A stretch of 64,000 bases of DNA from contig JBBDJV010000015.1 of assembly GCA_040879725.1 (NCBI GenBank), forward strand, positions 32,127 to 96,126, read 5' to 3'. Positions within the stretch are counted from its first letter, which is position 1. Every line of letters begins with the position of its first letter. Positions 1 through 64,000 of this stretch are shown here, in pieces. The notes beneath the pieces are model-generated. The model was not told the origin of the DNA. It ran no database searches and saw only the letters and a list, made by a program, of their open reading frames with translations. Source of the stretch: Minisyncoccota bacterium. Lineage in GTDB: Bacteria > Patescibacteriota > Minisyncoccia > Phycocordibacterales > GCA-2401445. Both the position numbers and the translations under genes were made by a program.

Positions 1-612
1 ACAAGTAGTACGCCAACGCTTCTATTCTCTACAACCGATGAACTTTCCGGCTTGAGTAAGTATGAAATTGTTATTGGTGGAGGAGAAACCATTGAGGTTC
101 CTGCGGAAGATATTACGGATGGTAGGTACGAGATGCCCGAGCAAGATAAGGGTGAGTACGCTGTTACAGTAACTGCATATGATCGCGCGGGAAATACCTC
201 TTCTTCTGAAGTAACTGTTACGGTAGAAGAGGAGCGGCAAGCAAGTTCACGTGGACCGGTTGAGTTTGAAGAAGAAGGTCCCTCTTTCATGGAGCGGTAT
301 GGAAATATAATATTTATACTATTCCTACTTTCTGTAATTATTGCACTTTTCATCACAATTCTATTTATGCGTCAAAAGCATAATGCGGAGAAGCGGCGTG
401 CTATTGAAGAAGCTCGAGAAGCTGAAAATAAAATGGAAATTATCTTCTCAACACTTCGCGATGAGGTAGAGGATCAGGTGCGACAATTGAGCGCAAAGGC
501 GCGCCTCAGTGACGCTGAAAAGCGTGTATTGGTGAAGCTTAGGGAAGCACTCGACATCTCAGAAGAGTTTATCGACAAAGAAATCTCAGATATTGAAAAA
601 GTGTTGAAATAG
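1..612 (+). CDS. 5'-truncated membrane-anchored surface protein, paralog of the 27539..29272 protein, with a C-terminal TM helix and charged coiled-coil tail
   Basis: The frame is open from base 1 with no upstream stop. The block '...YEIVIGGGETIEV...AYDRAGNTSSSEVTVTV' parallels 'RYEIQIGNDEPIV...AFDGADNYLVQTKTVTIV' in the 577-aa protein. A hydrophobic helix (IIFILFLLSVIIALFITILF) is followed by a K/E-rich tail, and both proteins end in 'IEKVLK'. Confidence 0.6.
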   Translation, partial: TSSTPTLLFSTTDELSGLSKYEIVIGGGETIEVPAEDITDGRYEMPEQDKGEYAVTVTAYDRAGNTSSSEVTVTVEEERQASSRGPVEFEEEGPSFMERYGNIIFILFLLSVIIALFITILFMRQKHNAEKRRAIEEAREAENKMEIIFSTLRDEVEDQVRQLSAKARLSDAEKRVLVKLREALDISEEFIDKEISDIEKVLK

Positions 613-695
613 CTATACACAAAAGGGTAAAAACCCTAGTAATAATTTGATATAATTAACATACATATCCAATAGTTGTTGGGGGCTTTTTTACA

Positions 696-3600
696 GTGGA
701 TGTGTTTGAAATGAGATTAATTAACCTGCTAAAAAAAGATATTTGGGTCGTGGGAAGCTTGCTACTAATCGTGTTAGTAGTGAGTGGTAATACCTACCTT
801 AAGAATGTATACGCCGACCCGGTGATTGAGGACAGTGTGTATCTTCTCCCAACAAAAGTTGAGTCTGTTGGTTGGAATAATGTTTCAACTGTTGGAGTGC
901 AGGAAATTTCAAGTGACGGAACTTTGGGCGCATTCAACAAATCAAACTCTGCCTTTGTTATTTTCAAAAACGGAGAGTATGCAAAAGAGGAGGCGGTTAT
1001 ACCCGTGAGAGAAACTGGTGTACCGAAAGCTGAGAAGATAGATGTAGGGGAAACAAAGGAAACAGAAGGGCAAGAGAAGTTGGATAACGAAGAAAGTATA
1101 CAAGATTTTATTGCAACAACTACCGCTACGACCACAACAGATAAGTCTGTTTCTACCAGTACTCCAGTAGCAGAGTCTCTAGAACCAGAAAATGAAGAGC
1201 TCGAAGGTGAAGGTGAAGAGGAACAGTCTACAACAACAGACAGTGTGGAGAATCATAATGTTTCGGAAGAAGTGTCGGAAGAAGTAGATAGTGAAGAAAC
1301 TAGCACTTCTTCTGAGGAAGTAAATCTTGACACGCAACAGGAAATAAATGAAGAAGAAAATAATTCAGCTGTTGAGGAAGAGAGTACTGATTCCGTGGAG
1401 AATGAAAATAATGCGTCTTCTTCCGCGCCGGTAACACGTTTTTTAAATGCGATAAAACGAGCGGTATTTTCGCTTGTACCAAGTTTTGTATTTGCGGATG
1501 AGGTAAGCACAACAACTGAAACAAGTACACCCAAAGTTTCGAGTACTACTGTCCCCGTCGAAGAAGTAAGCTCTACTACATCAGTAACGACTACACCTCA
1601 AATCGTCACTTCAGAGGAAGAAAAACAGGCGACAGAAAAAGAAATAGAGGAAAAGCAGGTGGCGGTGCCAAGTAAACCAAGTGAAGATGAAGTGATTGAT
1701 ACTGAGGCTCCAACACTAACAGTCCTCGGAAATAACCCCGCGGTACTTGCTATTGGAAGTACATACAACGACCTTGGGGTTACGGTTAGCGATAATATAA
1801 ACAATAATCTCGGATTCAAGACATCTGTTGACGGAGTAGAGGTTAGTGTTGTTTCTCTTGATACAAAAAGTGAGGGTGTATACGAAATTACGTATAGCGT
1901 GGTTGATCAGGCAGGTAATACAGGAACTGCAAAACGTATGGTATATGTCGGTATTGAACCGGAAGAAAAGATTGTTTCTGAAGCAGAAAATGAAACCATT
2001 TTAGACACATTCACCTGCGATAATTCAGAAGCATGCACAACCAACGTTCTCGAAGTAAGTGGATTTGGTGTGGGAGGTGAAGTATTCGGGGAAGGCTTGA
2101 TAGACACTGCGCAGTTAAGAATTTCAATGGGTAGTAATATTGCGCACTCCAAAACAAATGAGTTGCCGTTGAAGCTCGAAATAGAATATTTTTATAATGA
2201 ATCATGGTTCAGTGCCGGCTCCATAGTGCTCGATGAGGAAGTTTCAAACGCGATAAATGGAGGATATTTCCTCTATGCTCTTCCGTTCTTTGAGTCATGG
2301 GCTGAGTTTGCAGATTTTAAAGTTCGAATACGTTATGACCATAATAAGGAACTTGAAGGAGGAGTTTACATCGATAGTATTTGGATAGAAGCTTTTTCAG
2401 GTGAAGGAATAAATAAAGAAGAGTTTGGGCTCACGAAAGAAGAAAAGAAAAGAGCTGAGATAGAAAAGGGAATGAAAAAGCCAAAACTTCATTCTGTCAT
2501 CAAAGGTAAACCAGCGTTTGAAATAGACGAAAATCCTGAATTTGAATTTGAGTATGAACTCCAACGCTCAAATATTTCTCGGTTTTTCCGAGGTTTGTTT
2601 AAAGATGATCCCGACTACCGAGTTAGCTCGGTTGAGATTAAAACCGCTTCAGGGCAAGATATTGACCTTCCTATTTCCTTGCGATACGGAGGTGGGGAGC
2701 GGTGGGGCTTTTCAGTAGAAAAAAATAACGAATCACTTCATCCTGGAAAATATGAAGTTTCAATAACCATTCATGAAGGAAGCAAGAGTTTTACGGATTC
2801 CTTTGAATTTTATTGGGGCGTACTAACAGTTAATACAAACAAGTCAATATATTCACCGCAAGAAACAGCATTGTTTTCAATGGCGGCATTGACGGACAAT
2901 GGACATACAATGTGTGACGCTATTCTTCGGTTGGTTGTCGTCGATCCGGATCAGTCAGAAACAGTTGTTCCTGTAGAAAAGTCAGGACTCTGTGATGGAA
3001 ACAATGTTATAGACGTTCCAGATTATTTTGGCGAAATGCAACTTGCGGGTGTTGGAGAATACCAAGTATCGCTTGAACGATATAACGAAGAGGGAGGTCT
3101 TGTTATTCAAACAAACGATATTTTTGAGGTAAGAGACTATGTACCGTTTGATGTGGAGAGAGAAGGTCCTACTCGTATTTATCCACCGGCACCTTATGTT
3201 ATGTCTATCTCTTTTAGAGCAAATGAAGCATTTGATGGAGTAATAACTGAAACAGTACCGAAAGGATTTATTATAGAAGAAAGCGAAGGGGCGAATGTCG
3301 TAGTCAAAGAAGACGTTGTAGAAATTTCTTGGCCGGTTTCAGTTCGTGCGGGTGAACGTATTTTGAAAACATACAGGTTTGATGCTCCTGATATTAGTCC
3401 GTATATATATGAAACCGGCCCACTTGTCTTTAAGAAAGAAATAGCAACAACATCATTTCAAGAAATGAGTACTTCTTCACCTCTGTGTAGCGAAGGATTT
3501 TGCGAAGAAGAAATTACAGAGGAGGTAGTATTTCAAGAAATTCGAACATGGAAAATTGCTTCTGACGCAGTGGGAAGAATGCTTATTTTGTGGGATGGAG

Positions 3601-6600
3601 GAGCTGCACCCGCCGGCTGGGAATGTGTATCATGTACTGGAGGGGATCCATTTTATCAAAGATTCATACGAGGAGGTGCTACCTATGGCGGAACGGGTGG
3701 AAGTGCAACTCACACTCATACTGCTTCAGTGTCAGTTGGGGGCCCTTCTGCAACTACCGGACAAACACCAGGAGGTTCGACTGTTTCAGGCTCAGGGCAT
3801 ACTCATACGTTCACTCCAACTGTAAGTTCCGCAAGCAATTTGCCTGAGTATCGTCAGTTGAGAGTATTACGTTCAACCAGCGCGGGAACTCCAGCAACAC
3901 TTCCTGCGGGAGCAATTGTTTTCTTTACCGATACAGTTCCAACTGAGTGGACTCGATACAGCGCGCAAGATGGACGTTTTGTTCGAGGTGAGAGTGGCGT
4001 TGGGACAACAGGAGGTGCAAACACTCACAGTCATACTATTACTGGTACCACCGGCGCGGCAAGTGGGGACACGTACGGCACTCAAAATGGACAGACGAGA
4101 GCGGATGTCGCTCAAGTAAACCACACGCACAGCGTATCTGGTTCAACCGATTCAGTAAGTAATACTCCTCCATACATAGAAACCATTTTAGGGAAAATTG
4201 ACGCAGACGGTTCTCTTCCAATTGGAATGCTCGCAATGTGGGATGAGGATGTTCCTGTAGGTTGGAATCACAAATCTGAATCAGGGGATCCATTTTTTGA
4301 GCGTTTTATTCTCCCTTCAGCTACATATGGAACAATCGGTGGGAATATAACTCATAGTCATGCTAATCAGAATATCGTGAGTGGAGGTCCTGCTCAAACT
4401 ACAACAGCTCGAGCAGGCGGTAATGTTTCTTCATCGGATCACACACACACTATTAGTTTAACAAGCTATTCGTCTCCGAGTCACCTGCCGCCATATATTA
4501 ATGTTGTGATAGCGGAGTTTTTGGGCACAGATCCCGTTTTCACACAAGCTCAATTCAGATGGTATACGAATGCTAATGTCGAAACTCCAACCGACGCATG
4601 GCCACAAGGAAGCACACTTAACTTAAACGAAAATGAACCAATTACTGCTACTTCTACACCGGTATCACCAGATGACGTTGTGCGTCTTCGTATGGCTGTT
4701 GGGGTAGGTAATGCAACATCTACCGCAGGTTCAGTTAACTTTAAATTGCAGTACGGTCAAGGTTCTGTTTGTAGCGCAGTAACAACATGGAGTGATGTAG
4801 GAGAAATAAGCAGTTCAACGCCGTGGATAGGATATGACAATACGAGTGTTCTGGATGGTGTTGAGTTATCTTCAACAACTCTCTCTCTTTCTAATGTGTT
4901 TGGTTCATATGAAGAGGAAAATAACTCAACCACAACACCAAATGATATAAGTGTTGGCGAGTATGTTGAGTATGATTGGGTTATTCAGCACAATAACGCT
5001 ACGAGTGGTGTTCCGTATTGTTTCAGAATGGTAGAAGGTGACGGTACTCAGTTTTTCACTTATACATCGTATCCTAAATTACAAACTAACTCTGCTCCGA
5101 ATACTCCGACTCTCGATCGTTTGTTTGATAATGAAAAAATTGCTTCAACTTCTCCACATTTTTGGTTTGATGCTGAAGATGATGAAGGTGATGCGTTGTA
5201 CTATCAGATACAAGTTGATGAGGATTTTGCCTTCGGATCTGTACTTATAGATAACAATTCTCAATCTCACGGAGATCAGTTTACAAACCTTATAAATCCT
5301 TCTCAAAAGGAGCCATATACTGAAGGAAATACAGTTCAGTTTATTCCAAGTAGCTCACTCTCAAACAATACAACGTATTGGTGGAGGGTTCGTGCATGGG
5401 ATCCTAATGGGTCTGAAGACTATGGAGAGTGGTCTGAACCACAAAGCTTCACAACCGATTCGAATATTGTTGAGTCTACATGGTTTCAGACAACAGACGA
5501 GCAGTTTGATACCAACACACTTAACGGAGTTAGGACGTTGGGAACAGATGCAGTTGAATTGAATGTTGGCTCAAGTACGGGTTCTATGTACTCAACATTT
5601 ATTGATTTTTCAGATGGTACGTATGGAAATATATGGGAAGAATTTTCATTTAATGACGCCGAAACAACTGGATCAATAAGTTATCAGGTTGAATACCAAA
5701 CAGACGAAGGGGCAGAGTTAGTTCCTGATAGTATTCTTCCTGGGAATAGTACAGGATTCGGTACTTCACCCGTAAATCTTTCAGGGGTAGATCCGGAAGT
5801 GTATGACAATCTTCGACTGGTAGCTAACTTTACCAATAGTGGTGGTAGTCCACAATTGCTTGATTGGACACTCAAATGGGGAACAAAAATCGATACTCCG
5901 ACATTACTTCTTCCTTTTGCAAATGAGCGTTTTCCAACCACCACACCAACATTCACATTCACTACTACAGACCAACAAAGTGACGATCTTCAGTATGAAG
6001 TGTCATGGTCAACCGTGTATGATTTCACATCCTCAACTACTCGAAACTCATCATTGCATGCCGGTTTTGCTAATACTGAAGATAGTGGAGACTCTGATCC
6101 ATTTACATCGGGAGATACGATTAGGTTTACAATACAACCTGCTGATGCTCTAACTGCTTCCACTACCTATTGGTGGAGAGTCCGCGCAAAAGACCCAAGT
6201 GGGGGTAATGCATTTTCTGACTGGTCTGAACCAAGAAGTTTTACCCATAATTATTTGGATGTTGTATCAACGTGGTTCCAAACTACCGATGAGCAATTTA
6301 ATACGAACATTCTTTCCGGAACACGAAGTACGGGTAGTGACTCTCTTACTGTCGCAACAACTTCGAACGAAGCTATGATTGTATACGGGGAAGGAGCAGT
6401 AACTACTCCACAGTTTCGAATATGGAACGGTTCGTCATGGTCGAGTGAAAGCAGTGCGCTTAGCGTAGACTCTCAAATAAATTGGGTGGCAGTAAAAGAA
6501 GCCCCTACAAGAGAAGAGTATGTTCTCGGAACACTTGGATTAGATAGTGATGTTAATGTTCAGGTATATAGTGAGGGTATTTGGGATAATCTCCTCGAAG

Positions 6601-9600
6601 TTACTGCTAGTATTAGCAATGCAGATAAACGCGGTTTTGATATTACGTATGAATCAATTTCAGGTGATGCTATGGTTGTAAGTTGTGATGGCGATTCAAA
6701 TCCTACGTACTACACATGGAATGGTTCGTCATGGTCATCACCGGGTACTATAACAACTTCCACAGGAAGTAGCTGTGAGTGGATTCGACTTGCGTCTAAT
6801 CCTGTGTCGGACGAAATTATTATGGTTACTCTGCCGGGTGGAGGAGGTCAATATGAAGCTCAAGTATGGAATGGTTCAGCGTGGGGAAATGCTGTGGTGT
6901 GGGGAGGCATGAGTGAAGCACATGAAGGAATTGGTGTTGCGTATCAACCAAACGGTGCCCTTGCTGTTGTTACTGTAAACAATGATGGTTCAACACCTCC
7001 AAACCGTATGTCATCTCGTACATGGAATGGTTCATTTTGGAGTGGTACTACCGATACAAACGTTGGATACTTTGAACAGGGAACGCTGGTCGCTGATGAT
7101 GGAACAAATAACATGAACCTCTGTTTTGTAAATGACGCTACAACGGTTCAAGGGTTACCGTGGACAGGCACAGCGTGGGGAACGCAAACACAGCTTGATG
7201 CAACCGCCCACGCGAAGAATGATCGCCCGGTTGACTGTGTATACGAAACTACAAGCGGAAGAGATGGAAATGTTTTGACTGCATACAGTGACACAACATC
7301 AGCTCGGTACAGTGTGCTTAGCGGGGGAACCTGGTCTGCTGAAGCAAGTATCAGCACTATCAGTCGTTCCGCAACGGTTCAGCTTGAACGTGTTGGTGAT
7401 GGACTTATTTTGGGAACCTTCTTCGATCATGTAAATGAGCGATACGACTTCTCTTATTGGAATGGTAGTGCATGGTCAACTGCACAAACGCTCGAAAATA
7501 CTCCGTCGGTAAGTTCTGCTCCATTTAAAGAACCGTTTATGATGGCTGCTCGCGGACCGGCAACTAGTGGTACGGTAGCGGTATCTCCGGGTATTGTATT
7601 TTCAGATGGGACCGGTCCGTATTGGGGTGAATTGTCATTTAGTAATACGACTCCTGGAGCAAGTGGGGTGCTTTATCAAGTACAGTACGCAACTGCTACA
7701 ACATATGAGCTTATTCCGGACGTAGACCTTACTGGCAACTCAACAGGCTTTACTACATCACCAGTTGATCTTACCGGTTTGGATATTACTACGTATGATA
7801 CTATTCGAGTCAGAGCGACACTTACCTGTGATGGTTCTGACTGTCCAACTCTAGATGATTGGACGGTGACGTGGGCTGAAGGCGCTACAGTGTCGGGTAC
7901 CATTGCAGAACATGATGAGACAACTGCTGTAACAGAAGGGACGGTAGCTGTTGCGGTAAATGGAGTATTGCAAACAGGTAAAACGGGTGAAATCCAAGGT
8001 GACGGAACATGGAGTATAACCAATGTTACTGCATTTGTTGATGATATTATTACCGTATTTGTAAGTGGCGCAACAAGTGAGAATAAGGCTGTCGCTGTTA
8101 CAAAGTATGATGGGGTGGGAGATATTACAGGCATTGAATTACATGAGCGACATCTTACATTTGGATCAGATGATACCTCGCCTGTTATTACAAACAGCGA
8201 TTTGGGACTTTTCGATATTGCTGTGGGAGGAAGTGATGTGTTCTTTGATGTGGACGCATCGAATAACTTAGTTGCAACTTCAACAGGAGGTGGTTTTGAC
8301 GATGTTGTTGTGTACGTAACTTCTGGAACAACATATAGGCCTGACAGTACATCAAGTGGAAATGTCTCCACTCACGATATTGCTATTTTAGGAACGATAA
8401 TGGCAGACGGAAACACAATTTCACTTTCAGGTTCCTGGAGAAATAGTAGTACTTTTAGTGAGGGTACGAGTCACGTTGTCTTTACCGCTCTAAGTGGTTC
8501 GGAAAGTATAGATTCTACAGGGGCGAGTGCGAGCAATTTTTATCGAGTTACCTTCGGACAAACTTCTGGTACTGCAACATGGTTACTCTCCACACCTCTT
8601 GTGGTAACAAACAACACTGCTGTTAATTACGGAACGTTATCTCCAGGCTCACAAACTCTTTCTTTGGGAGGTAATCTTGCTATTGGTTCAAGTGGTCTGT
8701 TTACTAAAGGTACCGCCACAACAACATTTAACGGAACGGGCAGTAGTGTTTGGTCTGATGCGTCTTCCTTAAAGCAGGATATGGGAATTGTTGTTATTGA
8801 TGGAACAAGTAAAACCGTTACTCTTGGTTCAAATGTTCAAGCAACTGATATTGTTATAGGAGCTAATGATACGTTTGATATAACAACAGGAAACTACAGC
8901 ATAGGTGTAAATGGTTCATGGACTAACAATAATACTTTTCTTTCACGACAGGGAGAGGTAAACTTTACCGGTTCGTCATTTGGAGTTTCTATTTTACCTG
9001 GCTCATCATCTTTTTATAACCTTTCATTTGGTGGAAGCGGCTCGTGGACTTTTGGTTCTACTAATATCACCGTAGTAAATGACTTTAGTATTTCAAATGG
9101 TTTTGTTACGCTTCCGAGCGGAACCACTACCATTAGTGGTTCGTTTCTTGCGACTGCGAGCGGGTCTTTTGCAGGGAATACCGGAACTGTCCTCTTTACC
9201 GGTTCATCTGGATCGGAAAGTATTAGTCAAAATAATTCAAGTTTTTATAATCTTGTACTCAACGGAAGTGGCTCTTGGTCATTTAGTGAGCAAAATGCAA
9301 CCACAACAAACAACGTTCAAATCCTTAGCGGTACGCTAACCGCTCCGTCTGGTGCATTAGCTATTGGAGGTTCATTTACAAATGCTGGAACATTTACTCA
9401 CAATAGTGGCGCACTTCGTTTTTACTCAAGTGGTGATAGTAAGGTAGTACAACCAGGTCTATCTTCCATAAATGACATTATTTTTGATGGATCAGGAGGC
9501 TGGGTTCTTTCTCCATCAGCAAATATAACTGTTTCCGGTGATGTGAGTATTATTTCAGGAACAGCAACATCAACAGCAGAAACACTTTCTGTTGGAGGTT

Positions 9601-12600
9601 CGTGGCTAGTTGGTCCCTCAGGAATATTTAATCACTACGACGGAACTATTGCTTTTAATTCAAGTGATACAGGCGAAACTATTGCTTCAGGAAATTCACC
9701 TTTTGGAACCGTTAGCTTCAATAACTCAAATGGAGGATGGGCTGTCACAGAGAACGCCACATCAAGTTCTGGTTGGAATATTACTGACGTATCTGAATTT
9801 ACCGTTGAGTCAGGTGTGGTTGTGGCTGTTGGTGGTGATTTTAGTAATGATGTCGGAGGTGCGGAAACAACATGGACAGGATCGACTTTGGTTTTAAATT
9901 CCAATACCCCATTCTCAATAAATGATAAATCAACCGGAAGTGACGAGTATGCTTCTATTGTTTTAAATAGTGGCACTAAAGTGAGTATGTGGAATTCGAG
10001 CGCAACGGCGGTTAGTGCTAACAGCGATTCTTATTTATATTCACAAGATCATGCTGGTGTAGATGGAAATCTTTATATTTGGGGTGAGTATGTGCGTTCA
10101 TCAGGTGTGGAGCATTGGAGCCATGCGACTGACTTTGACGGAACCAGTCTTTCTGGTAGTGAACGAGCTGTTTCTGTTTTGTTTGACTCAGGAGCTAGTG
10201 CGGAAATAAATAACTCAACGCTTTCAATTGTTGGCGGAGTGGGAGCAACAACAACAATTAATAATCAAGGAAGTGGAGCATACTCTCTTTCAGTAGTAAA
10301 TAGTACAACCACTGCACAGTATTATGCATTCAGGAACTTAGATAGTAGTGGTTTTGTTTTAACAGGAGAAACGTCTGTTACTTCATTATCAAATGGAGAT
10401 TTTGAATTATCAGCAGATGGAGGTTCACTTGTAACACTTTCTGCTGAAACAATCGATGAGAATCCAACATTACAGATTAGCCGGGTTCGTTTTGCAACCT
10501 CAACAGGAATAACGTCTGGATTTAACGTTACCGCAACAGGAACACCTACTTCGTACTGGTGGTATAGGAATCATTATGGCAATTATGCTGGAGAAGCGTT
10601 TGATAATGATCCGGGAGATAACCCTGGAAATATTCGTTGGGATGACAGCAATCTTTCAATCACTGTTTCGGGAATAGTCTATTATTCTGATCGTGCTACT
10701 ACAATGGGTAGTCCTGTGTGTGATGGAAGCACTAACACTGTTCGTGTAGATGTTCAGGGAGGAACAGGGGGAAGTGCTCCGTGTAATGCAACAACTGGAG
10801 AATTTTCAATCGAAGGGGTGTCATTAAGTGGAGACGGAATAGTAACAACATATCTTGATACAAATGGTGGATCACGCGCGGTGGCGATATCAAAAACTCC
10901 AACCGCAGACATAACTAATCTTGGACTATATGAAAGTTGGCTTACAATTAGGAACGAAGATGTGAATTCGGTATCAATATCTGACCTTGTTGCCTTTGAT
11001 AGCTCGGGTGATTCTGATGTATTCTTCTCTGCAAATGAAGGCTCACCGGATACGTTGGTCTTGGAGGATGGTTTTGGATTATATGTTGAAGAAGGGAAGT
11101 CTTTTTCACCTAATGGAAATATAACACTTGTTTCAGGGAGTACTGATTTCGTTGCGGGAACATTTGAGCTGGGAACAAGTAGCCTTTTGACGTTTAATGA
11201 CGGAGAAGACCATGCAGTTGGCGGAAGCTTTATAGTAGGGACTAACGCAACCGCAACAGTAGCAAGTTCAAGTCTTACCTTTACCGCTACAACTTCCGGA
11301 AAAACCATTACACCTAATGGCTCATCACTCTATGATGTTGCCTTTACTGGTGTTGGTGGCGAATGGGAACTTAGTACCTCGAGTATTACGGGGGACTTTG
11401 TAGTAACCGCGGGAACTGTTGTTGGAACTTCAGATGTTTTGGTAACCAGCGGTTCAATAACCGGAAATGGCGTGCTTGCATTTACTGATGGCGCAGTAAC
11501 ACTTCAGAAAGCAGGAAACTTCGGAGGTTCGGAAAACTGGACATTCGCTAACTTGGTATTTGGTGACGGTACAACAAATGCAACTACAACAAAAATTGGA
11601 GCGAATAATATTCTGGTGGAAAATCAATTAACCATAGACACAAATCATGTTCTTCTTGCAGGAGATGATGAGTGGGAATTAGGAGGAAGTGGTACTCCGT
11701 TTGTAATTTCAGGAGACTTTGACGCGGAAACTTCAACCGTTACCTATAGTGGGACAAGCGCGACAACAGTTACTGCCGAAGAGTATAACGCTCTTACTCT
11801 TGCACCGTCTGGAGCGGGATCTCCAAACTACACTCTTGCCTCAGGGTCCTTTATTCTAAATACATTAGTAGTAGGTGACGGGGTTAATACGGTTTCGGTT
11901 AATGCAAACACCACTGATCCTTTAGTAAATGTAAATGGTGATGTAACAATAAATAGCAACGCAACATACGTATCATCAAATAGCTCATTGCTTTCCGTGG
12001 GGGGAAGTTGGACAAACAATGGTGCCTTTACGCATAGTAATGGAACGGTACTATTTAACTCAAGTGACACGGGAGAAATTGTATCTTCAGGTAATTCAGC
12101 GTTTGGAAATCTTCTATTTAGTAATGTTTCAGGCGGATGGGCTATTTCAGGAAATGCAACAACAAGCGGTAATTTAATTCTCGCATCAAGTACTTCCTTT
12201 ACTCTTTCTCCTGGTAGTACGCTTTCGGTTGGTGGGATGTTTGAAAACCAACTTGATGGAGGAGTAACAACATGGGACGGAACAACATTGGTTCTCGAAG
12301 GTGCGGTAGGATACTCAGTCAATTCAGCGACAAGTACAGGGGATACATACAATACATTAGTTATTGATGAAAATACCGATGTCCGCCTCTGGTCCTCATC
12401 CGCAGGAACCACCACTGTCGCAAGTACCGCATCACTCTACTCACAAGACCACGCAGGAGTAGACGGTGACCTCTACATCTGGGGAGACTATCGCCGAACT
12501 ACCGGTAATGACTACTGGAGCTATGCTACTGACTTTGACGGAACCGCACTTACCGGAGGAAGTGAACGACAAGTAAACGTACGCTTTGCTCCAAATGCTT

Positions 12601-15600
12601 CTACTACAGTAACCGGTGGAAGTTTGCAGATTATCGGAACATCAGATGCTACGACGACTATAGATAGGCAGAGTACGGGGAATTACGGTATTGAGATAGA
12701 AGGTGGTACGTTCACGGCTTCTTACTATAGTTTTGAAAATATGGGTTCTCGCGGACTTGGGTTTAGCGGAACACCGACAGTAACAAATATTTCAGATGGA
12801 GATTTTGAGTTGGGACTCGAAGGACAGACGCTCATAACGGTAGACGCAAGTGTTATTGATGCAAATCCAACTAAAACATTCAGTAGAAATCGTTTTGCTA
12901 CAGCAGGTTCTGTTACGAGTGGAATAAACGTTACTGTGGAGGGAACGTCCGTAAGTTCGTGGAGGTTTAGTGACCACTATGGTGATTTGGACGGTGAAGC
13001 AAATGACAGCGATCCAGGCGGTGATCCAGGATATGTTATTTGGGATGATAGCGCGGGAGATATTACTGTATCTGGTGTTGTGTATCAGAACGATAGAGTT
13101 ACTCCTGCTGGTGGAGCAGTGTGTGATGGAACAACGAATGTCGTTCGGCTTTTGGTGGAGGGAGCGGGTAGCTACTTCGTGCCGTGTGCTTCAGGAACAG
13201 GAGTATACACAATACCAAGTGTAACTTTCTTACCGAGCGATGTCTTCACGGTATTTCTTGATAATGCATCCGAAGATGCTGTAGCGGTAACGTACGGAGC
13301 ACTTACCAGTATTGCAAATATGCACCTTTATACAGATCACGTAATAGTGCGTCACGAAGGAGTAGACCCGATTACCATAAGTGAACTTGCGGTATATGAT
13401 GGAGGTGATGATGCGGATATTCCGTATACAACAACCCTAACTCCCGACACACTTTCTACTGGAGCGGGTACCGCTCTCTATGTATGGCAAGGAAAAACAT
13501 TTACTCCGGGAGGAGATGTGACGGTTACGGGAAATGGTACAACCAATGAGTATGACGGTACGCTGTATGTGTGGCAGAATGCAAATTTTGTTGCCGAAGG
13601 CAGTGAGTATTTCACTATCGGAGGAAGCTTGATTGCGAGCTCGAGCGCGGTTATTACCAGTGCTAGTTCAGATTTTGACTTTACTTCAACCGCTACCGGA
13701 AAAGTGGTACGCACAAACAGCTCGCCACTAGCTTCAGTTACATTCTCAGGTAGTGGAGGCGCGTGGTCCTTCCCCGAAACAACCGTTTCAGTGGAAGATG
13801 ATTTTACCATTACTGCTGGATCGGTAAGTCTTCCTGTGGGCACAACGACAGTTGCCGGATCATTTATAAATAATGGAGGAACCTTCACGCATAATAGTGG
13901 AACAGTGCAGTTAAATGGAACAGAAGTTGGTAATTCAATTCAAGTTGGTGGATCAGACTTCTATAACCTAACAATCGGAGGTACGGGTTCTTGGACATTC
14001 CTTGATACCAATGCAACCACAACAAATCAACTTCGCTTTGAGTATGGCTCAACAACGCTTCCGTCAGGGGTACTTACTGTGGGCGCTACACTTACTTCTG
14101 TAAATGGAACCTTTAATCACAACAACGGAGATGTGAAATTTATTTCTACCAGTTCAGGTAATGTTATTACCCAAAAAGGCTCAGGATTTGGCGGAATAAC
14201 TTTCGATGGTACTGGAGGATCTTGGTCATTTGCACAAAGTGTCGCTACTACTACCAAGGACTTCGCTATTGTAAACGGTTCGGTTGCATTACCGACAGAC
14301 ACGCTTCGGGTCGGAGGTTCGTTTATTAACGAAGGTTCATTCAGTCACAGTACCGGTACGGTGTTAATGAATTCCGCACTTACGGGAGAGGTAATAACTC
14401 CGGGAAGTGATCCATTCCATAACCTAACAATACAAAACAGCGCAGGGGGATGGACGCTTACCGGTTCAGCTACCACAACAAATAACTTTAACCTTTCTAC
14501 CAGCACAAGCTTTACTCTTGTTCCGGGTTCAACCTTGAATGTCGGGGGTTCATTTACAAATACCTCGGGCGGTGCGGGAACTTCGTGGGACGGAACGACG
14601 ATAAACCTTACTGGAGGCAATAGTTATTCAATAAATGGACGATTAAGCTCCGGAGATGAATACAATACTCTGGTAGTATCTACAACAACAAAAGCTCGCC
14701 TCTGGTCCTCATCCGCAGGAACCACCACTGTCGCAAGTACCGCATCACTCTACTCACAAGACCACGCAGGAGTAGACGGTGACCTCTACATCTGGGGAGA
14801 CTATCGCCGAACTACCGGTAATGACTACTGGAGCTATGCTACTGACTTTGACGGAACCGCACTTACCGGAGGAAGTGAACGACAAGTAAACGTACGCTTT
14901 GCTCCAAATGCTTCTACTACAGTAACCGGTGGAAGTTTGCAGATTATCGGAGCATCAGATGCTACGACGACTATAGATAGGCAGAGTACGGGCACGTATG
15001 GTCTTTCTGTGCTCGGAGGAACAGTAAATGTAGATAGATATCAGATAAGAAATATTGATGAATTGGGATTGTATATTTCTGGACAACCTACCGTTACCAG
15101 TCTTTCAAATGGAGATTATGAGCTCGATAAAGAGGGTGGTTCAATGATTACTGTTTCTTCCACAACGATTGATTTCAACCCATCGCTCTTTATTGGTGGT
15201 GCAAAATTTGCAACATCTACTGGAATAACAAGTGGATTCAACGTGACGTTGCTGGGAACACCAATAAATGCGTGGACTTTTACTGGGCATAGCGGAAATT
15301 ACGATGGAGAAGCATATGACAGTGATGGTGGAGATGCATGTGGAAAAATACGATGGAGTGACAGTGTGTGTCTCTTTGTAAGTCAAGAAAGCTATAGATT
15401 TAGAAATGATGACGGAGGGGAAGGGGTCCCTAATGACGAGTGGTACCATTCAGATTGGGATAAACGTATGAGAATTGCGATTACAAACGCTTCCACTTCA
15501 GCGCTCACAAATCAACAAGTAAAAATTGAGTTACCAAAGGCCACTGATATGCAAAGTGATTACGGAGACCTTCGGTTTACCGACAACTCAGGAACAACGA

Positions 15601-17660
15601 CAATTGATTATTGGATTGAAAGTTACACAACAGCAACTTCAACTGTGTGGGTAAAAGTTCCAAATCTCCCAGCAGAAGAAACCACTGGTATATACGTGTA
15701 CTATGACACTGTAGCAACACTCGATACTGATGGGGTAGCCACATCAACATTGATCGTATACGACGGTTTTGAGGATAACAATATAAGTGAGTATTCAGGG
15801 GACACTAGTATGTTTTCTGTATCGACAGGTTTTGATTTTGAGGGAACCTATGGACTTACATCTTCTTCAGGAAATGAAGACCAAAGAACAACAGATGGTA
15901 TTTACCGCACAGGTACAGGAAGTACCGTTTCGCAAGGAGAAACGATACATTTTGCACAATATATTGATACCTCGCTCGGTTTTCAGGATGAACCGTGTAT
16001 GGTGTTTGGTGTGCAAACACCGGGGTCAAATAATGAAAACTATGCAGTGTGTTTGGATGTATTTGGAGATTCTGTTGTTATTTCAAAAGATGTTTCTTCA
16101 AATGATGGTTCAGGAACAATACTGGCAAGCGATACTTCGGTAGGATTTTCAAGTGGGTGGTATGAAGTTGAGATTGACTGGCTCACAAGCGGAGTAATTA
16201 ATGTTGCTGTATACGATGATTCCGGTGCGCTCTTTTCTGAAGTAAGTACCACGGATTCAAGTTATAGTTCCGGAGGGTATGGATTTGGTTTTTGGATTCA
16301 GTACGGAGGATGGGATTATGTAAGTTCTTGGAAATATACTGAAGTTGTGCCGACGTATACGATTGGTATTGAACAAGTGGGTGAAGGTGCAACGTGGAGT
16401 AGTGCCGAAAACAGCCCTCTTGCGGGGCAGTCAGTAGGTGAAGATATGCGACTTCGATTCCTTGTTCAAAACTCAGGTCCGGAAATTACTGATCAAAACT
16501 TTAGATTACAAGTTGCATCAAAGGAGGGGTATGGTAGCTGTTCGTCTGTACCATACGGAAGCTTCAGTGATGTTCCTGTAAGTGGAAGTTGTGGATCCTC
16601 AGTTGCGTGTATGTCTACATCAAGTCAGGTGGTTAATAGTGCTTTAACCACACAACTGCTCTCTGTTCCTGATAGCGTGACTTTTACGCAAGGTCGTTTT
16701 GTTGAAAGTCCTTCAAACCAAACGTCAAACATTGATATCGGAACTAATCTCTATACTGAAGTTGAATATATATTTGATCTGACAAATTACGCCGTAGATT
16801 CCGCATACTGTTTGAGAACGACAGATTCTGGAACACCACTTGATAACTACGCGAATATTGCAGAGGTAAGTTTGATCCATGCCCCGACAATCACAAACTT
16901 TAACCTAAATGATAATCAGAATATTGAACTCTCAGTTGGGGCATCTACAACCATTTATGCGACAGGAACAGTAATTGACCTAAACGGATATGAAGATTTA
17001 GTGTACGCAACATCAAGTATTTATCGAACCGGTGTGGGGGCAACGTGTACTCCTGATGACAATTCATGTTATCAGGTTGCAAGTACGTCTTGTTCATTTG
17101 TAAATTGTTCTGGAAACAGCTGTGACGTGATATGTAGCGCTGACATTGCTTTCTTTGCGGATCCAACCGATGGTGGAGTGTTTGAGGCGGAAGAGTGGGA
17201 AGCTGAAATAACGGTGGTGGACCAAGGTGAGATTAGAGATACTGGTATTACCATGGGTGTTGAAATGGGAACACTTCGAGCACTTACTGTCGAAAATGAA
17301 ATTGATTACGGAACACTCGAAGTGGCAAGTAACACAGGAGATGCCAATGCAACAAGTACGGTAATTAATAAAGGAAATGACACTATTGATGTAAATCTGT
17401 ATGGTACTGACTTGGTGGGAGGTGCTAGTACGATTTCGGTAAATAATCAAAAGTTTGCAACGTCAACATTCTCATATAGTGCTTGTACTATTTGTCCATT
17501 TCTTGATAGTTCTCCTGTTCCTGCAGGTATTGATTTGAGTAAACCGACAACTACGGTGCCCGTAATGACTGAAATTTACTGGGGGTTGAATGTACCAATA
17601 GGTACCGCGGGTGTACCTCACTTTGGACAAACGACATTTGAAGCTACAGGAAGTGAGTAG
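696..17660 (+). CDS. giant (5,654 aa) multidomain secreted/surface protein, likely an adhesin
   Basis: A single uninterrupted ORF, starting at GTG 696 or ATG 711. It has an N-terminal hydrophobic anchor/signal, an acidic S/T-rich linker, an Ig-like module, three tail-collar repeats, FN3-like 'YWWRVRA' modules, a 'WNGSSWS' repeat run, very long Gly/Ser/Thr/Asn beta-helix-like repeats, DUF2341-like and LamG-like modules, and a C-terminal domain shared with the 22397..24229 protein. Confidence 0.85.
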   Translation: MDVFEMRLINLLKKDIWVVGSLLLIVLVVSGNTYLKNVYADPVIEDSVYLLPTKVESVGWNNVSTVGVQEISSDGTLGAFNKSNSAFVIFKNGEYAKEEAVIPVRETGVPKAEKIDVGETKETEGQEKLDNEESIQDFIATTTATTTTDKSVSTSTPVAESLEPENEELEGEGEEEQSTTTDSVENHNVSEEVSEEVDSEETSTSSEEVNLDTQQEINEEENNSAVEEESTDSVENENNASSSAPVTRFLNAIKRAVFSLVPSFVFADEVSTTTETSTPKVSSTTVPVEEVSSTTSVTTTPQIVTSEEEKQATEKEIEEKQVAVPSKPSEDEVIDTEAPTLTVLGNNPAVLAIGSTYNDLGVTVSDNINNNLGFKTSVDGVEVSVVSLDTKSEGVYEITYSVVDQAGNTGTAKRMVYVGIEPEEKIVSEAENETILDTFTCDNSEACTTNVLEVSGFGVGGEVFGEGLIDTAQLRISMGSNIAHSKTNELPLKLEIEYFYNESWFSAGSIVLDEEVSNAINGGYFLYALPFFESWAEFADFKVRIRYDHNKELEGGVYIDSIWIEAFSGEGINKEEFGLTKEEKKRAEIEKGMKKPKLHSVIKGKPAFEIDENPEFEFEYELQRSNISRFFRGLFKDDPDYRVSSVEIKTASGQDIDLPISLRYGGGERWGFSVEKNNESLHPGKYEVSITIHEGSKSFTDSFEFYWGVLTVNTNKSIYSPQETALFSMAALTDNGHTMCDAILRLVVVDPDQSETVVPVEKSGLCDGNNVIDVPDYFGEMQLAGVGEYQVSLERYNEEGGLVIQTNDIFEVRDYVPFDVEREGPTRIYPPAPYVMSISFRANEAFDGVITETVPKGFIIEESEGANVVVKEDVVEISWPVSVRAGERILKTYRFDAPDISPYIYETGPLVFKKEIATTSFQEMSTSSPLCSEGFCEEEITEEVVFQEIRTWKIASDAVGRMLILWDGGAAPAGWECVSCTGGDPFYQRFIRGGATYGGTGGSATHTHTASVSVGGPSATTGQTPGGSTVSGSGHTHTFTPTVSSASNLPEYRQLRVLRSTSAGTPATLPAGAIVFFTDTVPTEWTRYSAQDGRFVRGESGVGTTGGANTHSHTITGTTGAASGDTYGTQNGQTRADVAQVNHTHSVSGSTDSVSNTPPYIETILGKIDADGSLPIGMLAMWDEDVPVGWNHKSESGDPFFERFILPSATYGTIGGNITHSHANQNIVSGGPAQTTTARAGGNVSSSDHTHTISLTSYSSPSHLPPYINVVIAEFLGTDPVFTQAQFRWYTNANVETPTDAWPQGSTLNLNENEPITATSTPVSPDDVVRLRMAVGVGNATSTAGSVNFKLQYGQGSVCSAVTTWSDVGEISSSTPWIGYDNTSVLDGVELSSTTLSLSNVFGSYEEENNSTTTPNDISVGEYVEYDWVIQHNNATSGVPYCFRMVEGDGTQFFTYTSYPKLQTNSAPNTPTLDRLFDNEKIASTSPHFWFDAEDDEGDALYYQIQVDEDFAFGSVLIDNNSQSHGDQFTNLINPSQKEPYTEGNTVQFIPSSSLSNNTTYWWRVRAWDPNGSEDYGEWSEPQSFTTDSNIVESTWFQTTDEQFDTNTLNGVRTLGTDAVELNVGSSTGSMYSTFIDFSDGTYGNIWEEFSFNDAETTGSISYQVEYQTDEGAELVPDSILPGNSTGFGTSPVNLSGVDPEVYDNLRLVANFTNSGGSPQLLDWTLKWGTKIDTPTLLLPFANERFPTTTPTFTFTTTDQQSDDLQYEVSWSTVYDFTSSTTRNSSLHAGFANTEDSGDSDPFTSGDTIRFTIQPADALTASTTYWWRVRAKDPSGGNAFSDWSEPRSFTHNYLDVVSTWFQTTDEQFNTNILSGTRSTGSDSLTVATTSNEAMIVYGEGAVTTPQFRIWNGSSWSSESSALSVDSQINWVAVKEAPTREEYVLGTLGLDSDVNVQVYSEGIWDNLLEVTASISNADKRGFDITYESISGDAMVVSCDGDSNPTYYTWNGSSWSSPGTITTSTGSSCEWIRLASNPVSDEIIMVTLPGGGGQYEAQVWNGSAWGNAVVWGGMSEAHEGIGVAYQPNGALAVVTVNNDGSTPPNRMSSRTWNGSFWSGTTDTNVGYFEQGTLVADDGTNNMNLCFVNDATTVQGLPWTGTAWGTQTQLDATAHAKNDRPVDCVYETTSGRDGNVLTAYSDTTSARYSVLSGGTWSAEASISTISRSATVQLERVGDGLILGTFFDHVNERYDFSYWNGSAWSTAQTLENTPSVSSAPFKEPFMMAARGPATSGTVAVSPGIVFSDGTGPYWGELSFSNTTPGASGVLYQVQYATATTYELIPDVDLTGNSTGFTTSPVDLTGLDITTYDTIRVRATLTCDGSDCPTLDDWTVTWAEGATVSGTIAEHDETTAVTEGTVAVAVNGVLQTGKTGEIQGDGTWSITNVTAFVDDIITVFVSGATSENKAVAVTKYDGVGDITGIELHERHLTFGSDDTSPVITNSDLGLFDIAVGGSDVFFDVDASNNLVATSTGGGFDDVVVYVTSGTTYRPDSTSSGNVSTHDIAILGTIMADGNTISLSGSWRNSSTFSEGTSHVVFTALSGSESIDSTGASASNFYRVTFGQTSGTATWLLSTPLVVTNNTAVNYGTLSPGSQTLSLGGNLAIGSSGLFTKGTATTTFNGTGSSVWSDASSLKQDMGIVVIDGTSKTVTLGSNVQATDIVIGANDTFDITTGNYSIGVNGSWTNNNTFLSRQGEVNFTGSSFGVSILPGSSSFYNLSFGGSGSWTFGSTNITVVNDFSISNGFVTLPSGTTTISGSFLATASGSFAGNTGTVLFTGSSGSESISQNNSSFYNLVLNGSGSWSFSEQNATTTNNVQILSGTLTAPSGALAIGGSFTNAGTFTHNSGALRFYSSGDSKVVQPGLSSINDIIFDGSGGWVLSPSANITVSGDVSIISGTATSTAETLSVGGSWLVGPSGIFNHYDGTIAFNSSDTGETIASGNSPFGTVSFNNSNGGWAVTENATSSSGWNITDVSEFTVESGVVVAVGGDFSNDVGGAETTWTGSTLVLNSNTPFSINDKSTGSDEYASIVLNSGTKVSMWNSSATAVSANSDSYLYSQDHAGVDGNLYIWGEYVRSSGVEHWSHATDFDGTSLSGSERAVSVLFDSGASAEINNSTLSIVGGVGATTTINNQGSGAYSLSVVNSTTTAQYYAFRNLDSSGFVLTGETSVTSLSNGDFELSADGGSLVTLSAETIDENPTLQISRVRFATSTGITSGFNVTATGTPTSYWWYRNHYGNYAGEAFDNDPGDNPGNIRWDDSNLSITVSGIVYYSDRATTMGSPVCDGSTNTVRVDVQGGTGGSAPCNATTGEFSIEGVSLSGDGIVTTYLDTNGGSRAVAISKTPTADITNLGLYESWLTIRNEDVNSVSISDLVAFDSSGDSDVFFSANEGSPDTLVLEDGFGLYVEEGKSFSPNGNITLVSGSTDFVAGTFELGTSSLLTFNDGEDHAVGGSFIVGTNATATVASSSLTFTATTSGKTITPNGSSLYDVAFTGVGGEWELSTSSITGDFVVTAGTVVGTSDVLVTSGSITGNGVLAFTDGAVTLQKAGNFGGSENWTFANLVFGDGTTNATTTKIGANNILVENQLTIDTNHVLLAGDDEWELGGSGTPFVISGDFDAETSTVTYSGTSATTVTAEEYNALTLAPSGAGSPNYTLASGSFILNTLVVGDGVNTVSVNANTTDPLVNVNGDVTINSNATYVSSNSSLLSVGGSWTNNGAFTHSNGTVLFNSSDTGEIVSSGNSAFGNLLFSNVSGGWAISGNATTSGNLILASSTSFTLSPGSTLSVGGMFENQLDGGVTTWDGTTLVLEGAVGYSVNSATSTGDTYNTLVIDENTDVRLWSSSAGTTTVASTASLYSQDHAGVDGDLYIWGDYRRTTGNDYWSYATDFDGTALTGGSERQVNVRFAPNASTTVTGGSLQIIGTSDATTTIDRQSTGNYGIEIEGGTFTASYYSFENMGSRGLGFSGTPTVTNISDGDFELGLEGQTLITVDASVIDANPTKTFSRNRFATAGSVTSGINVTVEGTSVSSWRFSDHYGDLDGEANDSDPGGDPGYVIWDDSAGDITVSGVVYQNDRVTPAGGAVCDGTTNVVRLLVEGAGSYFVPCASGTGVYTIPSVTFLPSDVFTVFLDNASEDAVAVTYGALTSIANMHLYTDHVIVRHEGVDPITISELAVYDGGDDADIPYTTTLTPDTLSTGAGTALYVWQGKTFTPGGDVTVTGNGTTNEYDGTLYVWQNANFVAEGSEYFTIGGSLIASSSAVITSASSDFDFTSTATGKVVRTNSSPLASVTFSGSGGAWSFPETTVSVEDDFTITAGSVSLPVGTTTVAGSFINNGGTFTHNSGTVQLNGTEVGNSIQVGGSDFYNLTIGGTGSWTFLDTNATTTNQLRFEYGSTTLPSGVLTVGATLTSVNGTFNHNNGDVKFISTSSGNVITQKGSGFGGITFDGTGGSWSFAQSVATTTKDFAIVNGSVALPTDTLRVGGSFINEGSFSHSTGTVLMNSALTGEVITPGSDPFHNLTIQNSAGGWTLTGSATTTNNFNLSTSTSFTLVPGSTLNVGGSFTNTSGGAGTSWDGTTINLTGGNSYSINGRLSSGDEYNTLVVSTTTKARLWSSSAGTTTVASTASLYSQDHAGVDGDLYIWGDYRRTTGNDYWSYATDFDGTALTGGSERQVNVRFAPNASTTVTGGSLQIIGASDATTTIDRQSTGTYGLSVLGGTVNVDRYQIRNIDELGLYISGQPTVTSLSNGDYELDKEGGSMITVSSTTIDFNPSLFIGGAKFATSTGITSGFNVTLLGTPINAWTFTGHSGNYDGEAYDSDGGDACGKIRWSDSVCLFVSQESYRFRNDDGGEGVPNDEWYHSDWDKRMRIAITNASTSALTNQQVKIELPKATDMQSDYGDLRFTDNSGTTTIDYWIESYTTATSTVWVKVPNLPAEETTGIYVYYDTVATLDTDGVATSTLIVYDGFEDNNISEYSGDTSMFSVSTGFDFEGTYGLTSSSGNEDQRTTDGIYRTGTGSTVSQGETIHFAQYIDTSLGFQDEPCMVFGVQTPGSNNENYAVCLDVFGDSVVISKDVSSNDGSGTILASDTSVGFSSGWYEVEIDWLTSGVINVAVYDDSGALFSEVSTTDSSYSSGGYGFGFWIQYGGWDYVSSWKYTEVVPTYTIGIEQVGEGATWSSAENSPLAGQSVGEDMRLRFLVQNSGPEITDQNFRLQVASKEGYGSCSSVPYGSFSDVPVSGSCGSSVACMSTSSQVVNSALTTQLLSVPDSVTFTQGRFVESPSNQTSNIDIGTNLYTEVEYIFDLTNYAVDSAYCLRTTDSGTPLDNYANIAEVSLIHAPTITNFNLNDNQNIELSVGASTTIYATGTVIDLNGYEDLVYATSSIYRTGVGATCTPDDNSCYQVASTSCSFVNCSGNSCDVICSADIAFFADPTDGGVFEAEEWEAEITVVDQGEIRDTGITMGVEMGTLRALTVENEIDYGTLEVASNTGDANATSTVINKGNDTIDVNLYGTDLVGGASTISVNNQKFATSTFSYSACTICPFLDSSPVPAGIDLSKPTTTVPVMTEIYWGLNVPIGTAGVPHFGQTTFEATGSE
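3574..4520 (+). other. three tandem phage tail-collar (MdpB-like, Pfam Collar-type) repeats inside the giant protein
   Basis: The recurring motif chain is 'G.L..W.G..P.GW..C.G' ... 'RF.RG...G..GG...HTH(T)' ... 'LPPY/TPPYI..I'. The three instances end NLPEYRQLRVL, TPPYIETILGKI and HLPPYINVVIAEF. Confidence 0.6.
12384..12680. repeat. intragenic near-identical direct repeat, copy 1 (about 297 bp)
   Basis: The nucleotide string 'cgcctctggtcctcatccgcaggaacc...gcagattatcgga' is identical to 14697..14993 except for one mismatch. Confidence 0.9.
14697..14993. repeat. intragenic near-identical direct repeat, copy 2
   Basis: This copy lies 2,313 bp downstream of copy 1 and encodes the same ~99-aa block (RLWSSSAGTTTVASTASLYSQDHAGVDGDLYIWGDYRRTTGNDYWSYATDFDGTALTGGSERQVNVRF...). 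A diverged third copy is at ~9981..10280. Confidence 0.9.
15440..15710 (+). other. DUF2341-like module in the giant protein
   Basis: 'DWDKRMRIAITNAS...QQVKIELPKA...DYGDLRFTDNSGTTTIDYWIESY...TVWVKVPNL...GIYVYYDT' follows the DUF2341 pattern W..R..I.I......L..FP.L...F.D..G..L..E.E...........WVK.P.L....I.MYYGN. A LamG/ConA-like region follows. Confidence 0.45.
16870..17657 (+). other. C-terminal ~260-aa domain of the giant protein, homologous to the C-terminal half of the 22397..24229 protein
   Basis: Aligned blocks: YRTGVGATCTPDDNSCY ~ YRSGVTAASC..DPNNCY; FFADPTDGGVFEAEEWEAEITVVDQ ~ FLADATDAGSFYAAEDWRATVTATDD; NQKFATSTFSY ~ NQKFGTTTTGY; EIYWGLNVPIGTAG ~ DIYWGIGIPGTITFAG. Confidence 0.7.
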
Positions 17661-17803
17661 CTATAGTAGAGGAGGTATTGACGATTACAGTCAGTGGTAT
17701 ACACTAGATATATTATGAATAGAGTAGGAAACATATTCTTTTTCTTTGCCTTTAGCCAGCACTCTGGTTGAGGTTTTGCTTGTTTCTGGAAATATTCTTG
17801 AAA

Positions 17804-17836
17804 AAAGCCAGCTCTCAACCAGAGCTGGCTTTTTAG
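17804..17836 (+). terminator. rho-independent terminator after the giant gene
   Basis: A perfect 9-bp stem 'gccagctct'/'agagctggc' with loop 'caacc', followed by TTTTT. Confidence 0.7.
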
Positions 17837-18096
17837 TTCTTTACAACAAAATACAAATTATGCACGCTATGACTACGCAAAGAAAACACAAACGAACACC
17901 GGGTGCTACATTCACGCTCAAAACTGATTTTGTTATTTCCTTCCACGAAGGTCGGAAAAAAATCACACGCACGTATTCCACCGGAACAAAAGGGAAGTTG
18001 GTAGCAACATCTTTTTCCCAAGGGTCTTGGTTCTTTGTTCTCATGATGCCCGACTGAAACGTCATTAACGTCAATGAGTGTAAGCTCATATAAACC

Positions 18097-18131
18097 ACAC
18101 CCCACTTAGACACGTTCAAGTGGGGTTTTTA
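18097..18131 (+). terminator. second rho-independent terminator
   Basis: Stem 'ccccactt'/'aagtgggg' with loop 'agacacgttc', followed by TTTTT. Confidence 0.65.
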
Positions 18132-18249
18132 ATTAATGGCAAACAATACGTGGTTTTAAAATTTTCTTTATTCCTATAGAAATTTTTATCTACAACAGAG
18201 ACACAACTCTCACTACTCGCATGATATACTTTTAACGAGACTTGCCTCT

Positions 18250-19755
18250 ATGCATTTTTTACGTACCAACATTTTAGTTAAAATAACACTCTATACCTTT
18301 TTGATTGTGGGAGTAGGTGTATTTTCTTTCCATAAAGGAAGTTTGGCGCAGGTAAATAATCGTACTGCGCCTGTCATAACTGACATTTCTATCGCTGAAG
18401 TAAAAGAATCAGAGGTCCGTATTTTATGGGAAACCGATAAAGAGTCTGACTCAATGGTAAACTTCGGACTCGATAAGCGATATGGAATTATTCGTCTTCC
18501 TGGAACAAGTCGAACCGACCATGAGTTAACTATTGGAGAGTTGAAACCTTCAACCACATACCATTTTCGAGTTGTTTCTTCTGATGCATCCGGAAACCAA
18601 AGCATTTCTGGTGACTTTCAGTTTACTACGAAGGGAATAGTAGAAGTAGAAGATATTGAGCGGGTTGAATCTCGCGAACAGCGCGCGGTTGTTGAACAAG
18701 CGGTAGCGCAAATTGATGAAATTACCGATGTTGAAGCTCTTGATATTGTCATTCAAAAAATACAACAAGTTGCGTCAGGTATTACCGATGATTTAACTAT
18801 TATCGGAACACCAGATGTTGAACCTCGTACAACAACAGCAGTTGTGCGATGGGTAACAAACAGACCCTCTGATTCCACTGCATCATTTGTTTCCGAAGAT
18901 GACTACAATCCACAAAGTAGCAATCCATACACCTCTTCTCAGAGTAGCAATGATGAAAATGTTACGGACCACCAAGTTACTATTATTGGTCTTGAACCAT
19001 TTACTGTTTATCGTTTGCAAGTGTCATCACGTGATCAGTTTGGTATCGTGGGAAAAAGTAAGGAGATAACCTTTACTACAAAATCAGTATTGCCGAATAT
19101 TACCAATATTGATTTAGAGAAAATAGAAGAAACCTCAGCTACTATTGTGTGGAATACAACTGTCCCTGCTAAATCTCTTATTGATTATGAAAACTTAGAT
19201 ACTGGTGAAATTAAGTCACTCGGTAGTCCAAGTTTGGCGACAAGTCACTCGCTCCGTCTTTCAGACCTTACGCTTGGAACACAGTACCGCGCGATAATTA
19301 CCGCAGAAAATGCGGGAGGAGAAAGAGTAAGTAGTGATCCTATTACCTTCGTTACTATTATAGATGAAGAACCTCCAGTGATTTCAAAAGTAACAAACGA
19401 ATCAACGCTTTTCCCCGGTTCGGAGGCTAGAATTCAGACCATTATTAGCTGGGAAACCGATGAGCCTTCACTGTGTAATTTCTTCTATCACCAAGGGTTG
19501 GTTCCGGGAGTAGTTCCTGAACAAACATTGCCAAGAAAGGACGATAACTATAAACAGGAACATGTACAGGTTGTTGTAGACTTCGCCCCTTCAACCGTAT
19601 ACAAGTTTTGGGTAATGTGTGAGGATGCATCCGAAAATGAATCTCGTTCGGAAGACTTTGTATTGTTTACTCCCGAGAAGGAAAAAAATATTATTGATAT
19701 AATTCTTGAGAACTTCGAAGGAACGTTCGGTTGGGTTCAGGATATCGGAGCTTAA
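18250..19755 (+). CDS. membrane-anchored protein with four FN3-like repeats (likely extracytoplasmic partner of the downstream ABC transporter)
   Basis: An N-terminal TM (ITLYTFLIVGVGVFSF) is followed by four ~95-aa repeats, each ending in '...Y.FRV.S.D..GN.S.S..F.FTT'-like strands. The stop TAA overlaps the next gene's start in TAATATG. Confidence 0.7.
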   Translation: MHFLRTNILVKITLYTFLIVGVGVFSFHKGSLAQVNNRTAPVITDISIAEVKESEVRILWETDKESDSMVNFGLDKRYGIIRLPGTSRTDHELTIGELKPSTTYHFRVVSSDASGNQSISGDFQFTTKGIVEVEDIERVESREQRAVVEQAVAQIDEITDVEALDIVIQKIQQVASGITDDLTIIGTPDVEPRTTTAVVRWVTNRPSDSTASFVSEDDYNPQSSNPYTSSQSSNDENVTDHQVTIIGLEPFTVYRLQVSSRDQFGIVGKSKEITFTTKSVLPNITNIDLEKIEETSATIVWNTTVPAKSLIDYENLDTGEIKSLGSPSLATSHSLRLSDLTLGTQYRAIITAENAGGERVSSDPITFVTIIDEEPPVISKVTNESTLFPGSEARIQTIISWETDEPSLCNFFYHQGLVPGVVPEQTLPRKDDNYKQEHVQVVVDFAPSTVYKFWVMCEDASENESRSEDFVLFTPEKEKNIIDIILENFEGTFGWVQDIGA

Positions 19756-19756
19756 T

Positions 19757-21082
19757 ATGGCAAAAGCACAAATTTTCGCAAAAAACCTGGAGGTTACATA
19801 TAACGAAGGAAAGTCCAATGAATTCAAAGCATCTCGTGATTTGAACGTGGAAATTTTTGCTGGAGAATACATTATTCTTTTCGGTCCGTCTGGATGCGGA
19901 AAGTCAACACTACTCTACTCAATCCTTGGAGCACTTCCACCTTCTCGGGGCCAAATGCTCGTAAAGGGAGACGATATATATAAGTATGAACAGGATCAGT
20001 TGGTTAATTTCCAAAGAAATGTTATCGGGATTATGTATCAGGCTTTTAACCTTATTCCGTCTATCAGCGTGCTCGATAATGTAGTACTTCCGCAAATATT
20101 TGCATCAGTAGATAAAGCACGGAGAGATAACCGGGGGAGAGATTTGCTTAGGCGCTTTGGTGTGGATCATATTGCAAACAAACTTCCAACAAACCTATCA
20201 GGAGGACAGATGCAACGTGTGGCTGTAGCTCGTTCACTGGTAAATGACCCAGAGATTCTCTTAGCTGATGAGCCGGTAGGTAACTTGGACAGTATTTCCG
20301 CGGAGCAGGTTATGAACACTCTTGAGCAGATTAATTTGAATGATAAAAAAACTGTTATTTTGGTTACTCACGATGCGAAATATTTACCCTATGCGCACCG
20401 CGTGTACTATTTGCGTGATGGTAAAAATGAACGAGAGGTGCCAAATCCAGAAAAAAAGCAAATTAAAAAAGTAGAGGCTGGTAAAACTATAACCACTGAA
20501 ATTGAAAAGCTGGCTCGTATGTATCCGTATTCTTCTATTGAAGAACTTCGAGTAAAAAGCCTGGTTAATTATCTTATCGAAGATATTGACTTTGATCAGC
20601 TTGTTATTCTTGAAAAAGCGGTAGAAGATGTGATCAAGGGGAGAATGGGTGATAATCGATTTCTCGATATTTTAAATAAGCGCATAGGAGAGGGTGGGGT
20701 TGGTTTTAGTAAAGCTCGTTCAGAGATGATAACAAAAAAGATTTTCACTATAATGGAAGAGTCTCGAGATATAACCCGCTTTAGGTCAACTATTGATATG
20801 GATTTAGGTTATTACTACCAGTCAAGATTTGTTGAACGACTCAAAAAGTATACCCTCAGTGAAGTTAAAATAAAGTTAAGCAAAGAACAACATGAGCGAT
20901 TAGATGACTTTATCTCAGATAGACTTACAGGACTAACTCGTCGGCATGAATTTCTACTTGCGCTTGATAAGCCTGTGAAAGAGGGTGGTTTAGGTCTGAA
21001 CAAAAAGGCTTCTGCTCTTATTTCACGACATATTGAAAAACTACTTGCACAGGGAGTAAGCTATATAATCGCAAAACACTAA
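19757..21082 (+). CDS. ABC transporter ATP-binding protein (MacB/LolD/FtsE class) with an atypical ~200-aa C-terminal extension
   Basis: Walker A GPSGCGKST, the signature LSGGQMQRVAVAR, Walker B ILLADEP and H-loop VTHD are all present. The extension is two tandem ~90-aa repeats, each containing an 'EGG(V/L)G(F/L).K' core. I moved the start from the ORF-track ATG at 19706 to the ATG at 19757, which sits in TAATATG overlapping the upstream stop. Confidence 0.85.
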   Translation: MAKAQIFAKNLEVTYNEGKSNEFKASRDLNVEIFAGEYIILFGPSGCGKSTLLYSILGALPPSRGQMLVKGDDIYKYEQDQLVNFQRNVIGIMYQAFNLIPSISVLDNVVLPQIFASVDKARRDNRGRDLLRRFGVDHIANKLPTNLSGGQMQRVAVARSLVNDPEILLADEPVGNLDSISAEQVMNTLEQINLNDKKTVILVTHDAKYLPYAHRVYYLRDGKNEREVPNPEKKQIKKVEAGKTITTEIEKLARMYPYSSIEELRVKSLVNYLIEDIDFDQLVILEKAVEDVIKGRMGDNRFLDILNKRIGEGGVGFSKARSEMITKKIFTIMEESRDITRFRSTIDMDLGYYYQSRFVERLKKYTLSEVKIKLSKEQHERLDDFISDRLTGLTRRHEFLLALDKPVKEGGLGLNKKASALISRHIEKLLAQGVSYIIAKH

Positions 21083-21083
21083 T

Positions 21084-22292
21084 ATGCAACTCATTGACCT
21101 CGCAAAACTTTCAACTCGTATGTTTAAAACCAACCCGGCTCGTACATGGCTGACTATTTTAGGTATGGGTGTGGGTACTGGAGCGGTGGTGGTGCTGGTG
21201 GGATTGGGTTTTGGTTTGCAGGGAGTATTGCTCGAGCAGATTGTGTTCGGAGAAACACTGCTTTCGCTTAACGTTTCAAGCCCTACCTCTGATACGGTTA
21301 AGTTAAACGATGAAGCGATTGAAGAATTTTTTGCAATAGAAAATGTTCTCGATGTTTCTCCGAGAGCGAGTTTTCCCGCGTCGGTTACGTACGGTGATCT
21401 AACGGGGAATATTTTCTTAGAGGGGTTAAACCCCGCGTATGTTCGGTATACTGGTACACAAGCAGAAGCAGGAGAAGTGTTTACGGAAGAAACAAGAGCA
21501 GAAGATCAGAAAAGTGTTCTTCTCACACAGTCAGTACTAAAGCTTTTTGGTGTCGAAACACCAGAGGAAATTATCGGAGAGTCCGTAACGTTTAGAATTT
21601 TTCTTGAAACTGGCGTGGGTGAGGTTGCCAGAGAGGTTATACTTCGCGATAAATATATTGTAAAAGGAGTAACTAACGATGCAACGTCGCTTTCGGCGCA
21701 AATGCTTATGGAAGAGCTCGAACAGCATGTTGGAATTGAGCTTTATGATCGTGCCCAAGTGCGCGTTTCAAAAACTGACTTTCTCACCCCTACTACGGAC
21801 GCACTTATTGAAATGGGTTTTAATGTAACTGCGCTATCCAAGACAGTGGAACAGGCAACAAAGATTTTCCAAGGAGTGCAAGCCGTTCTCGCATCATTTG
21901 GCGGTATAGCGCTCATTGTGTCTGCAATCGGAATGTTTAACACCATGACCGTTACGCTCCTTGAGAGAACGGGAGAAATTGGAATTATGCGTACCATCGG
22001 TGCGTCGTCTCTTGATATTAAGATTTTATTCGTTTCGGAAGCGGTTATTGTAGGTTTTTTGGGAGGGCTTATGGGTATAGCCATAGGTATGGGTATTGGG
22101 ATTACGTTAAATACAGGTATAAATATTCTAGCAAGCCAGTTCGGTGGTGTTGCAGTGAAGCTTTTTCGGTTTCCGTTTTGGTTCCTCGCATTTATTTCTA
22201 CATTCTCAGGAATTGTTGGTTTTATGACGGGTATTTTCCCAGCACGGCGGGCGGCAGGACTTAATCCACTCGATGCTATTCGTTACAAGTAA
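21084..22292 (+). CDS. ABC transporter permease, FtsX/MacB type (4 TM, large extracytoplasmic domain between TM1 and TM2)
   Basis: TM1 ARTWLTILGMGVGTGAVVVLVGLGFG is followed by a ~220-aa loop and a C-terminal FtsX core 'IALIVSAIGMFNTMTVTLLERTGEIGIMRTIGAS'. It starts 1 nt after the ATPase stop. Confidence 0.85.
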   Translation: MQLIDLAKLSTRMFKTNPARTWLTILGMGVGTGAVVVLVGLGFGLQGVLLEQIVFGETLLSLNVSSPTSDTVKLNDEAIEEFFAIENVLDVSPRASFPASVTYGDLTGNIFLEGLNPAYVRYTGTQAEAGEVFTEETRAEDQKSVLLTQSVLKLFGVETPEEIIGESVTFRIFLETGVGEVAREVILRDKYIVKGVTNDATSLSAQMLMEELEQHVGIELYDRAQVRVSKTDFLTPTTDALIEMGFNVTALSKTVEQATKIFQGVQAVLASFGGIALIVSAIGMFNTMTVTLLERTGEIGIMRTIGASSLDIKILFVSEAVIVGFLGGLMGIAIGMGIGITLNTGINILASQFGGVAVKLFRFPFWFLAFISTFSGIVGFMTGIFPARRAAGLNPLDAIRYK

Positions 22293-22396
22293 ACGTTGTA
22301 CACAGGTTGTTTGCTTTTAAGAGACAAAAGTTATGTATAATAAGAGCAAGACGCATTTAGTGTCATTTTCTTTACAATAAACATCGTGCGATATAT

Positions 22397-24229
22397 ATGC
22401 ATATAATTAAAAGATTTAACAAAGCACAAGCTACTGCAGGAAAGGTAACTATCGTTACTGTTCTCGCGGGGATAATGGTTTTTGCCGCCTTTTATGTGCT
22501 TAACCTCGACGAACACACCGTTCCCAAGGTTGAAGCTCAAAGTAATGCAACTACTTCCGTGGAAGTCCTTAACACTCCACCTGATTGGACTGTTGATGCG
22601 GAAGAAGGTGCGGAATCATCTATCACAAATCCTACTAACTCAGGGGATGCTGTTTCGTGGGTAGCAACAGGAACCGACGCTAACGGAGAAGATTATTACC
22701 TTCTTATCTGTAATGCGTCTTCTACACCGATTGCTAATTCAAACGCTGCTCCAGAATGTACTGGTGGAACTCAGTGGGCAGTTTCAACCTCTACCGCAAG
22801 TGGTCAGCCGGCAAGTGTCTCAACTACCACAGCAGAAGCATGGGATGAGAGCAATGACTGGTATGCGTATATTTGTGATGATAATACAAGTACACCACGG
22901 TGTAATGCTGCACATCGACAAGGAAGTGGCTCGACAGCATCTCCGTTTTTAGTAAACCACAGACCAACTTTTTCACTGTTTAGCGATAGTTCACCAACTC
23001 TTCCTGGTGCTGTAATTACATGGCACTCAACATCAACTGACTCTGACATCGAGGGTGGAGCTGACACTCTTATACTTCATGTATGTAAAGAAGCAGACTT
23101 TACCGGCACAGAATGTGGTGCGGGAGGTTTCTGGGCTTCAACAACACTTACCTATACAGCAGACACTGCCGCAAGTACAACGCTTCCAGTTCCATTGCAA
23201 GACGATGATTATGAAGCATACGGGTATGTTGTTGACAACCACGGTCACGCAGCAACAGGTGGGCAGCAAGGAGCCGACTCTGTTCTAACTGTCGCAAATG
23301 CTACCCCTACGGTTAGCTCGGGTACTATCAATATTAACGGATTAGCTGACCTTGAGCTTGCGATTGCGGGAGGAGAAACTGAAAACTTCACACTTTCATT
23401 TGCTGTAAGTGATGGAAATAGCTGTGTTGCGAATGCATCTACTACGTATGAAGTGGCAACTGTTTCTGCAGACTTCTATCGCTCAGGAGTTACAGCTGCG
23501 AGCTGTAATTCTGCAGGCGATTATGATCCGAATAACTGCTATACTGGAACAGTAGCTACAACAACATGGAATTTGGTTTGTACACAAGATAATACATCAT
23601 GTGGAGGTCCTGATGACTCAACAGTTACGTGGAGCTGTACGTTCCCTCTATGGTTCCTCGCTGATGCAACTGATGCAGGAAGTTTCTATGCGGCGGAAGA
23701 TTGGAGAGCTACAGTAACTGCTACAGATGATAATTCTTCCGCAAGTACTCCAACAGAAAGTGCTGGTGGACAAGATGTCCTCCAACTTATGTCTTTCGTT
23801 CTTAATACTTCTGATATTCCATACGGAGCCCTAGAGCCAGGTCAGACAACAGAGGATTTGATCGCAACAACAACGATTGCTGCAAATGGTAATGTTGGCC
23901 TTGACCAAAACCTCTATGGAGAACATATGTGTCCAGGGTATAGTGGTCAAGGAACATGTCCATTCCAAAGTCCAGCTACCTCTTCAATCCATGCTGATAA
24001 CCAAAAATTCGGAACAACAACCACTGGATATGTAGATAATGATGCGTATGCTCTGGCTACAACAACTCAAGAGCTTGAGCTAAACCTTGCTAAAACAATA
24101 AGTACATCAACACTCTCTGAGGCAGATATTTACTGGGGTATTGGTATCCCTGGTACTATTACTTTCGCTGGTGAATATTTCGGAGAAAATACATTCCAAA
24201 TGGTTACTTCGGAATCTGCTGAGTGGTAA
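22397..24229 (+). CDS. secreted/N-terminally anchored protein whose C-terminal half is homologous to the giant protein's C-terminal domain
   Basis: N-terminal hydrophobic segment VTIVTVLAGIMVFAAFYVL. The N-terminal half contains two internal Cys-containing repeats. The C-terminal half aligns to 16870..17657. Confidence 0.75.
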   Translation: MHIIKRFNKAQATAGKVTIVTVLAGIMVFAAFYVLNLDEHTVPKVEAQSNATTSVEVLNTPPDWTVDAEEGAESSITNPTNSGDAVSWVATGTDANGEDYYLLICNASSTPIANSNAAPECTGGTQWAVSTSTASGQPASVSTTTAEAWDESNDWYAYICDDNTSTPRCNAAHRQGSGSTASPFLVNHRPTFSLFSDSSPTLPGAVITWHSTSTDSDIEGGADTLILHVCKEADFTGTECGAGGFWASTTLTYTADTAASTTLPVPLQDDDYEAYGYVVDNHGHAATGGQQGADSVLTVANATPTVSSGTININGLADLELAIAGGETENFTLSFAVSDGNSCVANASTTYEVATVSADFYRSGVTAASCNSAGDYDPNNCYTGTVATTTWNLVCTQDNTSCGGPDDSTVTWSCTFPLWFLADATDAGSFYAAEDWRATVTATDDNSSASTPTESAGGQDVLQLMSFVLNTSDIPYGALEPGQTTEDLIATTTIAANGNVGLDQNLYGEHMCPGYSGQGTCPFQSPATSSIHADNQKFGTTTTGYVDNDAYALATTTQELELNLAKTISTSTLSEADIYWGIGIPGTITFAGEYFGENTFQMVTSESAEW

Positions 24230-24269
24230 AATAGACTTTGCTCTCCACAGAATATCTCCTTATTTTTCT

Positions 24270-24297
24270 TGCGAAATCTAGCATAAGCGGTATGATA
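24270..24297 (+). promoter_or_regulatory. candidate sigma70-type promoter
   Basis: TTGCGA, a 16-nt spacer, then TATGAT. Confidence 0.35.
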
Positions 24298-24340
24298 GGT
24301 ATACACAGGCATAGTCTGGCTTGTTTGTACTTGGCCTATA

Positions 24341-25276
24341 ATGAAAATTTCTAAAAAACTGGCATATACTCTTGTTCTTGTAATTTTTCTGTGTGCACCG
24401 TTTTTCCTGCATGCGAGTTTTGGTATTACGCCACCATACGTAAAGAATACAAGCTTAACTCGTAACTCTGAGTTTACACAGAAAATTACGTTAGTGCGCG
24501 GTGATCCAGTTTCTGACCTGAAGGCGGAGCTCACTATGGATGTTCCTGGAGCAAATGACTGGATCACCATAGATAAAGGTATGACCTTTTTGTTACCTAA
24601 AGGGGAGCAGAAGGTACCTATGTATGTTACTGTAAAAATTCCCGATGGAGCTCGTTTTCAAAAATATAAAGGTAACATCCGTATACGAACATCTCCGGCA
24701 GACGGGGAGAGAAGTGGTGGTGGAGCCGTGTCCATTGCTCTCGGTGCACAAATCGATGTTGACTTTGATGTTATAGATAGAAAAATTTTTGACTTTAGAG
24801 TAAGAAAGATAGCAATTGAAGATGTTGCTGAGGGGCACTCACTCGCATGGTTATATTTTCCCGGGAAAATTAATTTCAAAATCTCACTTGAAAATACCGG
24901 TAACATAGATGTCGCACCTTCGAAAGTAGTCTTTGATATTTTTGATTTTAACGGGGAGACATTACTCGAAACTACAGAAAGTAAAAATAAAATAGAAAAG
25001 GTTAAGCCGTTTGAAACCAAAGAGGTTGTAGCAGAACTTCCTACTTCACTTCCAGCAGGAAGCTATTTGGTACGGTATGTAATTTATAACAATGATGAAG
25101 TGAAGCAAGAAGGGGAGCTCAATCTCTCAATAGTACCTTACGGCACACTCGCGCAAGCTGGATATGGTTTCAGTGGTCTGTCTATCCCGCATAAACTTAC
25201 GATTATTGTCCCTATAGCTGTTCTTCTTTTGTTTGTATTTTTGGTATTTAAAAAGTCTAGGAAAAGAAAAAGATAA
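24341..25276 (+). CDS. surface protein with a signal peptide, two beta-sandwich-like domains, and a C-terminal TM plus polybasic tail
   Basis: N-terminal signal-like LAYTLVLVIFLCAPFFLHA. The C-terminal anchor reads LTIIVPIAVLLLFVFLVF followed by KKSRKRKR. Confidence 0.6.
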   Translation: MKISKKLAYTLVLVIFLCAPFFLHASFGITPPYVKNTSLTRNSEFTQKITLVRGDPVSDLKAELTMDVPGANDWITIDKGMTFLLPKGEQKVPMYVTVKIPDGARFQKYKGNIRIRTSPADGERSGGGAVSIALGAQIDVDFDVIDRKIFDFRVRKIAIEDVAEGHSLAWLYFPGKINFKISLENTGNIDVAPSKVVFDIFDFNGETLLETTESKNKIEKVKPFETKEVVAELPTSLPAGSYLVRYVIYNNDEVKQEGELNLSIVPYGTLAQAGYGFSGLSIPHKLTIIVPIAVLLLFVFLVFKKSRKRKR

Positions 25277-25282
25277 TTAACG

Positions 25283-26416
25283 ATGAATAGAATATTCTTT
25301 TCTATTACTTTGTTTTGTATCTCATTTGGGCTACTATACCCGTTTTCTTTGAGTGCGATAACGATAGGAGTTGCCTCCACAACAATCAGAGTTTCTATTT
25401 GTGGCGACGGAATAGTTAATCAAGGGGAAGACTGTGATCCTCCCGGATCAGGAAATTACAGTACGAGTATTGCTGGCAGGGAGTGTAACTCGCTGTGTGA
25501 GTGGGCGCCGTACTGTGGAGATAGTGTCGTGCAAACAAGTTTCGGAGAAGAATGTGATGACGGAAATAATACCTCAAAAGATTTTTGTTCCGCTGAGTGT
25601 CTTGCTGAGGAAATTGTATTAAATACTGGTGGTGGAGGAGGAGGGGGAGGTGCGGGTATTTTCCCAGGAGGAAGTTTTGCTCCACCTTCAAACTCAGACG
25701 TTACTATAACTGGTAAAGCGTATCCAAACTCCACTGTTACTATCCTTAAAGACGGAGAGGTTATTGGTGAGGTAGCTACAGATAGTAATGCAGATTTTTT
25801 ATTCACAACAAGTGGTATCACTCCGGGAACCGCAACATTCGGTTTTTGGGCAGAAGATAGCAAGGGGCTACGTTCTATTTCCTATACTACGACCTTTGAG
25901 GTTATCCAAAGTGCAGTAACAACTGTTTCCGGAGTATATCTTCCACCAACAATACGAGTTGAACCTCGTTCCCTTGATCGAGGAGACACACTTACTATTG
26001 ATGGAACTTCAGTTCCAGATGCTGTTATTACTGCCCAAATAAGTGGAGATGATGAGTACTTGGAAACAGTAACTGCGGAAACAGACGGTTCTTGGGAGCT
26101 TTTGTTTGATACATCACCGATACCAAACGATTCTTATACTGCTCGTGCGTCTTTCAGACGAAGTGACACAAACGGATTAACAATTGAAAGTGGTTTTGGG
26201 CAAGCACTTTCATTTTTTGTGGGAGTCGATGCGGTACCCGATACCGGACCCTCAGACCTAAACCTTGATGGGAGAATAAATATTGTGGACTTTTCCATTA
26301 TGCTTTTTCATTGGGGAACAGACGGAGCCGGTTCAAGCCCATCGGCTGACATAAATGGAGATGGAAGAGTAAACTTAACAGACTTTTCCATTATGATTTT
26401 CAACTGGACGGGATAG
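25283..26416 (+). CDS. secreted protein with a cysteine-rich repeat, an Ig-like region and a C-terminal dockerin
   Basis: Signal peptide. 'CGDGIVNQGEDCDPPG' and 'CGDSVVQTSFGEECDDGNNTSKDFCSAEC' are Myxococcus-type Cys-rich repeats. Then a poly-Gly linker. The C-terminus has two dockerin Ca-loops, 'DLNLDGRINIVDFSIMLFHW' and 'DINGDGRVNLTDFSIMIFNW'. Confidence 0.65.
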   Translation: MNRIFFSITLFCISFGLLYPFSLSAITIGVASTTIRVSICGDGIVNQGEDCDPPGSGNYSTSIAGRECNSLCEWAPYCGDSVVQTSFGEECDDGNNTSKDFCSAECLAEEIVLNTGGGGGGGGAGIFPGGSFAPPSNSDVTITGKAYPNSTVTILKDGEVIGEVATDSNADFLFTTSGITPGTATFGFWAEDSKGLRSISYTTTFEVIQSAVTTVSGVYLPPTIRVEPRSLDRGDTLTIDGTSVPDAVITAQISGDDEYLETVTAETDGSWELLFDTSPIPNDSYTARASFRRSDTNGLTIESGFGQALSFFVGVDAVPDTGPSDLNLDGRINIVDFSIMLFHWGTDGAGSSPSADINGDGRVNLTDFSIMIFNWTG

Positions 26417-26471
26417 GTGTGCATAATCTTTTATAACGAAGCGTGTACCACATGCTATACTCAATAGTACA

Positions 26472-27536
26472 ATGGTGATGAATTGGAAAACTTTTTTGGT
26501 GCGAGTGATAAGTACTTCTGTATTACTTTTTTTTATTTTGCCTGGGTTGGTTGATGCATCTCTTTTATACCTTGATCCTACCGGAGCTGAGTATAGAAAA
26601 GGAAGTACGTTTGTAGTGACCGTTCGGCTTGATCCTGAAGGAGAGTGTGTAAATGCTGTTAATGCTGTTATTACCTACCCAACAGAGGAGCTTACTGCTT
26701 TTGATGTATCACGAAGTGGTTCTATTCTTTCGCTCTGGGTTGAAGAGCCATATATAGATGAAGTAAATGGAAAGATTTATTTCCAGGGAGGTATTCCAAA
26801 TGGATACTGTGGGAGAATAGACGGCGATCCAGGCAATACGAATATTATTGGTAGAATTGCTTTCAGGAAACCCGGTGGTCTGAGTGTTGGGGGAGCGAGT
26901 GAGGGAGGAGTGCTTGAGGTAGCTTTTGATGAAGAAGAAAGTGAAGCGCTTGCAAATGATGGCCGAGGTACACCAACAGACCTTACATTTCAGAATGGAA
27001 CATACATAATTTCTCCTGACGCTCCTCTAACTGATGATAGCGTGTGGTTTAACGCACTTCGAGATGACAGAATTCCTCCAGAGAGCTTCACTGTCACCCT
27101 GCACACAAAAGATGATATACAGAAAGGAAAGTACTTTGTTGTTTTCTCTACAACCGATAAACAGAGTGGCTTGGATGAATATCAAATAATGGAGGAATCG
27201 ATAGATAATCCGGGTTTTGTTGAATGGAAAAAAAATACCAGAGTACTTTGGGAGCAGGCAAAAAGCCCGTATGTTTTGAAAGACCAAAATTTGAATAGCG
27301 TTATACGAGTGAAAGCAATAGACAAAGCAGGAAATGAACGTATTGCAGCATATGTCCCAGGGGAAGATGAACGACCGGCAACACAGACGTCAGGTAGTAG
27401 CATGATGACTTACGCGGGTGGAGTGTTGTTGGTACTCGTACTAATATTGATTGGTTTTATTATTAGAAAAAGGGTAAATAGGAGAAAAACATCAGTCGGT
27501 GTAGATACTCCGGGTTCAATTAATCAAGAAAAGTAA
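26472..27536 (+). CDS. membrane-anchored surface protein with an N-terminal cohesin-like domain (paralog of 27539..29272)
   Basis: Signal peptide. 'GSTFVVTVRLD...VNAVNAVITYPTEELTAFDVSRSGSI...GKIYFQGG' resembles a cohesin beta-sandwich. The C-terminal TM is GVLLVLVLILIGFII followed by RKRVNRRK. Confidence 0.5.
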   Translation: MVMNWKTFLVRVISTSVLLFFILPGLVDASLLYLDPTGAEYRKGSTFVVTVRLDPEGECVNAVNAVITYPTEELTAFDVSRSGSILSLWVEEPYIDEVNGKIYFQGGIPNGYCGRIDGDPGNTNIIGRIAFRKPGGLSVGGASEGGVLEVAFDEEESEALANDGRGTPTDLTFQNGTYIISPDAPLTDDSVWFNALRDDRIPPESFTVTLHTKDDIQKGKYFVVFSTTDKQSGLDEYQIMEESIDNPGFVEWKKNTRVLWEQAKSPYVLKDQNLNSVIRVKAIDKAGNERIAAYVPGEDERPATQTSGSSMMTYAGGVLLVLVLILIGFIIRKRVNRRKTSVGVDTPGSINQEK

Positions 27537-27538
27537 GT

Positions 27539-29272
27539 ATGAAAAAAGGTTTATTTGTGTTTATCGGTATCTGTGCTGTTTTCGTAAGTGTGCTTACCTT
27601 TCTTCCCTCGGTTGCTTACGCAGCGGGGTCACTCGTGCTTTCTCCTCCAACCGGTGTGTATACTGCTGGGAGCACGTTTACCGTTCGGGTACTTGTAAAT
27701 ACAGATGGACAAGCAATAAATGCAGCGGAAGGTGAGATTACTTTCAATCCAAGCGAGCTGTCTGTTGTGGCTGTGTCACAAGCCGGATCTATTTTTAATC
27801 TTTGGACGGTGGAGCCGACATATTCAAATGGAGCAGGAACAATTTCATTTGGTGGTGGAAGTCCGAAGGGGTACACCGGTAGCTCAGGAACGGTTATTAC
27901 TATTACGTTCCGCGCCCTGAAAGAAACCAGTGCCACAGTACGATTTTCTTCCGGGTTGATACTTGCTGCGGACGGAAAGGGTACTAATATTATTGGAGCT
28001 CTTTCTTCTGGTTCTTACACACTACAGTCAAGCAAGCAAACACCTCCTCCTGAAATTGTAGTACCTGATAATTCTCCAAGTGCTCCAGCGGTTGTTTCTT
28101 CGACACATCCGAATGAAACAAAGTGGTATCCACTTACAGACGCAAAACTTTCTTGGGAGGTACCCGACAGTGTGAGTGCGGTGCGATTACTTATCGACCA
28201 AACAGAGTATACAATTCCTACCGTATTTTACGGTGAGCCGATAAGTGAAAAGTTGATTGAAGACCTTGATAACGGCGAGTGGTATTTCCATGCACAGTTT
28301 AGGAACGCAGACGGATGGGGCAAGGTGCGACACTTTAGAATAGGAGTTGATACTGAGTTGCCGTCTTCTTTTGAAATACGCGAACCTGAAGACCGAGATC
28401 CAACCAGTCCAAACACACAACTTATTTTTGACGCTACCGATGAAGTTTCGGGTATTGCGCGATACGAAATCCAGATTGGGAATGATGAGCCGATTGTATG
28501 GATAGATACTGAAGGAGATGGTTTATATACACTTCCAACACTTCCAGCAGGAAAACATACTCTTATTGTAAAGGCATTTGATGGTGCTGATAACTATCTT
28601 GTGCAAACCAAGACTGTTACGATTGTCGCACTCGGAGCTCCTACGTTTACCGAGTATCCTGACACTATCTCAACCGATACTATTTTAGTTATGCGTGGTA
28701 CCGCTATTCCAAACAGTACTGTTACCGTGTGGACCAGACGAGGAGGAGAAGAGCCGGTTCCTTACACACTGACATCTGATGCTGATGGAGGATTTACCTT
28801 TATCTCTGATAATGAGCTCGCAAAAGGAGTTCATACATTTTGGGCAACAGTAACCGACGAGCGGGGAGCTCAGAGCGAGCCAAGTGCTGAGGTTAAGGTA
28901 GTGGTCAGAGACCCGGGGTATGTCAGAATCGGATCATTTGCTCTCAGTATTCTTTCACTTATAGTTCCATTGGTTGGTGTTATTGCGCTTCTGGTTTTCC
29001 TCTTCTGGTATACTCGCCATAAAATTATTTTGTTACGAAAGCGATTAAATAAAGAAGTGTTTGAAGCGGAAGCCGCATTACATAAAGCGTTTATCACTTT
29101 GCAGAAGGGAGCAGAGAAACAAGTGAAGGCTCTTGAGGCAGTTTCTGAGAAGCGTAAGCTTACTGCAGAGGAAAAAGATATTCTCGCAAACCTTAAAAAG
29201 AATCTGACTCAAGCGGAAAAGGCGGTCGCCAAAGAGATTGAAGATATTGAAAAGGTACTGAAGAGTAATTAA
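27539..29272 (+). CDS. membrane-anchored surface protein: cohesin-like N-terminal domain, Ig-like domains, TM helix and cytoplasmic coiled-coil tail
   Basis: 'GSTFTVRVLVNTDGQAINAAEGEITFNPSELSVVAVSQAGSIFNLW...ISFGGG' is paralogous to the N-terminus of 26472..27536. The TM is IVPLVGVIALLVFLFWY and the protein ends '...IEDIEKVLKSN', like the fragment at 1..612. Confidence 0.6.
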   Translation: MKKGLFVFIGICAVFVSVLTFLPSVAYAAGSLVLSPPTGVYTAGSTFTVRVLVNTDGQAINAAEGEITFNPSELSVVAVSQAGSIFNLWTVEPTYSNGAGTISFGGGSPKGYTGSSGTVITITFRALKETSATVRFSSGLILAADGKGTNIIGALSSGSYTLQSSKQTPPPEIVVPDNSPSAPAVVSSTHPNETKWYPLTDAKLSWEVPDSVSAVRLLIDQTEYTIPTVFYGEPISEKLIEDLDNGEWYFHAQFRNADGWGKVRHFRIGVDTELPSSFEIREPEDRDPTSPNTQLIFDATDEVSGIARYEIQIGNDEPIVWIDTEGDGLYTLPTLPAGKHTLIVKAFDGADNYLVQTKTVTIVALGAPTFTEYPDTISTDTILVMRGTAIPNSTVTVWTRRGGEEPVPYTLTSDADGGFTFISDNELAKGVHTFWATVTDERGAQSEPSAEVKVVVRDPGYVRIGSFALSILSLIVPLVGVIALLVFLFWYTRHKIILLRKRLNKEVFEAEAALHKAFITLQKGAEKQVKALEAVSEKRKLTAEEKDILANLKKNLTQAEKAVAKEIEDIEKVLKSN

Positions 29273-29274
29273 CA

Positions 29275-29303
29275 AAAATACCCCTTTAAAGGGGTATTTT
29301 TGT
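29275..29303 (+). terminator. rho-independent terminator
   Basis: 'aaaaataccccttt aaa ggggtattttt': a 10-bp stem followed by a T-run. Confidence 0.75.
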
Positions 29304-29320
29304 GTTATCCACGGGAAAAT

Positions 29321-29349
29321 TTGGCTTGTGAACATTTGTTCACTATAGT
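29321..29349 (+). promoter_or_regulatory. promoter with an embedded Cheo-type LexA/SOS box
   Basis: TTGGCT, then a 17-nt spacer 'tGTGAACATTTGTTCAC', then TATAGT. The spacer is a perfect 16-bp palindrome containing GAAC-N4-GTTC, the Gram-positive LexA/DinR consensus. The ATG is 9 nt downstream. Confidence 0.65.
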
Positions 29350-29358
29350 GTATGTGTC

Positions 29359-29928
29359 ATGGATGATGTATACGAAAAGAAAATATACGAATACTACCTG
29401 CGAGAGAAACGAATTCCCGTGTATCGTGTTATTGCAAAGCTTTGTGGTTTCGCTTCTACAAATGCCGTAAGTCGTTTAGTAACACGGTTGCTCGAGTCAC
29501 GCTTCCTTGAACGTAATTCTCGAGGAAAATTAATTCCCGGAGCGCGTATGGGAAGTGTTCGTTTGCTGGGTCTTGTTGAGGCGGGTTTTCCTTCTCATGC
29601 TGAAGAAGCTGACTTAGACACGATAACCATAGATGAATTTTTAATCGAGAATAGAGAAGCGAGTTATATGTTAAAGGTAAAGGGTGACTCTATGATCGAC
29701 GCTGGTATTTGTCCGGGTGACTTTGTTATTGTAGAGCGAAAGAATACCGCAAAAGTGGGAGATATTATCGTTGCCGAGGTGGACCAGGAATATACGATGA
29801 AATACTTGGCAGAGAAAAATGGAGTGAGATATCTCAAGCCTGCAAATAAAAAGTATCGACCTATTTTCCCTTGTGAAAGTCTAACAATAGTTGCAGTAGT
29901 TCGTTCAGTGATCAGAAAATATGCATGA
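29359..29928 (+). CDS. lexA: LexA-like repressor (wHTH plus S24 peptidase domain)
   Basis: N-terminal wHTH. The catalytic Ser is in 'KGDSMIDAGI' and the Lys in 'TMKYL', with the same spacing as LexA/UmuD. Confidence 0.8.
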   Translation: MDDVYEKKIYEYYLREKRIPVYRVIAKLCGFASTNAVSRLVTRLLESRFLERNSRGKLIPGARMGSVRLLGLVEAGFPSHAEEADLDTITIDEFLIENREASYMLKVKGDSMIDAGICPGDFVIVERKNTAKVGDIIVAEVDQEYTMKYLAEKNGVRYLKPANKKYRPIFPCESLTIVAVVRSVIRKYA

Positions 29929-31148
29929 CGCAACGATGCATCTTACATCTTGATGGAGACGGTTTTTTTGCCGGTTGCGAAATGGCGGTTAACCCAAAAC
30001 TTAAAGGAAGAGCGGTTGTTGTTGGTGCCGAGAAGGGGATTGTAACCGCGTTGAGCTATGAAGCCAAAGCACTCGGAATCGCGCGGGGTATGGCTACGTT
30101 TCAGATACGAAAAGACTTTCCTGAAGCGGTGGTACTGCCGGGCAATTACCGCTTGTATCGTGAGTTATCTAAAAGAATGAATGCGATTGTTTCGAGATAC
30201 GCGCACAGGGTTGAGCCATACAGTATCGATGAGTGTTTTGCTGATATTACGGGTATTCCCGAACGTTTTGGAAAAACTCCGGAAAGCTTTGGACGCATGG
30301 TGCAGAAAGTGCTTTTGTCGGAACTAAACGTTTCTTTTTCAATGGGTATTGGCAGTACGAAAGTTCGCGCAAAAACAGCATCAAAACTAGAAAAACCTTT
30401 TGGCTGTAGTGTGTTTGAACTGCGCAAAAATCAAAATAGCTTAATGGCACTACCTGTCGGATCTTTGTGGGGAATAGGCAAAAGTAGCGCGATGGCTTTG
30501 AATGCACTTGGCATTTGGACTGTCGGGGATTTTATGGCAAAGGAGAGGTTTTTTATCAATAATTTTTTTAATAAGCAGGTATGTGAATTATGGAGTGAAC
30601 TGAAGGGTGAGTCGTTGTACGATATTTCAGCTAAGCGTGAGTCTCCTCAGTCGGTAAGCCATACGCGTACATTCACACCAGCAAGTGGATCACTTAAAAC
30701 ACTATGTAGAGAGCTTACGTGCCATGCGGAAGCAGTGGCATTTCGTTTGCGGATGCAAGGTCTCGCTGCACAGGAGTATTCTTTTTTTGTGAAAACAAAA
30801 AGTTTCGAGTATAAAACATTCAAAGTGTCTTTTGTATCACCAACGCATGACGATCATGAAATTGTACCCGAAATACTTAGGTGTTTACGAAATGCCATAG
30901 TGCCCGGGGGAATGTACCGAGCAACCGGAGTTACAGCTCTTGGTGTTGTTCCGTCTATTGCTGTGTCGGGGAATATGTTTGCGCGAGAAGTAAATTCAAA
31001 GGCTCTGTACGGGGCATTTGACCGTATTTTGCGAAGGTATGGCAGTAGTGCAATCATGCTGGCATCCGGAATGCATCCCCAAAGAAAGGCAAAGAAGAAG
31101 TTCGAAGAGCTTCATTTTTCGATACCCTGTATCGGGTATGTGGATTAG
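29925..31148 (+). CDS. Y-family DNA polymerase (DinB/UmuC-like)
   Basis: 'ILHLDGDGFFAGCE' and 'SIDECFADITG' are the Y-family palm motifs. It overlaps lexA by 4 nt. Confidence 0.8.
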   Translation: MTQRCILHLDGDGFFAGCEMAVNPKLKGRAVVVGAEKGIVTALSYEAKALGIARGMATFQIRKDFPEAVVLPGNYRLYRELSKRMNAIVSRYAHRVEPYSIDECFADITGIPERFGKTPESFGRMVQKVLLSELNVSFSMGIGSTKVRAKTASKLEKPFGCSVFELRKNQNSLMALPVGSLWGIGKSSAMALNALGIWTVGDFMAKERFFINNFFNKQVCELWSELKGESLYDISAKRESPQSVSHTRTFTPASGSLKTLCRELTCHAEAVAFRLRMQGLAAQEYSFFVKTKSFEYKTFKVSFVSPTHDDHEIVPEILRCLRNAIVPGGMYRATGVTALGVVPSIAVSGNMFAREVNSKALYGAFDRILRRYGSSAIMLASGMHPQRKAKKKFEELHFSIPCIGYVD

Positions 31149-31179
31149 TATGACGGGATTCAATGTATAATATAAGGTA

Positions 31180-32166
31180 ATGGTATCGATATTACATATA
31201 CTGATTGTACTTGCGGGAATTTCCGGTTTTTTTCTTGCGTACTACATTCATCACAAAAAAGTAACCAACACTCGATTAGTATGTCCCGTAGGAGCAAACT
31301 GTGAAGCGGTAGTTCATAGTGAATATTCAAGCTTTTTGGGCGTCTCACTTGAGTACTGGGGAATGCTCTACTATGCGTCAATTGTTTTTTCTTACATATG
31401 GATAGGGCTATTGCCTGAAACGGTACCTTCTCTTGTGTATCTGGGAATTATTGCGCTTACTGTGAGCGGCTTTATTTTTTCTTTGTACTTAACTTCAATC
31501 CAAGCATTTGTTATTCGTCAGTGGTGCACGTGGTGTCTTACTTCAGCAGGACTTTCTACTTTGATATTTTTCTGTACCATAGCGGGAAGCATGGAAGGCA
31601 TCGGTTCTCTTATTACAGACAACCTTATGTTGCTCTCATCAATTCACGCACTTTCACTCGCACTCGGAGTTGGAGCAATAACAGTTAATGTTATTTTCCT
31701 CTTTAAGTTTGTGAGTGACTATGTGGTTACTATTGGAGAGTACGAAACACTAAAAACAGTGAACAATATTGTATGGGTGGCACTCGGACTATTTGTTATT
31801 ACTGGTGTCGGGTTACATATCCTTACGCCGATTATTGAGTACGAAGGCTTTTTCTTATTAAAAATGACTACAGCGCTTTTGATAACAATAACGCTCTGGT
31901 TCACACAGTTTGTTATTGTGCCTCAGTTTATGCAGGCTATTACCACAGACGGGGAACCGCCTTCTTCTGTTCGTTCTCAGCTTCACCAAAGAGTATTTAT
32001 TACCGGTAGTGTAAGTCTCGTTGCGTGGTACGCATTATTTGGAGCGAACTTATTTATCCAAGCGGTGCAAAGTGTTACCATTCTTTCTATAGTGTTCTTG
32101 GTTCTTCTTGCGGGTAGCGTGACAGGAGGTTTGGCACTTGAGCAAGTTGTCGCTCATCGGAAATAG
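31180..32166 (+). CDS. VKOR (vitamin K epoxide reductase) family membrane protein with additional C-terminal TM domain
   Basis: A Cys pair (CPVGANC) and a CxxC redox motif 'WCTWC' sit in a polytopic membrane context. About 5 further TM helices follow. Confidence 0.6.
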   Translation: MVSILHILIVLAGISGFFLAYYIHHKKVTNTRLVCPVGANCEAVVHSEYSSFLGVSLEYWGMLYYASIVFSYIWIGLLPETVPSLVYLGIIALTVSGFIFSLYLTSIQAFVIRQWCTWCLTSAGLSTLIFFCTIAGSMEGIGSLITDNLMLLSSIHALSLALGVGAITVNVIFLFKFVSDYVVTIGEYETLKTVNNIVWVALGLFVITGVGLHILTPIIEYEGFFLLKMTTALLITITLWFTQFVIVPQFMQAITTDGEPPSSVRSQLHQRVFITGSVSLVAWYALFGANLFIQAVQSVTILSIVFLVLLAGSVTGGLALEQVVAHRK

Positions 32167-32207
32167 TTCGCGTTACTATTTATTAGTGTAAACGTATTAT
32201 AAGGTAT

Positions 32208-33005
32208 ATGGAAAATAACAATACACAACAAACATGGGTGCGTGTAGCGCATCGACTTTCATTACTCATAACAGTGCTCTCTGTTCTCGCTATTGTCTTT
32301 GTATTCGGTGCTTTTAAATGGTACGGGACTATTGGGGCAGACATTACTCCACAAGCAACTATAAGTGTCAGTGGCGAAGGGAAGGCGTACGCTACGGCAA
32401 ATATTGCTCAGTTTACTCTCACTGTCCGTGACATGCAGGATACGGTTGCTCTGGCGCAAGACAATGCTACAGAATGGAGTAACAATATTGTTGCGTACCT
32501 TCGAGAGCAGGGCATAGCGGAAAAAGACATTAAAACAACCGGCTACAATATTTACCCACAGTATTCATACCCTGAAGTTCGATGTATGGGCAATATATGT
32601 CCACAGCCAAGTAGGCAGTTGGATGGATATGAGGTAAGTCAGTCTATTACGGTAAAGGTACGAAATCTTGATACTGTAGGAACACTGCTTGCCGGAGTTG
32701 GACAGAGAAATGTTGATTCGGTTGGCGGAGTTAATTTCATTGTCGAAGACGAAACAAATGTACAAGCTGAAGCTCGACAGGAAGCGATTGCGAATGCCGA
32801 GGCAAAAGCTAAAACACTTGCAAATCAGTTAGGAGTTAAGCTTGTGCGAATCATTAACTTCAATGAAAACGGCCACACGCCATATTATGCAAAGACTGAA
32901 ATGGCTCAATCGATGTCAGATGGTGCAGGAAGCGTAGCACCATTACTGCCAGTCGGTGAGAATGAGTACCTCTCAAATGTAAGTATTACCTACGAGATAC
33001 GGTAA
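32208..33005 (+). CDS. SIMPL-domain (DUF541) protein, N-terminally anchored
   Basis: N-terminal TM, then 'ISVSGEGKAYATANIAQFTLTV...WSNNIVAYLREQGIAEKDIKTTGYNIYPQY', typical of SIMPL/'26 kDa periplasmic immunogenic protein'. Confidence 0.7.
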   Translation: MENNNTQQTWVRVAHRLSLLITVLSVLAIVFVFGAFKWYGTIGADITPQATISVSGEGKAYATANIAQFTLTVRDMQDTVALAQDNATEWSNNIVAYLREQGIAEKDIKTTGYNIYPQYSYPEVRCMGNICPQPSRQLDGYEVSQSITVKVRNLDTVGTLLAGVGQRNVDSVGGVNFIVEDETNVQAEARQEAIANAEAKAKTLANQLGVKLVRIINFNENGHTPYYAKTEMAQSMSDGAGSVAPLLPVGENEYLSNVSITYEIR

Positions 33006-33026
33006 ATAATATAGAAAACAAAAAAG

Positions 33027-33050
33027 CGCCTTCGGGCGCTTTTTTGTTTT
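33027..33050 (+). terminator. rho-independent terminator
   Basis: 'gcgcc ttcg ggcgc' followed by TTTTTTGTTTT. Confidence 0.8.
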
Positions 33051-33167
33051 CACTATGAAGAATAAATAGAATAAACCTTAGAGAAATCTGTCAAAAAAAT
33101 TCCTGAGGTTTAACCTCAGGAGACAAGTAACAGATATGACAACCCTCCACAAATACAAAACCCCCAA

Positions 33168-33189
33168 GTGTACCGATATATCGGTACAC
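33168..33189. promoter_or_regulatory. perfect 22-bp palindrome (candidate operator or structured element) in the 340-bp gap before secE
   Basis: 'GTGTACCGATATATCGGTACAC' is self-complementary with no mismatch. Confidence 0.3.
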
Positions 33190-33314
33190 TTGTATTCACA
33201 CGCATAGCTGATTTTGCTTAGGCTGTAATTCAATACAAAGGAATCCCTTTTGTATAGACGGTAAGTGCTGATAGTGTGGGTTATATTTGAATTAAGCCAC
33301 GCATTATGGTGTGG

Positions 33315-33344
33315 TTGACAACTATACTACATATCTAGTATGAT
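33315..33344 (+). promoter_or_regulatory. candidate sigma70 promoter for secE-nusG-rplK
   Basis: TTGACA, an 18-nt spacer, then TATGAT, about 40 nt before the secE ATG. Confidence 0.5.
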
Positions 33345-33386
33345 GTGTGTATTAAAGCCCTGCGGGGCATTTTTAATAGGAAATAT

Positions 33387-33719
33387 ATGGGATTATTTGA
33401 ATATATCAGTGAAACACGAGGTGAAATGAAGCATGTGAGTTGGCCGACTCGGAAGCAGACAATCATGTACACTACTCTTGTGATACTTATTTCGGCTATA
33501 GTTGCGATGTATCTAGGTGCGCTTGATTTCTTGTTCAGAGAGGCATTTTTGTCACGTTTGCTTGGTGTAAGTAGTACTCCACAAACATCAACTCCGGCAG
33601 AAACTACTGAAGGAAGCGAAGCGGTGGGAGTTCCTTCTGAGGAGGGAGAATCTTCTGAAGAACCACAGTTTGATATATCAGTAGATGGTACTGAAGTAAC
33701 CCCAACAATAAACGAATAA
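33387..33719 (+). CDS. secE: preprotein translocase subunit SecE with an acidic C-terminal extension
   Basis: 'ETRGEMKHVSWPTRKQTIMYTTLVILISAIVAMYLGALDFLF' is the SecE core. I moved the start from the ORF-track ATG at 33345 to the ATG at 33387. An extension of ~50 aa rich in S/T/E follows. Confidence 0.8.
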   Translation: MGLFEYISETRGEMKHVSWPTRKQTIMYTTLVILISAIVAMYLGALDFLFREAFLSRLLGVSSTPQTSTPAETTEGSEAVGVPSEEGESSEEPQFDISVDGTEVTPTINE

Positions 33720-33720
33720 T

Positions 33721-34266
33721 ATGTCAAAACAAGCTACAAACAATGAGCGACACTGGTATGCTATTCATACCTATGCAGGGTATGAGAATGCCGTGGTGCG
33801 TAACCTAAAACAGCGTATTGAATCTCTTGGAATGGAAGACAGGATATTCAATGTTCTTGTTCCTACTGAAAAAACTTTTAAAATAAAAGGAAGTAAGCGG
33901 GTTGAGGAAGAAGAGAAGATATACCCAGGGTACGTTCTCGTGGATATGATCGTAACCGATGATTCTTGGTTTGTTGTTAGAAACACTCCTCGAGTAACCG
34001 GGTTCGTTGGTTCAGGGGTACATCCTGTTCCTCTTGATAAGAAAGAAGTAGACATGCTACTTAACCGCATGAGTACCGATACCGTAAAGCATACTATTGA
34101 CCTTGCTGTGAATGATGCGGTAACGATTGCCGATGGTCCGTTTAAGGACTTGGACGGAAAGGTGAGTGAAGTAGATTCCGCACGAGGTAAGGTAAAGGTG
34201 CTTGTTTCAATGTTCGGGAGAGAAACACCTGTTGAATTAGACTTTTTACAAGTTAAGAAGCTCTAA
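33721..34266 (+). CDS. nusG: transcription termination/antitermination factor NusG
   Basis: NGN domain 'WYAIHTYAGYENAV...'. KOW motif 'VTIADGPFKDLDGKVSEVD...KVKVLVSMFGRETPVEL'. Confidence 0.9.
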   Translation: MSKQATNNERHWYAIHTYAGYENAVVRNLKQRIESLGMEDRIFNVLVPTEKTFKIKGSKRVEEEEKIYPGYVLVDMIVTDDSWFVVRNTPRVTGFVGSGVHPVPLDKKEVDMLLNRMSTDTVKHTIDLAVNDAVTIADGPFKDLDGKVSEVDSARGKVKVLVSMFGRETPVELDFLQVKKL

Positions 34267-34311
34267 GCTTGACGCTGTTTAAATATCTGGTATCTTTAAT
34301 CAACTATACAT

Positions 34312-34737
34312 ATGGCAAAGAAAATACTTAAAAAACTTAAATTACAAATTCCTGGAGGCGCAGCTAATCCTGCTCCTCCAGTAGGTCCTGCGCTTGGACA
34401 GGCGGGAATTAACATTGGTGACTTCGTAAAGAAGTTCAATGACGCAACTCAGGACAAGCGAGGTGATATTATTCCGGTTGTTATTAGCGTGTATGAAGAT
34501 AGAAGCTATGACTTCGTGCTTAAAACACCACCGGCAACAAATCTTATTCTAAAAGCAATAAACCTACAGAAAGGTTCAGGCAAGAATGCAGTACAGAAGG
34601 TAGGTAAAATTACCAAAGCCCAAGTACGCGAGGTTGCTGAGAAGAAAATGGCGGATCTGAACGCAAACGACATTGAAGGCGCAATGAAAATTATCGAAGG
34701 AAGTTGTCGTTCAATGGGAGTAGAGGTTGTACAATAA
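34312..34737 (+). CDS. rplK: 50S ribosomal protein L11
   Basis: '[26 protein letters not shown]' is the L11 N-terminal motif. Confidence 0.95.
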
Positions 34738-34749
34738 TTCAAAAAATAA

Positions 34750-34790
34750 AAACAAAAAACCCGCACTTGCGAGTTTTTTGTTTTTAGAGT
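34750..34790 (+). terminator. probable intrinsic terminator
   Basis: A short GC stem 'cgca..tgcg' followed by 'gagttttttgttttt'. Confidence 0.4.
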
Positions 34791-34816
34791 AGTTTTCAGT
34801 GTAGAAAGGAAAAATA

Positions 34817-35233
34817 ATGAAAACAAGTATTTATGTCGGATGTGCATTAACGCACGCTCCGCAAGAGTACCGTGACAGTATTGCAGACTTGAAATGGCGC
34901 CTCGGGCATTATTTTAGAGTAAAGGAGTTTCTTGGCTTAACCGCGGGGGATGAGTTTGCGGTATACCACGAAGATATTCGGTGTGGGGTCGGTGGAGCAG
35001 ATATTTTTGTGGCGTTTGCTGACTATCCTTCAACAGGCCTTGGTCTTGAGCTTGGTGCCGCGTTTTGGCGTTTTCAAAAACCAGTATTGTTATTGTGGCA
35101 GGAGGATGCTGTGGTAACGCGTCTCATAAAGGGAATCGATGACTATCCTCATTTGATACGCAAGACGTACAAGACGCTCAGTATGCAGAGTGCCGGAAAG
35201 ATTATTGTAAGAACAATTCCAGGTTTACTTTAG
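34817..35233 (+). CDS. nucleoside 2-deoxyribosyltransferase / DNPH1(Rcl)-like protein
   Basis: 'IYVGCALTHAPQEY' (N-terminal Rossmann-like start) and 'ADIFVAFADYPSTGLGLELGAAFWRFQKPVLLLW' (the conserved Glu in an 'ELG' context) match the NDT/Rcl fold pattern. Confidence 0.45.
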   Translation: MKTSIYVGCALTHAPQEYRDSIADLKWRLGHYFRVKEFLGLTAGDEFAVYHEDIRCGVGGADIFVAFADYPSTGLGLELGAAFWRFQKPVLLLWQEDAVVTRLIKGIDDYPHLIRKTYKTLSMQSAGKIIVRTIPGLL

Positions 35234-35411
35234 CAACAACCCCGCTTTTCGGAAGCGGGGTATGTTTTTGGTATTGCATTGAAAATAGTATGTACATTTT
35301 ATTTTTACCTAAGCTTAGCTTAGGTAAAAATCAGATTTGTATAGTTTTTATTAAATGCGCACGCCGGCGTGCGCATTTAAATGGCTCTATATAAGCCATA
35401 TTTGACCTACA

Positions 35412-35903
35412 TTATTCTCGCTCGAGGGTGAGCCATTTGAAGGGGGGCGTGTGTTCTGTGTGGTGTTCTTCAGAAATTTTCTTCGTGAAGTTGTCATACG
35501 GGGGAAAATAAGTATCGCCTTGTTCATCACTTTCAATTAAGGTGAGATAGAGCCGAGAGGTTGCGGGGAGTAGCTGTTTATATATTTCTCCACCTCCGAT
35601 AATAAAAATTTCTTGGGACTCTATTGTTCTGGCATAGGCAAGTGCGTCTTCGGGGGAAGGTACAACAACCACGCCAGCAGGCGCGAAATTCGCGTTGCGC
35701 GATATGACGATAGAGGTGCGACCAGGGAGTGGACGTCCGATGGATTCGTAAGTTTTGCGTCCCATGATGATGGGGTGATTCATTGTAAGTTGTTTAAAGC
35801 GCTTCAAGTCACTCCCGATACGCCAAATAAGCTCATTGCCTTTTCCAATAACGCGTGTTTCTTTGCCAAGAGCGACAATCATGCTTACAATAGGTATATT
35901 CAT
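35412..35903 (-). CDS. folA: dihydrofolate reductase
   Basis: 'MIVALGKETRVIGKGNELIWRIGSDLKRFKQLTMNHPIIMGRKTYESIGRPLPGRTSIVISRN'. I moved the start from the ORF-track start at 36056 to the ATG at 35903 (MNIPIVSMIV...). Confidence 0.85.
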   Translation of the reverse strand: MNIPIVSMIVALGKETRVIGKGNELIWRIGSDLKRFKQLTMNHPIIMGRKTYESIGRPLPGRTSIVISRNANFAPAGVVVVPSPEDALAYARTIESQEIFIIGGGEIYKQLLPATSRLYLTLIESDEQGDTYFPPYDNFTKKISEEHHTEHTPPFKWLTLERE

Positions 35904-35919
35904 TTGGTAATAGTAACGT

Positions 35920-36411
35920 ATGGATAAAGAAAAGTACAAGCGACCATCCTGGGATGAATATTTCATGGGATTGGTAAAAGAAGTAGGTACTCGAGCAACT
36001 TGTGATAGAGGAAGATCTGGTTGTGTTATTACTCGTGACCGAAGAATACTTTCCACTGGTTATGTTGGAGCTCCATCTGGGTGTAAGGATTGTGATGAAG
36101 CAGGGCATGAGATGCATACCGTAACACATCCAAATGGTAAAACATCACAACATTGTATTCGAACGAGTCACGCTGAAGCAAACGCCATAGCGCTTGCCGC
36201 GAGGAATGGAGTGATGCTTGATGGTGCGACTCTTTATTGCAACATGACACCTTGTTATGCTTGTGCAAAGATTATTATCAATGCTGGTGTTGTACGAGTT
36301 GTCGTTCGTACCGATTACCATGCAGGAGAAAGAAGTAAAGAAATTTTTAAAGAAGCGGGAGTTGCTTTTGAAATGACGGAAGGAGGTATGGAAACATATG
36401 ATAACCAGTAA
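35920..36411 (+). CDS. dCMP deaminase (cytidine/deoxycytidylate deaminase family)
   Basis: Zn-binding 'HAEANA' and 'PCYACAKII'. Confidence 0.85.
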   Translation: MDKEKYKRPSWDEYFMGLVKEVGTRATCDRGRSGCVITRDRRILSTGYVGAPSGCKDCDEAGHEMHTVTHPNGKTSQHCIRTSHAEANAIALAARNGVMLDGATLYCNMTPCYACAKIIINAGVVRVVVRTDYHAGERSKEIFKEAGVAFEMTEGGMETYDNQ

Positions 36412-36413
36412 TT

Positions 36414-36728
36414 ATGATTGATATAAAAAAATTACAAAAAGAAGTTTTTCAAAACAAGATTGAAAAAGGTTTTAATACCACAGATGTAGCTCTTGAGTTT
36501 TGTCGCGCACACGAAGAGCTTTCAGAAGCGTTTAAGAAATATAACCAAAAGGAAGCCGGTGTTGCTGAAGAGCTAGCTGACGTCGCAATTTTCCTACTTG
36601 GCATGGCTGAGATCCTTGGGTTTGATTTGGAGTCAGAACTAACACGAAAAGTAGAAATAAATAAAAAAAGAAAATATAAGAAAGTAAATGGAGTGTTAGT
36701 GCGAGAAAAAACAGATATTGACCCGTAG
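36414..36728 (+). CDS. MazG-like nucleotide pyrophosphohydrolase
   Basis: 'ALEFCRAHEELSEAFKK...EELADVAIFLLGMAEILGFDL' is the all-alpha NTP-PPase EExxE/D signature. Confidence 0.65.
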   Translation: MIDIKKLQKEVFQNKIEKGFNTTDVALEFCRAHEELSEAFKKYNQKEAGVAEELADVAIFLLGMAEILGFDLESELTRKVEINKKRKYKKVNGVLVREKTDIDP

Positions 36729-37571
36729 CTACACAATCATCTTCGCTTTGATAGGGTCGTGGTGTTTGTAGTTTTCAAGTTTGATATCGTCCATGGTGAA
36801 CGCGTCAATATCAGTGATGTCTGGGTTAAGCCATAGTGTCGGAGGTGTTAAAGGAGTACGAGAAAGTTGTTCTTTTACTGCGTCAAAATGTTCGTGATAA
36901 ATATGAGCGTCGTTCAAGGTGAGTATGCATTCATGTGCTTTTTTGCCTGTTACTTGTGCCACCATTGCGAGCATGAGGGCATAGGAAGCGATGTTGAAAG
37001 GAACTCCCAAGAACATATCACAACTCCTCTGTATCATGTGAAGTGAAAGTTTGTCGTCGTGTACAAAAAACTGGAACATCATATGGCAAGGAGGAAGTGC
37101 CATGTCGTCCATTTCGCCCGGGTTGAACGCGGTAACAAGTAGTCGTCTGTCGTGTGGGTTTGTTTTTATCTTCTGAATAACTTCCGCAAGTTGATCAACC
37201 GTTGTTCCGTCCGGCTTTTTCCATTTTCTCCATTGTATTCCGTACACTCGTCCAAGATCTCCATCAGACTGAGCTTTTGGCTTCCAATAGTCTGATTCCG
37301 CATTTGCGGTCCAGATTGTTGAATCTTTACCGACAAGTTTTTTTAGGTCGTTGTCATTCATGCGGTCTTTTTTCCCGCCTGCTTCAATAAACCAGAGTAG
37401 TTCACTTTTTACTGCCTTAAACGCAAGCTTTTTCGTGGTAACTGCAGGGAAGCCATCTTCCATGTTAAAGCGCATTTGAATAGCAAATAACGCTCGAGTG
37501 ACCGCATTTCTTGTTTGTCTGTCGTGTCCTTCATCAAGGATGCGCTTGAGTACATCATTATATATTTTCAT
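36729..37571 (-). CDS. thyA: thymidylate synthase (ThyA)
   Basis: 'ALPPCHMMFQFFV' carries the catalytic Cys and 'GVPFNIASYAL' has Asn at the dUMP-specificity position. The gene ends tail-to-tail with the MazG-like gene at zero gap. Confidence 0.9.
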   Translation of the reverse strand: MKIYNDVLKRILDEGHDRQTRNAVTRALFAIQMRFNMEDGFPAVTTKKLAFKAVKSELLWFIEAGGKKDRMNDNDLKKLVGKDSTIWTANAESDYWKPKAQSDGDLGRVYGIQWRKWKKPDGTTVDQLAEVIQKIKTNPHDRRLLVTAFNPGEMDDMALPPCHMMFQFFVHDDKLSLHMIQRSCDMFLGVPFNIASYALMLAMVAQVTGKKAHECILTLNDAHIYHEHFDAVKEQLSRTPLTPPTLWLNPDITDIDAFTMDDIKLENYKHHDPIKAKMIV

Positions 37572-37631
37572 ATAATTATAATAGCATATCCCATTAAAGC
37601 CTTATGTTTCGCCATGTGTTACTATAAGGAG

Positions 37632-38252
37632 ATGAAAAAAGGACTATTTATCGTTATGGACGGGTGCGAAGGGGCAGGGAAAAGCTCAATGATTGAGGTT
37701 TTGAAAGAACATTTTTCTGAGAAGAACTTCCTATTTACACGCGAGCCGGGTGGGTCGCTGTTTGCTGAACAGATACGGACACTCATGCTTTCTCCTGAAG
37801 CAAAAGAAGCGAGTGCGGAAACTCAGTTTGGGTTAGTGTGGGCTGCACGGCACGACCACGTGACACAAACCATTGAGCCTGCTCTCCAAGAAGGACTTAC
37901 GGTAGTGAGTGACCGGTTTGATTCTTCTACATTTGCATACCAACTGTATGGCCAGAAAAGTCTACATTTAAGAGAGCACTTTTGGAATACGCGAGACGTG
38001 TATTTAAAGCACACCGTGCCAGACCTCTATGTATTCTTTGATGTTGATCCAAAGGTGGGAATGGAGAGGGTGCAGAAGCGAAAAGGAGAACGGACGCACT
38101 TTGATGAGCGTGATCTAAGTTTTCACAATGAAGTAAGAAAAGGATTTAAGGAGTTCTTAACGCAAGTTCCGAGTGTTGTTATTGATGCGAATAAAACGCA
38201 AGAAGAAGTAAAGAAACTTTTTATAGCAGAGATAGAAAAAATAATGCAATGA
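37632..38252 (+). CDS. tmk: thymidylate kinase
   Basis: P-loop 'FIVMDGCEGAGKSS', and an RBS 'aggag' before ATG 37632. I moved the start from the ORF-track start at 37515. Confidence 0.85.
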   Translation: MKKGLFIVMDGCEGAGKSSMIEVLKEHFSEKNFLFTREPGGSLFAEQIRTLMLSPEAKEASAETQFGLVWAARHDHVTQTIEPALQEGLTVVSDRFDSSTFAYQLYGQKSLHLREHFWNTRDVYLKHTVPDLYVFFDVDPKVGMERVQKRKGERTHFDERDLSFHNEVRKGFKEFLTQVPSVVIDANKTQEEVKKLFIAEIEKIMQ

Positions 38253-38671
38253 ACCTCAGAATAAAAAAGTTACACAGCGATGCAATTATTCCTTCATACG
38301 CGCACGAGGGTGATGCGGGCATGGATTTGTTCTCACTTGAAAAAGTTGTGATAGAACCCAATACGCAAGTATCACTTGCTACGGGTATTGCGCTTGAAAT
38401 ACCGGAAGGGTACGTAGGTTTGATTTGGGATAAGAGCGGATTGTCGCATAAGCACAGACTAAAAACATTTGGAGGTGTCGTAGACGCAGGGTATCGAGGA
38501 GAAGTGCGAATTGGAATTATGAATTTGTCAGACACTTCATATGTTTTTGAAAAGGGACACAAGATAGCACAGATGTTGATTCAACCTGTCGTCTCGGCTA
38601 CTATTACGGAGTCAGACAACCTTTCAGACTCATCTCGTGGTGAAGGTGGTTTTGGAAGTACAGGAAAATGA
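38249..38671 (+). CDS. dut: dUTP diphosphatase
   Basis: 'AGMDL', 'GVVDAGYRGEV' and 'RIAQ' are dUTPase motifs. It overlaps tmk in ATGA. Confidence 0.9.
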   Translation: MNLRIKKLHSDAIIPSYAHEGDAGMDLFSLEKVVIEPNTQVSLATGIALEIPEGYVGLIWDKSGLSHKHRLKTFGGVVDAGYRGEVRIGIMNLSDTSYVFEKGHKIAQMLIQPVVSATITESDNLSDSSRGEGGFGSTGK

Positions 38672-40374
38672 AAAACGAACTGGAAAAACATATTACAGAA
38701 GCGCTCATAAGTCTTGGTATTGAAGTTACCAAGGGTGTTGTAGTTGAACGTCCAGCGGACAGTACTCACGGAGACTGGTCGAGTACTGTTGCACTTGCAT
38801 ACGCAAAGCAGGCAAAAAAAGCTCCCTTGGCTCTCGGAGAGTCGCTTGTCGCTATTCTGAAAGAAAAAAATATACAACACGTAAAAGATATTTCACTTTT
38901 GCATCCCGGGTTTATAAACATCACACTTACTTCGGAGTACTACACGGAACGCATTAAAGATATCCTTTTAAAAGGAAAAGAGGGTGAGGTGAGTGGTGAG
39001 TTTAAGGGTAAGCGGGTTATGGTTGAATATACCGACCCAAACCCGTTTAAGGTTTTTCATATCGGCCATTTGATGAACAACACAATCGGTGAGTCTATCG
39101 CCTGTTTGATGAGTGCGGGTGGTGCAGACGTGGTGCGTGCTAACTATCAAGGAGATGTCGGTTTGCACGTGGCAAAGGCGATATGGGGAATGCGCCAGAG
39201 TAGGCCGGCATTTCCGGAGGATACCGATGATCTTAAAACAAAAATGACTTTTGTTAGCAATGCGTACGCATACGGTGCTAGTCAGTATGAAAGTGATGAG
39301 CAAGCAAAAAAAGATATTGATGCAATTAACAAAGAAGTCTACACACGTGAAAATGAAGATATAAATGTATACTACGACAAAGGGCGCGCGTGGAGCTTGG
39401 AACATTTTGAAGAAGTTTATGCACTTCTCGGTACAAAGTTTGATATCTACTATTTTGAAAGTGAGGTTGCTACTAAGGGTGTTGAAATTGTTCGCAAGCA
39501 TATAGGGACAGTGTTTGAGGAGAGCAACGGTGCGGTAATATATCGTGGCGAAAAAAATGGATTGCACACACGAGTGTTTATTAACTCACAAGGACTTCCA
39601 ACGTATGACGGAAAAGATATCGGACTTACTTGGAGAAAAGAGGAAACAGACCCAAGTGATATTTCTGTTGTCGTGAGTGCTGAAGAACAGAAAGAGTATT
39701 ACAAAGTACTCGTATCAGCGATACGCGAGATTGATCCCGCGATAAGTGAAAAGATGAGACATGTGACACACGGCATGATGCAAGGGCCTGACGGGACTAA
39801 ATTATCATCAAGAAAAGGTACCGCACTTACCGGAGAGTCACTTATTGAAGAGGTTGAAGAACTTGTATGGGAAAAGCTTCGTGAGAGGGATATGAGTGAA
39901 GAGGATAAAAGAGAAGTGATGCAAGCTGTTTCTGTTGGCGCGGTGAAGTATTCAATACTCCGTTCAAAAACAAGTAGTAACATTGCGTTTGATTTTGATA
40001 AATCAATTTCGTTTGAAGGAGACTCGGGTCCGTACTTGCAGTATACTGCCGTGCGCGCGCGTTCGGTTTTGGATAAAGCGGGAAGCCAATTTCTTGCAGA
40101 TGCTACTCCGGTGTTTGAGGAAGTAGGAAAAGCCCTTTATCTTCTACTTGATAAATTTGAAGAGGTTGTGGTTCGCTCGCAGCGAGAGCTCGAACCGCAT
40201 CATATAGCGACGTACGCAATAGAGCTCGCAAGTGCATTTAACGCTTTCTATGCCAATACGCCTATTCTTAATGTTCCTGAAACACCTTCTCGTCTTGCTC
40301 TTGTGCATGCGGTTGAGTTGGTACTTACACACTCTCTTTCACTTCTCGGTATACGGGTCCCTAAGAAAATGTAG
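38668..40374 (+). CDS. argS: arginine--tRNA ligase
   Basis: 'PNPFKVFHIGHLMNNTIG' (HIGH) and a C-terminal DALR-type anticodon-binding region. It overlaps dut in ATGA. Confidence 0.9.
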   Translation: MKNELEKHITEALISLGIEVTKGVVVERPADSTHGDWSSTVALAYAKQAKKAPLALGESLVAILKEKNIQHVKDISLLHPGFINITLTSEYYTERIKDILLKGKEGEVSGEFKGKRVMVEYTDPNPFKVFHIGHLMNNTIGESIACLMSAGGADVVRANYQGDVGLHVAKAIWGMRQSRPAFPEDTDDLKTKMTFVSNAYAYGASQYESDEQAKKDIDAINKEVYTRENEDINVYYDKGRAWSLEHFEEVYALLGTKFDIYYFESEVATKGVEIVRKHIGTVFEESNGAVIYRGEKNGLHTRVFINSQGLPTYDGKDIGLTWRKEETDPSDISVVVSAEEQKEYYKVLVSAIREIDPAISEKMRHVTHGMMQGPDGTKLSSRKGTALTGESLIEEVEELVWEKLRERDMSEEDKREVMQAVSVGAVKYSILRSKTSSNIAFDFDKSISFEGDSGPYLQYTAVRARSVLDKAGSQFLADATPVFEEVGKALYLLLDKFEEVVVRSQRELEPHHIATYAIELASAFNAFYANTPILNVPETPSRLALVHAVELVLTHSLSLLGIRVPKKM

Positions 40375-40413
40375 ACAGCTTGTTTTTGTTGTGCTATTTT
40401 CGATGTAGAGAAT

Positions 40414-40803
40414 ATGAGCACCACCAAAGTTATTGGGTCTGAATCGTGGAAACAACGCGATCGGTTGTTTCTGAAGGAACTGAAGAAAAAACGAAAGAAA
40501 GGATTACTATCGAAAGAAGAAGAGAGCACAATCACCAATTCATTGTCTTGTTTGAGCACAGATACACGAGAGGTTAATCTCTCGCTTGCGGGGAATGAAG
40601 AAGATTTCAAGCTGTACGAGGGTATGGTTCGAAACATTGTTTTGGATGTTGCCAAAGTAAAGAAGCTACTTTCACTTCTCGCGACACCTAAACACGATGC
40701 AGTTTATGGCCAGTTTGCTTTTGCGGTAGAAGTGCTTGAGCAATCCCGCAGAACCATAACTGAATTCCACGAAAAAAATACTCAAAAAGGGAGCGTGAAA
40801 TGA
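40414..40803 (+). CDS. hypothetical protein (K/E-rich, likely coiled-coil)
   Basis: An ORF with no recognisable motif. It overlaps the next ORF by 4 nt. Confidence 0.45.
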   Translation: MSTTKVIGSESWKQRDRLFLKELKKKRKKGLLSKEEESTITNSLSCLSTDTREVNLSLAGNEEDFKLYEGMVRNIVLDVAKVKKLLSLLATPKHDAVYGQFAFAVEVLEQSRRTITEFHEKNTQKGSVK

Positions 40804-41096
40804 ATTTGTATGTACTTGTCGAGCATGGGATTCTTCCTCCGGACGGAGTGGGAATTCTTAAAACAAACATGGATAAGTGGAGGCTTTCTGTTTCCGCGCG
40901 TGAGCAGTTATGCTTACTGATTCACGACATTGAGTCTCCATACATTACTCTGGATGATGTGATCAGGGTCTGGCGTGAGCTCGGACTTCACGACTGGGTG
41001 AGTGATGAAGGAGAGTCCCTTGAGTGGGGACTCCGCAGGGCGGGCGAGGCGTATACCAGGCTCAAAGCGTTGCACCAGGAGCGAAGATTGGTGTAA
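40800..41096 (+). CDS. hypothetical protein
   Basis: An ORF co-transcribed with 40414..40803 and followed by a strong terminator. Confidence 0.45.
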   Translation: MNLYVLVEHGILPPDGVGILKTNMDKWRLSVSAREQLCLLIHDIESPYITLDDVIRVWRELGLHDWVSDEGESLEWGLRRAGEAYTRLKALHQERRLV

Positions 41097-41110
41097 TTCA
41101 AAAAAAATCA

Positions 41111-41145
41111 AAAGCGCTGGAGAAAGAATCCAGCGCTTTTTTTGT
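41111..41145 (+). terminator. rho-independent terminator
   Basis: 'agcgctgga gaaagaa tccagcgct' followed by TTTTTTT. Confidence 0.8.
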
Positions 41146-41168
41146 GGGAAGTGCTTGCCTTGAGACTA

Positions 41169-41226
41169 TAAGAAATAATTGACAGGGTAGGTATTTAAAC
41201 GTACATTACTTTTAGTTCTTTGATAC
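41169..41226 (+). repeat. 58-bp promoter-containing direct repeat, copy 1
   Basis: 'taagaaataaTTGACAgggtaggtatttaaacgTACATTacttttagttctttgatac' contains TTGACA, a 17-nt spacer, then TACATT. It is identical to 42032..42089. Confidence 0.85.
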
Positions 41227-41307
41227 AGATGTTCATTTTCAGCTGTGGCGAAATGTAGTAGTCACACATCAACAAAAATAGCGAAAACCAAGAAAGGAAA
41301 AACCGCT

Positions 41308-41931
41308 ATGAGCAAGCTCCATAAACAAACTACCAAATTGATTGCCCGTATCGCTGAAAATCTCCCTGAGATGGACAGCGACATCATACAGAGATGGATA
41401 GACAATCCCAAAAGACTTCAGAAGTTTCTGCGGAAGCTTTGTATGCCCGAAAAGGAAATTCCCTTGAATACTATCGACCTCGGCGCACCACCTCGACTTC
41501 CGTTTGACGGAGTCGAAGTAGCTCAGCATGTTGGAAAAGGAATTGTCGAAATCGAACTGCGATCGGACGACAATCTTTACATCGGGGGCAAAAAGGTACT
41601 TCTGTATTTGTCGGAATTGCAGATAGGTAATAAGAAAATTGAGGGACACAAACTTCGCCAAGAGCTCGAAGAAAGCAAACGAGAAGTTCTCTTGAACGCA
41701 AATGTCTCGGACTACCTCTACCACCACCCCGAATTGTTTCCTGAACACTGGAAGAAAGACAAAATCGGGGAAACTCTCTATATCTTCTTCTGGGGAAGCA
41801 TTTTTGTCTCTCCAATGCACGATTTTCTGTATGTCCCGGTTCTGTTTTGGCGTGATGGCGGGTTGTGTCGGGATACCCGCTTCCTCGAGGACGGATGGCA
41901 TCGTCAGGATCCGTCTGCTTCCGTAGCATAA
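41308..41931 (+). CDS. hypothetical protein (alternative start at 41245)
   Basis: An ORF directly downstream of repeat copy 1. The coding strand is supported by the flanking plus-strand promoter and terminator, although two long antisense ORFs cover the same DNA. Confidence 0.5.
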   Translation: MSKLHKQTTKLIARIAENLPEMDSDIIQRWIDNPKRLQKFLRKLCMPEKEIPLNTIDLGAPPRLPFDGVEVAQHVGKGIVEIELRSDDNLYIGGKKVLLYLSELQIGNKKIEGHKLRQELEESKREVLLNANVSDYLYHHPELFPEHWKKDKIGETLYIFFWGSIFVSPMHDFLYVPVLFWRDGGLCRDTRFLEDGWHRQDPSASVA

Positions 41932-41984
41932 CTTGGGTACTTTGGACTTGGTCACTTAGACCTAGCCTTTGAGAACCTTTGATC

Positions 41985-42027
41985 TCAGCCCTGCCCAATT
42001 TTAGATTGGTGCGGGGCTTTTTATTTA
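41985..42027 (+). terminator. probable intrinsic terminator
   Basis: GC-rich imperfect stem 'cagccctgccc...gcggggct' followed by TTTTTATTT. Confidence 0.5.
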
Positions 42028-42031
42028 GGGA

Positions 42032-42089
42032 TAAGAAATAATTGACAGGGTAGGTATTTAAACGTACATTACTTTTAGTTCTTTGATAC
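42032..42089 (+). repeat. 58-bp promoter-containing direct repeat, copy 2
   Basis: Identical to 41169..41226. Confidence 0.85.
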
Positions 42090-42096
42090 GAAGGTT

Positions 42097-42146
42097 GGTC
42101 ATAGCGAAAAGCCTTTTAACTATGTTCAGGGTTTCTCGCTATGACC
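42097..42146 (+). promoter_or_regulatory. 17-bp stem / 16-nt loop hairpin in the 5' leader of 42217..42894
   Basis: 'ggtcatagcgaaaagcc' pairs with 'ggtttctcgctatgacc' (1 mismatch, 1 G-U). Immediately downstream is a tandem 'acagatatg' x2, giving a 3-codon uORF (ATG GGC AAC TGA). Confidence 0.5.
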
Positions 42147-42216
42147 ATGCTGGAAATAGCACCCACCTCGGTGTAGAGGTACAGATATGGGCAACTGAGC
42201 CCAAGGAGATACAGAT

Positions 42217-42894
42217 ATGAGCACAAAAGAATTCGCAATTGCTGAGGTTATGCCGGGGCAATTAAACGCACTGGTTAAAACCATTATGCGTCAGACTGGA
42301 GTGAGTGACCCAAACGAAGCGGTTCGCCTCGTCAATTCAAGGGAGTTTGTACTTACCCGACCAGTCCGTGATTGGCATAAGAAAGAGGGTTTTGTTTATT
42401 TTACTGTTACGAGTGAAAATATGACCGGCGAGGATTGGATTACGTGGTACAAAAATAAGGGCATTGATTTGGAGGACGATGTGAAATGTTTGCTCCGTTC
42501 AGAACATTTTAAGCCGACCTCTGGCGTGACAACGAGAGTTGTGCTTTCCCCGGGATCATCTTTATTGATGAGAGAACGTTTGAAGATTGAATGTCTAGAT
42601 GAGGCGCTTTGTGCTCATGGTTATATGACACCAAACATCGAGCTTGGTTTTCTCATGGACAAAAAGTTCGCAAAAAAGGAAATTGCAGAAGATATGGGCT
42701 TCAACTACATTACGGTCATGCATGATCCCGTTCACATAGCCGGACCAGATCAGCGTTTGGTTTATGTGAGTTCAAGTGCTGATAGGCGTCAGTTTTGTTT
42801 GTTTCGTTACAGATCAAATACTGCATTTGTTCTAAAAGAGGCGTTTGCATTTGCTATTTCGGAAGAACAGTATGCTCTCAGTAAATCAAGCTGA
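42217..42894 (+). CDS. hypothetical protein
   Basis: An ORF preceded by 'aggag' and followed by a strong terminator. Confidence 0.55.
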   Translation: MSTKEFAIAEVMPGQLNALVKTIMRQTGVSDPNEAVRLVNSREFVLTRPVRDWHKKEGFVYFTVTSENMTGEDWITWYKNKGIDLEDDVKCLLRSEHFKPTSGVTTRVVLSPGSSLLMRERLKIECLDEALCAHGYMTPNIELGFLMDKKFAKKEIAEDMGFNYITVMHDPVHIAGPDQRLVYVSSSADRRQFCLFRYRSNTAFVLKEAFAFAISEEQYALSKSS

Positions 42895-42923
42895 GTTTGG
42901 TTTCAAGCAGTGTTAACCTTTTA

Positions 42924-42960
42924 GGCCCCGTCCCACTTTGCGGACGGGGCTTTTCTTTTT
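42924..42960 (+). terminator. rho-independent terminator
   Basis: 'ccccgtcc cactttgc ggacgggg' followed by CTTTTCTTTTT. Confidence 0.8.
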
Positions 42961-43050
42961 ACGGAATTACGGAAGCCAGGCTTCCGTGAAAAGAAAATGT
43001 GGTGTAATTTGCTTACCCTTATTTATACCAAAATTTTCTCTGACATATAG

Positions 43051-43079
43051 TCCACAAAACTCTCCAAAAGTGCTAGAAT
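43051..43079 (+). promoter_or_regulatory. candidate promoter with extended -10 for ileS
   Basis: 'tccaca', a 17-nt spacer, then 'TGcTAGAAT'. This places the transcription start after the ORF-track ATG at 43078. Confidence 0.4.
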
Positions 43080-43101
43080 GACTACATTCGGGCACTTTTT
43101 T

Positions 43102-46100
43102 ATGAGCGAAGAAAATAAAAAATTACAAAAAACACGAGGGGAAAAAGAAAGAGAGATTCTTGAGTTTTGGCGTGAAAATAAGGTGTTTGAGACTTCAGAG
43201 CAAAAACCCGCTCCAAAGGGTGATTTTGTATTTTATGACGGCCCTCCTTTCGCGACAGGTCTTCCTCACTATGGACACATGCTTCCGGCTACTATCAAGG
43301 ACGTAATTCCGCGTTTCAAGACGATGCAAGGTTTTCGCGTGCGCAGACGTTGGGGGTGGGACTGTCACGGGCTACCAGTTGAAAATCTTATTGAGAAAGA
43401 ATTAGGTCTCAAAGACAAGCAAGATATTCTAAAGTACGGAATTGGGAAGTTTAACGTGGAAGCAAAAAATAGTGTTTTGCGCTATGCGGATGATTGGCGT
43501 GAACGTGTTCCACGGTGGGGAAGATGGATAGATATGGAGCAGGACTACCGAACCATGGACCTTGCGTACACAGAATCTATTTGGTGGATGTTTAAAACTT
43601 TGTATGAAAAAAATCTGATTACCGAAGGGTACAAGTCTATGCACCTGTGTCCGCGGTGCGAAACAACTCTTTCGAATTTTGAAGTGAACCAAGGGTATAA
43701 AGATATTACGGATATTTCAGTGTACGTTGCATTTGAATTATCTGATACACCAAACACTTTCCTCCTCGCATGGACAACAACTCCATGGACGCTTCCGGGA
43801 AATGTCGCACTTGCCGTGCATCCTGATGTTGCGTACGTAACAGTAGAACAAGGTGGTAAGAAATATATTCTTGCCGAAGAGCTAGCTCAAAAGAGATTTG
43901 CTATCGGGAGCGATGCCGTACTCAGCGGTTCGCCTATAAAAGGAAGTGAACTTATCGGAAAAGCATACAAACCGGTATTTCCGTACTATGCGGAAGATAC
44001 CACTCTCGAACAGAGAGAAAATGGATGGAAAGTGTACGGCGCGGATTTTGTTACTACGGAAGATGGAACAGGCATTGTGCATATCGCTCCTGCGTTTGGA
44101 GATGACGACATGAAGCTCGGAGAAAAAGAATCACTACCGTTTGTTCAGCATGTTACAACAGGTGGAGTGTTCAAACCGGAAGTAAGTGATTTCGCGGGAG
44201 TGAGTGTGAAGCCGAAAGATGACCATCAGTCAGGTGATGTCGCGATAATTAAATATCTTGCTGGGAAAGGAGTACTTTTTGCAAAAGAAAAAATTATTCA
44301 CTCGTATCCGCACTGTTGGCGGTGCGATACTCCACTTCTTAATTACGCATCAAGCTCTTGGTTTATTAAAGTAACCGCATTTAAAGACAGGCTGGTAGAA
44401 GCAAATAACAATGTTTCTTGGGTACCAAAAGAAATGGGCGAAGGGCGTTTCGGTAAGTGGCTTTTGGGTGCTCGTGATTGGGCAATATCTCGCTCGCGGT
44501 TTTGGGGAGCACCTCTGCCGGTATGGAGAAATGAAGAATCGGGAGAATTATTTATTCCAGGATCGGTTTCTGAACTAAAAGAAAAAATAGGATTTAGAAA
44601 TACGTATTTGGTAATGCGACACGGTGAGGCGGACAGTAATGCGCAAAATATTTTAAGTGGAAAAAAAGATAACCCTCATCACGTAACAGAAAAAGGTAAA
44701 AAGCAGGTTGCTCATGCGGTTGAAAAACTGAAGGGAACATCAGTGGATGTTGTTTTCGTTTCTCCATTTGTTCGCACGAAAGAAACCGCAGAAATGGTAA
44801 AAGAAGCACTCGGGCTTACTGACACACAGATAGTTGTAGATGAGAGAATAGGGGAAATAGATACGGGTGATTTTAATAACACACCTATAGACGAGTATCG
44901 TGCTTACTTTAAGAGTACCGCTGAGAAGTTTTCAAAACCCGCACCAAACGGAGAAAGTTTGCGCGACGTGCGAAGACGAGTAGGCGAGTTTCTGTATGAA
45001 ATTGACGCAAAATATGAAGGCAAAACCATTTTAATTATTTCTCACGAATATCCTATCTGGCAGTTGTATTCTGTTGCGGAAGGATGGGATGAACGTGGTT
45101 CTATTCAGGCAAAAAATGACCGAGATGATTTCGTTGAAACGGGAAGTGTTAACAAAATTTCGTTTGCACGTCTGCCGGTTAATGAATCGTTTGAAACAGA
45201 CTTACATCGTCCGTATATTGATGAAATTGAACTCACCGCAAAAGACGGAACAAAACTGAAAAGAGTACCCGAAGTGTTTGACTGCTGGGTTGAGTCTGGG
45301 TCAATGCCGTTTGCTTCTCGGGGGTATGTTGGGAAAGCACTTCCTGACTTTGATCCGAATACGGGAGTTGGTTTTCCGGCAGACTTTATCGCTGAAGGGC
45401 AAGACCAAACCCGTGGTTGGTTTTACTCACTTATTGTTCTCGGGGTTGCATTGTTTGGAAAATCTCCGTTTAAGAATGTTGTGGTAAACGGTGTGGTGCT
45501 TGCCGGAGATGGGCAGAAAATGAGTAAACGACTTAAGAATTATCCCGATCCGATGGAAGTCGTTGAAACGTACGGTATGGACGCGCTTCGATTGTATTTT
45601 CTCGGTTCACCGCTGGTGAAAGCGGAAGATGTTTCTTTTTCAGAAAAAGGAGTTGATGAGGTAATGAAGAAAAATATCGGCAGACTTGAAAATGTTGTTA
45701 TGTTCTATCAGATGTTTAGTGCGGATGCTGAAGCGACTACAGAGAGCCCACATGTTCTCGATAGATGGATTGTCAGTACGCGTAATAATCTCATTGCGTC
45801 TGTTACGGCTTCACTCACAGCGTATCAGTTTGACCGAGCAGTCAGAGCACTTTCTGATTTTATTGATGATCTTTCAACGTGGTATGTTAGGCGTTCTCGA
45901 GACCGATTCAAAGGGGAAGACAGAGAGGATGCGGGACATGCACGAAGAGTACTTCGAGAAACACTCTCTCTCTTTTCGCAAGTTAGTGCGCCGTTTATTC
46001 CTTTTACCGCAGAGTCTGTGTATCAAATCGTAAAACAAGATGGAGCACCGAAAAGTGTGCATCTCACTGTGTGGCCGGTTGCGGGAGAAATTGACGAAAC

Positions 46101-46584
46101 CCTTTTGTCTGAAATGAAGACAGTAAGAGAAGTGGTGTCACTGGCATTCGAAGCAAGAACCAAAGCAAAAATTAAAGTACGGCAACCTCTCGCATCCCTC
46201 ACAATAAAAACAACACTGCCTACAGTGCTACTTGAACAGATTGCGGAAGAGGTAAATGTAAAAGAAGTTCGGATTGGAGAAACAAAAAATGAAGAAGTAC
46301 TACTCGACACTGTACTTACTCCGGAGTTGATAGAGGAAGGGTACATGCGCGATGTGCTTCGACACATTCAAGAGAAAAGAAAGGACGCAGGTCTAGAGAC
46401 GAGTGACTATATTACACTTACCGTAGTGGGGAATAAAGAAGTTCAAACCCTTATTTCTTCTATGAAAAAAGAATTAGAACGCGTGGCGCAAGTGTCGCGT
46501 ATTGAATTCGAGGAAAAGAGTGAAATGGAGCCGACACTTACACTGGGAGATATGAGTCTTTCGGTTTCAATAAAGAAAGTATAA
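43102..46584 (+). CDS. ileS: isoleucine--tRNA ligase with an embedded histidine-phosphatase (PGM-family) domain
   Basis: Class I motifs 'PFATGLPHYGHM' and 'KMSKRLKN', plus an editing domain. Between 'WAISRSRFWGAPLPVW' and 'RVPEVFDCWVESGSMPF' lies a ~210-aa insert containing 'LVMRHGEADSN' and 'LIISHEYP'. Confidence 0.9.
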   Translation: MSEENKKLQKTRGEKEREILEFWRENKVFETSEQKPAPKGDFVFYDGPPFATGLPHYGHMLPATIKDVIPRFKTMQGFRVRRRWGWDCHGLPVENLIEKELGLKDKQDILKYGIGKFNVEAKNSVLRYADDWRERVPRWGRWIDMEQDYRTMDLAYTESIWWMFKTLYEKNLITEGYKSMHLCPRCETTLSNFEVNQGYKDITDISVYVAFELSDTPNTFLLAWTTTPWTLPGNVALAVHPDVAYVTVEQGGKKYILAEELAQKRFAIGSDAVLSGSPIKGSELIGKAYKPVFPYYAEDTTLEQRENGWKVYGADFVTTEDGTGIVHIAPAFGDDDMKLGEKESLPFVQHVTTGGVFKPEVSDFAGVSVKPKDDHQSGDVAIIKYLAGKGVLFAKEKIIHSYPHCWRCDTPLLNYASSSWFIKVTAFKDRLVEANNNVSWVPKEMGEGRFGKWLLGARDWAISRSRFWGAPLPVWRNEESGELFIPGSVSELKEKIGFRNTYLVMRHGEADSNAQNILSGKKDNPHHVTEKGKKQVAHAVEKLKGTSVDVVFVSPFVRTKETAEMVKEALGLTDTQIVVDERIGEIDTGDFNNTPIDEYRAYFKSTAEKFSKPAPNGESLRDVRRRVGEFLYEIDAKYEGKTILIISHEYPIWQLYSVAEGWDERGSIQAKNDRDDFVETGSVNKISFARLPVNESFETDLHRPYIDEIELTAKDGTKLKRVPEVFDCWVESGSMPFASRGYVGKALPDFDPNTGVGFPADFIAEGQDQTRGWFYSLIVLGVALFGKSPFKNVVVNGVVLAGDGQKMSKRLKNYPDPMEVVETYGMDALRLYFLGSPLVKAEDVSFSEKGVDEVMKKNIGRLENVVMFYQMFSADAEATTESPHVLDRWIVSTRNNLIASVTASLTAYQFDRAVRALSDFIDDLSTWYVRRSRDRFKGEDREDAGHARRVLRETLSLFSQVSAPFIPFTAESVYQIVKQDGAPKSVHLTVWPVAGEIDETLLSEMKTVREVVSLAFEARTKAKIKVRQPLASLTIKTTLPTVLLEQIAEEVNVKEVRIGETKNEEVLLDTVLTPELIEEGYMRDVLRHIQEKRKDAGLETSDYITLTVVGNKEVQTLISSMKKELERVAQVSRIEFEEKSEMEPTLTLGDMSLSVSIKKV

Positions 46585-47172
46585 ATGTACCACGTTCATA
46601 CGACTGAGGCGTATATACTGAGTCGCGTATCACACGGTGAGACAAATGCACTCATTGTGCTTTTTACTCGTGATTTCGGAAGAATACAGGCGGTGGCTCA
46701 AGGTGTGCGAAAAACAACATCAAAGCTCAACCCCTTTTTACAAGAGTACGCATTTGTTCGTATTTCGCTTGTGCGAGGAAAAGAATGGTGGCGTATAGTG
46801 ACCGTGGAGGGAATAGGGTCGCTGTATGTATCCGCAAGAGGAGACGAGCGTCGTCTGCGAATCATAACGCATATTATCAAACTCCTTAATCGTCTTGTTC
46901 AGGGTGAAGAATGCAACGAAGTTTTATTTGATTCACTCTCTGAGGTTTTTCAAAAGCTTTCAGACAGAACACTTACAAAAGAAGAAGTGGTGTCGCTTGA
47001 GATAGTCGGAGTACTGCGCTTGCTTTACCACCTCGGATACGTATCGCGTTCGGACGAAACGGTAGCGCTTTCGGAAGAAGTGATAACAAAAGATATTCTT
47101 ACTCGCGTGCACACATTGCGGAAGTCATACATTTCTTCCATAAACGCGTCCCTTAAAATTACTCACCTCTAG
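46585..47172 (+). CDS. recO: DNA repair protein RecO (short form, no zinc finger)
   Basis: 'EAYILSRVSHGETNALIVLFTRDFGRIQAVAQGVRKTTSKLNPFLQ' is the RecO N-terminal OB-fold pattern. The ATG follows the ileS stop directly. Confidence 0.6.
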   Translation: MYHVHTTEAYILSRVSHGETNALIVLFTRDFGRIQAVAQGVRKTTSKLNPFLQEYAFVRISLVRGKEWWRIVTVEGIGSLYVSARGDERRLRIITHIIKLLNRLVQGEECNEVLFDSLSEVFQKLSDRTLTKEEVVSLEIVGVLRLLYHLGYVSRSDETVALSEEVITKDILTRVHTLRKSYISSINASLKITHL

Positions 47173-47196
47173 AGGTGCTATGATATACTGAATACA

Positions 47197-49140
47197 ATGC
47201 AAAACGAGCGTCCGGAAGATAATATAGAGCGAATAAAGAGGAAGCTGTATTCACCGCAGGGTACTCGGATTCAACGTGAAAAGACGGTTGAATTGCATAA
47301 GCAGTCCTTTGAGGTACCCGAGGGGTGGCAGGAAGGGGGTGGAGCAAATGCAAAAAATATCGACTATTCTATGGCACGACGTAATTTACATGATCACTCA
47401 CTACTAAAGAAACTACTGCTTGTCGCGGTTGTATTTTTCTGTGTCGCTGTGGGAATATTCTCGTATCTATATTTCGGTGGATTAAACACTATTTCATCTC
47501 AGAATGTCGATATCAGTATTGTTGCTCCTGTTTCAGTTGGTGGAGGAGAAGAGTTACCAATACAACTTACCGTAACCAACCGTAATGCAATTCCGCTTGA
47601 ATCGGTACTATTAACAGTTGAGTTTCCTGAAGGTACACGGTCTCCTACTAACTTAAGTCAGCCGTTGCTTCGGTATACTTATGACTTGGGTGGGATACAG
47701 TCTGGAGATAGCGTAAACCACACGGTCGACGCAATACTTTTCGGTGAAGAAAATAGCATTAAGAATATCAAAGTATCAATTGAGTATCGTGTTCCTGATT
47801 CGAGTGCGCGTTTATATAAAGAGAAAATGTATGAACCGACAATCAGCTCATCGCCTATTCTTGTTGCACTTCAGTCAATTACTGAAACAAGCTCAGGAAA
47901 AGAATTTGAAATGACGATTAACGTTTCTTCAAACTCAAATACTACAGTTGAAGACTTACTCCTTCGAGCAGAATATCCTTTCGGATACCAGTTTGTGAGC
48001 GCAAGTCCTGAGCCGGATTTTGATGACAATGTGTGGCAAATTGGTGATTTGCGACCTGAACAAAAGAAAACTATTACAATCAGAGGGTCACTAACTGGCG
48101 AGGATGGTTCAATGCGCGCGTTTAACTTTTCTGTGGGAAGCCAAGGTGGTTCGGATGAAAAGAACATAGGCATTCCGCTTATATCAAGACAAGAAACAAT
48201 TGAAATAACTCGTCCGTTTATCGGAACATCACTGGCGCTTAACGGTAACTCAAACGGGGACGCGGTAATCCGCGCGGGGCAGACAGTACGTGGAGATATC
48301 ACATACGTAAATAATTTACCAACACAAGTGACTGATGTTCAGATTGAGGTGAAGCTCGCTGGCTCTGTTCTTGATCGCCGTTCTGTTTCAGCAGGTACAG
48401 GATTTTATCGCTCAATCGACGACACAATAGTATGGGAGAAGAGCAGAGTGTCGGATTTAGCAACACTTAATCCAGGTGAAAATGGAACGCTGTCTTTCAG
48501 TGTCTCACCGGTTACCATTACATCCGGAACTCTTTCTTCATTCCAAAACCCGGAGATGTCGTTTGTGGTGAGCGTAAAGGGTACCCGAGTTTCCGAATCA
48601 AATGTTCCGGAGGAAATAACATCAAGTGTTGAATCAAAAGCAACACTCTCATCAAATTTGTCTATTAGGCCTCGATTGGTATACTCTGAGGGTCCATTCG
48701 TAAATACTGGTCCGGTTCCTCCAAAGGTGGAAACGGAAACTGTTTACACCGTGTACTGGACAATAACAAACACAACAAACGACGTTTCGGGCGCGCGGGT
48801 TACCGCTTCGCTTCCATTTTACGCTCGGTGGGTGGGTCAGGTAAGTCCTCCAAATGAGCGCGTAACCTATAATCAGGTGGGAAGTCAGATTGTTTGGGAT
48901 GTGGGCGATGTGTCTGCGGGTAGCGGAATACTTTCAACCCCGCGTGAAGTGGCGTTCCAGGTTGCTATTCTTCCGAGTTTGAGCCAAGTAGGTGTAGCAC
49001 CGAATGTTATCGGAGGAACCCAACTGAGAGGGTTTGATACATTTACTGAAACAACAATTACAGCGGATGCGGATGCAATTACAACACAGCTAAGTAGTGA
49101 TCCGGTATACGGATTTTCAAGTGGACGAGTGGTTGAATAA
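47197..49140 (+). CDS. hypothetical N-terminally membrane-anchored extracytoplasmic protein (647 aa)
   Basis: A ~60-aa cytoplasmic N-terminus, a TM (LLLVAVVFFCVAVGIFSYLYF) and a large S/T-rich beta-type ectodomain. Confidence 0.6.
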   Translation: MQNERPEDNIERIKRKLYSPQGTRIQREKTVELHKQSFEVPEGWQEGGGANAKNIDYSMARRNLHDHSLLKKLLLVAVVFFCVAVGIFSYLYFGGLNTISSQNVDISIVAPVSVGGGEELPIQLTVTNRNAIPLESVLLTVEFPEGTRSPTNLSQPLLRYTYDLGGIQSGDSVNHTVDAILFGEENSIKNIKVSIEYRVPDSSARLYKEKMYEPTISSSPILVALQSITETSSGKEFEMTINVSSNSNTTVEDLLLRAEYPFGYQFVSASPEPDFDDNVWQIGDLRPEQKKTITIRGSLTGEDGSMRAFNFSVGSQGGSDEKNIGIPLISRQETIEITRPFIGTSLALNGNSNGDAVIRAGQTVRGDITYVNNLPTQVTDVQIEVKLAGSVLDRRSVSAGTGFYRSIDDTIVWEKSRVSDLATLNPGENGTLSFSVSPVTITSGTLSSFQNPEMSFVVSVKGTRVSESNVPEEITSSVESKATLSSNLSIRPRLVYSEGPFVNTGPVPPKVETETVYTVYWTITNTTNDVSGARVTASLPFYARWVGQVSPPNERVTYNQVGSQIVWDVGDVSAGSGILSTPREVAFQVAILPSLSQVGVAPNVIGGTQLRGFDTFTETTITADADAITTQLSSDPVYGFSSGRVVE

Positions 49141-49146
49141 CATTAT

Positions 49147-50526
49147 ATGAGCAAAAAAGAAATTAATAACACAATGGAGCAGGTGGTTTCTCTCGCGAAG
49201 CGACGAGGTTTTATATTTCAAGGTTCAGAAATTTACGATGGACTTGCCGGTACGTGGGACTACGGACCGCTTGGTGTTGCTCTTAAAAACAATATCAAGC
49301 AACTATGGTGGAGGCGTTTCGTCGAATCACGTGAAGATATGTATGGCGTGGACGCGGCAATTTTAATGAATCAGAATGTTTGGAAAGCGAGCGGACACGT
49401 GGGAGGTTTTAACGACCCTCTTGTTGATGATACAAAAACAAAAAAACGGTACCGCGCAGACCATTTACTTGAAGAAAATGGGGTTAACCCTATAGGAATG
49501 TCACTGGCGGACATGAATGCGTGCATAAAGGAAAAGGGAATAAAGAGTCCTGATGGAAATCCGCTCGGCGAAGTGAGACAGTTTAACATGATGTTCAAAA
49601 CACATGTCGGGGCAACCGAAGATGAGAATGCCATCTCATACCTTCGCCCAGAGACCGCGCAGGGTATGTTTGTTAATTTTAAAAATGTGATGGATTCGTT
49701 TAGTCCCAAACTGCCGTTTGGTTTGGGGCAAATAGGTAAAGCATTTCGAAATGAAATCGCACCTCGTGACTTCATTTTCAGAACAAGAGAGTTTGAGCAA
49801 ATGGAAGTTGAGTACTTTGTACACCCAAATGACTGGGAGCGAGCATTTGAAGAGTGGAGACTTGAAATGCATGCATTTATTGCCGATATTGGTTTACCTG
49901 AAGACAGAGTGCATGATCTTGAGGTTGCGGATGGTGATCGAGCCCATTATTCAAAGCGTACTATTGATATTGAATTCGATTATCCTTTCGGACGAAAGGA
50001 ATTGTATGGTCTTGCGTACCGAACAGACTACGATTTGAAGAAACATCAGGAGTTCAGTGGAGAATCACTTGAATACTTTGATCAGGAAACGCGAGAAAAG
50101 TTTGTTCCGCATGTTATAGAGCCGTCACTGGGTCTTGATAGAACGGTTCTTGCGGTTCTTACAAGCGCGTATACGGAAGACGATTTAGGAGGGGAGAAGC
50201 GTGTGTACTTAAAATTTTCACCTCGTATTGCACCAGTACAGGTGGCAGTATTTCCGCTTCTCAAGAATAAACCTGATTTGGTGGAAAAAGCCAGAGAGGT
50301 ATTTGCTCTCCTCAAGAGTGAAGGGTTCCGCACCCGTTTTGATGATAATGGAAATATCGGAAAGCGATACAGAAGACAAGATGAGATAGGAACACCATTT
50401 TGTGTGACGATAGACTTTGACACCATTGAAAAAGATTCTACTGTAACAGTAAGAAATAGAGATACCGGTAAGCAAGAGAGAGTTCCTCTTGATTCACTCA
50501 TAGCAGAAATCAAAAAACACCTTTAG
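49147..50526 (+). CDS. glyS: glycine--tRNA ligase (alpha2 dimeric type)
   Basis: 'FIFQGSEIYDGLAGTWDYGPLGV' and 'FRNEI.PR' are class II motifs. Confidence 0.9.
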   Translation: MSKKEINNTMEQVVSLAKRRGFIFQGSEIYDGLAGTWDYGPLGVALKNNIKQLWWRRFVESREDMYGVDAAILMNQNVWKASGHVGGFNDPLVDDTKTKKRYRADHLLEENGVNPIGMSLADMNACIKEKGIKSPDGNPLGEVRQFNMMFKTHVGATEDENAISYLRPETAQGMFVNFKNVMDSFSPKLPFGLGQIGKAFRNEIAPRDFIFRTREFEQMEVEYFVHPNDWERAFEEWRLEMHAFIADIGLPEDRVHDLEVADGDRAHYSKRTIDIEFDYPFGRKELYGLAYRTDYDLKKHQEFSGESLEYFDQETREKFVPHVIEPSLGLDRTVLAVLTSAYTEDDLGGEKRVYLKFSPRIAPVQVAVFPLLKNKPDLVEKAREVFALLKSEGFRTRFDDNGNIGKRYRRQDEIGTPFCVTIDFDTIEKDSTVTVRNRDTGKQERVPLDSLIAEIKKHL

Positions 50527-50571
50527 GTGTTTTTTGTTTCCATAGTCATATTTTTTTGATAGACTGCCTGA

Positions 50572-51840
50572 ATGAAACCAAAAAAATATATTCTGAACAA
50601 TGGAATTCGCCTTGTTGTGGCGCCCATGAAAGATAACCCTACCGTAACAGCTTTAGTGCTGGTTGAAGCCGGTTCAAAGTATGAAAAAAAGGAGGAAAAT
50701 GGTATTTCTCATTTTCTTGAACATATGATGTTTAAGGGAACTCTTAAACGCCCGCGTGCACTTGATATTAGCCGGGAGCTTGATGCTCTTGGTGCTGAGT
50801 ACAACGCATTTACATCACAGGAATTTACCGGTTACTACGCAAAAGCTAACAAAAAACATGCAGAAAAAGTGGTTGATGTTGTGGCGGATATTTTTCAAAA
50901 CCCAACGTTTCCCGAAGTGGAATTAAACCGTGAGCGAGGAGTGATTATCGAGGAGATAAATATGTACGAAGACATGCCTCATCGCATGGTACACGATGTA
51001 TTTATGGAGTTGCTCTACGGAGACCAGCCAGCTGGCTGGGGTATAGCCGGAACAAAAGAGGTTATAAAGAGTGTAAAACCCGAACAGTTTAGAAACTACC
51101 ACACGGCTCACTACGTACCTGAGGCAACGACTGTTGTTATTGCAGGTGCGATAACAACGGGAGACGCAAAGAAACTCGCAGAAAAATATTTTGGGGAAAT
51201 GAAAAAAGCGAAAAAATCTCCAAAGAAAAAAGTAAAAGAATCTCAAAAGGCTCCACAGATAAAGATTAGAGAAAAGAAAACAGATCAAATGCATCTAGTG
51301 CTTGGTGTGCGTACGTTTAGTATGACACACATGGATGATGTCGTACTCTCAGTGCTTTCGGGAGTGCTTTCGGGCGGAATGAGTTCTCGGCTATTTCAGA
51401 AAATGCGAGAAGAGCTTGGGGTTTGTTACTACGTACGTGCAACAAATGATGCCTATACTGACCATGGAGTACTCACTATTTCAGCGGGAATTGATAAATC
51501 ACGACTACACGAAGTTATTGAAGTGTTACTGTCTGAACTTAAACGGCTCACTGTCGAAAAAGTAGATGAAAGCGAACTGAAAAAAGTAAAAGAGTATTTG
51601 ATTGGAACGTACTTACTTCGGATGGAAACAAGTGACGCGGTGGGGCAGAGTTTTGGATTTGAAGAATGCCTAAAACACTCAGTAAAAGGAGTGGCTGAAA
51701 CTATTGCGGAAGTAAAGGCGGTTACAGGCGAAGATATTAAACGTGTCGCAAAAAAGATTATGAAAAACGATCGTCTTAATTTGGCGATTATTGGGAGCGG
51801 AGTTGATGAAAAAGCTATTAAAAAGATTTTGACATTCTAA
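50572..51840 (+). CDS. M16-family (pitrilysin-like) zinc peptidase
   Basis: The inverted zinc motif 'HFLEHMMFKGT' (HxxEH) and a downstream Glu. Confidence 0.8.
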   Translation: MKPKKYILNNGIRLVVAPMKDNPTVTALVLVEAGSKYEKKEENGISHFLEHMMFKGTLKRPRALDISRELDALGAEYNAFTSQEFTGYYAKANKKHAEKVVDVVADIFQNPTFPEVELNRERGVIIEEINMYEDMPHRMVHDVFMELLYGDQPAGWGIAGTKEVIKSVKPEQFRNYHTAHYVPEATTVVIAGAITTGDAKKLAEKYFGEMKKAKKSPKKKVKESQKAPQIKIREKKTDQMHLVLGVRTFSMTHMDDVVLSVLSGVLSGGMSSRLFQKMREELGVCYYVRATNDAYTDHGVLTISAGIDKSRLHEVIEVLLSELKRLTVEKVDESELKKVKEYLIGTYLLRMETSDAVGQSFGFEECLKHSVKGVAETIAEVKAVTGEDIKRVAKKIMKNDRLNLAIIGSGVDEKAIKKILTF

Positions 51841-51851
51841 GAGGTGCGTCC

Positions 51852-52973
51852 TTGTGGTATTATGAAGGCATGCGGTATGAGAATACTCCTATTTCTATAA
51901 CCATCACATCGGGAACAATAATAAAAGTTCTCCTCCTTCTTGTTACGGTATATCTGCTTTTTGTATTGAAAGATATCGTAATGGTTATTCTGACATCCGT
52001 GGTTATTGCTTCAGCGGTGGAGCCGTGGACACTTTGGTTTGAAAAACGAGGTATGCGCAGACTTCCTGCAGTTATGGTTATCTACGGTACTGTTGCGCTA
52101 TCGGCAATAGCATTTTTCTACCTTTTCCTTCCACCACTCCTTGACGAAACGGCTGGATTACTTCGTACACTTCCTGCGTATCTTGAATCTACTGAACTAT
52201 GGGATCCTGGGAATACCGACAATGCACTTATTAATATAAGTAATACTTTCGAAGAGTTGGGAGATTCATTTTCAACGAGAGATTTACTCGGTAGTGTTCA
52301 GTCGAGCATCTCAAACATCTCCGCCGGGTTTATCAGAACCGCAAGTGTATTTTTCGGTGGCTTACTTAGCTTTGTAATTATTGTGGTACTTTCTTTTTAC
52401 TTGGCGGTACAAAAAGGAGGCGTTGAGTCTTTCTTACGTATAGTTACTCCAATCAAAAACGAGACATATATTATTGGTTTGTGGCAGAGGTCTCAAATGA
52501 AAATAGGGCAGTGGATGCAGGGACAGTTACTGCTTGGTGTTATTGTTGGAGTGTTGGTATACCTCGGACTTTCTATTTTGGGAGTTCCGTATGCGTTCCT
52601 TCTCGCCCTTCTTGCTGCGGTTCTCGAGTTGGTACCACTCTTTGGTCCGATTATCGCCGCAATACCAGCTGTTGGAATTGCATTTGGTGACGGGGGAGTG
52701 ACAGCGGTACTTCTTGTTGTAGGTCTCTATGTTATCATTCAACAATTCGAAAATCATCTCATTTATCCCCTTGTTGTACGGAAAGTGGTCGGCGTGCCTC
52801 CTCTATTGGTAATCTTGGCGCTTCTTGTCGGAGCTAAACTTGCTGGTTTCCTCGGAGTGCTCCTTGCGGTCCCTATCGCCGCAGCGCTTCGAGAGTATCT
52901 CTTCGATGTGGAAGTGAATAGAAAGAAGGCTGAAGAGGTGCTTGCGGACGATGCCCAACATGAGGTAAGGTAG
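51852..52973 (+). CDS. AI-2E family transporter (UPF0118/PerM-like permease)
   Basis: A polytopic membrane protein with the characteristic 'LELVPLFGPIIAAIPA' segment. Confidence 0.7.
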   Translation: MWYYEGMRYENTPISITITSGTIIKVLLLLVTVYLLFVLKDIVMVILTSVVIASAVEPWTLWFEKRGMRRLPAVMVIYGTVALSAIAFFYLFLPPLLDETAGLLRTLPAYLESTELWDPGNTDNALINISNTFEELGDSFSTRDLLGSVQSSISNISAGFIRTASVFFGGLLSFVIIVVLSFYLAVQKGGVESFLRIVTPIKNETYIIGLWQRSQMKIGQWMQGQLLLGVIVGVLVYLGLSILGVPYAFLLALLAAVLELVPLFGPIIAAIPAVGIAFGDGGVTAVLLVVGLYVIIQQFENHLIYPLVVRKVVGVPPLLVILALLVGAKLAGFLGVLLAVPIAAALREYLFDVEVNRKKAEEVLADDAQHEVR

Positions 52974-52978
52974 AGCAA

Positions 52979-54415
52979 ATGGACAAAAAACCTGTTTATA
53001 TAACAACAACACTTCCGTATGTTAATGCAGAACCGCATATTGGTTTTGCTATGGAAATTGTGCGAGCTGATGCTCTAGCACGGTTTTTTAGAAATGAAGG
53101 TCATGACGTTTTTTTTAATACCGGAACCGATGAGCACGGCACAAAGATATATGAGAAAGCACGCGAGCTCGGGGAAGATACGCAAACGTTTACAGACCGT
53201 TTGGCGGAGAGATTTTTGGATCTTACTCGCGAACTGGGTATTTCAAATGATGCGTTTATCCGAACAACAAACGAACATCATAAACATTCAGCTCAGACAT
53301 TTTGGAAACTCGTAGATAGCAATGGGTATATTTACAAGAAAAAGTACAAGGGACTATATTGCGTGGGGTGTGAGCTGTTTGTAACCGAAAAAGATTTAGT
53401 GGATGGAAAGTGTCCGCATCACCCAACTAAAAAGCCAGAAATTTTAGAAGAGGAAAATTACTTTTTTAAATTCAGCGCATTTCAAGATGCATTAGAGAAG
53501 TATTATGCAGTGAATAAAACGTTCGTAACTCCTGATTTTCGTTTTAATGAAATAAAGGCTTTTCTTGGAAGGGGTTTGGAGGATTTCAGTATTTCACGTT
53601 CCAAAGAACGTATGCCGTGGGGGGTTCCTGTCCCGGGAGATGATACACAAGTGATGTATGTTTGGTTTGATGCGTTGGTAAATTACATTTCAACACTTGG
53701 GTGGCCTGAAGATACGGAAGGGAAGTATAAAACTTTTTGGGAAAATGGAGTGACAATACAGTATGCCGGTAAGGATAATCTCCGCCAGCAGTCTGCGATG
53801 TGGCAGGCAATGCTTCTATCTGCGGGTATTCCTTGTACGAACAACATCATAATCAACGGTTTTATTATGAGTGACGGACAAAAGATGAGTAAGTCACTCG
53901 GTAATGTAATTGACCCATTTGAGATAGTTTCAGAATATGGACGCGATGCTCTCCGTGCGTTTTTGTTACTCGAACTCTCTTCTTTTGAAGATAGTGACTT
54001 TACTATTGAACGCTTTAAAAGTGCGTACAATGCAAATATGGCAAATGGTATTGGCAACTTGTCTTCAAGAATTATGAAGCTTGCCGAGAAACATATTTCG
54101 CCAGTTAAAAAATTGGATAGTGAATTGCCAAGTGATTATCGGGAAGCTTTTGAAGAGTATAATTTACAACGTTCAGCGCAAATTGCGTGGCACTATATCC
54201 GTGACCTTGATAGGTATATACAAGAAACAGAACCATTTAAGGTGATTAAAGAGGATGAAGCTCGAGGGATAGAATTAATTGCGGAAACTGTTGTGCGGTT
54301 AGGGAAGATAGCTTATATGCTTATGCCGTTTATACCTGACACAAGTGAAAAAATCCTTGAGCATATCAGAGAAAATAAATCTTTCACTACTCCACTTTTC
54401 CTGCGAAAAGAATAA
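52979..54415 (+). CDS. metG: methionine--tRNA ligase (minimal form)
   Basis: 'TTTLPYVNAEPHIGF' (HIGH-type) and 'KMSKSLGNVI'. Confidence 0.9.
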   Translation: MDKKPVYITTTLPYVNAEPHIGFAMEIVRADALARFFRNEGHDVFFNTGTDEHGTKIYEKARELGEDTQTFTDRLAERFLDLTRELGISNDAFIRTTNEHHKHSAQTFWKLVDSNGYIYKKKYKGLYCVGCELFVTEKDLVDGKCPHHPTKKPEILEEENYFFKFSAFQDALEKYYAVNKTFVTPDFRFNEIKAFLGRGLEDFSISRSKERMPWGVPVPGDDTQVMYVWFDALVNYISTLGWPEDTEGKYKTFWENGVTIQYAGKDNLRQQSAMWQAMLLSAGIPCTNNIIINGFIMSDGQKMSKSLGNVIDPFEIVSEYGRDALRAFLLLELSSFEDSDFTIERFKSAYNANMANGIGNLSSRIMKLAEKHISPVKKLDSELPSDYREAFEEYNLQRSAQIAWHYIRDLDRYIQETEPFKVIKEDEARGIELIAETVVRLGKIAYMLMPFIPDTSEKILEHIRENKSFTTPLFLRKE

Positions 54416-54416
54416 T

Positions 54417-55754
54417 ATGCGGTTTTTTAGTACAAGCAATAAAGAACGCACATTGATTCGTTCTTCGTTCAAAGAAGTTATTATGGAAGGACAGGCGCCT
54501 GACGGAGGTTTGTACATGCCTGAGTACATACCTTCATTTTCTGAAGAAGAGCTTTCCTCACTTTCTAAGTGTTCGCTTAGTGAGTGTGCGTACGCTTTGC
54601 TTTCAAAGTATGTAGAGGGAGAAATTCCTGATACTGAACTCAAGTCGCTTTTAAATGACGCGTATACATTTGAAGTTCCTATTCAGCCTGTGTACGGGGA
54701 ACACTCTATTATGCGTCTTGATGAAGGTCCTACGGCATCATTTAAAGATATCGCTGCGCAGGCAATGGCTCGCATGGTGGGATACTTTTTAAAACAAGAT
54801 AAAAAAGAGTCTGTAATACTCGTTGCGACATCAGGAGACACGGGGAGCGCGGTGGCTCATGCGTACCACAAAATTCCCGGTGTTACAGTAGTTATTCTTT
54901 TTCCTGAAGGGGAGGTAAGCGAGCGACAGCGCAAACAGATGACGACATTAAAAGATAATGTACACGCTATTGCGGTTAAGGGTAAATTTGATGATTGCCA
55001 AAGAATGGTAAAGAAAGCATTTGCTGATACAAAACTGGCAGAGTATCCTCTTACTTCAGCAAACTCTATTAACTTGGGTCGCTTGTTACCGCAGGCATCG
55101 TATTACCTATACGCGTATGCGCAGATCAATAAACCGTTGGTGTACGCTATACCATCCGGAAATTTTGGGAATATGATGGGTGGGATGATCGCAAGCCGTA
55201 TGGGAGTGCCAGTGGTAAAGTTTGTTATCGGAGTGAATGATAACGATTCATTTCCTCTGTTCCTCAAGACGGATACATTTTCTCCTATCACTCCTTCACG
55301 AAATAGTATCTCAAATGCGATGAATGTTGGACATCCGAGCAACTTAGCTCGAATAGTTTCTCTCTTTGGTGGAACGCTCGATGGAGCGGGGAATATGGAA
55401 GTACAGCCCAACATGAATGAAATGCGCAGCGAGCTCGTAAGTGTTTCTGTAAATGACGCAGAAACAAAAGCCGTCATGAAGAAAGTATACGATGAATACG
55501 GAGTGATACTGGAACCTCACGGGGCGGTTGGGTGGTCTGCACTTCACGAAAAACATCCTGAACTCACAGCTTACCCAAGCATTGTTATTGAAACGGCACA
55601 TCCAGCGAAATTCAACACTACGGTAAAAGAGGTGCTTAATGTCGAGCCTCCGCTTCCTGAAAGTATTTCGGTACCACTTTCAAAGGAGGAAGAATACACA
55701 ACTATTTCATCTGAGTATGATGAATTTGTTTCAACACTTTTAAAAATAATATGA
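54417..55754 (+). CDS. thrC: threonine synthase
   Basis: 'EGQAPDGGLYMPE', with the PLP lysine in 'ASFKDIA'. I moved the start from the ORF-track ATG at 54345 to the ATG at 54417, immediately after the metG stop. Confidence 0.8.
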   Translation: MRFFSTSNKERTLIRSSFKEVIMEGQAPDGGLYMPEYIPSFSEEELSSLSKCSLSECAYALLSKYVEGEIPDTELKSLLNDAYTFEVPIQPVYGEHSIMRLDEGPTASFKDIAAQAMARMVGYFLKQDKKESVILVATSGDTGSAVAHAYHKIPGVTVVILFPEGEVSERQRKQMTTLKDNVHAIAVKGKFDDCQRMVKKAFADTKLAEYPLTSANSINLGRLLPQASYYLYAYAQINKPLVYAIPSGNFGNMMGGMIASRMGVPVVKFVIGVNDNDSFPLFLKTDTFSPITPSRNSISNAMNVGHPSNLARIVSLFGGTLDGAGNMEVQPNMNEMRSELVSVSVNDAETKAVMKKVYDEYGVILEPHGAVGWSALHEKHPELTAYPSIVIETAHPAKFNTTVKEVLNVEPPLPESISVPLSKEEEYTTISSEYDEFVSTLLKII

Positions 55755-56593
55755 AATACATCGACATACATGCGCACCTAAACTTTGCGGTGTACCAAGA
55801 CGACTTATCTGAAGTTGTAAAACGAACAGAAGAAGCAGAAGTAGCGGTTATTAATGTAGGGACACAGAAGAATACTTCAGAAAAAGCGGTACAGCTCGCT
55901 CTCGCACATAAACACATGTACGCTATTGTCGGTCTACATCCTATTCATACGGAAGCGTGTTTCCATGATGAAAGCGAGTTAGGGGCAGGCAATGATGCAT
56001 TTACTTCTCGAGGTGAGGAGTTTGATTATGAATTCTATAAAACATTAGGTAAGAGTGAAAAAGTTGTGGGGATAGGTGAGTGTGGACTCGATTATTTTCG
56101 GTTAACTGATGGTTCGTACTCGGCTCAGAGTGAAGCTTTTGATGCACAGCTAAGACTTGCTGAAGAGTTAAAAAAGCCAGTTATGCTCCATACGCGCCCA
56201 CAGAAAGGTGTGGGAAGGAGAGTGTACGCTGATGTGCTTGAGCATTTGAAACGCTATCCAAATGTTGTTGGTAATTTACATTTTTTTGCCGGTACGTGGG
56301 AAGAAGCAAAGGAATTTTTAAATATCGGATACACACTGTCTGCAACGGGAGTTATTACTTTTGTTACTGATTACCACGAAGTTATAAAAAATATTCCACT
56401 TGAAAGTTTGATGTCTGAAACAGACTGTCCTTATGTTACGCCTGTGCCATTTAGGGGGCAGAGGAACGAACCAATACATGTGCGAGAGGTAGTAAAGAAG
56501 ATAGCTGAAATTAAAAATCTTCCGTTAGAAGAAGTGCGAATTCAGTTACTTAAGAACGCAGAAAGGGTTTTTGGTATTAGTCTTAGTTCGTAA
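55751..56593 (+). CDS. tatD: TatD-family metal-dependent hydrolase/DNase
   Basis: 'MKYIDIHAHLNF', 'GECGLDY' and 'LHTR' are TatD motifs. It overlaps thrC by 4 nt. Confidence 0.85.
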   Translation: MKYIDIHAHLNFAVYQDDLSEVVKRTEEAEVAVINVGTQKNTSEKAVQLALAHKHMYAIVGLHPIHTEACFHDESELGAGNDAFTSRGEEFDYEFYKTLGKSEKVVGIGECGLDYFRLTDGSYSAQSEAFDAQLRLAEELKKPVMLHTRPQKGVGRRVYADVLEHLKRYPNVVGNLHFFAGTWEEAKEFLNIGYTLSATGVITFVTDYHEVIKNIPLESLMSETDCPYVTPVPFRGQRNEPIHVREVVKKIAEIKNLPLEEVRIQLLKNAERVFGISLSS

Positions 56594-56784
56594 TTTCCTT
56601 ATAGAAGCTCAAAGGAAGGTGGAAATATAAGGGTATTGGATATTCGGGTAAGCTATCTCTCTTATTTGCAGCACTACTTGCTCGATAAGGCTCTTTTGTG
56701 GTACTCTTATGCCCACGTAGGTTACTTGTCGGGTAGCTCTACGAATCCAAGGATAATCCTTGGATAGTAAATTAACAACACATT

Positions 56785-57306
56785 ATGTCAGAAAAAATGC
56801 ATGATGATATGCCGGAGGTAAAAGTATATGAAATAGGATACTGGCTCTCTCCGCTCATTGCCGAAGAACACGTTGGGCAGCATGTCACTGAGATTAAGGA
56901 TATGTTGGAAAAAGCAGGTGCAAACATGATTTCGGAAGAATTTCCGAGAGAACGAGCACTTGCCTACCCGATAACTCAGTCTGTTGAACACAAAAACACT
57001 GTGTTTACCAAAGGATACTTCGGATGGGTGAAGTTTGAGCTTACACCAAACGCTATCAAAGAAGTCGAAGACTTTATGAGAAGCTACCAGTTGGCGTTTC
57101 GTTATATTGTTATTCTAACAGTAAAAGAAAACACCATTTCAGAAAAACGGGTAGCTGAAGTAAAGAAGGGTGAGCCTGTAGGAGAGAAGACTCCTCAGTC
57201 AAGCGCAGAAGGTGATTCTCTTGCAAAGAGCAAGAAAAAGACCGGCGATGACCCAATATCTGAAGAAGACCTCGATAAGACCATTGATGATCTTGTCATT
57301 GAGTAG
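56785..57306 (+). CDS. rpsF: 30S ribosomal protein S6 with a C-terminal extension
   Basis: 'VKVYEIGYWLSP...GYFGWVKFELTPNAIKEVEDFMR' is S6-like. Confidence 0.8.
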   Translation: MSEKMHDDMPEVKVYEIGYWLSPLIAEEHVGQHVTEIKDMLEKAGANMISEEFPRERALAYPITQSVEHKNTVFTKGYFGWVKFELTPNAIKEVEDFMRSYQLAFRYIVILTVKENTISEKRVAEVKKGEPVGEKTPQSSAEGDSLAKSKKKTGDDPISEEDLDKTIDDLVIE

Positions 57307-57351
57307 TACTATTAAGTTACTTCAGTCTCTTATTAACTAACTGAAAACGGT

Positions 57352-57816
57352 ATGTATCTCAACAAAGCACTCGTATATGGAAATCTCACTCGCGATCCGG
57401 AAATGCGCGCACTTCCTTCGGGAGTACAAATTGCAAGTTTCTCGGTAGCGACAAACAGGGTCTGGAAAGACAAAAATGGCGCTCGACAGGAATCAACCGA
57501 CTATCACAACATTGTGGTATTCGGTCGTCAGGCAGAAACTGCCGGACAGTACCTGAAAAAAGGAAGTGGTGTTTTTGTAGAAGGACGAATGCAAACCAGA
57601 AGCTGGGAAGCGGATGGTGGGAAGAAATATCGAACTGAAATTGTTGCAGATCGTGTACAGTTTGGTCCTCGAGGAGGAGCGGGAGGTGATAGTGGCGGTT
57701 CACGCACAAGTGCTGAAAAGCCACAAAAGACCGAAAAAGCACCTCAAAAGGACGACTCTATGGATTCTATTGATTATCCTGAAGAGGATATAAATCCGGA
57801 GGATATACCGTTTTAA
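57352..57816 (+). CDS. ssb: single-stranded DNA-binding protein
   Basis: OB-fold 'LNKALVYGNLTRDPEMR...TDYHNIVVFGRQAE', a Gly-rich tail, and a C-terminal 'DIPF'. Confidence 0.9.
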   Translation: MYLNKALVYGNLTRDPEMRALPSGVQIASFSVATNRVWKDKNGARQESTDYHNIVVFGRQAETAGQYLKKGSGVFVEGRMQTRSWEADGGKKYRTEIVADRVQFGPRGGAGGDSGGSRTSAEKPQKTEKAPQKDDSMDSIDYPEEDINPEDIPF

Positions 57817-57834
57817 TTAACCCAATTTACGTTT

Positions 57835-58035
57835 ATGGCACAATGCTATTTCACACAAAACGGGATTAAGCATATTGACTATAAGGATATTGAACTTCTC
57901 AAGAAGTTTATCAATCCTCATGCACGTATGCAGTCTCGAAAGCGGACAGGAGTAAGTGCAAAAAACCAGCGAAAGCTGGCACTTGCAATAAAACGCGCTC
58001 GATACATGGGATTACTTCCTTACGTATTACGATAA
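57835..58035 (+). CDS. rpsR: 30S ribosomal protein S18
   Basis: '[13 protein letters not shown]...[25 protein letters not shown]'. Confidence 0.9.
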
Positions 58036-58039
58036 TAAA

Positions 58040-58067
58040 AAACGCCCTTCATAAGGGCATTTTTTAT
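58040..58067 (+). terminator. rho-independent terminator after rpsR
   Basis: 'gccctt cata aagggc' followed by ATTTTTT. Confidence 0.75.
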
Positions 58068-58104
58068 ATGAAAAGAGAAAGGGAAAGAGGAAAGGGGTTT
58101 TTAT

Positions 58105-58140
58105 AAAATAAAAACCCCCTCGCACCGAAGTGCGAGGGGA
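58105..58140 (-). terminator. minus-strand intrinsic terminator
   Basis: On the minus strand this reads 'cccctcgcac uucg gugcgagggg' followed by UUUUUAUUUU. Confidence 0.65.
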
Positions 58141-58487
58141 TGATGCGGAGCAATGTGTTCCACTTTAGCCTTACCTGGATGACTCGTTCGTTCACTGAGT
58201 GAGCTTAGAGAAAACATACAGGCAGATTTCCACAACCAACACGTCGACGTGTTTTCCGCGCATCCACTTGGATATGCAATATCAGCTGTTAACCGAGTTG
58301 TGTACTAGGGATTTCTCTACCCTGTAAGAGACTGCAAGTTCCGTCTATAACCGGCAGTTGTATCATTCAAGGATGTTGAGGTCCCACGACCCTGCGTGCT
58401 AACAAGTAATACAAGCAGACAGTTTTAGGCTATTCCCGTTTAAGGGAATCATTATTATTTTCTTGCGGAAGGGACAGTGCTTTCCAT
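58105..58487 (-). ncRNA. candidate ~380-nt structured noncoding RNA of unassigned class
   Basis: A 517-bp gap between convergent rpsR and efp has no ORF of 60 aa or longer on either strand. A minus-strand promoter lies at 58488..58516 and a minus-strand terminator at 58105..58140. Several internal hairpins are present, including the palindrome 'aacacgtcgacgtgtt'. Confidence 0.3.
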
Positions 58488-58516
58488 ATACTATAGAAAA
58501 GTGATTTTATTGTCAA
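58488..58516 (-). promoter_or_regulatory. candidate minus-strand sigma70 promoter
   Basis: On the minus strand it reads TTGACA, a 17-nt spacer, then TAGTAT. Confidence 0.4.
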
Positions 58517-58552
58517 TAACCGCTCATGTGAGCGGTTATTTAGTGACAAGTA

Positions 58553-59122
58553 TTATTTTACCCGTTCTACGTATTCGCCAGTTACTGTATTTATACGTAG
58601 AAATTCTCCTTCTTCAATAAACATAGGAACTGTTACCATTGCACCTGTTTCAAGCTTTACGAGCTTATTTCCGCCTTGTGCGGTACTTCCTTTTACGTTT
58701 GGCGGAGCTTCGACTACTTTAAGATCCACTTTGTGGGGAAGCTCTACTCCGATAACTTGTTCATTGAATATAAGCGCGGTAATAGTCGAGTTGGGAAGTA
58801 GATACTGTGTTGCTGAACCAAGCAGTGCTTCTTCTAGCTTGAAGCGCTTTGAAGCATCGTTTGCGTCACAGAACCACCATTCTCCCTTATTGCTGTAGAG
58901 GAATTTTTTATCTACCTTTTCAATGTCTGCTTCCTGCACTTTATCAGATACGTGGAATGAATACTCAGTCACGCGACCAGATATCATATTTTTCAGCTTT
59001 GTTGCATTTACCGGTTTACGTTGTTGCTTGCGAAATACGTGACTGGTAAGTACTTCAAACGGTTCACCATCCATAATGATGTATTTTCGTTCGCGGATTT
59101 CATTGTATTCAAGCATTGACAT
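58553..59122 (-). CDS. efp: elongation factor P
   Basis: 'MLEYNEIRERKYIIMDGEPFEVL...RKQQRKPVNATKLKNMISG' is the EF-P pattern. I chose the start by homology; the ORF-track start is 59140. Confidence 0.85.
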   Translation of the reverse strand: MSMLEYNEIRERKYIIMDGEPFEVLTSHVFRKQQRKPVNATKLKNMISGRVTEYSFHVSDKVQEADIEKVDKKFLYSNKGEWWFCDANDASKRFKLEEALLGSATQYLLPNSTITALIFNEQVIGVELPHKVDLKVVEAPPNVKGSTAQGGNKLVKLETGAMVTVPMFIEEGEFLRINTVTGEYVERVK

Positions 59123-59191
59123 AAAACATAGCGTATACACGCTCGGTTATATAAATAATATGATGAGTGTAGCCCAAGGGCTCAAAAAAGT

Positions 59192-60232
59192 CTAGTTGTT
59201 TGCGTTTGCTTTAGAAGTACGTTCCTCTTTCATTTTTTCACGGACTTCTTTGAGTATTGCGTCGGCTATTTTCTTTTCGGACTTTAGTAATTGTCTGGTT
59301 GCGTCATAGCCACGTCCAAGTTTTGTCTCTCCGTATGAGTATGAAGAACCACTTTTTTGAACGATGCCGTATTTTTCACCGAGTGCGATAAGCTCTCCCT
59401 CGCGAGAAATTCCTTCGTTGTACATAAGGTCAAACTCAGTGTTTCGGAAAGGTGCCGCAACTTTGTTTTTAACCACTTTTGCTCGTACGCGACCTCCCAT
59501 GATTTCATCTCCTTTCTTTATTTGAGCGATACGTCGAATATCAATACGTACTGATGTGTAGAACTTGAGAGCCTTTCCTCCTGGTGTGGTTTCCGGATTA
59601 CCAAACATCACTCCAATCTGCATTCGAATTTGGTTGATGAAAATAACGATTGTTTTTGACTTCGCAACAATACCGGTGAGTTTTCTCAGGGCTTGAGACA
59701 TTAAGCGTGCTTGCTTTCCAACATGGTGAGCTCCCATTTCTCCCTCGATTTCATCTTTTGGTGTGAGTGCCGCAACGGAGTCTATGACAATAACATCTAC
59801 TTTTCCTGAACGAACCAAACTCTCGGTTATTTCAAGTGCCTGTTCTCCGGTATCTGGCTGTGAGATAAGTAGCTCATCTATTTTAACACCAAGCCGTCCT
59901 GCGTATTCCGGATCCATAGCATGTTCAGCATCTATAAAAGCACAAATACCGTTTTTCTTTTGCGCTTCGGCAATTACGTGGAGGGAGAGGGTTGTTTTTC
60001 CTGAAGATTCAGGTCCATAGATTTCAACAATTCGTCCTCGTGGAAGACCTCCGACACCGAGGGCGTCATCAAGTCCGATAGATCCTGTGGAGACTGAATC
60101 AATATTTACATGAGGTTTGTTCCCGAGTGTCATGATCGCCTCGTCACCAAACTTAGTTTTTATTTGAGCAATGGTGGCGTCAATGTTTGGACGTTCGGTT
60201 TTTTCTACTGGTTTGGTACTTTTTTTAGGCAT
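59192..60232 (-). CDS. recA: recombinase RecA
   Basis: '[20 protein letters not shown]' (Walker A) and 'FINQIR'. Confidence 0.95.
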
Positions 60233-60233
60233 A

Positions 60234-60587
60234 TTACTGTGTTCGTACTAATTGTAATGTTTTTGTCACAGACCTGTTAAAACGGTCTTTCGCTGTCATC
60301 TCAATTATAGTATAGCCGAGAGGGAGGAGCAATTTTTCACTAAAGTTGCCTTCTTCGGTAATAAAAATCTCACGGTCGTTTAGCGTCAGGGTGCTAATAC
60401 GCTCTGTTTTCCCTAAAATGGTAATTGATGTTGTTCCGGTAGAGCTGTGGTTTAACGGCTCAAATATTTCGAGGTGAGGTCCAGCTAGTAGCGGTCTTGC
60501 TTGGTAGTACGCGTATAAGCCGATACCTAGTATAACTCCTATGATAGCAATGCGTTTTATGTACGTGAGAAAGTCAGTTTCCATCAT
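60234..60587 (-). CDS. hypothetical small N-terminally anchored protein between ftsK and recA
   Basis: TM '[16 protein letters not shown]'. It lies 1 to 2 nt from both neighbours. Confidence 0.5.
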
Positions 60588-60589
60588 TC

Positions 60590-62923
60590 TTAGCGGTTAT
60601 TTTCATCTTCTTCGTCAGCGTACTCTTCGTCTGATTCGTCAGATTCTGTACCAAGGGCTGAGTCTTCTTCTGCTTCATCATCTTCGTTCCTGTAAATCTC
60701 TCTTGGTTTAGAACCGTTTTTAGGACCGATAATTCCGTTTTCCTCAAGCTGGTCAATAATTTTTGCAGAACGTGAATAGCCGATTCCAAGTCTTCTTTGT
60801 AGGTAGGATATTGATGCTTGTCCCGATTCAAAAATAATCGCTTTTGCCTCGTCATACTTAGGATCTTCAGACTTCTCGTCATCGTCAGAAATTGCTCCAA
60901 AGGCAAGGTTCTTTTCTTTTACTTCAGAGAGGTCGATTTGTGTGTTGAGTTCTCCCAGATAAGCATCCTTAAGATATTTCACTACTTCCTTCACTTCTTC
61001 TTCTGAAATAAATGATGCTTGAATACGCTGAGGTTTAGACATCTCTCCGGATATATAGAGCATATCTCCTGAACCAAGGAGTTTTTCTGCTCCTGCACTG
61101 TCCAAAATTGTCCGAGAGTCAATCTGTGACGCAACCTGAAGGGCAATACGTGCTGGTACGTTTGCCTTGATAAGACCCGTGATGACGTTTACTGAAGGAC
61201 GTTGTGTAGAGAGAATAAGGTGAATACCAACCGCACGACTCATTTGTGCAAGGCGCACAATACCGGCTTCCAGCTCTCGTGGATACATCTGCATTATGTC
61301 AGCCAACTCATCAATAATAAAGACCACAAAAGGCATCATTTCCGGAGGTTGCGGTTCTTCGCTTTCTTCTTTTTCTGCGTCTGAAAGTCCTTCGTACTTT
61401 TCTTTTGCTTTTTTGTATTTCTCCAGTAAGGGGTTTCGTATATTTTCGTGATATGACTCGATATCTCTTACTTGTTCAGCTTCCAGTATGTCGTACCGGC
61501 GTGTCATTTCATTAACCGCCCATTTGAGTGCCTTTAAACAATCTCTTGGATCGGTAATAACCGGAGTCAGAAGGTGAGGTATTTTGTTGTACATAGTAAG
61601 TTCAACTCTTTTTGGGTCAACCATGAGCAACTTCATATTTTCAGGAGAGTTGCGATAGAGGAGAGAAATAAGAAGGTTGTGTATTGTTACCGATTTTCCG
61701 GCACCGGTTGCACCAGCTACAAGCAGGTGGGGCATTTTTGCAAGGTTTGCGAAATGAGGTGCACCGGAAATACCTTTTCCAAGTGATACGAGAAGTTGCT
61801 TTGGTGATTTTTGGTAATCAGGACTCGCAAGCAAGCTACCCAAGCCCACTTTTGTTTTCGTGCTGTTTGGTATCTCAATTCCCACGAGTGACTTCCCTGG
61901 GATTGGAGCTTCAATACGAATAGGGTGTGCAGCGAGCGCGAGAGAGAGGTCACTCTGGAGTCCGACAATACGGGAGAGCTTAACCCCTTCTGCGGGCTTA
62001 AGTGAGTAGCGGGTTACCGATGGTCCAATATTGATTTCGTCCATCTCGACATTGATGCCGAAGTTCTGAAGAGAGCGCTTGATAATATTTGCATTTGCTT
62101 TTATGTCGCCAACACCAGGCTTACCTTTATCATGCGCAAGAAGAGAGAGGGGGGGTGTGGAATACGGACGCCCTACGTATGACTCATGGGGAGAGAGAAC
62201 AAGGTCATCACTCTCAGCTTCCGGTTTTGCTTTCTTTTGTCGACGAGGGGTTACCTCTTCTTCATCTACTTCCTCACTTTCATCCTCTTCTTCATCATCC
62301 TCATCTTCTGCTTCACTTTCTTCCTCCGAGAGCTCTTCTACTTCTTTAGGGTCGAGACCGACAACTGAAATACCATCAACATCAACCTGATTTTTTTGAA
62401 ACCATTTTCTCCAGAAAAGGAGTTTTTCAAAATGCAGTTCTGAGTTAAGCGTGATAAGTATTGAAACAAAAAGAAGTGAAATCAAAATAAGCGTGCTTGG
62501 TATATTTCCAAAGAGTGACACAAGAGGTTTTTCAAGTAACTCACCAAACAAGCCGGATCCGTTTTCAGATGCGCGTGCTATCAGACCAAGACCCGATAAG
62601 AAAAATAAAACAATACCTACAATGCGAGACTTAGGAAGGTCCGTGTGGAGTGCTCTGAAGTACGCAAAAGAAAAGAAGAGAGCGGTAGCAGGAAGGAGAA
62701 AGTAACCAATCCCGAGGAGGTTGGTAAACCAATTAAAAAGTTTGTTTCCTACAACTCCTGCTATTTCAAGGGGTGCCAAAAAAAGTATTACTGCAATCAG
62801 TAAAAAGAATGTTCCCGACACCATGTGTCGAGTGCTCTCATTTAATTCGCTTATGAATGAAGGACGCTTATCAATTTTTTTCTTTCTGCCCATACAAGAG
62901 AATTGTATCACGCTGAAAAGCAA
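60590..62923 (-). CDS. ftsK: DNA translocase FtsK/SpoIIIE
   Basis: N-terminal TM segments, an acidic linker, the motor Walker A 'LLVAGATGAGKS', and the gamma winged-helix 'ISYLQRRLGIGYSRSAKIIDQLEENGIIGP'. Confidence 0.9.
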   Translation of the reverse strand: MLFSVIQFSCMGRKKKIDKRPSFISELNESTRHMVSGTFFLLIAVILFLAPLEIAGVVGNKLFNWFTNLLGIGYFLLPATALFFSFAYFRALHTDLPKSRIVGIVLFFLSGLGLIARASENGSGLFGELLEKPLVSLFGNIPSTLILISLLFVSILITLNSELHFEKLLFWRKWFQKNQVDVDGISVVGLDPKEVEELSEEESEAEDEDDEEEDESEEVDEEEVTPRRQKKAKPEAESDDLVLSPHESYVGRPYSTPPLSLLAHDKGKPGVGDIKANANIIKRSLQNFGINVEMDEINIGPSVTRYSLKPAEGVKLSRIVGLQSDLSLALAAHPIRIEAPIPGKSLVGIEIPNSTKTKVGLGSLLASPDYQKSPKQLLVSLGKGISGAPHFANLAKMPHLLVAGATGAGKSVTIHNLLISLLYRNSPENMKLLMVDPKRVELTMYNKIPHLLTPVITDPRDCLKALKWAVNEMTRRYDILEAEQVRDIESYHENIRNPLLEKYKKAKEKYEGLSDAEKEESEEPQPPEMMPFVVFIIDELADIMQMYPRELEAGIVRLAQMSRAVGIHLILSTQRPSVNVITGLIKANVPARIALQVASQIDSRTILDSAGAEKLLGSGDMLYISGEMSKPQRIQASFISEEEVKEVVKYLKDAYLGELNTQIDLSEVKEKNLAFGAISDDDEKSEDPKYDEAKAIIFESGQASISYLQRRLGIGYSRSAKIIDQLEENGIIGPKNGSKPREIYRNEDDEAEEDSALGTESDESDEEYADEEDENNR

Positions 62924-63051
62924 TTCAGTAATGGTAAAAGCCGTAATAAATCTTTGACTTTTAGGCTCGTCCTATATACACTGAGACTGTGAGACAAAAA
63001 CTATAAAAGTCATACTCTAAGACATAAATTGTCCCATAAAGCATAAGCAAT

Positions 63052-63783
63052 ATGTCTATAAGTCAAAAAGAACATTTGTCCAATATGGAGGTTTCACTGG
63101 TAGGGAGTTCCGACAGGATACTTGGTGCTTTATATTTAGTTACATCACTCTTGGACGAAAGCGAACCATTAAGGACATCTATTAGGGACAAAGGAATTAG
63201 TGTGTCTGATAGTATTGGACATATATTATTCTCAAGTACACACATTGCGTCACATATAAGACAAACACAGTTGGCAGTACAAAAAGTCTTGTCGCTTTTG
63301 TCGGTAGCGAGAACCGCCGGTCTGATTTCTGAAATGAACTACTCAATACTGCGAAGGGCGTATGAGAAACTTTCTACAGAAATATCTCGAATTATTGAAA
63401 GTACGTTCGATAAGAAATTCGATATCATTGAAGCCCCATTGGTTGAAACCGTTTCGTCACTTGAGTCTACGTTTACTAATAACGGAGCACACACAACGTC
63501 GTCAGTTAAAAATTTTCCGATACGTGATAAAAAAGCGCCAACAGCTACACCGCGCACTCGGAATGACGAATATGTAAAGGACACTAAAAAGACATCGTCA
63601 GATAGAAGGGAAATTATACTTTCCATTATCAAAGATAAGGGGCCAGTTTCGATTAAAGATATATCCACAGTCTTTACTGATTGCAGTGAGAAAACAATCC
63701 AACGAGAGCTAACTGCGCTTATTTCTGAGGGCGTCATCACCAAAAAGGGAGAGAGACGGTGGAGTACGTACGCTATTTCATAA
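63052..63783 (+). CDS. hypothetical protein with a C-terminal winged-HTH (probable transcriptional regulator)
   Basis: The C-terminus 'RREIILSIIKDKGPVSIKDISTVFTDCSEKTIQRELTALISEGVITKKGERRWSTY' resembles a HrcA/DeoR-type wHTH. The N-terminal domain has no recognisable motif. Confidence 0.5.
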   Translation: MSISQKEHLSNMEVSLVGSSDRILGALYLVTSLLDESEPLRTSIRDKGISVSDSIGHILFSSTHIASHIRQTQLAVQKVLSLLSVARTAGLISEMNYSILRRAYEKLSTEISRIIESTFDKKFDIIEAPLVETVSSLESTFTNNGAHTTSSVKNFPIRDKKAPTATPRTRNDEYVKDTKKTSSDRREIILSIIKDKGPVSIKDISTVFTDCSEKTIQRELTALISEGVITKKGERRWSTYAIS

Positions 63784-64000
63784 GTTTTGTAACAGGAAAT
63801 TTTGTTACATAACCATATCTCAGCCGTCTAGGTTAGTAAGCTGTTTTGTGTAAAAATAGTGTCGAGCCATTTGTCCAAAATAGCATAAACATCAGGGAAG
63901 AGTGGAGCTACTTTTGCGCCCCATTTCTTTGACTTTTTTGTTCATTTATGCGAATATTGCTCGGGTAGTGGACACTTGTAATGCACACTCGTAAGTGGGC

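Follow-up and report, generated by a model that had tools for sequence, protein, structure and literature searches.

A C-terminal domain shared by a giant surface protein and its small neighbor is encoded on both sides of an FN3-ABC-FtsX module in Patescibacteria

All of the genes discussed here lie on the forward strand of the window (the whole 64-kb stretch of DNA that was analyzed) and run from a giant surface protein to p577, the final gene of the cluster (Table 1). The mechanically called ORF of the giant begins at GTG 696 and would encode 5654 aa; a start at ATG 711 is implied by a database protein (P0175) of 5649 aa, whose C-terminal ~750 aa, the part compared, match at 100% identity. 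The giant consists of an N-terminal hydrophobic segment, Ig-like domains, internal repeats (three, of ~2.3–2.4 kb each), a DUF2341, and the C-terminal domain that is the subject of this study (CTD), with Pfam matches to Bact_surface_Ig-like, Ig_Rha78A_N and DUF2341. From aa ~1250 onward, giants of 5.3–7.7k aa align collinearly as far as their C-termini, at ~46% identity, and their N-termini are variable. The 590-nt gap 3′ of the giant gene holds a terminator-like hairpin, whose 14-bp stem precedes a T run, suggesting that the giant is transcribed separately from the FN3-ABC-FtsX genes. An Rfam search of the window gave no match.

The ABC ATPase that follows the FN3-repeat protein was listed as an ORF from TTG 19706, but ATG 19757 is the likelier start, and orthologs begin with MAK. 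Its best NCBIfam matches were the DarD, MacB, LolD and FtsE ATPases, all under the equivalog cut-offs, and the permease matched MacB, LolCE and FtsX in part. Systems of the MacB/Lol/FtsEX type act on extracytoplasmic partners. Downstream, p610 begins with a helix (aa 7–34), continues as a disordered linker and ends in four beta-sandwich domains (AF2 model, mean pLDDT 81.6), the last two of which form its CTD. Scoring of 8,000 candidates gave at least 826 homologs at E ≤ 0.001, of which the 120 best are 596–626 aa long, mostly 47–53% identical, and without Pfam annotation. The adjoining p311 combines a signal-like N-terminus and beta-rich ectodomain with a C-terminal TM helix and KKSRKRKR tail, and a Pfam search across 40 of its orthologs gave weak E-set/Ig-like matches (Wzt_C, CopC, GH123_N_2, DUF7490). 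The dockerin protein p377 is syntenic in nearly all loci, and p354 resembles the cohesin-bearing N-terminus of p577 homologs, as seen in cross-matches between the two. Read by eye, the charged tail of p577 resembles a cytoplasmic coiled coil.

Table 1. Features of the giant/p610 gene cluster, in window coordinates.
Feature	Position	Strand	Evidence
Giant surface protein gene	711..17660	+	ORF list, translation, Pfam, repeats
Cargo-type CTD copy, giant aa ~5392–5654	16869..17657	+	BLASTP, hhalign, HMM
Terminator-like hairpin	17802..17834	+	Consensus pattern scan only
FN3-repeat protein, 501 aa, N-terminal hydrophobic segment	18250..19755	+	Pfam fn3 and Pur_ac_phosph_N above threshold
ABC ATPase, MacB/LolD/FtsE type, ~200-aa C-terminal extension	19757..21082	+	Pfam ABC_tran 1.4e-30
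MacB-type permease, 402 aa (MacB_PCD extracytoplasmic + FtsX transmembrane)	21084..22292	+	Pfam MacB_PCD 7e-15, FtsX 5e-15
p610, 610 aa	22397..24229	+	Translation, homologs, AF2 model
p610-type CTD copy, aa ~298–606	23288..24214	+	BLASTP, hhalign, HMM, AF2
p311	24341..25276	+	Sequence, synteny, weak Pfam matches
p377: Cys-rich repeat DUF4215, Gly-rich linker, Big_6, C-terminal dockerin	25283..26416	+	Pfam Dockerin_1, Big_6 and DUF4215 above threshold
p354: N-terminal signal-like segment, C-terminal TM helix	26472..27536	+	Sequence, synteny
p577: cohesin, Big_13, C-terminal TM helix, charged tail	27539..29272	+	Pfam Cohesin 1.9e-9 and Big_13 8e-12, above threshold; synteny

The original prediction that the giant and p610 end in a common domain, and that they are its only carriers in the window, was borne out by both pairwise and profile comparison. 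BLASTP aligned p610 aa 352–606 with giant aa 5434–5654 (30% identity, 73.6 bits, E 1e-16 with composition-based statistics), and hhalign of 48 p610 homologs against 45 giant C-terminal homologs (probability 100%, E 9.3e-44, 287 columns) widened the common region to p610 aa ~300–606 and giant aa ~5396–5654. Blocks kept in both copies include YR(S/T)GV..C, N(N/S)CY, FxADxTD, (E/D)W.A.(V/I)T, I.YG.LE, GN..(L/I)D.NLYG, NQKF(G/A)T(T/S)T and IYWG(I/L)..P, with Cys, Trp and GN at invariant positions; the Cys and Trp positions predicted earlier are thus real, being present in the conserved BLASTP blocks. The limits first proposed, 16870–17657 and ~23290–24229, agree with the HMM envelopes at 16869–17654 (E 4e-100) and 23288–24211 (E 1e-93). 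No third CTD was found in the 64 kb by tblastn or by an unfiltered HMM scan of six-frame ORFs, in which all other hits had E-values of 0.1 or worse.

Modeled alone with AF2, the CTD is predicted to form two Ig-like beta-sandwiches over ~260–310 aa (pLDDT 81.3, pTM 0.75); in p610 these correspond to a Cys-rich subdomain 1 (aa ~298–455) and a subdomain 2 (aa ~456–606). No family matching the CTD was found in Pfam, NCBIfam, PHROGs or the PDB. The domain is widespread, with matches to 2,548 50%-identity clusters at E ≤ 1e-3. Among the 150 best matches of the library search it lies nearly always at the extreme C-terminus, and its carriers, which differ greatly in their N-terminal architecture, include giants (5–7.7k aa), ~610-aa proteins and other architectures, such as proteins of 400–3700 aa with Gly_rich_2, DUF7483 or Ig_Rha78A_N. 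The few interior positions in this set look like fused or miscalled genes. The CTD is best explained as an unannotated extracellular C-terminal domain existing in two old paralogous versions, one on the conserved small p610 and one on a variable “cargo” protein, which in this lineage is a giant of 5–7.7k aa. The CTD of our giant is ~50% identical to the C-termini of other giants. Loci carry at most two copies; in 53 of them the number is exactly two, with each type present once.

Gene order in Paceibacteria is strongly kept: giant, FN3, ABC, FtsX/MacB, p610, p311, the dockerin protein, and then the cohesin proteins. Of 74 evaluable genome loci, 67 have FtsX as the immediate upstream neighbor of p610; in 63 of 66 metagenome loci the giant is followed at once by the FN3 gene; and in 37 of 43 metagenome loci, a set begun from giant-type CTDs with at least 7 kb downstream, FN3-ABC-FtsX-p610 lies downstream of the giant-type CTD. 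The flanking of the module by the two carriers is shared by most related genomes. In six divergent clusters (L084, L085, L075, L079, L080, L083) ABC/FtsX genes were not found within the DNA covered, which reached no more than 10 kb to either side and, in L079, L080 and L085, much less upstream, and yet two adjoining CTD genes, p311 and cohesin/dockerin genes are retained. The cargo of L084 has 726 aa, and its p610 homolog (310 aa), the shortest, consists of a signal-like segment and CTD only; the CTD proteins of L085 have 897 and 368 aa, and the other four clusters are similar. L012 keeps only an FtsX remnant between intact giant and p610 genes. Since the divergent clusters retain the CTD pair and p311 with no ABC genes found, the transporter link is not obligatory. 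Elsewhere, p610 and its downstream genes occur without any of the genes that precede p610 in this order (L015, L037, L057, L062).

These arrangements bear on the original proposal of a link to the transporter, in which the CTD would be a handle: the MacB/FtsX-type ABC system and FN3 protein would use it to grip Sec-exported proteins at the external face of the membrane and push, release or thread them through the wall, much as MacB takes substrates from the periplasm or LolCDE extracts lipoproteins. The flanking arrangement, the type of the ATPase and permease, and the presence of the module beside short cargo of ~850 aa as well (L028, L042, L049, L067, L081) would fit such a handle. The very strong linkage in Paceibacteria makes a direct functional tie possible, and the CTD may be a sorting signal for the transporter. 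We nevertheless consider the handle unlikely: the six divergent clusters keep both CTD genes with no module found in the DNA covered, L012 has lost the module but has both CTD genes intact, three loci (L045, L052, L055) carry FN3-ABC-FtsX-p610 with no CTD cargo upstream, and the invariant neighbor of p610 is not FtsX but p311, which lies directly downstream in 75 of 75 loci and is also present in the ABC-less clusters. The original interpretation thus stands in that a genuine shared module flanks the transporter, but the transporter is not what characterizes the system.

Both CTD proteins carry N-terminal hydrophobic segments of Sec type. Should both segments be retained as anchors, the CTDs would lie farthest from the membrane, where they might bind an external ligand common to both, for instance a glycan or protein on the host-cell surface, with p610 as a short and the giant as a long adhesin. 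We regard this as rather improbable. The same N-terminal segments make it unlikely that the ABC system exports the CTD proteins across the membrane. Giant adhesins with a C-terminal signal adjoining ABC genes are a known pattern (LapA, SiiE and RTX adhesins are ABC-exported), and the extreme C-terminal position of the CTD matches it, but a type-1-secretion-like export signal is highly improbable here, being contradicted by the N-terminal segments and by a permease of MacB_PCD+FtsX (type VII) rather than ABC_membrane type; moreover, such signals are short and unstructured, whereas the CTD is predicted to be folded and Cys-rich, and the pair also occurs with no ABC genes found in the flanking DNA covered.

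An anchoring or common binding role of the CTD is plausible, and we tentatively favor a reading, by analogy with the WxL clusters of Firmicutes, in which the CTD pair is an assembly or anchoring module for the giant and ABC/FtsX is accessory. The giant and p610 would leave the cytoplasm via Sec through their N-terminal segments, and outside the cell the two CTDs would build a common platform, by contacting one another, by binding to membrane-anchored p311 (a candidate partner of the CTD), or both. This would attach the giant fiber to the envelope by its conserved C-terminal end, beside the cohesin/dockerin proteins encoded downstream, and the variable ~1250 N-terminal residues would face outward. 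The conserved C-terminal part and variable N-terminus of the giants are the pattern to be expected if it is the C-terminal end that meets self components; the cohesin and dockerin proteins of the cluster, with their TM anchors, fit an assembled surface complex. FN3-ABC-MacB/FtsX may then be a lineage-specific mechanotransducer that acts on the complex during or after its assembly, and not an exporter that recognizes the CTD. The layout of p311 is that of WxLIP proteins (PMC10599100), but because the Pfam WxL and WxLIP models gave no match, the parallel is architectural only. A mirror-tree analysis revealed no CTD-specific co-evolution, the partial r between the giant and p610 C-termini (0.42) equaling that between the giant C-terminus and its own mid-region.

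A giant protein and a small neighbor of an ultrasmall Patescibacteria bacterium thus end in the same unnamed domain, a predicted double beta-sandwich. Across this group of bacteria the pair is retained within a cluster of surface genes, in most but not all cases with an ABC/FtsX motor between its members, and, judging from sequence, it probably assembles or anchors the giant on the cell.

The giant surface protein of the window (5.6k aa) and the 610-aa protein encoded downstream of it (p610) end in homologous copies of a single domain, hereafter the C-terminal domain (CTD). BLASTP with compositional adjustment aligned p610 residues 352–606 with residues 5434–5654 of the giant (30% identity, 73.6 bits, E = 1e-16), and a comparison of profiles from 48 p610 and 45 giant C-terminal homologues returned a probability of 100% (E = 9.3e-44, 287 columns). 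Invariant or near-invariant positions in a joint alignment of the two families include the initial Pro, D.N, YRSG, several Cys (including NNCY), ADPTD, two Trp, GN, QK(Y/F)ATS, and (Y/F)WG(I/L)..P close to the end. Chance or low-complexity similarity was ruled out by the composition-corrected BLAST, the profile–profile comparison, and HMM statistics, and the shared domain of the original prediction was borne out in both its location and its conserved Cys and Trp blocks. Neither tblastn nor an unfiltered HMM scan of the 64 kb found a third copy, confirming that the giant and p610 are the only two carriers in the window.

An AlphaFold2 model of p610 based on family alignments (mean pLDDT 81.6) contains an N-terminal helix (aa 7–34), a disordered linker, and four beta-sandwich domains; the Cys-rich CTD modeled alone forms two beta-sandwiches (pLDDT 81.3, pTM 0.75). 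The CTD could not be placed in a known family, with no match in Pfam (E up to 10), NCBIfam, PHROGs, or a PDB sequence profile search, and neither p610 nor the giant C-terminus matched any NCBIfam family at E ≤ 0.01, the curated sorting and anchor models of NCBIfam and Pfam included. A profile search run exhaustively over 1.84 billion representatives recovered CTD matches in 2,548 clusters (50% identity) at E ≤ 1e-3, 2,005 of them at E ≤ 1e-10. Among the best 150 of these matches, the domain lies nearly always at the extreme C-terminus. Carriers comprise giants of 5.3–7.7k aa, p610-like proteins of 550–640 aa, and many others of 400–3700 aa that differ N-terminally, carrying Gly_rich_2, DUF7483, Ig_Rha78A_N, or nothing recognizable; many short matches are C-terminal fragments of giant genes truncated at contig ends. 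No published description of the domain or its cluster was found in the literature searched on Paceibacteria giant proteins, giant genes, DUF2341, Minisyncoccus, and cohesin/dockerin in Patescibacteria. The CTD represents an unannotated domain family, putatively a C-terminal module by which proteins of a surface cluster are assembled or anchored.

In the window, the two CTD genes belong to a cluster of nine genes, whose remaining downstream members are named here by protein length (p311, p377, p354, and p577). The window belongs to a metagenome-assembled genome of Candidatus Paceibacterota (Patescibacteria/CPR), and the p610 sequence is 100% identical to NCBI entry WDZ88_02955, a "hypothetical protein" of a MAG of that group. 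Pfam scores for the cohesin domain of p577 (38.3 bits, cut-off 24.1) and the dockerin domain of p377 (36.1 bits, cut-off 22.9) identify a cohesin–dockerin pair within one Patescibacterium cluster, outside any cellulosome context. The giant gene is followed by a 590-nt gap (17661–18249) with no convincing ORF, unusual for a compact CPR genome, in which positions 17802–17834 hold a strong hairpin resembling a terminator, with a 14-bp stem and a T run; no Rfam family matched anywhere in the window. Directly downstream of the cluster (29359–31148) are ORFs of 189 and 407 aa, which by eye we take to resemble a LexA/S24-type repressor and a Y-family (DinB/ImpB-like) DNA polymerase, respectively.

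Genes of the surface-protein cluster and extents of the two CTD copies
Feature	Position (nt)	Strand	Remarks
Giant ORF	696..17660	+	5654 aa; likely start 711
CTD of giant	16869-17657	+	aa ~5392-5654
FN3-repeat protein	18250..19755	+	
ABC ATPase, MacB/LolD type	19757-21082	+	ATG 19757 likelier start than listed TTG 19706, which overlaps FN3 gene
MacB_PCD+FtsX permease	21084..22292	+	
p610	22397..24229	+	
CTD of p610	23288-24214	+	aa ~298-606
p311, surface-protein gene		+	Directly 3' of p610; signal-like N-terminus, beta-rich ectodomain, C-terminal TM helix, basic tail
p377	25283-26416	+	DUF4215 Cys-rich repeat, Big_6, Dockerin_1
p354, surface-protein gene		+	Between p377 and p577
p577	27539-29272	+	Cohesin, Big_13, C-terminal TM, coiled-coil-like tail; membrane-anchored

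The same gene order (giant, FN3, ABC, FtsX, p610, p311, p377, sometimes extra genes, p354, p577) recurs in Kaiser-, Nomura-, Lloyd-, Sung-, and Azambacteria and in other Paceibacteria. Loci were collected from the p610 side (80 GTDB species genomes found via p610, plus three loci from direct look-ups) and from the giant side (metagenome contigs found via the giant-type CTD). FtsX directly precedes p610 in 67 of 74 evaluable p610-side loci and p311 directly follows it in all 75 (75/75), and no locus holds more than two CTD copies. On the giant side, FN3 is the next gene in 63/66 loci, followed by ABC in 50/53, and of the 43 loci with at least 7 kb of downstream sequence, 37 carry FN3-ABC-FtsX-p610 in full. 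The linkage first noticed in the window, of two CTD genes flanking an FN3-ABC-FtsX module, is thus real and strong from either side. Two typical Paceibacteria clusters occur in MAGs labeled Acidimicrobiales (JBLIMJ010000001.1, locus L073) and Gammaproteobacteria (CAYTBZ010000001.1, locus L077), probably through binning or labeling errors, and many of the "uncultured Candidatus Saccharibacteria" labels of this locus set look generic.

A homology search aimed at other architectures gave 21 matches, three of them CTD proteins, two of which lead to loci that depart from this order (L084 and L085). At L084, a 726-aa CTD protein directly precedes a 310-aa p610 homologue (11284–12216) that consists of an N-terminal signal-like segment and the CTD only. 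Further downstream lie genes for a homologue of p311, for a dockerin protein, and for proteins resembling p354 and p577; no ABC or FtsX gene was found within 10 kb. L085 encodes CTD proteins of 897 and 368 aa ~670 nt apart, then the same downstream genes, and no ABC/FtsX gene was found on its 11-kb contig. Four more clusters (L075, L079, L080, and L083) place a cargo-type CTD protein of 618–1272 aa, or one truncated by the contig end, immediately before a p610-like gene, likewise with no ABC genes in the available flanks, which extend <1 kb upstream of p610 in L079 and L080. At L012, ~390 nt separate giant and p610 (~9619–10006) and retain only a short FtsX-like fragment; the ABC module appears to have been lost there. 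Other variants have p610 and the downstream genes without the upstream ones (L015, L037, L057, and L062), FN3-ABC-FtsX-p610 with no CTD cargo encoded in the preceding 5 kb (L045, L052, and L055), or a short cargo of ~850 aa alongside the ABC unit (L028, L042, L049, L067, and L081). Because of these departing loci, we take the recurring core to be the p610-type CTD, p311, and the cohesin/dockerin set, with a cargo-type CTD gene usually nearby. The two CTD genes very commonly have FN3-ABC-FtsX inserted between them, but this linkage appears non-obligatory; the expectation that the domain always sits beside an FtsX/MacB-type transporter, which arose from the original prediction, holds for the bulk of the loci but not for L012 or, in the available flanks, for the six ABC-less clusters.

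Compared with 23 other giants, the giant is collinear at ~46% identity from aa ~1250 to its end (~4400 aa), while the first ~1250 aa (711–4450) are poorly conserved or absent; within these variable residues lie an acidic stretch rich in Thr, Ser, and Glu and an "HTHT" region rich in Gly, His, and Thr (aa ~1000–1250). Three tandem units of ~2.3–2.4 kb (~770–800 aa) occupy 10038–14944, with copies at 10038, 12438, and 14751, and a 300-nt stretch is 92% identical between the last two (12332–12631 vs. 14645–14944), suggesting that the gene underwent a recent internal duplication or gene conversion. Both the giant and p610 carry N-terminal hydrophobic segments. Across 48 homologues, p610 residues G15, K16, and T18, which directly precede the N-terminal helix or stand at its beginning (22397–22510), are invariant, as is the final Trp (24224–24226). 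The G-(K/R) motif was considered as a special signal, either prepilin-like or ABC-linked, and varies among orthologues; we take it not to fit the prepilin consensus. It is absent from the p610-like proteins of ABC-less clusters, whose N-termini look like ordinary signal peptides.

Type VII ABC mechanotransducers, such as FtsEX-PcsB/EnvC/CwlO, MacAB, and LolCDE, work with extracytoplasmic partners. The window's transporter resembles them in its MacB/LolD/FtsE-type ATPase and MacB_PCD + FtsX permease (Pfam ABC_tran, MacB_PCD, and FtsX all above threshold; best NCBIfam matches to the DarD, MacB, LolD, and FtsE families) and in the tight linkage of its genes to those of extracytoplasmic proteins. 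The neighbors, however, are FN3-repeat and Ig-like surface proteins, whose partnership with the transporter is suggested solely by synteny, and not the coiled-coil hydrolase activator, membrane-fusion protein, or lipoprotein carrier found beside such systems elsewhere. It also differs in a C-terminal extension of the ATPase (~200 aa, ~20490–21082), which follows the nucleotide-binding domain and matches no family (orthologues total 440–487 aa), and in the module being missing from the available DNA of some related clusters.

The closest known logic is that of the WxL clusters of Lactobacillales and Bacillales, which encode a small WxL protein (CscB) consisting of the WxL domain only, a large protein (CscC) with variable N-terminal domains and a C-terminal WxL domain of distinguishable subtype, and WxLIP/CscA (DUF916-DUF3324 + TM), whose two Ig-like domains are followed by a C-terminal TM helix and which binds WxL by strand insertion; in the proposed model, WxL proteins and WxLIP together build a platform with two WxL domains on the wall (PMC1534035, PMC10599100). 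The Patescibacteria clusters parallel this arrangement in a small member that can be signal segment plus CTD alone (the 310-aa protein of L084), in large heterogeneous multidomain cargo ending in a paralogous CTD (the giant; the 726-aa protein of L084), in a ConA-like DUF2341 region that precedes the giant's CTD by some 700 aa, and perhaps in p311, a protein of ~300 aa whose signal peptide-like N-terminus, beta-rich ectodomain, and C-terminal TM helix with basic tail may correspond to WxLIP. All are Sec-type surface proteins, and the two CTD versions are distinguishable, cf. WxL1/WxL2. Unlike the WxL domain, the CTD is twice as long (260–310 aa), has two sandwiches, is rich in Cys, and carries a single W-G-(I/L) motif near its C-terminus in place of the dual Trp-x-Leu signature. 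The clusters further differ in phylum, in cargo of up to 7.7k aa, in their cohesin/dockerin proteins, in the usual presence of an FN3-ABC-MacB/FtsX unit, and in having no LPXTG CscD. Pfam WxL matched 0 of 23 CTD sequences at E ≤ 1 and neither window copy at E ≤ 10. Among 40 p311 orthologues, DUF916 matched none and WxLIP_HBD one, weakly (E = 0.081), alongside weak E-set matches; remote homology of p311 to WxLIP is thus unsupported. With the Pfam WxL and WxLIP models unmatched, we claim an architectural likeness and not membership of the WxL family.

Other surface proteins carry modular C-terminal domains for targeting or assembly, among them the T9SS CTD, dockerin, and SLH. Like these, the Patescibacteria CTD is a conserved module that sits at the very C-terminal end, or close to it, of proteins with many unrelated N-terminal cargo architectures, and it shares with the T9SS CTD a beta-sandwich fold, here predicted. 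It differs in length (~260–310 vs. ~60–90 aa), in matching no NCBIfam or Pfam sorting domain, in its host, a monoderm Patescibacterium without T9SS, and, as far as the loci show, in having only two copies per locus vs. dozens per genome. Patescibacteria proteins of >4000 aa with FhaB or DUF2341 domains have been noted, for which no full-length homologues were found (PMC11809585); the window giant resembles them in size (>5000 aa), DUF2341 content, and phylum, and neither a C-terminal domain in common, nor a partner like p610, nor the cluster is mentioned in the portion of that paper considered here.

Because the cluster reproduces the WxL architecture (minimal p610, cargo with CTD, and p311), we favor, tentatively, a model in which a CTD platform with p311 would fix the base of the giant fiber to the envelope, the FN3-ABC/FtsX unit acting as an accessory mechanotransducer. 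The C-terminal end of the giant behaves like the part contacting conserved self components, since the giants are collinear there and variable N-terminally. The original prediction that the CTD could be a recognition handle of the MacB-type system fits the strong linkage to FN3-ABC-FtsX, sits poorly with the clusters that pair CTD proteins with no such module in the available flanks, and now seems unlikely. A distal ligand-binding tip, recalling the common binding domain also raised at the outset, we judge about as unlikely. In a mirror-tree analysis of 31 loci, all cluster proteins correlate (r = 0.41–0.95), and after control for FtsX + ABC the value for giant vs. p610 C-termini (0.42) is no higher than in controls, leaving these readings unseparated. 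The most far-reaching version of the anchoring model, which we hold as a long shot, is that paired CTD proteins, p311, the cohesin/dockerin proteins, and FN3-ABC-MacB/FtsX make up an undescribed envelope machine widespread in Patescibacteria, in which the type VII motor would mechanically deploy, tension, or release a giant host-contact fiber whose base rests on a CTD–CTD–p311 platform. Type 1 secretion is excluded, as its substrates (RTX/LapA-like) lack an N-terminal signal peptide, end in a short C-terminal signal without structure, and leave through an exporter of the ABC_membrane type, whereas both CTD proteins carry N-terminal hydrophobic segments, the CTD is predicted to be a folded Cys-rich double sandwich, and the permease is of the MacB/FtsX type.

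The domain family defined here comprises about 2,500 clusters and is found in neither Pfam nor NCBIfam. It marks a conserved cluster of surface genes with a giant protein at its center and offers an annotation handle by which many fragmentary "hypothetical proteins" at contig ends become recognizable as giant-gene C-termini. The assembly model on WxL logic is concrete and testable and defines a question, the role of a MacB/FtsX-type motor in such a cluster. L084 (minimal p610) and L012 (ABC module apparently lost) are natural variants useful for experiments. Very abundant and for the most part uncultured, Paceibacteria and their Patescibacteria relatives are thought to be host-attached, and to our knowledge almost nothing is known of their surface machinery beyond type IV pili. 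The family is large, its synteny is unusually clean, and it may bear on the host-contact apparatus of a major uncultured lineage. The envelope machine, if that reading is true, would be a main attachment organelle of Paceibacteria.

Follow-up and report, generated by a model that had tools for sequence, protein, structure and literature searches.

The window, a 64,000-nt stretch of DNA from a Candidatus Paceibacterota MAG, carries three adjacent forward-strand genes, encoding a protein with four FN3-like domains (18250-19755, 501 aa), an ABC ATPase (19757-21082, 441 aa) and a MacB-type permease (21084-22292, 402 aa); the first product is the proposed extracytoplasmic partner of the other two. 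These coordinates and domain calls confirm those of the original prediction, with one correction at the level of the junctions. The FN3 stop codon and the ATPase start had been described as overlapping, but the junction reads TAA-T-ATG, a 1-nt spacer identical to the one correctly described between ATPase and permease. The ATPase starts at ATG 19757, with GGAG 6 nt upstream, and the mechanical ORF beginning at TTG 19706 is an over-extension. No clear Shine-Dalgarno sequence is seen in the letters preceding the permease ATG. Upstream of the trio, 3' of the gene for a giant surface protein, lies a terminator-like hairpin (17802-17834, forward strand) with a stem of 14 bp and a T run after it; it probably separates the giant-gene transcript from the FN3-ATPase-permease genes, and fits a separate three-gene transcription unit as predicted here. 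The window gave no matches in scans for Rfam families or tRNAs.

The FN3 protein matches Pfams Pur_ac_phosph_N (4e-23) and fn3 (2e-16), and the four FN3-like domains recognized originally are mutually homologous (hhalign, 79-99% probability). Domain 1 (residues 38-128; 18361-18633, forward strand, as are all segments here) is followed by a linker (residues 129-186; 18634-18807) and then by domains 2, 3 and 4 (residues 187-279, 280-371 and 372-476; 18808-19677). The linker, presumed to be helical, is variable and of low complexity among orthologues, and ends with a conserved GITEDLTIxGPP. The protein closes with the near-invariant tail EKEKNIIDIILENFEGTFGWVQDIGA (19678-19752), which together with the preceding FVLFTP forms the motif F-T-P..E....I..NFE..FG. 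The C-terminal half and the tail are the best-conserved parts of the four-FN3 protein, and the tail, which is acidic and amphipathic, is its most conserved segment. The tail motif occurs once per locus and was not found in the other cluster proteins or in the pilus-linked loci searched. At the other end, the protein's single hydrophobic segment leads into a small-x-A|Q site (SLA|Q in the window protein) that is conserved in the 14 orthologues inspected and typical of signal peptidase I. The N-terminus is therefore probably a cleaved Sec signal peptide (residues 1-33; 18250-18348; a rule-based call) rather than an anchor, making the originally proposed N-terminal anchoring doubtful; the conserved end of the protein is its C-terminus.

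The ATPase matches Pfam ABC_tran at residues 27-174, and its NBD (residues ~1-228) has Walker A, Q-loop, LSGGQ, Walker B-Glu and H-loop all intact; G43-T51 (Walker A), S148-Q151 (LSGGQ), D171-E172 and H205 are invariant. By these motifs the ATPase is catalytically intact, and it belongs to the LolD/MacB class. The best NCBIfam and PDB matches of the NBD are DarD, MacB, LolD, MJ0796, Spr0694 and YtrE (PDB relatives Spr0694 at 1e-43 and YtrE at 1e-42). The ATPase had been called non-canonical, and it is so in having a family-specific cytoplasmic extension of ~210 aa at its C-terminus (residues 236-441; 20462-21079, forward strand), a region with no Pfam match. Two helical repeats in tandem (~244-345 and ~346-436) make up the extension, and both contain a GGVG motif. 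The extension is confidently modelled; it has no relative in the PDB and is absent from every PDB relative of the ATPase.

The permease matches Pfams MacB_PCD (7e-15, residues 21-201) and FtsX (5e-15, residues 271-395). Four TM segments are predicted, TM1 at ~23-50 and TM2-4 within ~261-385; the gap of ~210 aa between TM1 and TM2 (~51-260) holds a large extracytoplasmic MacB_PCD domain. Residues 10-399, the full permease length, align with MacB 261-645, and the PDB matches rank YtrF (7e-27), Spr0695 (5e-22) and MacB (1e-20) far ahead of FtsX (0.015). By these similarities the permease is MacB/YtrF-like and not an FtsX, so that grouping with ordinary FtsEX, which would have told against the original prediction, is not seen. 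A 4-TM FtsX domain, a large outer domain and an NBD of the LolD/MacB/FtsE class place the system among the type VII ABC transporters (MacB/FtsX superfamily). Its best NCBIfam matches are DarD, MacB and LolD, all of them far below equivalog cut-offs: MacB model NF007826 gives 94 bits for the permease and 177 for the ATPase against a cut-off of 966, LolCE gives 58 against 362, and LolD about 172 against 308. The BceAB type is likewise not recovered, since the permease has 4 TM segments rather than 10 and two-component genes are not adjacent within the window. The module that we define here instead combines a MacB-type permease, an ATPase bearing the helical repeats, and an upstream protein that ends in an FN3 domain and the F-T-P..E..I..NFE..FG tail.

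The three genes form one unit, as originally proposed, and they are passed on together. The FN3 gene lies upstream of the ATPase in 64 of 66 species-representative loci and the permease downstream of it in 71 of 74; conversely, when metagenome loci are anchored on the FN3 tail, 56 of 60 have the ATPase after it, so the FN3-transporter linkage is kept in both directions. It is also seen in distant lineages and persists where all flanking genes change. Exceptions are a few loci (L017, L035, L055, L081, L156 and L176) in which the permease or the FN3 gene is missing nearby. About a quarter of the loci have unrelated inserts between the trio genes (rpsT, two-component genes or another surface gene), and strict co-translation is therefore not required. 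Retention of some gene order by descent in small CPR genomes could be invoked to make the FN3 gene a mere neighbour, functionally unlinked to the transporter, and an FtsE score of 170 bits in NCBIfam to make the transporter an ordinary cell-division FtsEX. We consider either very improbable. Against mere adjacency, the linkage survives the change of all flanking genes and holds in both directions. As for FtsEX, the FtsE score falls short of its cut-off (264.85 bits), as do those of the FtsX models (27-42 against 225-255), and the outer domain, of MacB_PCD type at ~210 aa, is about twice as large as that of FtsX. Division genes are not adjacent to the trio in the window, where the neighbours are surface proteins.

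Among solved structures, the best sequence matches are Spr0693-0694-0695 of S. pneumoniae (PDB 5xu1) and YtrEF of B. subtilis (PDB 9o9x). Like the trio, these have a separate ATPase and a 4-TM permease with a MacB_PCD outer domain, and an accessory gene in the same operon. They differ from it in the accessory, here a protein of four FN3 domains whose C-terminal helix is conserved, and not an HlyD-type membrane-fusion protein; in the ATPase, which here adds the ~210-aa tandem helical-repeat domain; and in genomic context, here giant surface proteins or type IV pili. MacB of MacAB-TolC (E. coli and A. baumannii; PDB 5nik, 5gko, 5lil) has the same Pfam architecture, MacB_PCD plus FtsX, and the same NBD class, and presumably the same mechanotransmission; however, MacB joins NBD and permease in one chain and acts in diderms together with MacA and TolC, and the trio has neither an MFP nor an outer-membrane factor. 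No gene between 696 and 29272 has an HlyD/MFP Pfam match, and no peptidoglycan-hydrolase partner adjoins the transporter. The partner gene encodes FN3 domains only, lacking the coiled-coil-plus-hydrolase architecture of FtsEX activators, which upholds the view that it differs from the partners described so far.

These relatives raise the possibility that the trio is an efflux or export pump, similar to MacAB, YknXYZ or Spr0693-95. Its substrate, a small molecule, peptide, lipid or glycolipid, would be expelled from the outer leaflet, and the FN3 protein would stand in for the membrane-fusion protein, bridging the wall or S-layer as a conduit or spacer. Gram-positive MacAB-like operons have a layout of accessory protein, ATPase and permease, and the layout here resembles it. 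We nevertheless regard a pump as unlikely: besides the lack of an HlyD/MFP domain in the FN3 protein and its neighbours, and NCBIfam scores so far below the cut-offs, the lasting linkage is to surface-protein and pilus genes, not to resistance or biosynthetic genes, and in relatives the FN3 module forms the base of a protein of 2,200-3,000 aa, which is hard to fit with a conduit.

A paralogous ATPase and permease pair lies between pilB and pilC in type IV pilus operons. These pilus-linked paralogues have no adjacent FN3-tail gene, which means that the ABC core can do without the FN3 protein. The position of the pairs, where pilins must exit the membrane, can be read as a sign of a LolCDE-like membrane extractor, which would pull hydrophobic anchors (uncleaved signal anchors of surface proteins, or pilin N-terminal helices) from the outer leaflet and hand them to the wall or a surface structure, with the FN3 protein as acceptor or chaperone. 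The permease does belong to the LolC/E superfamily (E 4e-10), the NBD is LolD-like, several cluster proteins have N-terminal hydrophobic segments, and extraction of a membrane-embedded moiety from the outer leaflet, as by LolCDE, offers a possible analogy for the paralogues. An extractor seems quite unlikely, however: LolCDE is a diderm-specific LolC/LolE heterodimer with a LolA acceptor, whereas the trio has one permease gene and lacks a LolA-like partner, the similarity to LolC/E is weaker than that to MacB and YtrF, no lipobox is seen in the neighbours' N-termini, and the FN3 tail, acidic and amphipathic, is not like a lipid ligand.

In Paceibacteria the trio sits inside a 9-gene surface-protein block of ~29 kb, ordered giant-FN3-ATPase-permease-g610-g311-g377-g354-g577; nearly all Paceibacteria loci whose flanks are long enough keep this collinear order. 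In the window its first gene encodes the giant surface protein, of 5,654 aa (696-17660, forward strand), with DUF2341, Ig-like domains and an N-terminal hydrophobic segment. DUF2341 has been noted in giant patescibacterial proteins (PMC11809585). Downstream of the trio follow five collinear surface-protein genes (22397-29272, forward strand): g610, whose C-terminal module is shared with the giant protein (E 9e-18) and was not found in the other ORFs of the window; g311, with a C-terminal TM anchor; g377, with DUF4215, Big_6 and dockerin; and g354 and g577, which are both cohesin-like and have a TM anchor at the C-terminus. More distant Patescibacteria have the trio but not the surface block; there it lies beside hrcA-grpE-dnaK or a Hint protein, and the FN3x4-plus-tail module forms the C-terminal base of proteins of 2,200-3,000 aa. 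The giant and FN3 proteins of Paceibacteria might be the split form of such a single protein, an idea for and against which the sequences speak equally little: the window giant has no phmmer similarity to the N-terminal parts of those proteins, where Pfam is empty. We found no prior description of such a module in the literature searched.

The original prediction read the trio as a dedicated export or assembly machine for these neighbouring giant, cohesin and dockerin surface proteins. The collinear 9-gene order speaks for that, as does the C-terminal module common to the giant protein and g610, which flank the trio. Against it, every neighbour protein bears its own N-terminal hydrophobic, signal-like segment, the trio exists elsewhere without these neighbours, and no type VII ABC transporter is known to form a transmembrane protein channel. 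Taken as a whole the reading is very doubtful, its two halves faring differently: export of the neighbours is unlikely, while a role in assembly or anchoring of surface proteins is still plausible because the block is collinear across Paceibacteria, and overlaps with the explanation that we prefer.

That explanation, which we hold tentatively and at somewhat less than an even chance, is that the trio is a Patescibacteria-specific type VII ABC machine, with the FN3 protein as outer partner, that anchors, assembles or actuates a surface structure. The FN3 protein would be exported by Sec, lose its signal peptide, and be held at the membrane by its acidic amphipathic C-terminal helix, possibly with the linker, docking on the permease outer domain. 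We favor this docking site because, in all FN3-linked lineages, the outer domain is the sole extracytoplasmic component that travels with the FN3 module. The tail itself varies too little to give a covariation signal. ATP binding and hydrolysis would move the outer domain by mechanotransmission as in MacB, LolCDE and FtsEX, and the movement would pass on to the FN3 stalk, on which large surface fibres would be mounted, either directly as on a base or through it as an adaptor. In Paceibacteria these fibres would be formed by the separate giant DUF2341 protein and the cohesin/dockerin proteins, and elsewhere by the fused protein. The machine would thus anchor, assemble or actuate the surface structure, not pump its neighbours across the membrane. 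The logic is that of FtsEX with EnvC, PcsB, CwlO or RipC, where a non-transporting ABC module moves a partner bound to its outer domain, although FtsX similarity is weak and the genes here lie outside a division context.

A bolder version, which we think improbable as it stands, is that Patescibacteria have an ABC motor that holds and drives surface fibres in general, giant adhesins via the FN3 base and C-terminal helix and type IV pili via the paralogue, with an ATPase carrying a cytoplasmic domain of novel fold. PilGHI of Myxococcus xanthus sets a precedent, being an ABC transporter whose genes lie in the pil cluster and without which the pilus does not function, although it is of a different ABC class (ABC-2 type). 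If true, surface appendages would here be powered by ATP through a machine of a new class, with a bearing on how these epibionts attach to their hosts. Patescibacteria (CPR) make up a large share of bacterial diversity, and most of them are presumed to live on other cells, yet very little is known of their envelope and attachment at the molecular level. Few multi-gene units are conserved, as this module is, throughout Paceibacteria and also outside them, and the module is physically linked to their largest surface proteins and, through its paralogue, to type IV pili. Should the FN3 protein prove to be the outer partner of a MacB-type mechanotransducer, the partners of type VII ABC systems would extend beyond membrane-fusion proteins, LolA and hydrolase activators, and there would be a concrete target to work on in the few cultured Paceibacteria.

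The cytoplasmic extension may serve regulation or docking throughout this ABC family, its pilus-linked paralogues included. A search of 1.84 billion representatives puts its domain family at 344 clusters (50% identity, E<=1e-3), and its tandem helical repeat is a well-predicted fold without a solved relative.

The three genes of the trio lie on the forward strand at 18250-22292, where ORF calling gives an FN3x4 protein gene (501 aa, 18250-19755), an ABC ATPase gene (441 aa, ATG start at 19757) and a permease gene (402 aa, 21084-22292). A mechanical ORF listing had offered a TTG at 19706 as the ATPase start; we rejected this codon, which lies inside the upstream gene. Both junctions read TAA-T-ATG, leaving a 1-nt spacer: the permease does start 1 nt past the ATPase stop, as the original prediction had it, and the overlap that it saw between the FN3 stop and the ATPase start was a misreading. 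GGAG is found 6 nt 5′ of the ATPase ATG, and reading of the junction sequence revealed no obvious Shine-Dalgarno before the permease ATG. With a 14-bp terminator-like hairpin (17802-17834) 3′ of the gene for the giant 5,654-aa DUF2341 surface protein, the window sequence is compatible with transcription of the three genes as one unit. At 590 nt, the non-coding stretch that separates the giant and FN3 genes (17661-18249) is unusually long, and besides the strong hairpin at 17802-17834 it has a second at 18099-18126; at two relatives' loci (L001 and L004) the orthologous gaps measure just 54-114 nt. An Rfam scan of the gap gave no match.

The FN3 gene is conserved with the transporter in relatives, as had been predicted. 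Among species-representative genomes, a scan anchored on the ATPase extension identified 154 relatives, of which 80 loci were kept; gene order at these was determined by ORF calling and by phmmer searches with the proteins of the window. Upstream of the ATPase, the FN3 gene is present in 64 of the 66 testable loci; downstream, the permease is present in 71 of 74. The reciprocal search of metagenome contigs, using FN3 domain 4 plus the C-terminal tail, found the ATPase next in 56/60 loci and the permease in 41/45. Fortuitous linkage is largely excluded, as is a division FtsEX (see below). Full-length homologues number more than 120 each for the ATPase with its extension (52-64% identity) and the FN3 protein (47-58%), in Parcubacteria-type lineages that include Giovannoni-, Azam- and Nomurabacteria and Spechtbacterales. 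A protein encoded in a Candidatus Paceibacterota MAG has the same sequence as the ATPase (100% identity). Unrelated insertions separate trio genes in about a quarter of the loci, so that tight coupling as in the window is common, not obligatory. Genes inserted without breaking the gene order include that of ribosomal protein S20 (rpsT), an opposite-strand histidine-kinase/response-regulator set and the gene of a 1,505-aa surface protein (L001:7418-7684; L024:7447-11695; L046:4171-8685).

In nearly all loci with enough flank, the trio is part of a collinear, single-strand block, giant-FN3-ATPase-permease-g610-g311-g377-g354-g577, where the g genes encode surface proteins. The two proteins that flank the trio in the window, the giant (696-17660) and the 610-aa protein (22397-24229), share at their C-termini a module of ~220-260 aa with Cys residues (30% identity, E 9e-18), which was found in none of the remaining window ORFs.

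The ATPase combines a nucleotide-binding domain (NBD, residues ~1-228), whose catalytic motifs are invariant, with a C-terminal extension (residues 236-441). Among PDB sequences the NBD is nearest to the LolD/MacB class (MJ0796 2e-47, Spr0694 1e-43, YtrE 1e-42, MacB ~1e-40, LolD ~1e-38, FtsE 2e-35), and it passed none of the NCBIfam equivalog cut-offs. No PDB sequence matches past residue 241, and a Pfam search of the extension gave no match; a weak profile match to bL20 (E 0.05) was not borne out. The extension consists of two copies, arisen by internal duplication, of a ~90-residue helical unit, and each copy has a GGVG motif (hhalign 97.5%, E 6e-12); its structure model of nine helices is confident (pLDDT 88.6, pTM 0.83). 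Its identity among homologues is ~40%, vs 66% for the NBD. The family is small: at E<=1e-3, a set of 1.84 billion representatives yielded 344 clusters (50% identity), and its named divergent members are "Patescibacteria group bacterium". The ATPases of some lineages have a further C-terminal region of 270-340 aa past both helical repeats (P0290, L090:8001-10328; P0282, L094:6667-8778), which in P0290 is low-complexity and Pro/Ser/Thr/Lys-rich.

The permease has four predicted TM segments and Pfam matches to MacB_PCD (7e-15) and FtsX (5e-15), and both Pfam architecture and sequence place the core in the MacB/FtsX superfamily. Compared with solved structures, the permease matches YtrF (7e-27), Spr0695 (5e-22), MacB (1e-20) and LolC (4e-10), with FtsX reaching no better than E 0.015; judged by these matches it does not cluster with FtsEX, from which the original prediction had expected it to stand apart. 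The defining features of FtsEX that we tested failed here (scores, partner and context). BceAB failed on its tested feature, having 10 TM segments where this permease has 4. MacAB likewise failed, with no membrane-fusion protein here and a score under the cut-off; an efflux pump in which the FN3 protein replaces the membrane-fusion protein is, we think, unlikely. We found neither the FN3-tail partner nor the NBD extension in any solved relative, and neither is described in the literature searched.

The FN3 protein matches the Pfams Pur_ac_phosph_N (4e-23) and fn3 (2e-16). Residues 38-128, 187-279, 280-371 and 372-476 form homologous FN3-like domains (profile-profile comparison, 79-99% probability); a linker of ~58 residues separates domains 1 and 2, and a 25-residue tail follows domain 4. 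This tail, FVLFTPEKEKNIIDIILENFEGTFGWVQDIGA, is the protein's most conserved segment (mean top-residue frequency 0.84 vs 0.52-0.76 elsewhere); it is amphipathic and acidic, with hydrophobicity too low for a TM helix. The sole hydrophobic stretch is N-terminal. That this stretch anchors the protein, as first thought, is doubtful: a small-x-A|Q site of the signal peptidase I type comes after it, both in the window protein (SLA|Q) and in each of 14 orthologues that we examined.

Divergent members, whose ATPases are 35-41% identical to that of the window, keep the trio despite wholly different surroundings: hrcA-grpE-dnaK(-dnaJ) lies 3′ at loci L090/L091 and L094, and a Hint-domain protein gene at L092. 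The upstream gene product at these loci and L095 is far larger, 2,200 to ~3,000 aa. At L091 and L094 the last ~480 residues of this product can be aligned from end to end with the mature FN3 protein of the window in full, from domain 1 through the linker and domains 2-4 to the tail; at L092 and L095 the alignment is piecewise, still spanning domains 2-4 and the tail. The tail motif is kept in these proteins (...FKIFTPRKEESVLELIIKNFEDAFGFLKEL; ...FTILTPKKKKGVVQIIIENFEDAFGWFKNL...). Since the large upstream proteins keep FN3x4 and tail C-terminally, these form a conserved C-terminal "base module", with the variable outward part N-terminal.

Two further loci, L093 (5795-18601) and L096 (6790-15005), have a paralogous pair of extension-bearing ATPase and MacB-type permease between pilB (T2SSE) and pilC (T2SSF), preceded by a response-regulator gene; at L093, prepilin-like genes and pilM/pilN lie further on. 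The paralogous ATPase bears an extra N-terminal region besides the helical-repeat extension, and neither locus has an FN3-tail gene. The FN3-linked L095 and pilus-linked L096 come from one sample with equal G+C (0.393), and their ABC pairs may be paralogues within one organism. A Lol-like extractor of hydrophobic anchors would account for the pilus-linked paralogues as well; the LolCDE features that we tested failed (single permease here; scores), and we consider such an extractor quite improbable.

The core is a type VII ABC system on the MacB/YtrF branch and has a cytoplasmic domain specific to its family. It is co-inherited with a protein whose C-terminal end consists of FN3 domains and an invariant helix, and it is linked to giant surface proteins or type IV pili. 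The TM and stalk regions of the permease are highly conserved (0.86-0.93), its outer domain less so (0.53-0.72). Of the extracytoplasmic components, this outer domain alone accompanies the tail throughout the FN3-linked lineages, which makes it the likeliest candidate for the tail's binding partner, and perhaps for the linker's too. ATP-driven movements would then pass to the FN3 stalk, on the principle of FtsEX-EnvC/PcsB or MacB-MacA, and this stalk may serve surface fibres as their base or adaptor. That the trio exports its neighbours, one of the roles originally predicted, is unlikely. First, those proteins have signal-like N-termini of their own. Second, type VII ABC transporters are not known to have a transmembrane channel. 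Third, the trio exists without those neighbours (L090/L091, L092, L094). Both the nine-gene block and the C-terminal module common to the giant and the 610-aa protein are compatible with the trio helping to assemble or anchor surface proteins.

One paper notes no more than the presence of DUF2341 in giant patescibacterial proteins (PMC11809585). Further along the window is a cohesin/dockerin set in a CPR genome (25283-29272), whose three genes are collinear across Paceibacteria: g377 encodes DUF4215, Big_6 and dockerin, while g577 (Pfam Cohesin 2e-9) and g354 (cohesin-like by eye only, with no Pfam match) each encode a C-terminal TM anchor. Directly 3′ of the surface-protein block (29359-31148, forward strand), the gene for a LexA-like S24 peptidase and that for a Y-family polymerase (IMS/IMS_C) overlap by 4 nt. 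At 43078-46584, on the same strand, a 1,168-aa IleRS-like class I aminoacyl-tRNA synthetase (tRNA-synt_1, Anticodon_1, DUF5915) carries an unusual insertion between its synthetase stretches, a His_Phos_1 histidine-phosphatase domain (residues 511-672, E 1e-33).

Follow-up and report, generated by a model that had tools for sequence, protein, structure and literature searches.

A type VII ABC ATPase with a C-terminal extension of two tandem, predicted helical repeats, encoded in a surface-protein gene cluster of Parcubacteria-group bacteria

The type VII ABC systems, among them MacB, LolCDE and FtsEX, use ATP hydrolysis in the cytoplasm to drive the motion of a periplasmic domain, which in turn acts on partners outside the cytoplasm. 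Accessory domains on ABC ATPases are a known kind of feature and several transporters sense the state of the cytoplasm by means of them. The known ABC regulatory domains (TOBE, NIL/ACT and CBS) are beta-rich or alpha/beta, and the systems whose ATPases bear such C-terminal domains are mostly importers, with the ECF and Mla systems built differently. To our knowledge none of these is a type VII mechanotransmission system, and we know of no accessory domain described on an ATPase of the MacB/FtsEX/LolCDE class. ATPases of the LolD, FtsE and MacB type end at about 214-234 residues, whereas the ATPase described here adds 215 helical residues. The locus also differs in its extracytoplasmic partner, which is apparently a protein with FN3-type domains, where the MacB, LolD and FtsE types have an MFP adaptor, an EnvC/PcsB-type factor or a lipoprotein. 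The extension has no sequence or fold kinship with the C2/NIL domain of MetN, the TOBE-type domains of MalK, GlcV and FbpC, the CBS domains of OpuCA, the helices of EcfA or the extension of MlaF. Unlike all of these it is an all-helical internal tandem repeat, and its likeness to the known ABC regulatory domains is positional only. A TOBE domain or NIL/ACT fold of the MalK/MetN type was looked for after the nucleotide-binding domain (NBD) and was not found there. Within the libraries and papers searched, the domain, its construction from tandem repeats, its setting on a MacB-type ATPase and its place in a surface-protein cluster are undescribed, and the literature search found no relevant account of a Parcubacteria cluster that combines an ABC system with giant proteins.

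The ATPase gene lies on the forward strand of the window, which is the whole 64,000-nucleotide stretch of DNA that was analysed (Table 1). The enclosing open reading frame is 19706..21082 (+), and to judge from the sequence the ATG at 19757, with GGAG about 8 nt 5' of it, is the likely start. Residues 27-174 match Pfam ABC_tran (PF00005) with an E-value of 1.3e-30 and a score above the gathering cut-off, and the Walker A motif, the LSGGQ signature, the Walker B motif and the H-loop are all present. The adjacent permease, with its MacB_PCD and FtsX matches, places the ATPase in the type VII (MacB-like) group. The NCBIfam models for DarD, MacB, LolD, FtsE and DevA align from residue ~3 to residues ~223-244, and these profiles are only 214-221 positions long in full; this puts the end of the NBD near residue 225, with about 215 residues beyond it. 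The scores are far under every equivalog cut-off (181.7 vs 375 for DarD, 177.5 vs 966 for MacB, 171.7 vs 307.75 for LolD and 170 vs 264.85 for FtsE), so the ATPase is not an orthologue of any of the named systems. Among solved ABC ATPases, none aligns past residue 268 of the 441. The initial annotation, a model's reading of the letters, had stated that the protein runs on for about 200 residues past a canonical NBD and that MacB/LolD/FtsE ATPases normally end soon after the H-loop. Both statements agree with the profile lengths, as the LolD, FtsE, DevA and DarD models stop at ~214-221 residues and the extension has ~215 residues (nt 20432..21079). The range it had named, 20450..21080, falls in the extension and the sequence strings it had quoted are found in the translation.

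Table 1. Positions in the window of the ATPase gene, its parts and the neighbouring genes.
Feature	Position	Strand	Basis
Giant surface protein, 5654 aa	696..17660	+	ORF; Ig-like and DUF2341 domains
Membrane-anchored protein with three FN3-type domains, 501 aa	18250..19755	+	Pfam Pur_ac_phosph_N / fn3
ABC ATPase gene with C-terminal extension, 441 aa	19757..21082	+	ORF; ATG (likely start) with GGAG upstream
NBD, aa 1-225, MacB/LolD/FtsE-like	19757..20431	+	
Most conserved part of extension, aa 226-276	20432..20584	+	Column entropy, invariant residues
Repeat 1, aa 256-338, a1-a2-a3-GGVG loop-a4	20522..20770	+	Smith-Waterman, hhalign, AF2 helices
GGVG loop 1, aa 313-316	20693..20704	+	AF2 model, translation
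Basic inter-repeat segment RDITRFRS (family consensus D..RFRR)	20765..20788	+	R343 conservation, charge
Repeat 2, aa 352-435, a1'-a2'-a3'-GGLG loop-a4'	20810..21061	+	Smith-Waterman, hhalign, AF2 helices
GGLG loop 2, aa 410-413	20984..20995	+	G411 invariant; translation
Partner permease, 402 aa, MacB_PCD + FtsX, type VII ABC	21084..22292	+	Pfam
Surface protein, 610 aa	22397..24229	+	Related to giant protein (BLAST)
Surface protein, 311 aa	24341..25276	+	
Dockerin-like surface protein, 377 aa	25283..26416	+	Pfam
Surface protein, 354 aa	26472..27536	+	No Pfam match; BLAST groups with 577-aa neighbour
Cohesin-like surface protein, 577 aa	27539..29272	+	Pfam

The extension (residues 226-441) consists of two homologous modules of ~80-90 amino acids each. 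A Smith-Waterman alignment of residues 256-335 with residues 352-433 scores 73, compared with 27.5 +/- 4.9 (maximum 52) for 2000 shuffles, none of which reached 73; the Gumbel p for the pair is ~3e-6. Half-profiles built from 52 orthologues align in hhalign with 98.1% probability and an E-value of 7.6e-14 over 73 columns (aa 266-338 with aa 359-435). The two tandem repeats of about 90 residues that the initial annotation had proposed from the sequence are thus real. The consensus of one unit reads approximately (K)VKS.VNYL....(S).eQ..RLe..V..R..G.I..eeF...L..P...GGvG(L/F)....A..mt..hEKL. No repeat was found at the DNA level in the ATPase gene, so the duplication is ancient, and the extension arose by ancient internal duplication of a four-helix module of ~80-90 residues.

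Structure prediction, which the initial annotation had also suggested as a check, gives a confident all-helical extension. The AF2 model of the full-length protein, made from a 55-row alignment of database proteins, has a pLDDT of 90.2 and a pTM of 0.81, and most 10-residue blocks of the extension lie at 83-97; confidence falls to 65-74 in the linker and where the two repeats join. The pTM implies a defined arrangement of NBD and extension. The extension alone, with a 7-row alignment, gave a pLDDT of 76.7 and a pTM of 0.70. In the full-length model the extension is purely helical, with nine helices and no beta-wing predicted. Helix a0 spans residues 247-255. The helices of repeat 1 are a1 (261-273), a2 (279-293), a3 (299-307) and a long a4 (319-345), and those of repeat 2 are 351-370, 376-391, 396-404 and 416-432. 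In each module the GGxG loop is predicted to cap the N-terminus of the last, long helix.

The two parts of the extension differ in conservation. Residues 226-276, which comprise the linker R.VPNPEKKQI, helix a0, the YPY turn and helix a1 (KVKS.VNYLTQ), have a column entropy of 1.02 vs 1.04 for the NBD and ~2.1 for the remaining extension. N230, P231, E248, P257, Y258, V266, K267, S268 and N271 are invariant in this part. Conservation of this degree, like that of the NBD, is consistent with packing against the ATPase core. The conserved points amid the variable repeats are the GG loops, R343, R389 and the E427-K428 pair. In loop 1 G314 is invariant and G313 is kept in at least 90% of orthologues, and in repeat 2 R389, G411 and E427 are invariant. 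R343, in the basic segment between the repeats, and K428 are each present in at least 90% of 54 sequences and are invariant among the 52 orthologues. The mean net charge is +2.1 for the inter-repeat segment and +5.3 for the whole extension, with a span of -7 to +19 across orthologues for the latter. The dN/dS of the extension is 0.06-0.09, similar to that of the NBD, in the only two pairs that gave ratios, dS being saturated in most pairs. The extension is under purifying selection.

The extension does not match any domain in the libraries searched. No Pfam or NCBIfam model matched it at E <= 1 besides noise, which agrees with the initial annotation, where its function had been left unassigned. 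There was no match among PDB sequences, and the best Foldseek hit against the PDB has an E-value of 0.74. The ribosomal protein bL20 was considered and rejected; it came up twice, at E 0.75 and, by hmmsearch, at E 0.021, and hhalign probabilities were <= 4% for both repeats against the S. aureus and E. coli L20.

The ATPase is encoded in a conserved gene cluster for giant cell-surface proteins that is kept in about 70 related species. A genome scan by pattern and tblastn, with one genome per GTDB species, gave 80 loci. ORF clustering of these showed the order giant surface protein, FN3 protein (~500 aa), ATPase (441 aa) and permease (~400 aa), followed by a giant-related protein of ~600 aa, an anchored protein of ~340 aa, a dockerin-like protein of ~380 aa and then cohesin-like proteins. 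The FN3 protein lies upstream of the ATPase in 68 loci. In the window it has a hydrophobic segment at its N-terminus and three stretches each that match Pur_ac_phosph_N and fn3; its gene stops 1 nt ahead of the ATPase start, and a strong terminator-like hairpin (17802-17834) lies 5' of it. The permease gene starts 1 nt past the ATPase stop, and the protein matches MacB_PCD (7e-15) and FtsX (5e-15). A homologous permease is clustered in 68 loci and adjoins the ATPase in every locus that could be parsed cleanly. The giant protein groups by BLAST with the downstream 610-aa protein and with up- and downstream proteins in 71 loci. The downstream surface proteins (22397..29272) have signal or anchor segments at the N-terminus and anchors at the C-terminus, and the order of their genes is maintained in about 45 loci. 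A variant of the ATPase with three repeats (P0151) is flanked by a 2076-aa FN3/Kelch protein and a MacB_PCD + FtsX permease, with further large surface proteins nearby. Since this context is the same, the core of the system consists of the FN3 protein, the ATPase with its extension and the type VII permease, and this core module is embedded in a surface-protein island. Neither DNA repeats nor tRNA genes nor Rfam matches lie in or around the ATPase gene.

Most of the 80 loci come from MAGs labelled as Patescibacteria or the Parcubacteria group, and the labels include Lloyd-, Sung-, Azam-, Falkow- and Kaiserbacteria, Spechtbacterales and Paceibacterota. One MAG is labelled Ectothiorhodospiraceae and many third-party bins are labelled Saccharibacteria or Gammaproteobacteria; we suspect that these labels are wrong because the gene order matches that of the other loci. 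In nearly all loci the ATPase has ~441 residues with the extension at about 226-435, and the exceptions in length are truncations at contig ends or breaks in ORF calling. When 1.84 billion cluster representatives were searched exhaustively with an HMM, 310 protein clusters (at 50% identity) came up at E <= 1e-3, of which 172 are at E <= 1e-10. In the 16 sequences that were read from the best 150 of the 310 clusters, the extension is C-terminal to an ABC NBD or the sequence is a terminal fragment. When a single-repeat profile was the query, C-terminal fragments were all that came back, and no further architecture turned up. The number of copies varies among distant members, with three repeats in P0151 and about four in P0155, and two to four copies are as expected of a modular binding unit. 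Other members have long disordered tails (P0055, P0069 and P0095) or N-terminal extensions (P0076, P0110 and P0127).

What would such a domain do on a type VII ATPase? The most reasonable reading, which the initial annotation had already suggested in outline, which draws on context and on analogy with other transporters and which we put forward tentatively as quite possible, is that residues 226-441 form a lineage-specific cytoplasmic regulatory or docking domain, possibly a dimerising one, that controls closure of the NBDs. Several features point to it, namely the NBD-like constraint on the proximal 50 residues, a distal surface that is variable apart from a pair of Gly-rich helix caps and a small number of arginines, a copy number that differs by lineage, and the fact that the extension was never seen without an ABC NBD. 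We infer a position under the NBD dimer, dimerisation, the binding of a ligand or partner and a regulatory role. The extension would hang from the membrane-distal face of the NBD, much as the C-terminal regulatory domains do in MetN, MalK and GlcV and the C-terminal helices in EcfA, and would determine the moment at which the ATPase may close and fire. It would thereby couple a cytoplasmic cue to the permease, and the permease would pass force to an extracytoplasmic partner. A partner protein could serve as the cue, or else a phosphate-bearing ligand that the two Gly-rich loops and the basic patch would hold. The partner on the other side of the membrane would probably be the FN3 protein, whose gene is putatively co-transcribed, along with the giant-adhesin, cohesin and dockerin-like proteins of the cluster. 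The variable surface of the repeats, with its entropy of ~2.1, could equally belong to a mainly structural spacer.

The other readings share parts of this evidence. In docking of the TAFH/NHR1 type, each repeat would form a helical groove for a short hydrophobic motif from a partner in the cytoplasm, which might be a cytoskeletal protein, a positioning protein or the tail of one of the cluster's own proteins, and the domain would then localise or recruit the ABC machine and would not gate it. TAFH is a eukaryotic transcription-factor domain, and the TAFH/NHR1 domains of TAF4 and ETO/MTG share with the module a helix-Gly-turn-helix hairpin, V..L..G.I..EEF...L. The variable copy number would suit a docking array, and weak TAFH matches recur. 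PF07531 (TAFH) is the commonest weak Pfam match, found in 10 of the 52 orthologues with a best E-value of 0.0014; the homologue P0157 scores 28.1 bits (gathering cut-off 27; E 2e-6); and the pooled repeat profile finds the TAF4 TAFH structure 2p6v at E 0.011. However, the P0157 match covers only one hairpin (profile positions 6-54 of 90, about half of the profile), and the GGxG loop and long helix of the module have no TAFH counterpart. In hhalign against TAF4 and ETO, repeat 2 reaches only 27% (E 6.7e-4, 34 columns) and repeat 1 only 5% (32 columns). The ATPase itself has no TAFH match at E <= 1, no structural match of the extension to TAFH was found, and no candidate gene for a cytoplasmic partner was found in the cluster. 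A de novo designed protein matches the same L..G.I..EEF...L hairpin with a slightly lower E-value (0.005), which marks the motif as generic. We do not count the ATPase as a member of the TAFH/NHR1 family, for which its homologues are at most possible members; the similarity is real but local to the hairpin, and we treat it as what appears to be a generic helix-turn-helix capping motif; docking of this type is rather unlikely. We consider it improbable that the module is a phosphate-binding unit loosely like HhH, in which the GGxG loops, the K/R-T-A residues and the RFRR patch would bind the phosphate groups of anionic lipid head groups, of a cyclic dinucleotide across the pseudo-dyad or of nucleic acid. 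Conservation in both repeats is highest in the Gly-rich loops, which lie at the N-terminus of a4, distant members read GG[VA]G[LF]..[KR]TA..[IL], which resembles the HhH pattern G-h-G..KTA, and the extension is basic on average. Module and HhH share a Gly-hydrophobic-Gly loop between two helices, followed by K/R-T-A and a hydrophobic residue, but from sequence the loop of the module is two residues longer than the canonical HhH hairpin. HhH families are absent from the matches of the ATPase and from the 25 most frequent families matched by the 52 orthologues, there was no convincing structural match, and the net charge varies so widely across orthologues that a general electrostatic role is not conserved.

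The initial annotation had noted a faint likeness to sigma region 4 or a winged helix-turn-helix, and a DNA-binding or regulatory module of that kind is very improbable. The helix-loop-helix spacing can be seen by eye, and Foldseek lists sigma-28/FlgM and RsiG-WhiG at E-values of about 5. However, the probability is <= 0.05 for both of these entries (E 5.2 and probability 0.03 for sigma-28), the prediction is purely helical and lacks the beta-wing, the ATPase has no sigma or HTH match in Pfam or NCBIfam, and of the 62 Pfam families matched by the 52 orthologues, the 25 that occur most often include none of this kind. That the repeats are a chance similarity, or the extension a degenerating tail with no function, can practically be dismissed; the lack of annotation is all that would speak for it, and it is at odds with the repeat statistics, the low dN/dS, the confident fold, the constant length and the invariant residues over 80 species. 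If the regulatory reading of the extension is extended to the whole cluster, the tandem GGxG modules would be cytoplasmic domains of a new class, for sensing or coupling. They would bind a symmetric phosphate-bearing signal, for example a cyclic dinucleotide, or a positioning protein, and so switch a type VII motor that assembles, moves or releases a giant surface apparatus of adhesin, cohesin and dockerin-like proteins. This larger picture is speculative and we regard it as doubtful. Such an apparatus may be used by Parcubacteria-group bacteria for attachment to other cells.

Were the sensor reading true, the domain would be where control is exerted over a lineage-defining machine for host interaction, in bacteria that are not yet cultured; were the extension merely a structural spacer, it would be mainly of taxonomic interest. 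A domain of ~215 residues, which is putatively soluble and could probably be expressed in E. coli, offers a testable handle on the regulation of a surface machine specific to the CPR. The extension is also a candidate for a new family in the domain databases and a candidate marker for locating the cluster in metagenomes. Word-indexed protein searches returned fragments only (6, 29 and 19 matches), and the family was brought to light by the exhaustive HMM search together with the genome scan.

The ABC module of the 441-aa ATPase with its helical C-terminal extension and its permease is tandemly duplicated in L068 and L074, two Falkowbacteria-type loci among those related to the window. Each of them encodes an additional, divergent ATPase that also bears this extension (about 25% identity over the extension); it has its own permease and lies directly upstream of the canonical ATPase–permease pair. 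In many orthologues the C-terminus is a short tail rich in Gly and His (..GHGH, ..AHH or ..AHS), and the window protein ends at residue 441 in ..AKH. The final His of the tail is conserved in more than half of the family sequences.

The giant ORF and the 610-aa ORF have the C-terminal motif IYWG[LI]..P.G....FG..TF in common and form one group by BLAST. In about 70 loci the ABC genes lie between this same pair. Two of the surface proteins have a C-terminal transmembrane anchor followed by a basic tail (KKSRKRKR, RKRVNRRK). Taken together, these surface proteins point to a surface assembly of the cohesin-dockerin style in this Parcubacteria-type genome. Directly 3' of the surface-protein cluster are the LexA-like and DinB/IMS-family genes, which overlap by 4 nt.

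Features of the window and of two related loci
Feature	Coordinates	Strand	Remarks
Giant ORF, 5654 aa	696..17660	+	C-terminal motif shared with 610-aa ORF
610-aa ORF	22397..24229	+	3' of permease gene; C-terminal motif shared with giant ORF
Surface proteins	24341..29272	+	weak Wzt_C, dockerin type I, cohesin, Big_13/Big_6 domains
LexA-like Peptidase_S24 and DinB/IMS-family translesion polymerase genes	29359..31148	+	
IleRS-type class I tRNA synthetase, 1168 aa	43078..46584	+	tRNA-synt_1 (1e-129), Anticodon_1
RecA	59192..60232	minus	
FtsK	60590..62923	minus	
Second ATPase, 505 aa	L068 2334..3851		same extension
Second ATPase, 519 aa	L074 2459..4018		same extension

The IleRS-type synthetase encoded in the window contains a histidine-phosphatase domain (His_Phos_1, E 1e-33) at residues 511-672, which splits the catalytic domain mid-way and is an unusual fusion or insertion.

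Follow-up and report, generated by a model that had tools for sequence, protein, structure and literature searches.

A predicted DNPH1-like 2'-deoxynucleoside 5'-monophosphate N-glycosidase encoded beside the thymidylate-supply genes of a Candidatus Paceibacterota genome

Why should a gene for a protein of the nucleoside deoxyribosyltransferase (NDT) fold lie beside the genes for thymidylate synthesis? This question is raised by a 3.9-kb block (positions 34817-38671) in a MAG of Candidatus Paceibacterota (CPR/Patescibacteria), in which seven neighboring ORFs encode an NDT/DNPH1-fold protein, dihydrofolate reductase (DHFR), dCMP deaminase, a MazG-like pyrophosphatase, ThyA, Tmk and dUTPase. In this tiny symbiotic-type bacterium, all of the thymidine-nucleotide genes are found in this one block. 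The 64,000-nucleotide stretch of DNA that was analyzed is referred to here as the window.

Gene content and chromosomal setting of the block

All seven ORFs of the cluster recognized in the original prediction were found at the expected coordinates, with six being matched by Pfam/NCBIfam. The first of these six, folA (35412..35903, minus strand), encodes a 163-residue DHFR when read from the ATG at 35903 (PF00186, DHFR_1; E=7.5e-51); the orthologue in locus L001 is called at 162 aa, and the 16-nt gap recurs there. The dCMP deaminase gene (35920..36411, plus strand; 163 aa; PF00383, dCMP_cyt_deam_1, E=5.8e-22) encodes HAE and PCxxC zinc motifs, and its product matches phrog_174 (dCMP deaminase; E=8.5e-44) as well as the ComEB-type TIGR02571, the latter under the family cut-off (E=6e-30). 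Next is a gene for a single-domain MazG-like NTP pyrophosphohydrolase (36414..36728, plus strand; 104 aa; PF12643, 31.1 bits, cut-off 27) with the acidic residues E35-x-x-E38 and E53-x-x-D56 (EExxE...EExxD) typical of such enzymes. The protein matches phrog_3301 (pyrophosphatase; E=3e-13) and, weakly, small MazG-like pyrophosphatases, MazZ and DCTPP1 in the PDB. The remaining genes are thyA (36729..37571, minus strand; folate-dependent thymidylate synthase, 280 aa; PF00303, E=1.9e-98; NCBIfam equivalog NF002497, 333.7 bits, cut-off 327), tmk (37632..38252, plus strand; dTMP kinase, 206 aa from the ATG at 37632; PF02223, E=1.1e-37; TIGR00041, 146.8 bits, cut-off 83.25) and dut (38249..38671, plus strand; trimeric-type dUTPase, 140 aa; PF00692, E=1.3e-29; TIGR00576, 147 bits, cut-off 102.55).

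The close packing that had been claimed is borne out by the coordinates, with the divergent start codons of folA (35903) and the dCMP deaminase gene (35920) being 16 nt apart, and with the MazG-like gene ending at 36728, immediately before the thyA stop codon begins at 36729. Only 2 nt separate the dCMP deaminase and MazG-like genes, while thyA and tmk diverge from a 60-nt spacer. The tmk and dut genes overlap by 4 nt, as do dut and argS, such that tmk-dut-argS are translationally coupled.

The gene identities agree with the earlier claim of a dCMP-to-dTDP path and a dUTPase in one place. As judged from these assignments, the block comprises a complete route from dCMP through dUMP and dTMP to dTDP, together with DHFR recycling and dUTPase. 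Predicted sources of dUMP are dCMP deaminase and Dut, the latter acting on dUTP and also holding dUTP low; ThyA would convert dUMP to dTMP, FolA would regenerate tetrahydrofolate from the dihydrofolate made by ThyA, and Tmk would yield dTDP. No nucleotide-metabolism gene was found among the other annotated window ORFs of at least 70 aa. None of the cluster functions is encoded a second time in the window, and thyX and dcd are likewise missing from it. Because of this, and because the arrangement recurs in related genomes, the clustering is not a matter of chance.

The MazG-like protein had been assigned to pool clean-up, but it may instead serve to supply dCMP from dCTP. Given the 2-nt gap after the deaminase gene, and given that in relatives a dCTP deaminase occupies the slot of the dCMP deaminase/MazG-like pair, the protein probably converts dCTP, or 5-modified dCTP, to dCMP, so feeding the deaminase. 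T4 gp56 and Cd form such a feed from dCTP through dCMP to the deaminase. Precedent for the proposed pairing is also offered by human DCTPP1 and DCTD, where DCTPP1 feeds dCMP to DCTD and TS (PMC7162842).

As to ThyA, the Asn of PFNIASY had been taken as proof of a true dUMP methylase. This residue does indicate that uracil, and not cytosine, is recognized (in T4 dCMP hydroxymethylase, cytosine is read via Asp179; PMC6400193), although Asn alone does not exclude a hydroxymethylase. The translation also contains the catalytic Cys in LPPCH, an RR pair, the Tyr in VYGIQWR and the C-terminal tail. A methylase is better predicted from the score at equivalog level, from the retention of this tail and from the presence next door of folA, a gene needed only if dihydrofolate is produced.

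The original prediction further likened the block to phage nucleotide-metabolism modules. As a functional analogy this holds, with the gene set paralleling the T4 dCTPase/Cd/Td/Frd/gp1 set; PHROG matches were obtained for six of the seven products, and a 57-kb run of plus-strand genes is interrupted only by folA and thyA. An origin of the entire block as an island from phage, or from some other recent transfer, is, however, very unlikely. PHROG matches of universal enzymes are uninformative on origin, the NDT-like protein matches nothing in phage records or PHROGs, GC content is uniform (0.40-0.46) over the whole window, and no phage structural, integrase or tRNA features were seen there. Instead, the window is ordinary chromosome flanked by housekeeping genes (secE-nusG-rplK, argS, ileS, recO, other aminoacyl-tRNA synthetase genes, recA and ftsK). 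Indeed, the position between secE-nusG-rplK and argS is taken by a cluster of this kind in many CPR genomes that share 50-92% identity with the window in NusG and RplK, and the coupling of tmk and dut to argS likewise argues against an island. The upstream anchor, rplK (ribosomal protein L11; 34312..34737, plus strand), has orthologues with Ribosomal_L11 domains in L001 and L034, and secE-nusG-rplK also lies upstream of the NDT-like gene in L002, L004, L021, L022, L026-L029 and L031. The downstream anchor, argS (arginyl-tRNA synthetase; 38668..40374, plus strand), has an orthologue with Arg_tRNA_synt_N/tRNA-synt_1d/DALR_1 domains in L001, and is found downstream of the cluster in L002, L005, L021, L022, L026, L028, L029 and L031. 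The block is thus a resident chromosomal thymidylate-supply block.

Fold and active-site residues of the NDT-like protein

The 138-aa product of 34817..35233 (plus strand) yielded no match in Pfam, NCBIfam or PHROG, with no family matched even at E<=10. Against the PDB, phmmer returned Rcl (E=1e-3), and a profile built from 127 family representatives returned Rcl/DNPH1 (2.4e-12), BcmB (4.7e-7) and NDT (2.3e-6). An AF2 model (pLDDT 94.3, pTM 0.89) gave the same order in Foldseek searches of the PDB, namely Rcl/DNPH1 (E=4e-7 to 1e-5), then MilB/BcmB, then NDTs, and hhalign aligned the family with human DNPH1 over 128 columns at a probability of 98.2%. The original assignment to an NDT/DNPH1-like protein therefore stands, the profile and the structure prediction both giving the NDT/Rcl fold rather than a different one. 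As judged from profile and model, the gene belongs to an uncharacterized NDT-fold family nearest to DNPH1/Rcl, and identity to the DNPH1-type homologue in structural alignments is only 22-28%.

The key residues of the protein are Y6, C9, F38, D53, S72, E78, T101 and Y118. When mapped by hhalign onto DNPH1, for which residue roles have been described (PMC10603095; PMC10483697), the Tyr-Asp-Glu catalytic triad is shared (Y6=Y24, D53=D80, E78=E104), as is the Ser/Thr pair that binds the 5'-phosphate in DNPH1 (S72=S98, T101=S128). Among the 127 representatives, Y6 is conserved in 99%, D53 in 98%, S72 in 88%, E78 in 100% and Ser/Thr at 101 in 98%. By contrast, the base-reading Arg30 and His56 of DNPH1 give way to Thr12 and to Phe38, the latter 96% conserved, and the shielding loop of DNPH1 is deleted in the family. 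Glu55, proposed to activate water in DNPH1, has a partly conserved acidic counterpart at position 37 (E/D in 66%, the alignment being ambiguous by one residue); the window protein is acidic here.

These residues bear on two other assignments. An enzyme of the classical nucleoside 2'-deoxyribosyltransferase type, which swaps bases between deoxynucleosides, would be in keeping with the weak PF05014 matches of some homologues, one JGI name ("nucleoside 2-deoxyribosyltransferase") and the presence of NDTs, albeit lower, in the Foldseek and profile rankings. Such an activity is nonetheless improbable. PF05014 does not match the window protein even when E<=10 is allowed, the profile favors DNPH1 over NDT about a million-fold, and all of the genomic partners use nucleotides rather than nucleosides. 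Moreover, where NDTs recognize the 5'-OH by Asp/Asn (PMC12884076), the protein has Ser72, as in nucleotide hydrolases, with the second phosphate-binding Ser/Thr also being conserved.

Alternatively, ThyA and the NDT-like protein could act as do MilA and MilB, with a pyrimidine nucleotide being hydroxymethylated and the free 5-hydroxymethyl base released for a secondary metabolite. MilB and BcmB are indeed among the structural and profile matches, and the ThyA-type and NDT-type genes lie side by side in the window, MilA being a ThyA homologue (PMC5175136). This scenario has very little to recommend it, however, as ThyA scores above the equivalog cut-off and retains its tail and Asn, folA adjoins and only true synthases produce dihydrofolate, the family partners equally with ThyX, and no biosynthetic genes lie nearby. 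In addition, MilB Arg23 has no counterpart, and Tyr6 implies a deoxyribose substrate, since a Tyr, and not a Phe, as the first residue of the triad accompanies such substrates (MilB F17 vs. DNPH1 Y24).

Genomic partners of the family in CPR sequences

The new finding is comparative: this DNPH1-like family is widespread in CPR sequences and is tied to thymidylate-pathway genes. At a threshold of E<=1e-30, CPR metagenome sequences yielded 131 representatives. The assignment of the window genome to Candidatus Paceibacterota draws on P0001, which carries the name of a hypothetical protein of that group at NCBI. In 14 of 22 species-representative genomes, a thymidylate synthase gene lies no more than 1.4 kb from the NDT-like gene; one is also nearby on metagenome contigs L002, L003, L005, L006/7 and L008/9. 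Across divergent genomes the family adjoins ThyA or ThyX, Tmk and dCMP/dCTP deaminase, with the synthase (ThyA with FolA, or ThyX) and the dUMP source (dCMP deaminase or DCD) varying by genome. The adjacency persists where the rplK anchor is some 5-6 kb away (L015/L016) or was not detected (L014, L017, L020 and L024). In three proteins the NDT-like domain is fused to Tmk (P0063, P0105 and P0139; Tmk domain E=7e-22, 4e-10 and 2e-19), and in a fourth, more weakly, to a dCMP-deaminase-like domain (P0137, E=3e-4). The P0063 fusion is located in the same ThyX...argS...ileS region, and the three Tmk fusions may stem from a single event. Likewise, part of the co-localization could reflect synteny handed down in a single phylum and not selection acting independently.

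Predicted role of the NDT-like protein

The product of 34817..35233 is predicted to be a 2'-deoxynucleoside 5'-monophosphate N-glycosidase (or transferase). Given the NDT fold, closeness to DNPH1 and the kept triad and Ser/Thr pair, it would act on 2'-deoxynucleoside 5'-monophosphates via a covalent 5-phospho-2-deoxyribosyl-Glu78 intermediate. The best explanation, to which we give about an even chance, is that within the resident thymidylate block this enzyme would remove a dUMP/dTMP look-alike, releasing free base and deoxyribose 5-phosphate before Tmk could phosphorylate the look-alike towards DNA. The likeliest substrate would be 5-hydroxymethyl-dUMP or a related 5-substituted dUMP, possibly arising from deamination of scavenged 5-hydroxymethyl-dCMP, from oxidized thymidylate or from water capture by the thymidylate-synthase methylene intermediate. 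DNPH1 removes hmdUMP in human cells, where this nucleotide derives from hydroxymethyl-deoxycytidine. Addition of water to FDTS intermediates, giving hydroxymethyl-dUMP, is documented for acid quench rather than for the living cell (PMC4913046). With Arg30 and His56, two residues behind the DNPH1 preference for hmdUMP, replaced by Thr12 and Phe38, the compound acted on may not be exactly the one favored by DNPH1. This replacement also counts against removal of such a look-alike, as do the deleted loop, the partial conservation of the Glu55 counterpart, and a substrate assignment drawn from neighbors and a distant homologue.

The main rival to hydrolysis is a 5-phospho-2-deoxyribosyl transferase like phage DmtZ, by which deoxyribose 5-phosphate from an abundant scavenged dNMP would be passed to thymine or uracil, giving dTMP or dUMP directly for use by Tmk or thymidylate synthase. 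CPR bacteria rely largely on scavenged nucleotides, in keeping with such a role. The covalent-Glu chemistry and phosphate-binding residues are the same as in the hydrolases, the Tmk fusion suits product channeling, the weakened Glu55 counterpart is in line with transfer, and Phe38 in place of His56 could stack the incoming base. DmtZ itself is an NDT-superfamily enzyme that hydrolyzes dAMP and transfers dR5P to a base, with a dUTPase-like gene adjoining or fused to its own (PMC12884076). Still, transfer is considered a possibility of clearly lower standing. The nearest relatives among solved structures are hydrolases, position 37 is acidic in the window protein and in much of the family, searches of phage records and PHROGs gave no sequence match, and, with a full dUMP-to-dTMP route next door, the need for a bypass is not obvious.

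Finally, the enzyme might be a non-specific dNMP N-glycosidase for catabolism or base salvage, giving deoxyribose 5-phosphate as an energy source and bases that can be reused, with its position a matter of historical synteny that has no bearing on function. Several dNMPs are slow substrates of Rcl/DNPH1, the base-specific residues of DNPH1 are absent, and 7 of the 22 representative loci have no thymidylate gene within 10 kb, a count that also weighs against the preferred removal of a dUMP/dTMP look-alike. The same is true of transcription. Although part of the cluster, as originally described, the NDT-like gene is probably its own transcription unit in the window genome, since it is bracketed by terminator-like hairpins. 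One, in the interval after rplK (34747..34786; reported on the minus strand), is an 18-pair stem followed by a T run, with an upstream A run on the plus strand, identified by consensus match only; the other (35239..35261, plus strand), a 10-pair stem with six GC pairs and a T run, directly follows the NDT-like stop codon. Non-specific hydrolysis is nevertheless rather unlikely, as the adjacency outlasts ThyA/ThyX and deaminase swaps, changes in order and strand, and an undetected or distant rplK anchor, fusions to Tmk and deaminase-like domains exist, and no deoC or other catabolic gene is found in the window. Among the promoter-like sites of the region, which are consensus matches no more numerous than expected from shuffling, TTGCCA-17-TACAAT (35863..35891, plus strand; 10/12 consensus matches) lies within folA at its 5' end and precedes the dCMP deaminase start by 29 nt.

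Gene content and chromosomal setting of the block

ORF calling revealed seven ORFs between positions 34817 and 38671, separated by almost no non-coding DNA. Six of these are predicted, based on domain and motif matches, to encode canonical enzymes, namely, FolA (35412-35903, minus strand; PF00186, E=7.5e-51), a dCMP deaminase (35920-36411, plus strand; PF00383, E=5.8e-22, with HAE and PCxxC motifs), a MazG-like protein (36414-36728, plus strand; PF12643, 31.1 bits vs. a cut-off of 27, with EExxE...EExxD motifs), ThyA (36729-37571, minus strand; PF00303, E=1.9e-98), Tmk (37632-38252, plus strand; TIGR00041, 146.8 bits vs. 83.25) and Dut (38249-38671, plus strand; TIGR00576, 147 bits vs. 102.55). 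The first gene of the block (34817-35233, plus strand) encodes a 138-residue NDT-like protein with the exact sequence of one listed at NCBI for a Candidatus Paceibacterota MAG. As originally noted, the start codons of the divergent folA and dCMP deaminase genes lie 16 nt apart and the stop codon of the MazG-like gene meets that of thyA with zero gap. In addition, 2 nt separate the dCMP deaminase and MazG-like genes, 4-nt overlaps join tmk to dut and dut to argS, and folA and thyA are found 825 nt apart within the one block. The description of this region as a complete dCMP-to-dTDP cluster containing an NDT/DNPH1-like member was likewise borne out by Pfam and NCBIfam matches, profile searches and AF2/Foldseek comparisons. 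No second copy of any block function was detected in the window, nor did tblastn reveal thyX or dcd there.

The translated MazG-like sequence presents the metal-binding motifs E35-L-S-E38 and E53-L-A-D56 which, together with the PF12643 score, point to a MazG-like all-alpha NTP pyrophosphohydrolase. ThyA matches the NCBIfam equivalog NF002497 (333.7 bits vs. a cut-off of 327) and TIGR03284 (316.3 bits, where at least 108.35 is needed), while its translation retains the catalytic Cys, the uracil-reading Asn, the Arg pair and the C-terminal tail. It had been argued that the Asn in the motif PFNIASY made this protein a dUMP methylase and not a hydroxymethylase. Although that residue does indicate specificity for uracil over cytosine, given how T4 dCMP hydroxymethylase reads cytosine via Asp179 (PMC6400193), a hydroxymethylase could not be rejected on this basis alone. 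Three features nonetheless make the prediction of a dUMP-methylating, true ThyA sound, namely, the equivalog-level score, a C-terminal tail that is retained and the neighboring DHFR gene.

The resemblance of the block to phage nucleotide-metabolism modules holds as a functional analogy but not in terms of origin, as the block is part of the chromosome. A phage or prophage module was rejected in light of a flat GC content (0.40-0.46 along the 64-kb window), housekeeping flanks, the lack of tRNA genes and a conserved chromosomal synteny. Outside the block, the window consists of housekeeping or cell-surface genes, namely, secE, nusG, rplK, argS, ileS, recO, a class-II tRNA synthetase gene, metG, thrC and tatD, as well as rpsF, ssb, efp, recA, ftsK, an ABC transporter gene, a LexA-like/DinB pair and genes for cohesin/dockerin proteins. 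Neither tRNA genes (as sought with ARAGORN) nor Rfam elements were detected in the whole window. Moreover, a tblastn search of 50,697 phage records with the 138-residue protein returned no match, such that a phage origin was dropped. As to the analogy, T4 encodes gp56 dCTPase/dUTPase, Cd, Td, Frd and gp1 as precursor enzymes, and these, like the human DCTPP1-DCTD-TYMS route, follow the same sequence from dCTP to dCMP, dUMP, dTMP and dTDP with recycling by DHFR. By contrast, the block considered here is chromosomal, contiguous and position-conserved in a bacterial lineage, includes no hydroxymethylase and relies on a MazG-like protein whose dCTPase role is presumptive.

Examination of gene orientation showed folA and thyA to be the only minus-strand genes within a plus-strand run extending from position 52 to 57816. 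Relatives carry ThyX in this slot, usually likewise on the opposite strand, which has the look of an in-place non-orthologous replacement. It was also noted that rplK is not followed by rplA (34737-34817), the nucleotide cluster occupying the usual place of rplA-rplJ-rplL. No L1 homologue was found in the whole window, nor after rplK in Paceibacteria-type loci; such a homologue is present in L008, L013, L015, L016 and L033, five of the loci surrounding homologues of the 138-residue protein.

A sequence scan placed terminator-like hairpins on both sides of the NDT-like gene, upstream at 34747-34786 and downstream at 35239-35261. As such, this gene is probably transcribed separately from its neighbors in this genome. 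The 178-nt spacer between the convergent NDT-like and folA genes holds, besides the terminator, two perfect palindromes at about 35303-35330 and 35353-35380, both within the stretch 35262-35411. None of the three hairpins in this spacer matched an Rfam family.

Fold and active-site residues of the 138-residue protein

The 138-residue protein yielded no matches in Pfam (even at E<=10, and hence none to PF05014, the family of Lactobacillus-type NDT/PTD enzymes), NCBIfam, PHROGs or PADLOC. A phmmer search of the PDB, however, returned Rcl/DNPH1 at E=1e-3, while a profile built from 127 family representatives matched Rcl/DNPH1 at 2.4e-12, followed by BcmB (4.7e-7) and then classical NDTs (2.3e-6 at best), the NDT match being some 10^6-fold weaker than that to DNPH1. 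The AF2 model (pLDDT 94.3, pTM 0.89) predicts five strands alternating with helices, consistent with a Rossmann-like alpha/beta fold of the NDT type, which spans some 140 residues. When this model was compared with the PDB by Foldseek, Rcl/DNPH1 chains ranked first (probability 1.00; E=4e-7, TM about 0.7-0.78), followed by MilB/BcmB (E about 1e-5) and then NDTs. By comparison, the matches among viral structures in BFVD were all weak and generic for the NDT fold (E>=2.8e-5; 11-22% identity). Thus, of the two groups originally proposed for comparison, Rcl/DNPH1 and NDT, profile and structure both favor the former.

To assign residues, the family was aligned globally by hhalign (98.2% probability) with human DNPH1, using a sequence of the latter that was checked against 14 numbered residues quoted in papers. 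The catalytic triad of DNPH1, Tyr24/Asp80/Glu104 (PMC10603095), corresponds to Y6, D53 and the nucleophile E78, conserved in 99%, 98% and 100% of the 127 representatives, respectively. The 5'-phosphate-binding Ser98 corresponds to S72 (Ser in 88%), and Ser128', donated by the partner subunit, to T101 (Ser/Thr in 98%; Ser 53%, Thr 45%); DNPH1 is a homodimer in which each active site is completed by residues across the interface. By contrast, the base-reading residues of DNPH1 are lost, with Arg30 replaced by T12 (Thr in 71%) and His56 by F38 (Phe in 96%), although Arg30 and His56, the latter in the LTEHV motif, are kept in annotated DNPH1 sequences. Where DNPH1 reads LTEHV, the family reads V-L-(E/D)-F; a deletion also removes the loop that provides shielding in DNPH1. 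Glu55 of DNPH1 has been proposed to activate the water that releases the glycosyl-enzyme intermediate; E37, at a position occupied by Glu or Asp in 66% of the family, lies one alignment column away. The family also presents a signature of its own, namely, YVGCALTxAP (Cys9 in 95%) in place of the N-terminal YFCGSIRGG of DNPH1, together with Phe38 and Tyr118, while the nucleophile-side motif P-S-T-G-L-G-x-E includes Ser72, as in Rcl (QPSLGVGYE).

The family further differs from DNPH1/Rcl, a protein similar in length (about 140 residues), in its identity of only 22-28%, its bacterial (CPR) rather than metazoan distribution and, for the 138-residue protein, the lack of a PF05014 match. Several lines of evidence nonetheless place the protein in the NDT superfamily, nearest DNPH1. 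Considered together, the phmmer, family profile, AF2, Foldseek and residue mapping results suggest a DNPH1-type dNMP enzyme that belongs to a distinct family and is not an orthologue.

Two other assignments are contradicted by the features tested. A classical nucleoside transferase would share with the family the superfamily, the covalent Glu nucleophile and a GxGxE-type motif. NDTs, including that of L. leichmannii, bind the 5'-hydroxyl through Asp/Asn. The family instead presents Ser72 at this position, as does Rcl, unlike the Asp/Asn that contacts the nucleoside 5'-hydroxyl in NDTs (PMC12884076). Some homologues gave weak matches to PF05014, such as the fusion protein P0078, with 23.4 bits vs. 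a cut-off of 28.8. The second is a pair of the MilA/MilB type. MilB/BcmB, N-glycosidases acting on CMP and 5-hydroxymethyl-CMP, share the fold and the phosphate Ser, and the ThyA homologue MilA offers a precedent for a ThyA-type gene beside an NDT-type nucleotide glycosidase. In MilB, Phe in the triad confers ribose preference and Arg23 binds phosphate/hydroxymethyl, with Tyr rather than Phe as first triad residue accompanying deoxyribose substrates (PMC10603095). The family, by contrast, has Tyr6 (99%) and, at the position of Arg23, Thr12, while its partner is a predicted true thymidylate synthase or ThyX and not a hydroxymethylase.

Linkage of the family to thymidylate genes

An exhaustive profile search, with representatives clustered at 50% identity, revealed 131 representatives at E<=1e-30 and 491 at E<=1e-10. 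Homologues examined individually (31-76% identical) were repeatedly found beside thymidylate genes. The locus most closely related to the window, L001, contains a seven-gene block of identical make-up. Elsewhere, the NDT-like gene is accompanied by DCD, ThyX and Tmk, in the order DCD, NDT-like, ThyX, Tmk (L002), by dCMP deaminase, DHFR, ThyA, SHMT and Dut (L003), by ThyA and Tmk (L005), by DCD and ThyX, in the order DCD, NDT-like, ThyX (L006/L007) or by ThyA (L008/L009). A scan limited to one genome per species yielded 22 loci, each in a CPR-type MAG, and a thymidylate synthase gene was found no more than 1.4 kb from the NDT-like gene in 14 (ThyA, usually with FolA, in eight; ThyX in six). One further locus ends at a contig edge and seven are without a thymidylate gene within 10 kb. 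The dUMP source similarly alternates between dCMP deaminase and dCTP deaminase, with SHMT often being present.

The cluster fills a single slot, bounded by secE-nusG-rplK and argS, in many loci of the Paceibacteria type. Adjacency of the NDT-like and synthase genes persists in L015/L016, where the anchor lies about 5-6 kb away (gap to thyA, 6 nt), as well as in L014, L017, L020 and L024, where the anchor was not detected; in L017, thyA, folA and the NDT-like gene follow one another on a single strand. The locus offers a clear case of non-orthologous replacement in a fixed slot, with ThyA plus FolA exchanged for ThyX, and dCMP deaminase plus the MazG-like protein for dCTP deaminase.

Gene fusions provide independent support for this link. 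Three representatives combine the NDT-like protein with Tmk (Tmk domain E=7e-22, 4e-10 and 2e-19), and one with a deaminase-like domain (E=3e-4). The fusion in homologue P0063 is found in the same ThyX...argS...ileS region. At L033 (11346-13682), a 778-residue Tmk-ThyX fusion adjoins a DCD gene as well as a degenerate match to the NDT-like protein. The deaminase-like fusion P0137, from locus L036, is Trp-rich at family Gly positions (e.g., GLWYELW for GLGYELG) and is not recovered when the locus is translated with table 11, likely because the lineage recodes UGA (code 25-type) and its sequence was translated under an incorrect code.

Among unannotated ORFs beside NDT-like genes, no second conserved partner recurred between loci, identical copies on overlapping contigs aside. 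A 253-residue unannotated neighbor in L028 was considered as a possible MazG-like protein and rejected, as no similarity was seen. The TPA_asm MAG labels of L012, L013, L017, L019 and L032 ('Gammaproteobacteria', 'Saccharibacteria') clash with the CPR-like content of those loci that could be checked, L012 showing 76-92% identity to the Paceibacterota window, and L013 encoding NusG and RplK that are 59% and 63% identical to their window counterparts.

In the literature searched, no report linking bacterial DNPH1-like proteins to thymidylate genes was found and, to that extent, both the family and its conserved tie in CPR bacteria are undescribed. To our knowledge, work on DNPH1 has centered almost entirely on the human protein as a target for cancer drugs, its bacterial counterparts being essentially uncharacterized. 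The analysis reveals a sizeable bacterial family of the nearest relatives of DNPH1, which gene neighborhood and fusions connect to thymidylate synthase, Tmk and dCMP/dCTP deaminases, yielding a concrete, testable substrate hypothesis. The original interpretation is, with the corrections noted, supported; the six canonical genes, and the cluster as such, are ordinary, while the DNPH1-like family represents a good and cheaply testable lead.

A putative role ahead of Tmk

The canonical portion of the predicted pathway is straightforward. dUMP comes from dCMP deaminase and Dut and is methylated by ThyA, with FolA recycling dihydrofolate, and Tmk generates dTDP. The MazG-like enzyme would convert dCTP or 5-modified dCTP to dCMP, as suggested by its almost certain co-transcription with dCMP deaminase, by the replacement of this pair with dCTP deaminase in relatives and by the precedent of human DCTPP1, which supplies dCMP ahead of DCTD and TS (PMC7162842).

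From its fold, residues, neighborhood and fusions, we infer the NDT-like enzyme to be a dNMP N-glycosidase acting through a covalent dR5P-Glu78 intermediate. Its substrate would be a dUMP or dTMP look-alike, most plausibly 5-hydroxymethyl-dUMP, removed before activation by Tmk. The proposed route would mirror that in humans, where DNPH1, a dNMP hydrolase that prefers 5-hydroxymethyl-dUMP and releases base and deoxyribose 5-phosphate, destroys hmdUMP derived from hydroxymethyl-deoxycytidine (PMC10603095), and the gene context is alike in outline, with the NDT-like gene found with those of dCMP deaminase and Tmk. Removal of hmdUMP would also explain fusions both to a producer (deaminase) and to the consumer (Tmk). 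The findings suggest that control over which monophosphates reach Tmk is important in organisms believed to assemble their DNA mainly from nucleotides that they scavenge. It is possible that the enzyme is instead a non-specific catabolic glycosidase, an assignment that would leave the fusions, and adjacency maintained through gene replacement, unexplained.

The links of the family with ThyA as well as ThyX suggest that the synthase reaction itself, or oxidized thymidylate, may be a further source of the substrate. A reading ranked close behind the transferase considered below, dedicated metabolite repair, assumes just such a hydroxymethyl-dUMP side product of both synthases; sanitation of the DNPH1 type would then have accompanied thymidylate synthesis since ancient times. 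Under acid quench, intermediates of FDTS react with water to give hydroxymethyl-dUMP (PMC4913046).

The strongest rival, itself judged rather unlikely, holds that the family comprises natural dNMP:pyrimidine-base phosphodeoxyribosyltransferases that replace the base of scavenged dNMPs with thymine or uracil while keeping the deoxyribose 5-phosphate. If so, scavenging CPR bacteria would gain a route to dTMP/dUMP free of folate and ribonucleotide reductase, whose product would enter Tmk directly, the enzyme to which some lineages fuse the NDT-like protein. The model here is DmtZ of Z-genome phages, an NDT-superfamily enzyme that hydrolyzes dAMP and also transfers dR5P to a base, that has Rcl/DNPH1 and MilB as closest solved structures and whose gene adjoins, or is fused with, that of the dUTPase-like DutZ (PMC12884076). 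Like the family, whose action on dNMPs is predicted, DmtZ has the NDT fold, acts on dNMPs, does without the Asp/Asn residues that contact the 5'-OH in NDTs (PMC12884076) and is encoded beside or fused to another enzyme of the pyrimidine/purine dNTP pool. By contrast, its triad is Tyr/Asn/Glu rather than Tyr/Asp/Glu, and it is phage-encoded and serves 2-aminoadenine DNA, whereas the family is chromosomal in CPR bacteria, tied to thymidylate genes and, as judged with the 138-residue protein, without detectable similarity to phage records. The dNMP N-glycosidase assignment is the one retained.

Other features of the window and related loci

The search for related loci, conducted with a 16-sequence alignment, also revealed an NDT/DNPH1-like sister subfamily, 27-32% identical, on six viral or proviral contigs, L037-L039 (IMG/VR) and L040-L042, of non-CPR composition (GC 0.47-0.67). 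Its motifs are IY[IL][AG]C[AG]LTHVPRE and FPSTGLGIELQ. In L037 (6946-8516), L038 (6958-8507) and L039 (6915-8519), a YaaC-like protein of about 350 residues (PF14175) is encoded directly 5' on the same strand, the two ORFs overlapping in L037 and L038 and being separated by 12 nt in L039. These three contigs contain neither thymidylate genes nearby nor a PADLOC match, and the pair is an unexplained two-gene module.

Within the window, one ORF of 5654 residues (696-17660, plus strand) spans 17 kb. Genes encoding dockerin- and cohesin-domain proteins lie close by one another at 25283-26416 and 27539-29272 (plus strand), as they do in L001, and suggest that a CPR genome encodes a surface assembly resembling a cellulosome. 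At 29359-31148 (plus strand), the genes for a LexA-like S24 peptidase and a DinB/IMS-family translesion polymerase share a 4-nt overlap, a pair kept in L001 and L034. L001 further contains, at 17607-19008, a diversity-generating retroelement (bAvd and RVT_1) between hypothetical genes on the argS side and ileS, with no counterpart in the window. Finally, the isoleucyl-tRNA synthetase of the window (43078-46584, plus strand; 1168 residues) carries a His_Phos_1 domain at residues 511-672 that splits the halves of its catalytic domain, an architecture common to L001 and L035.
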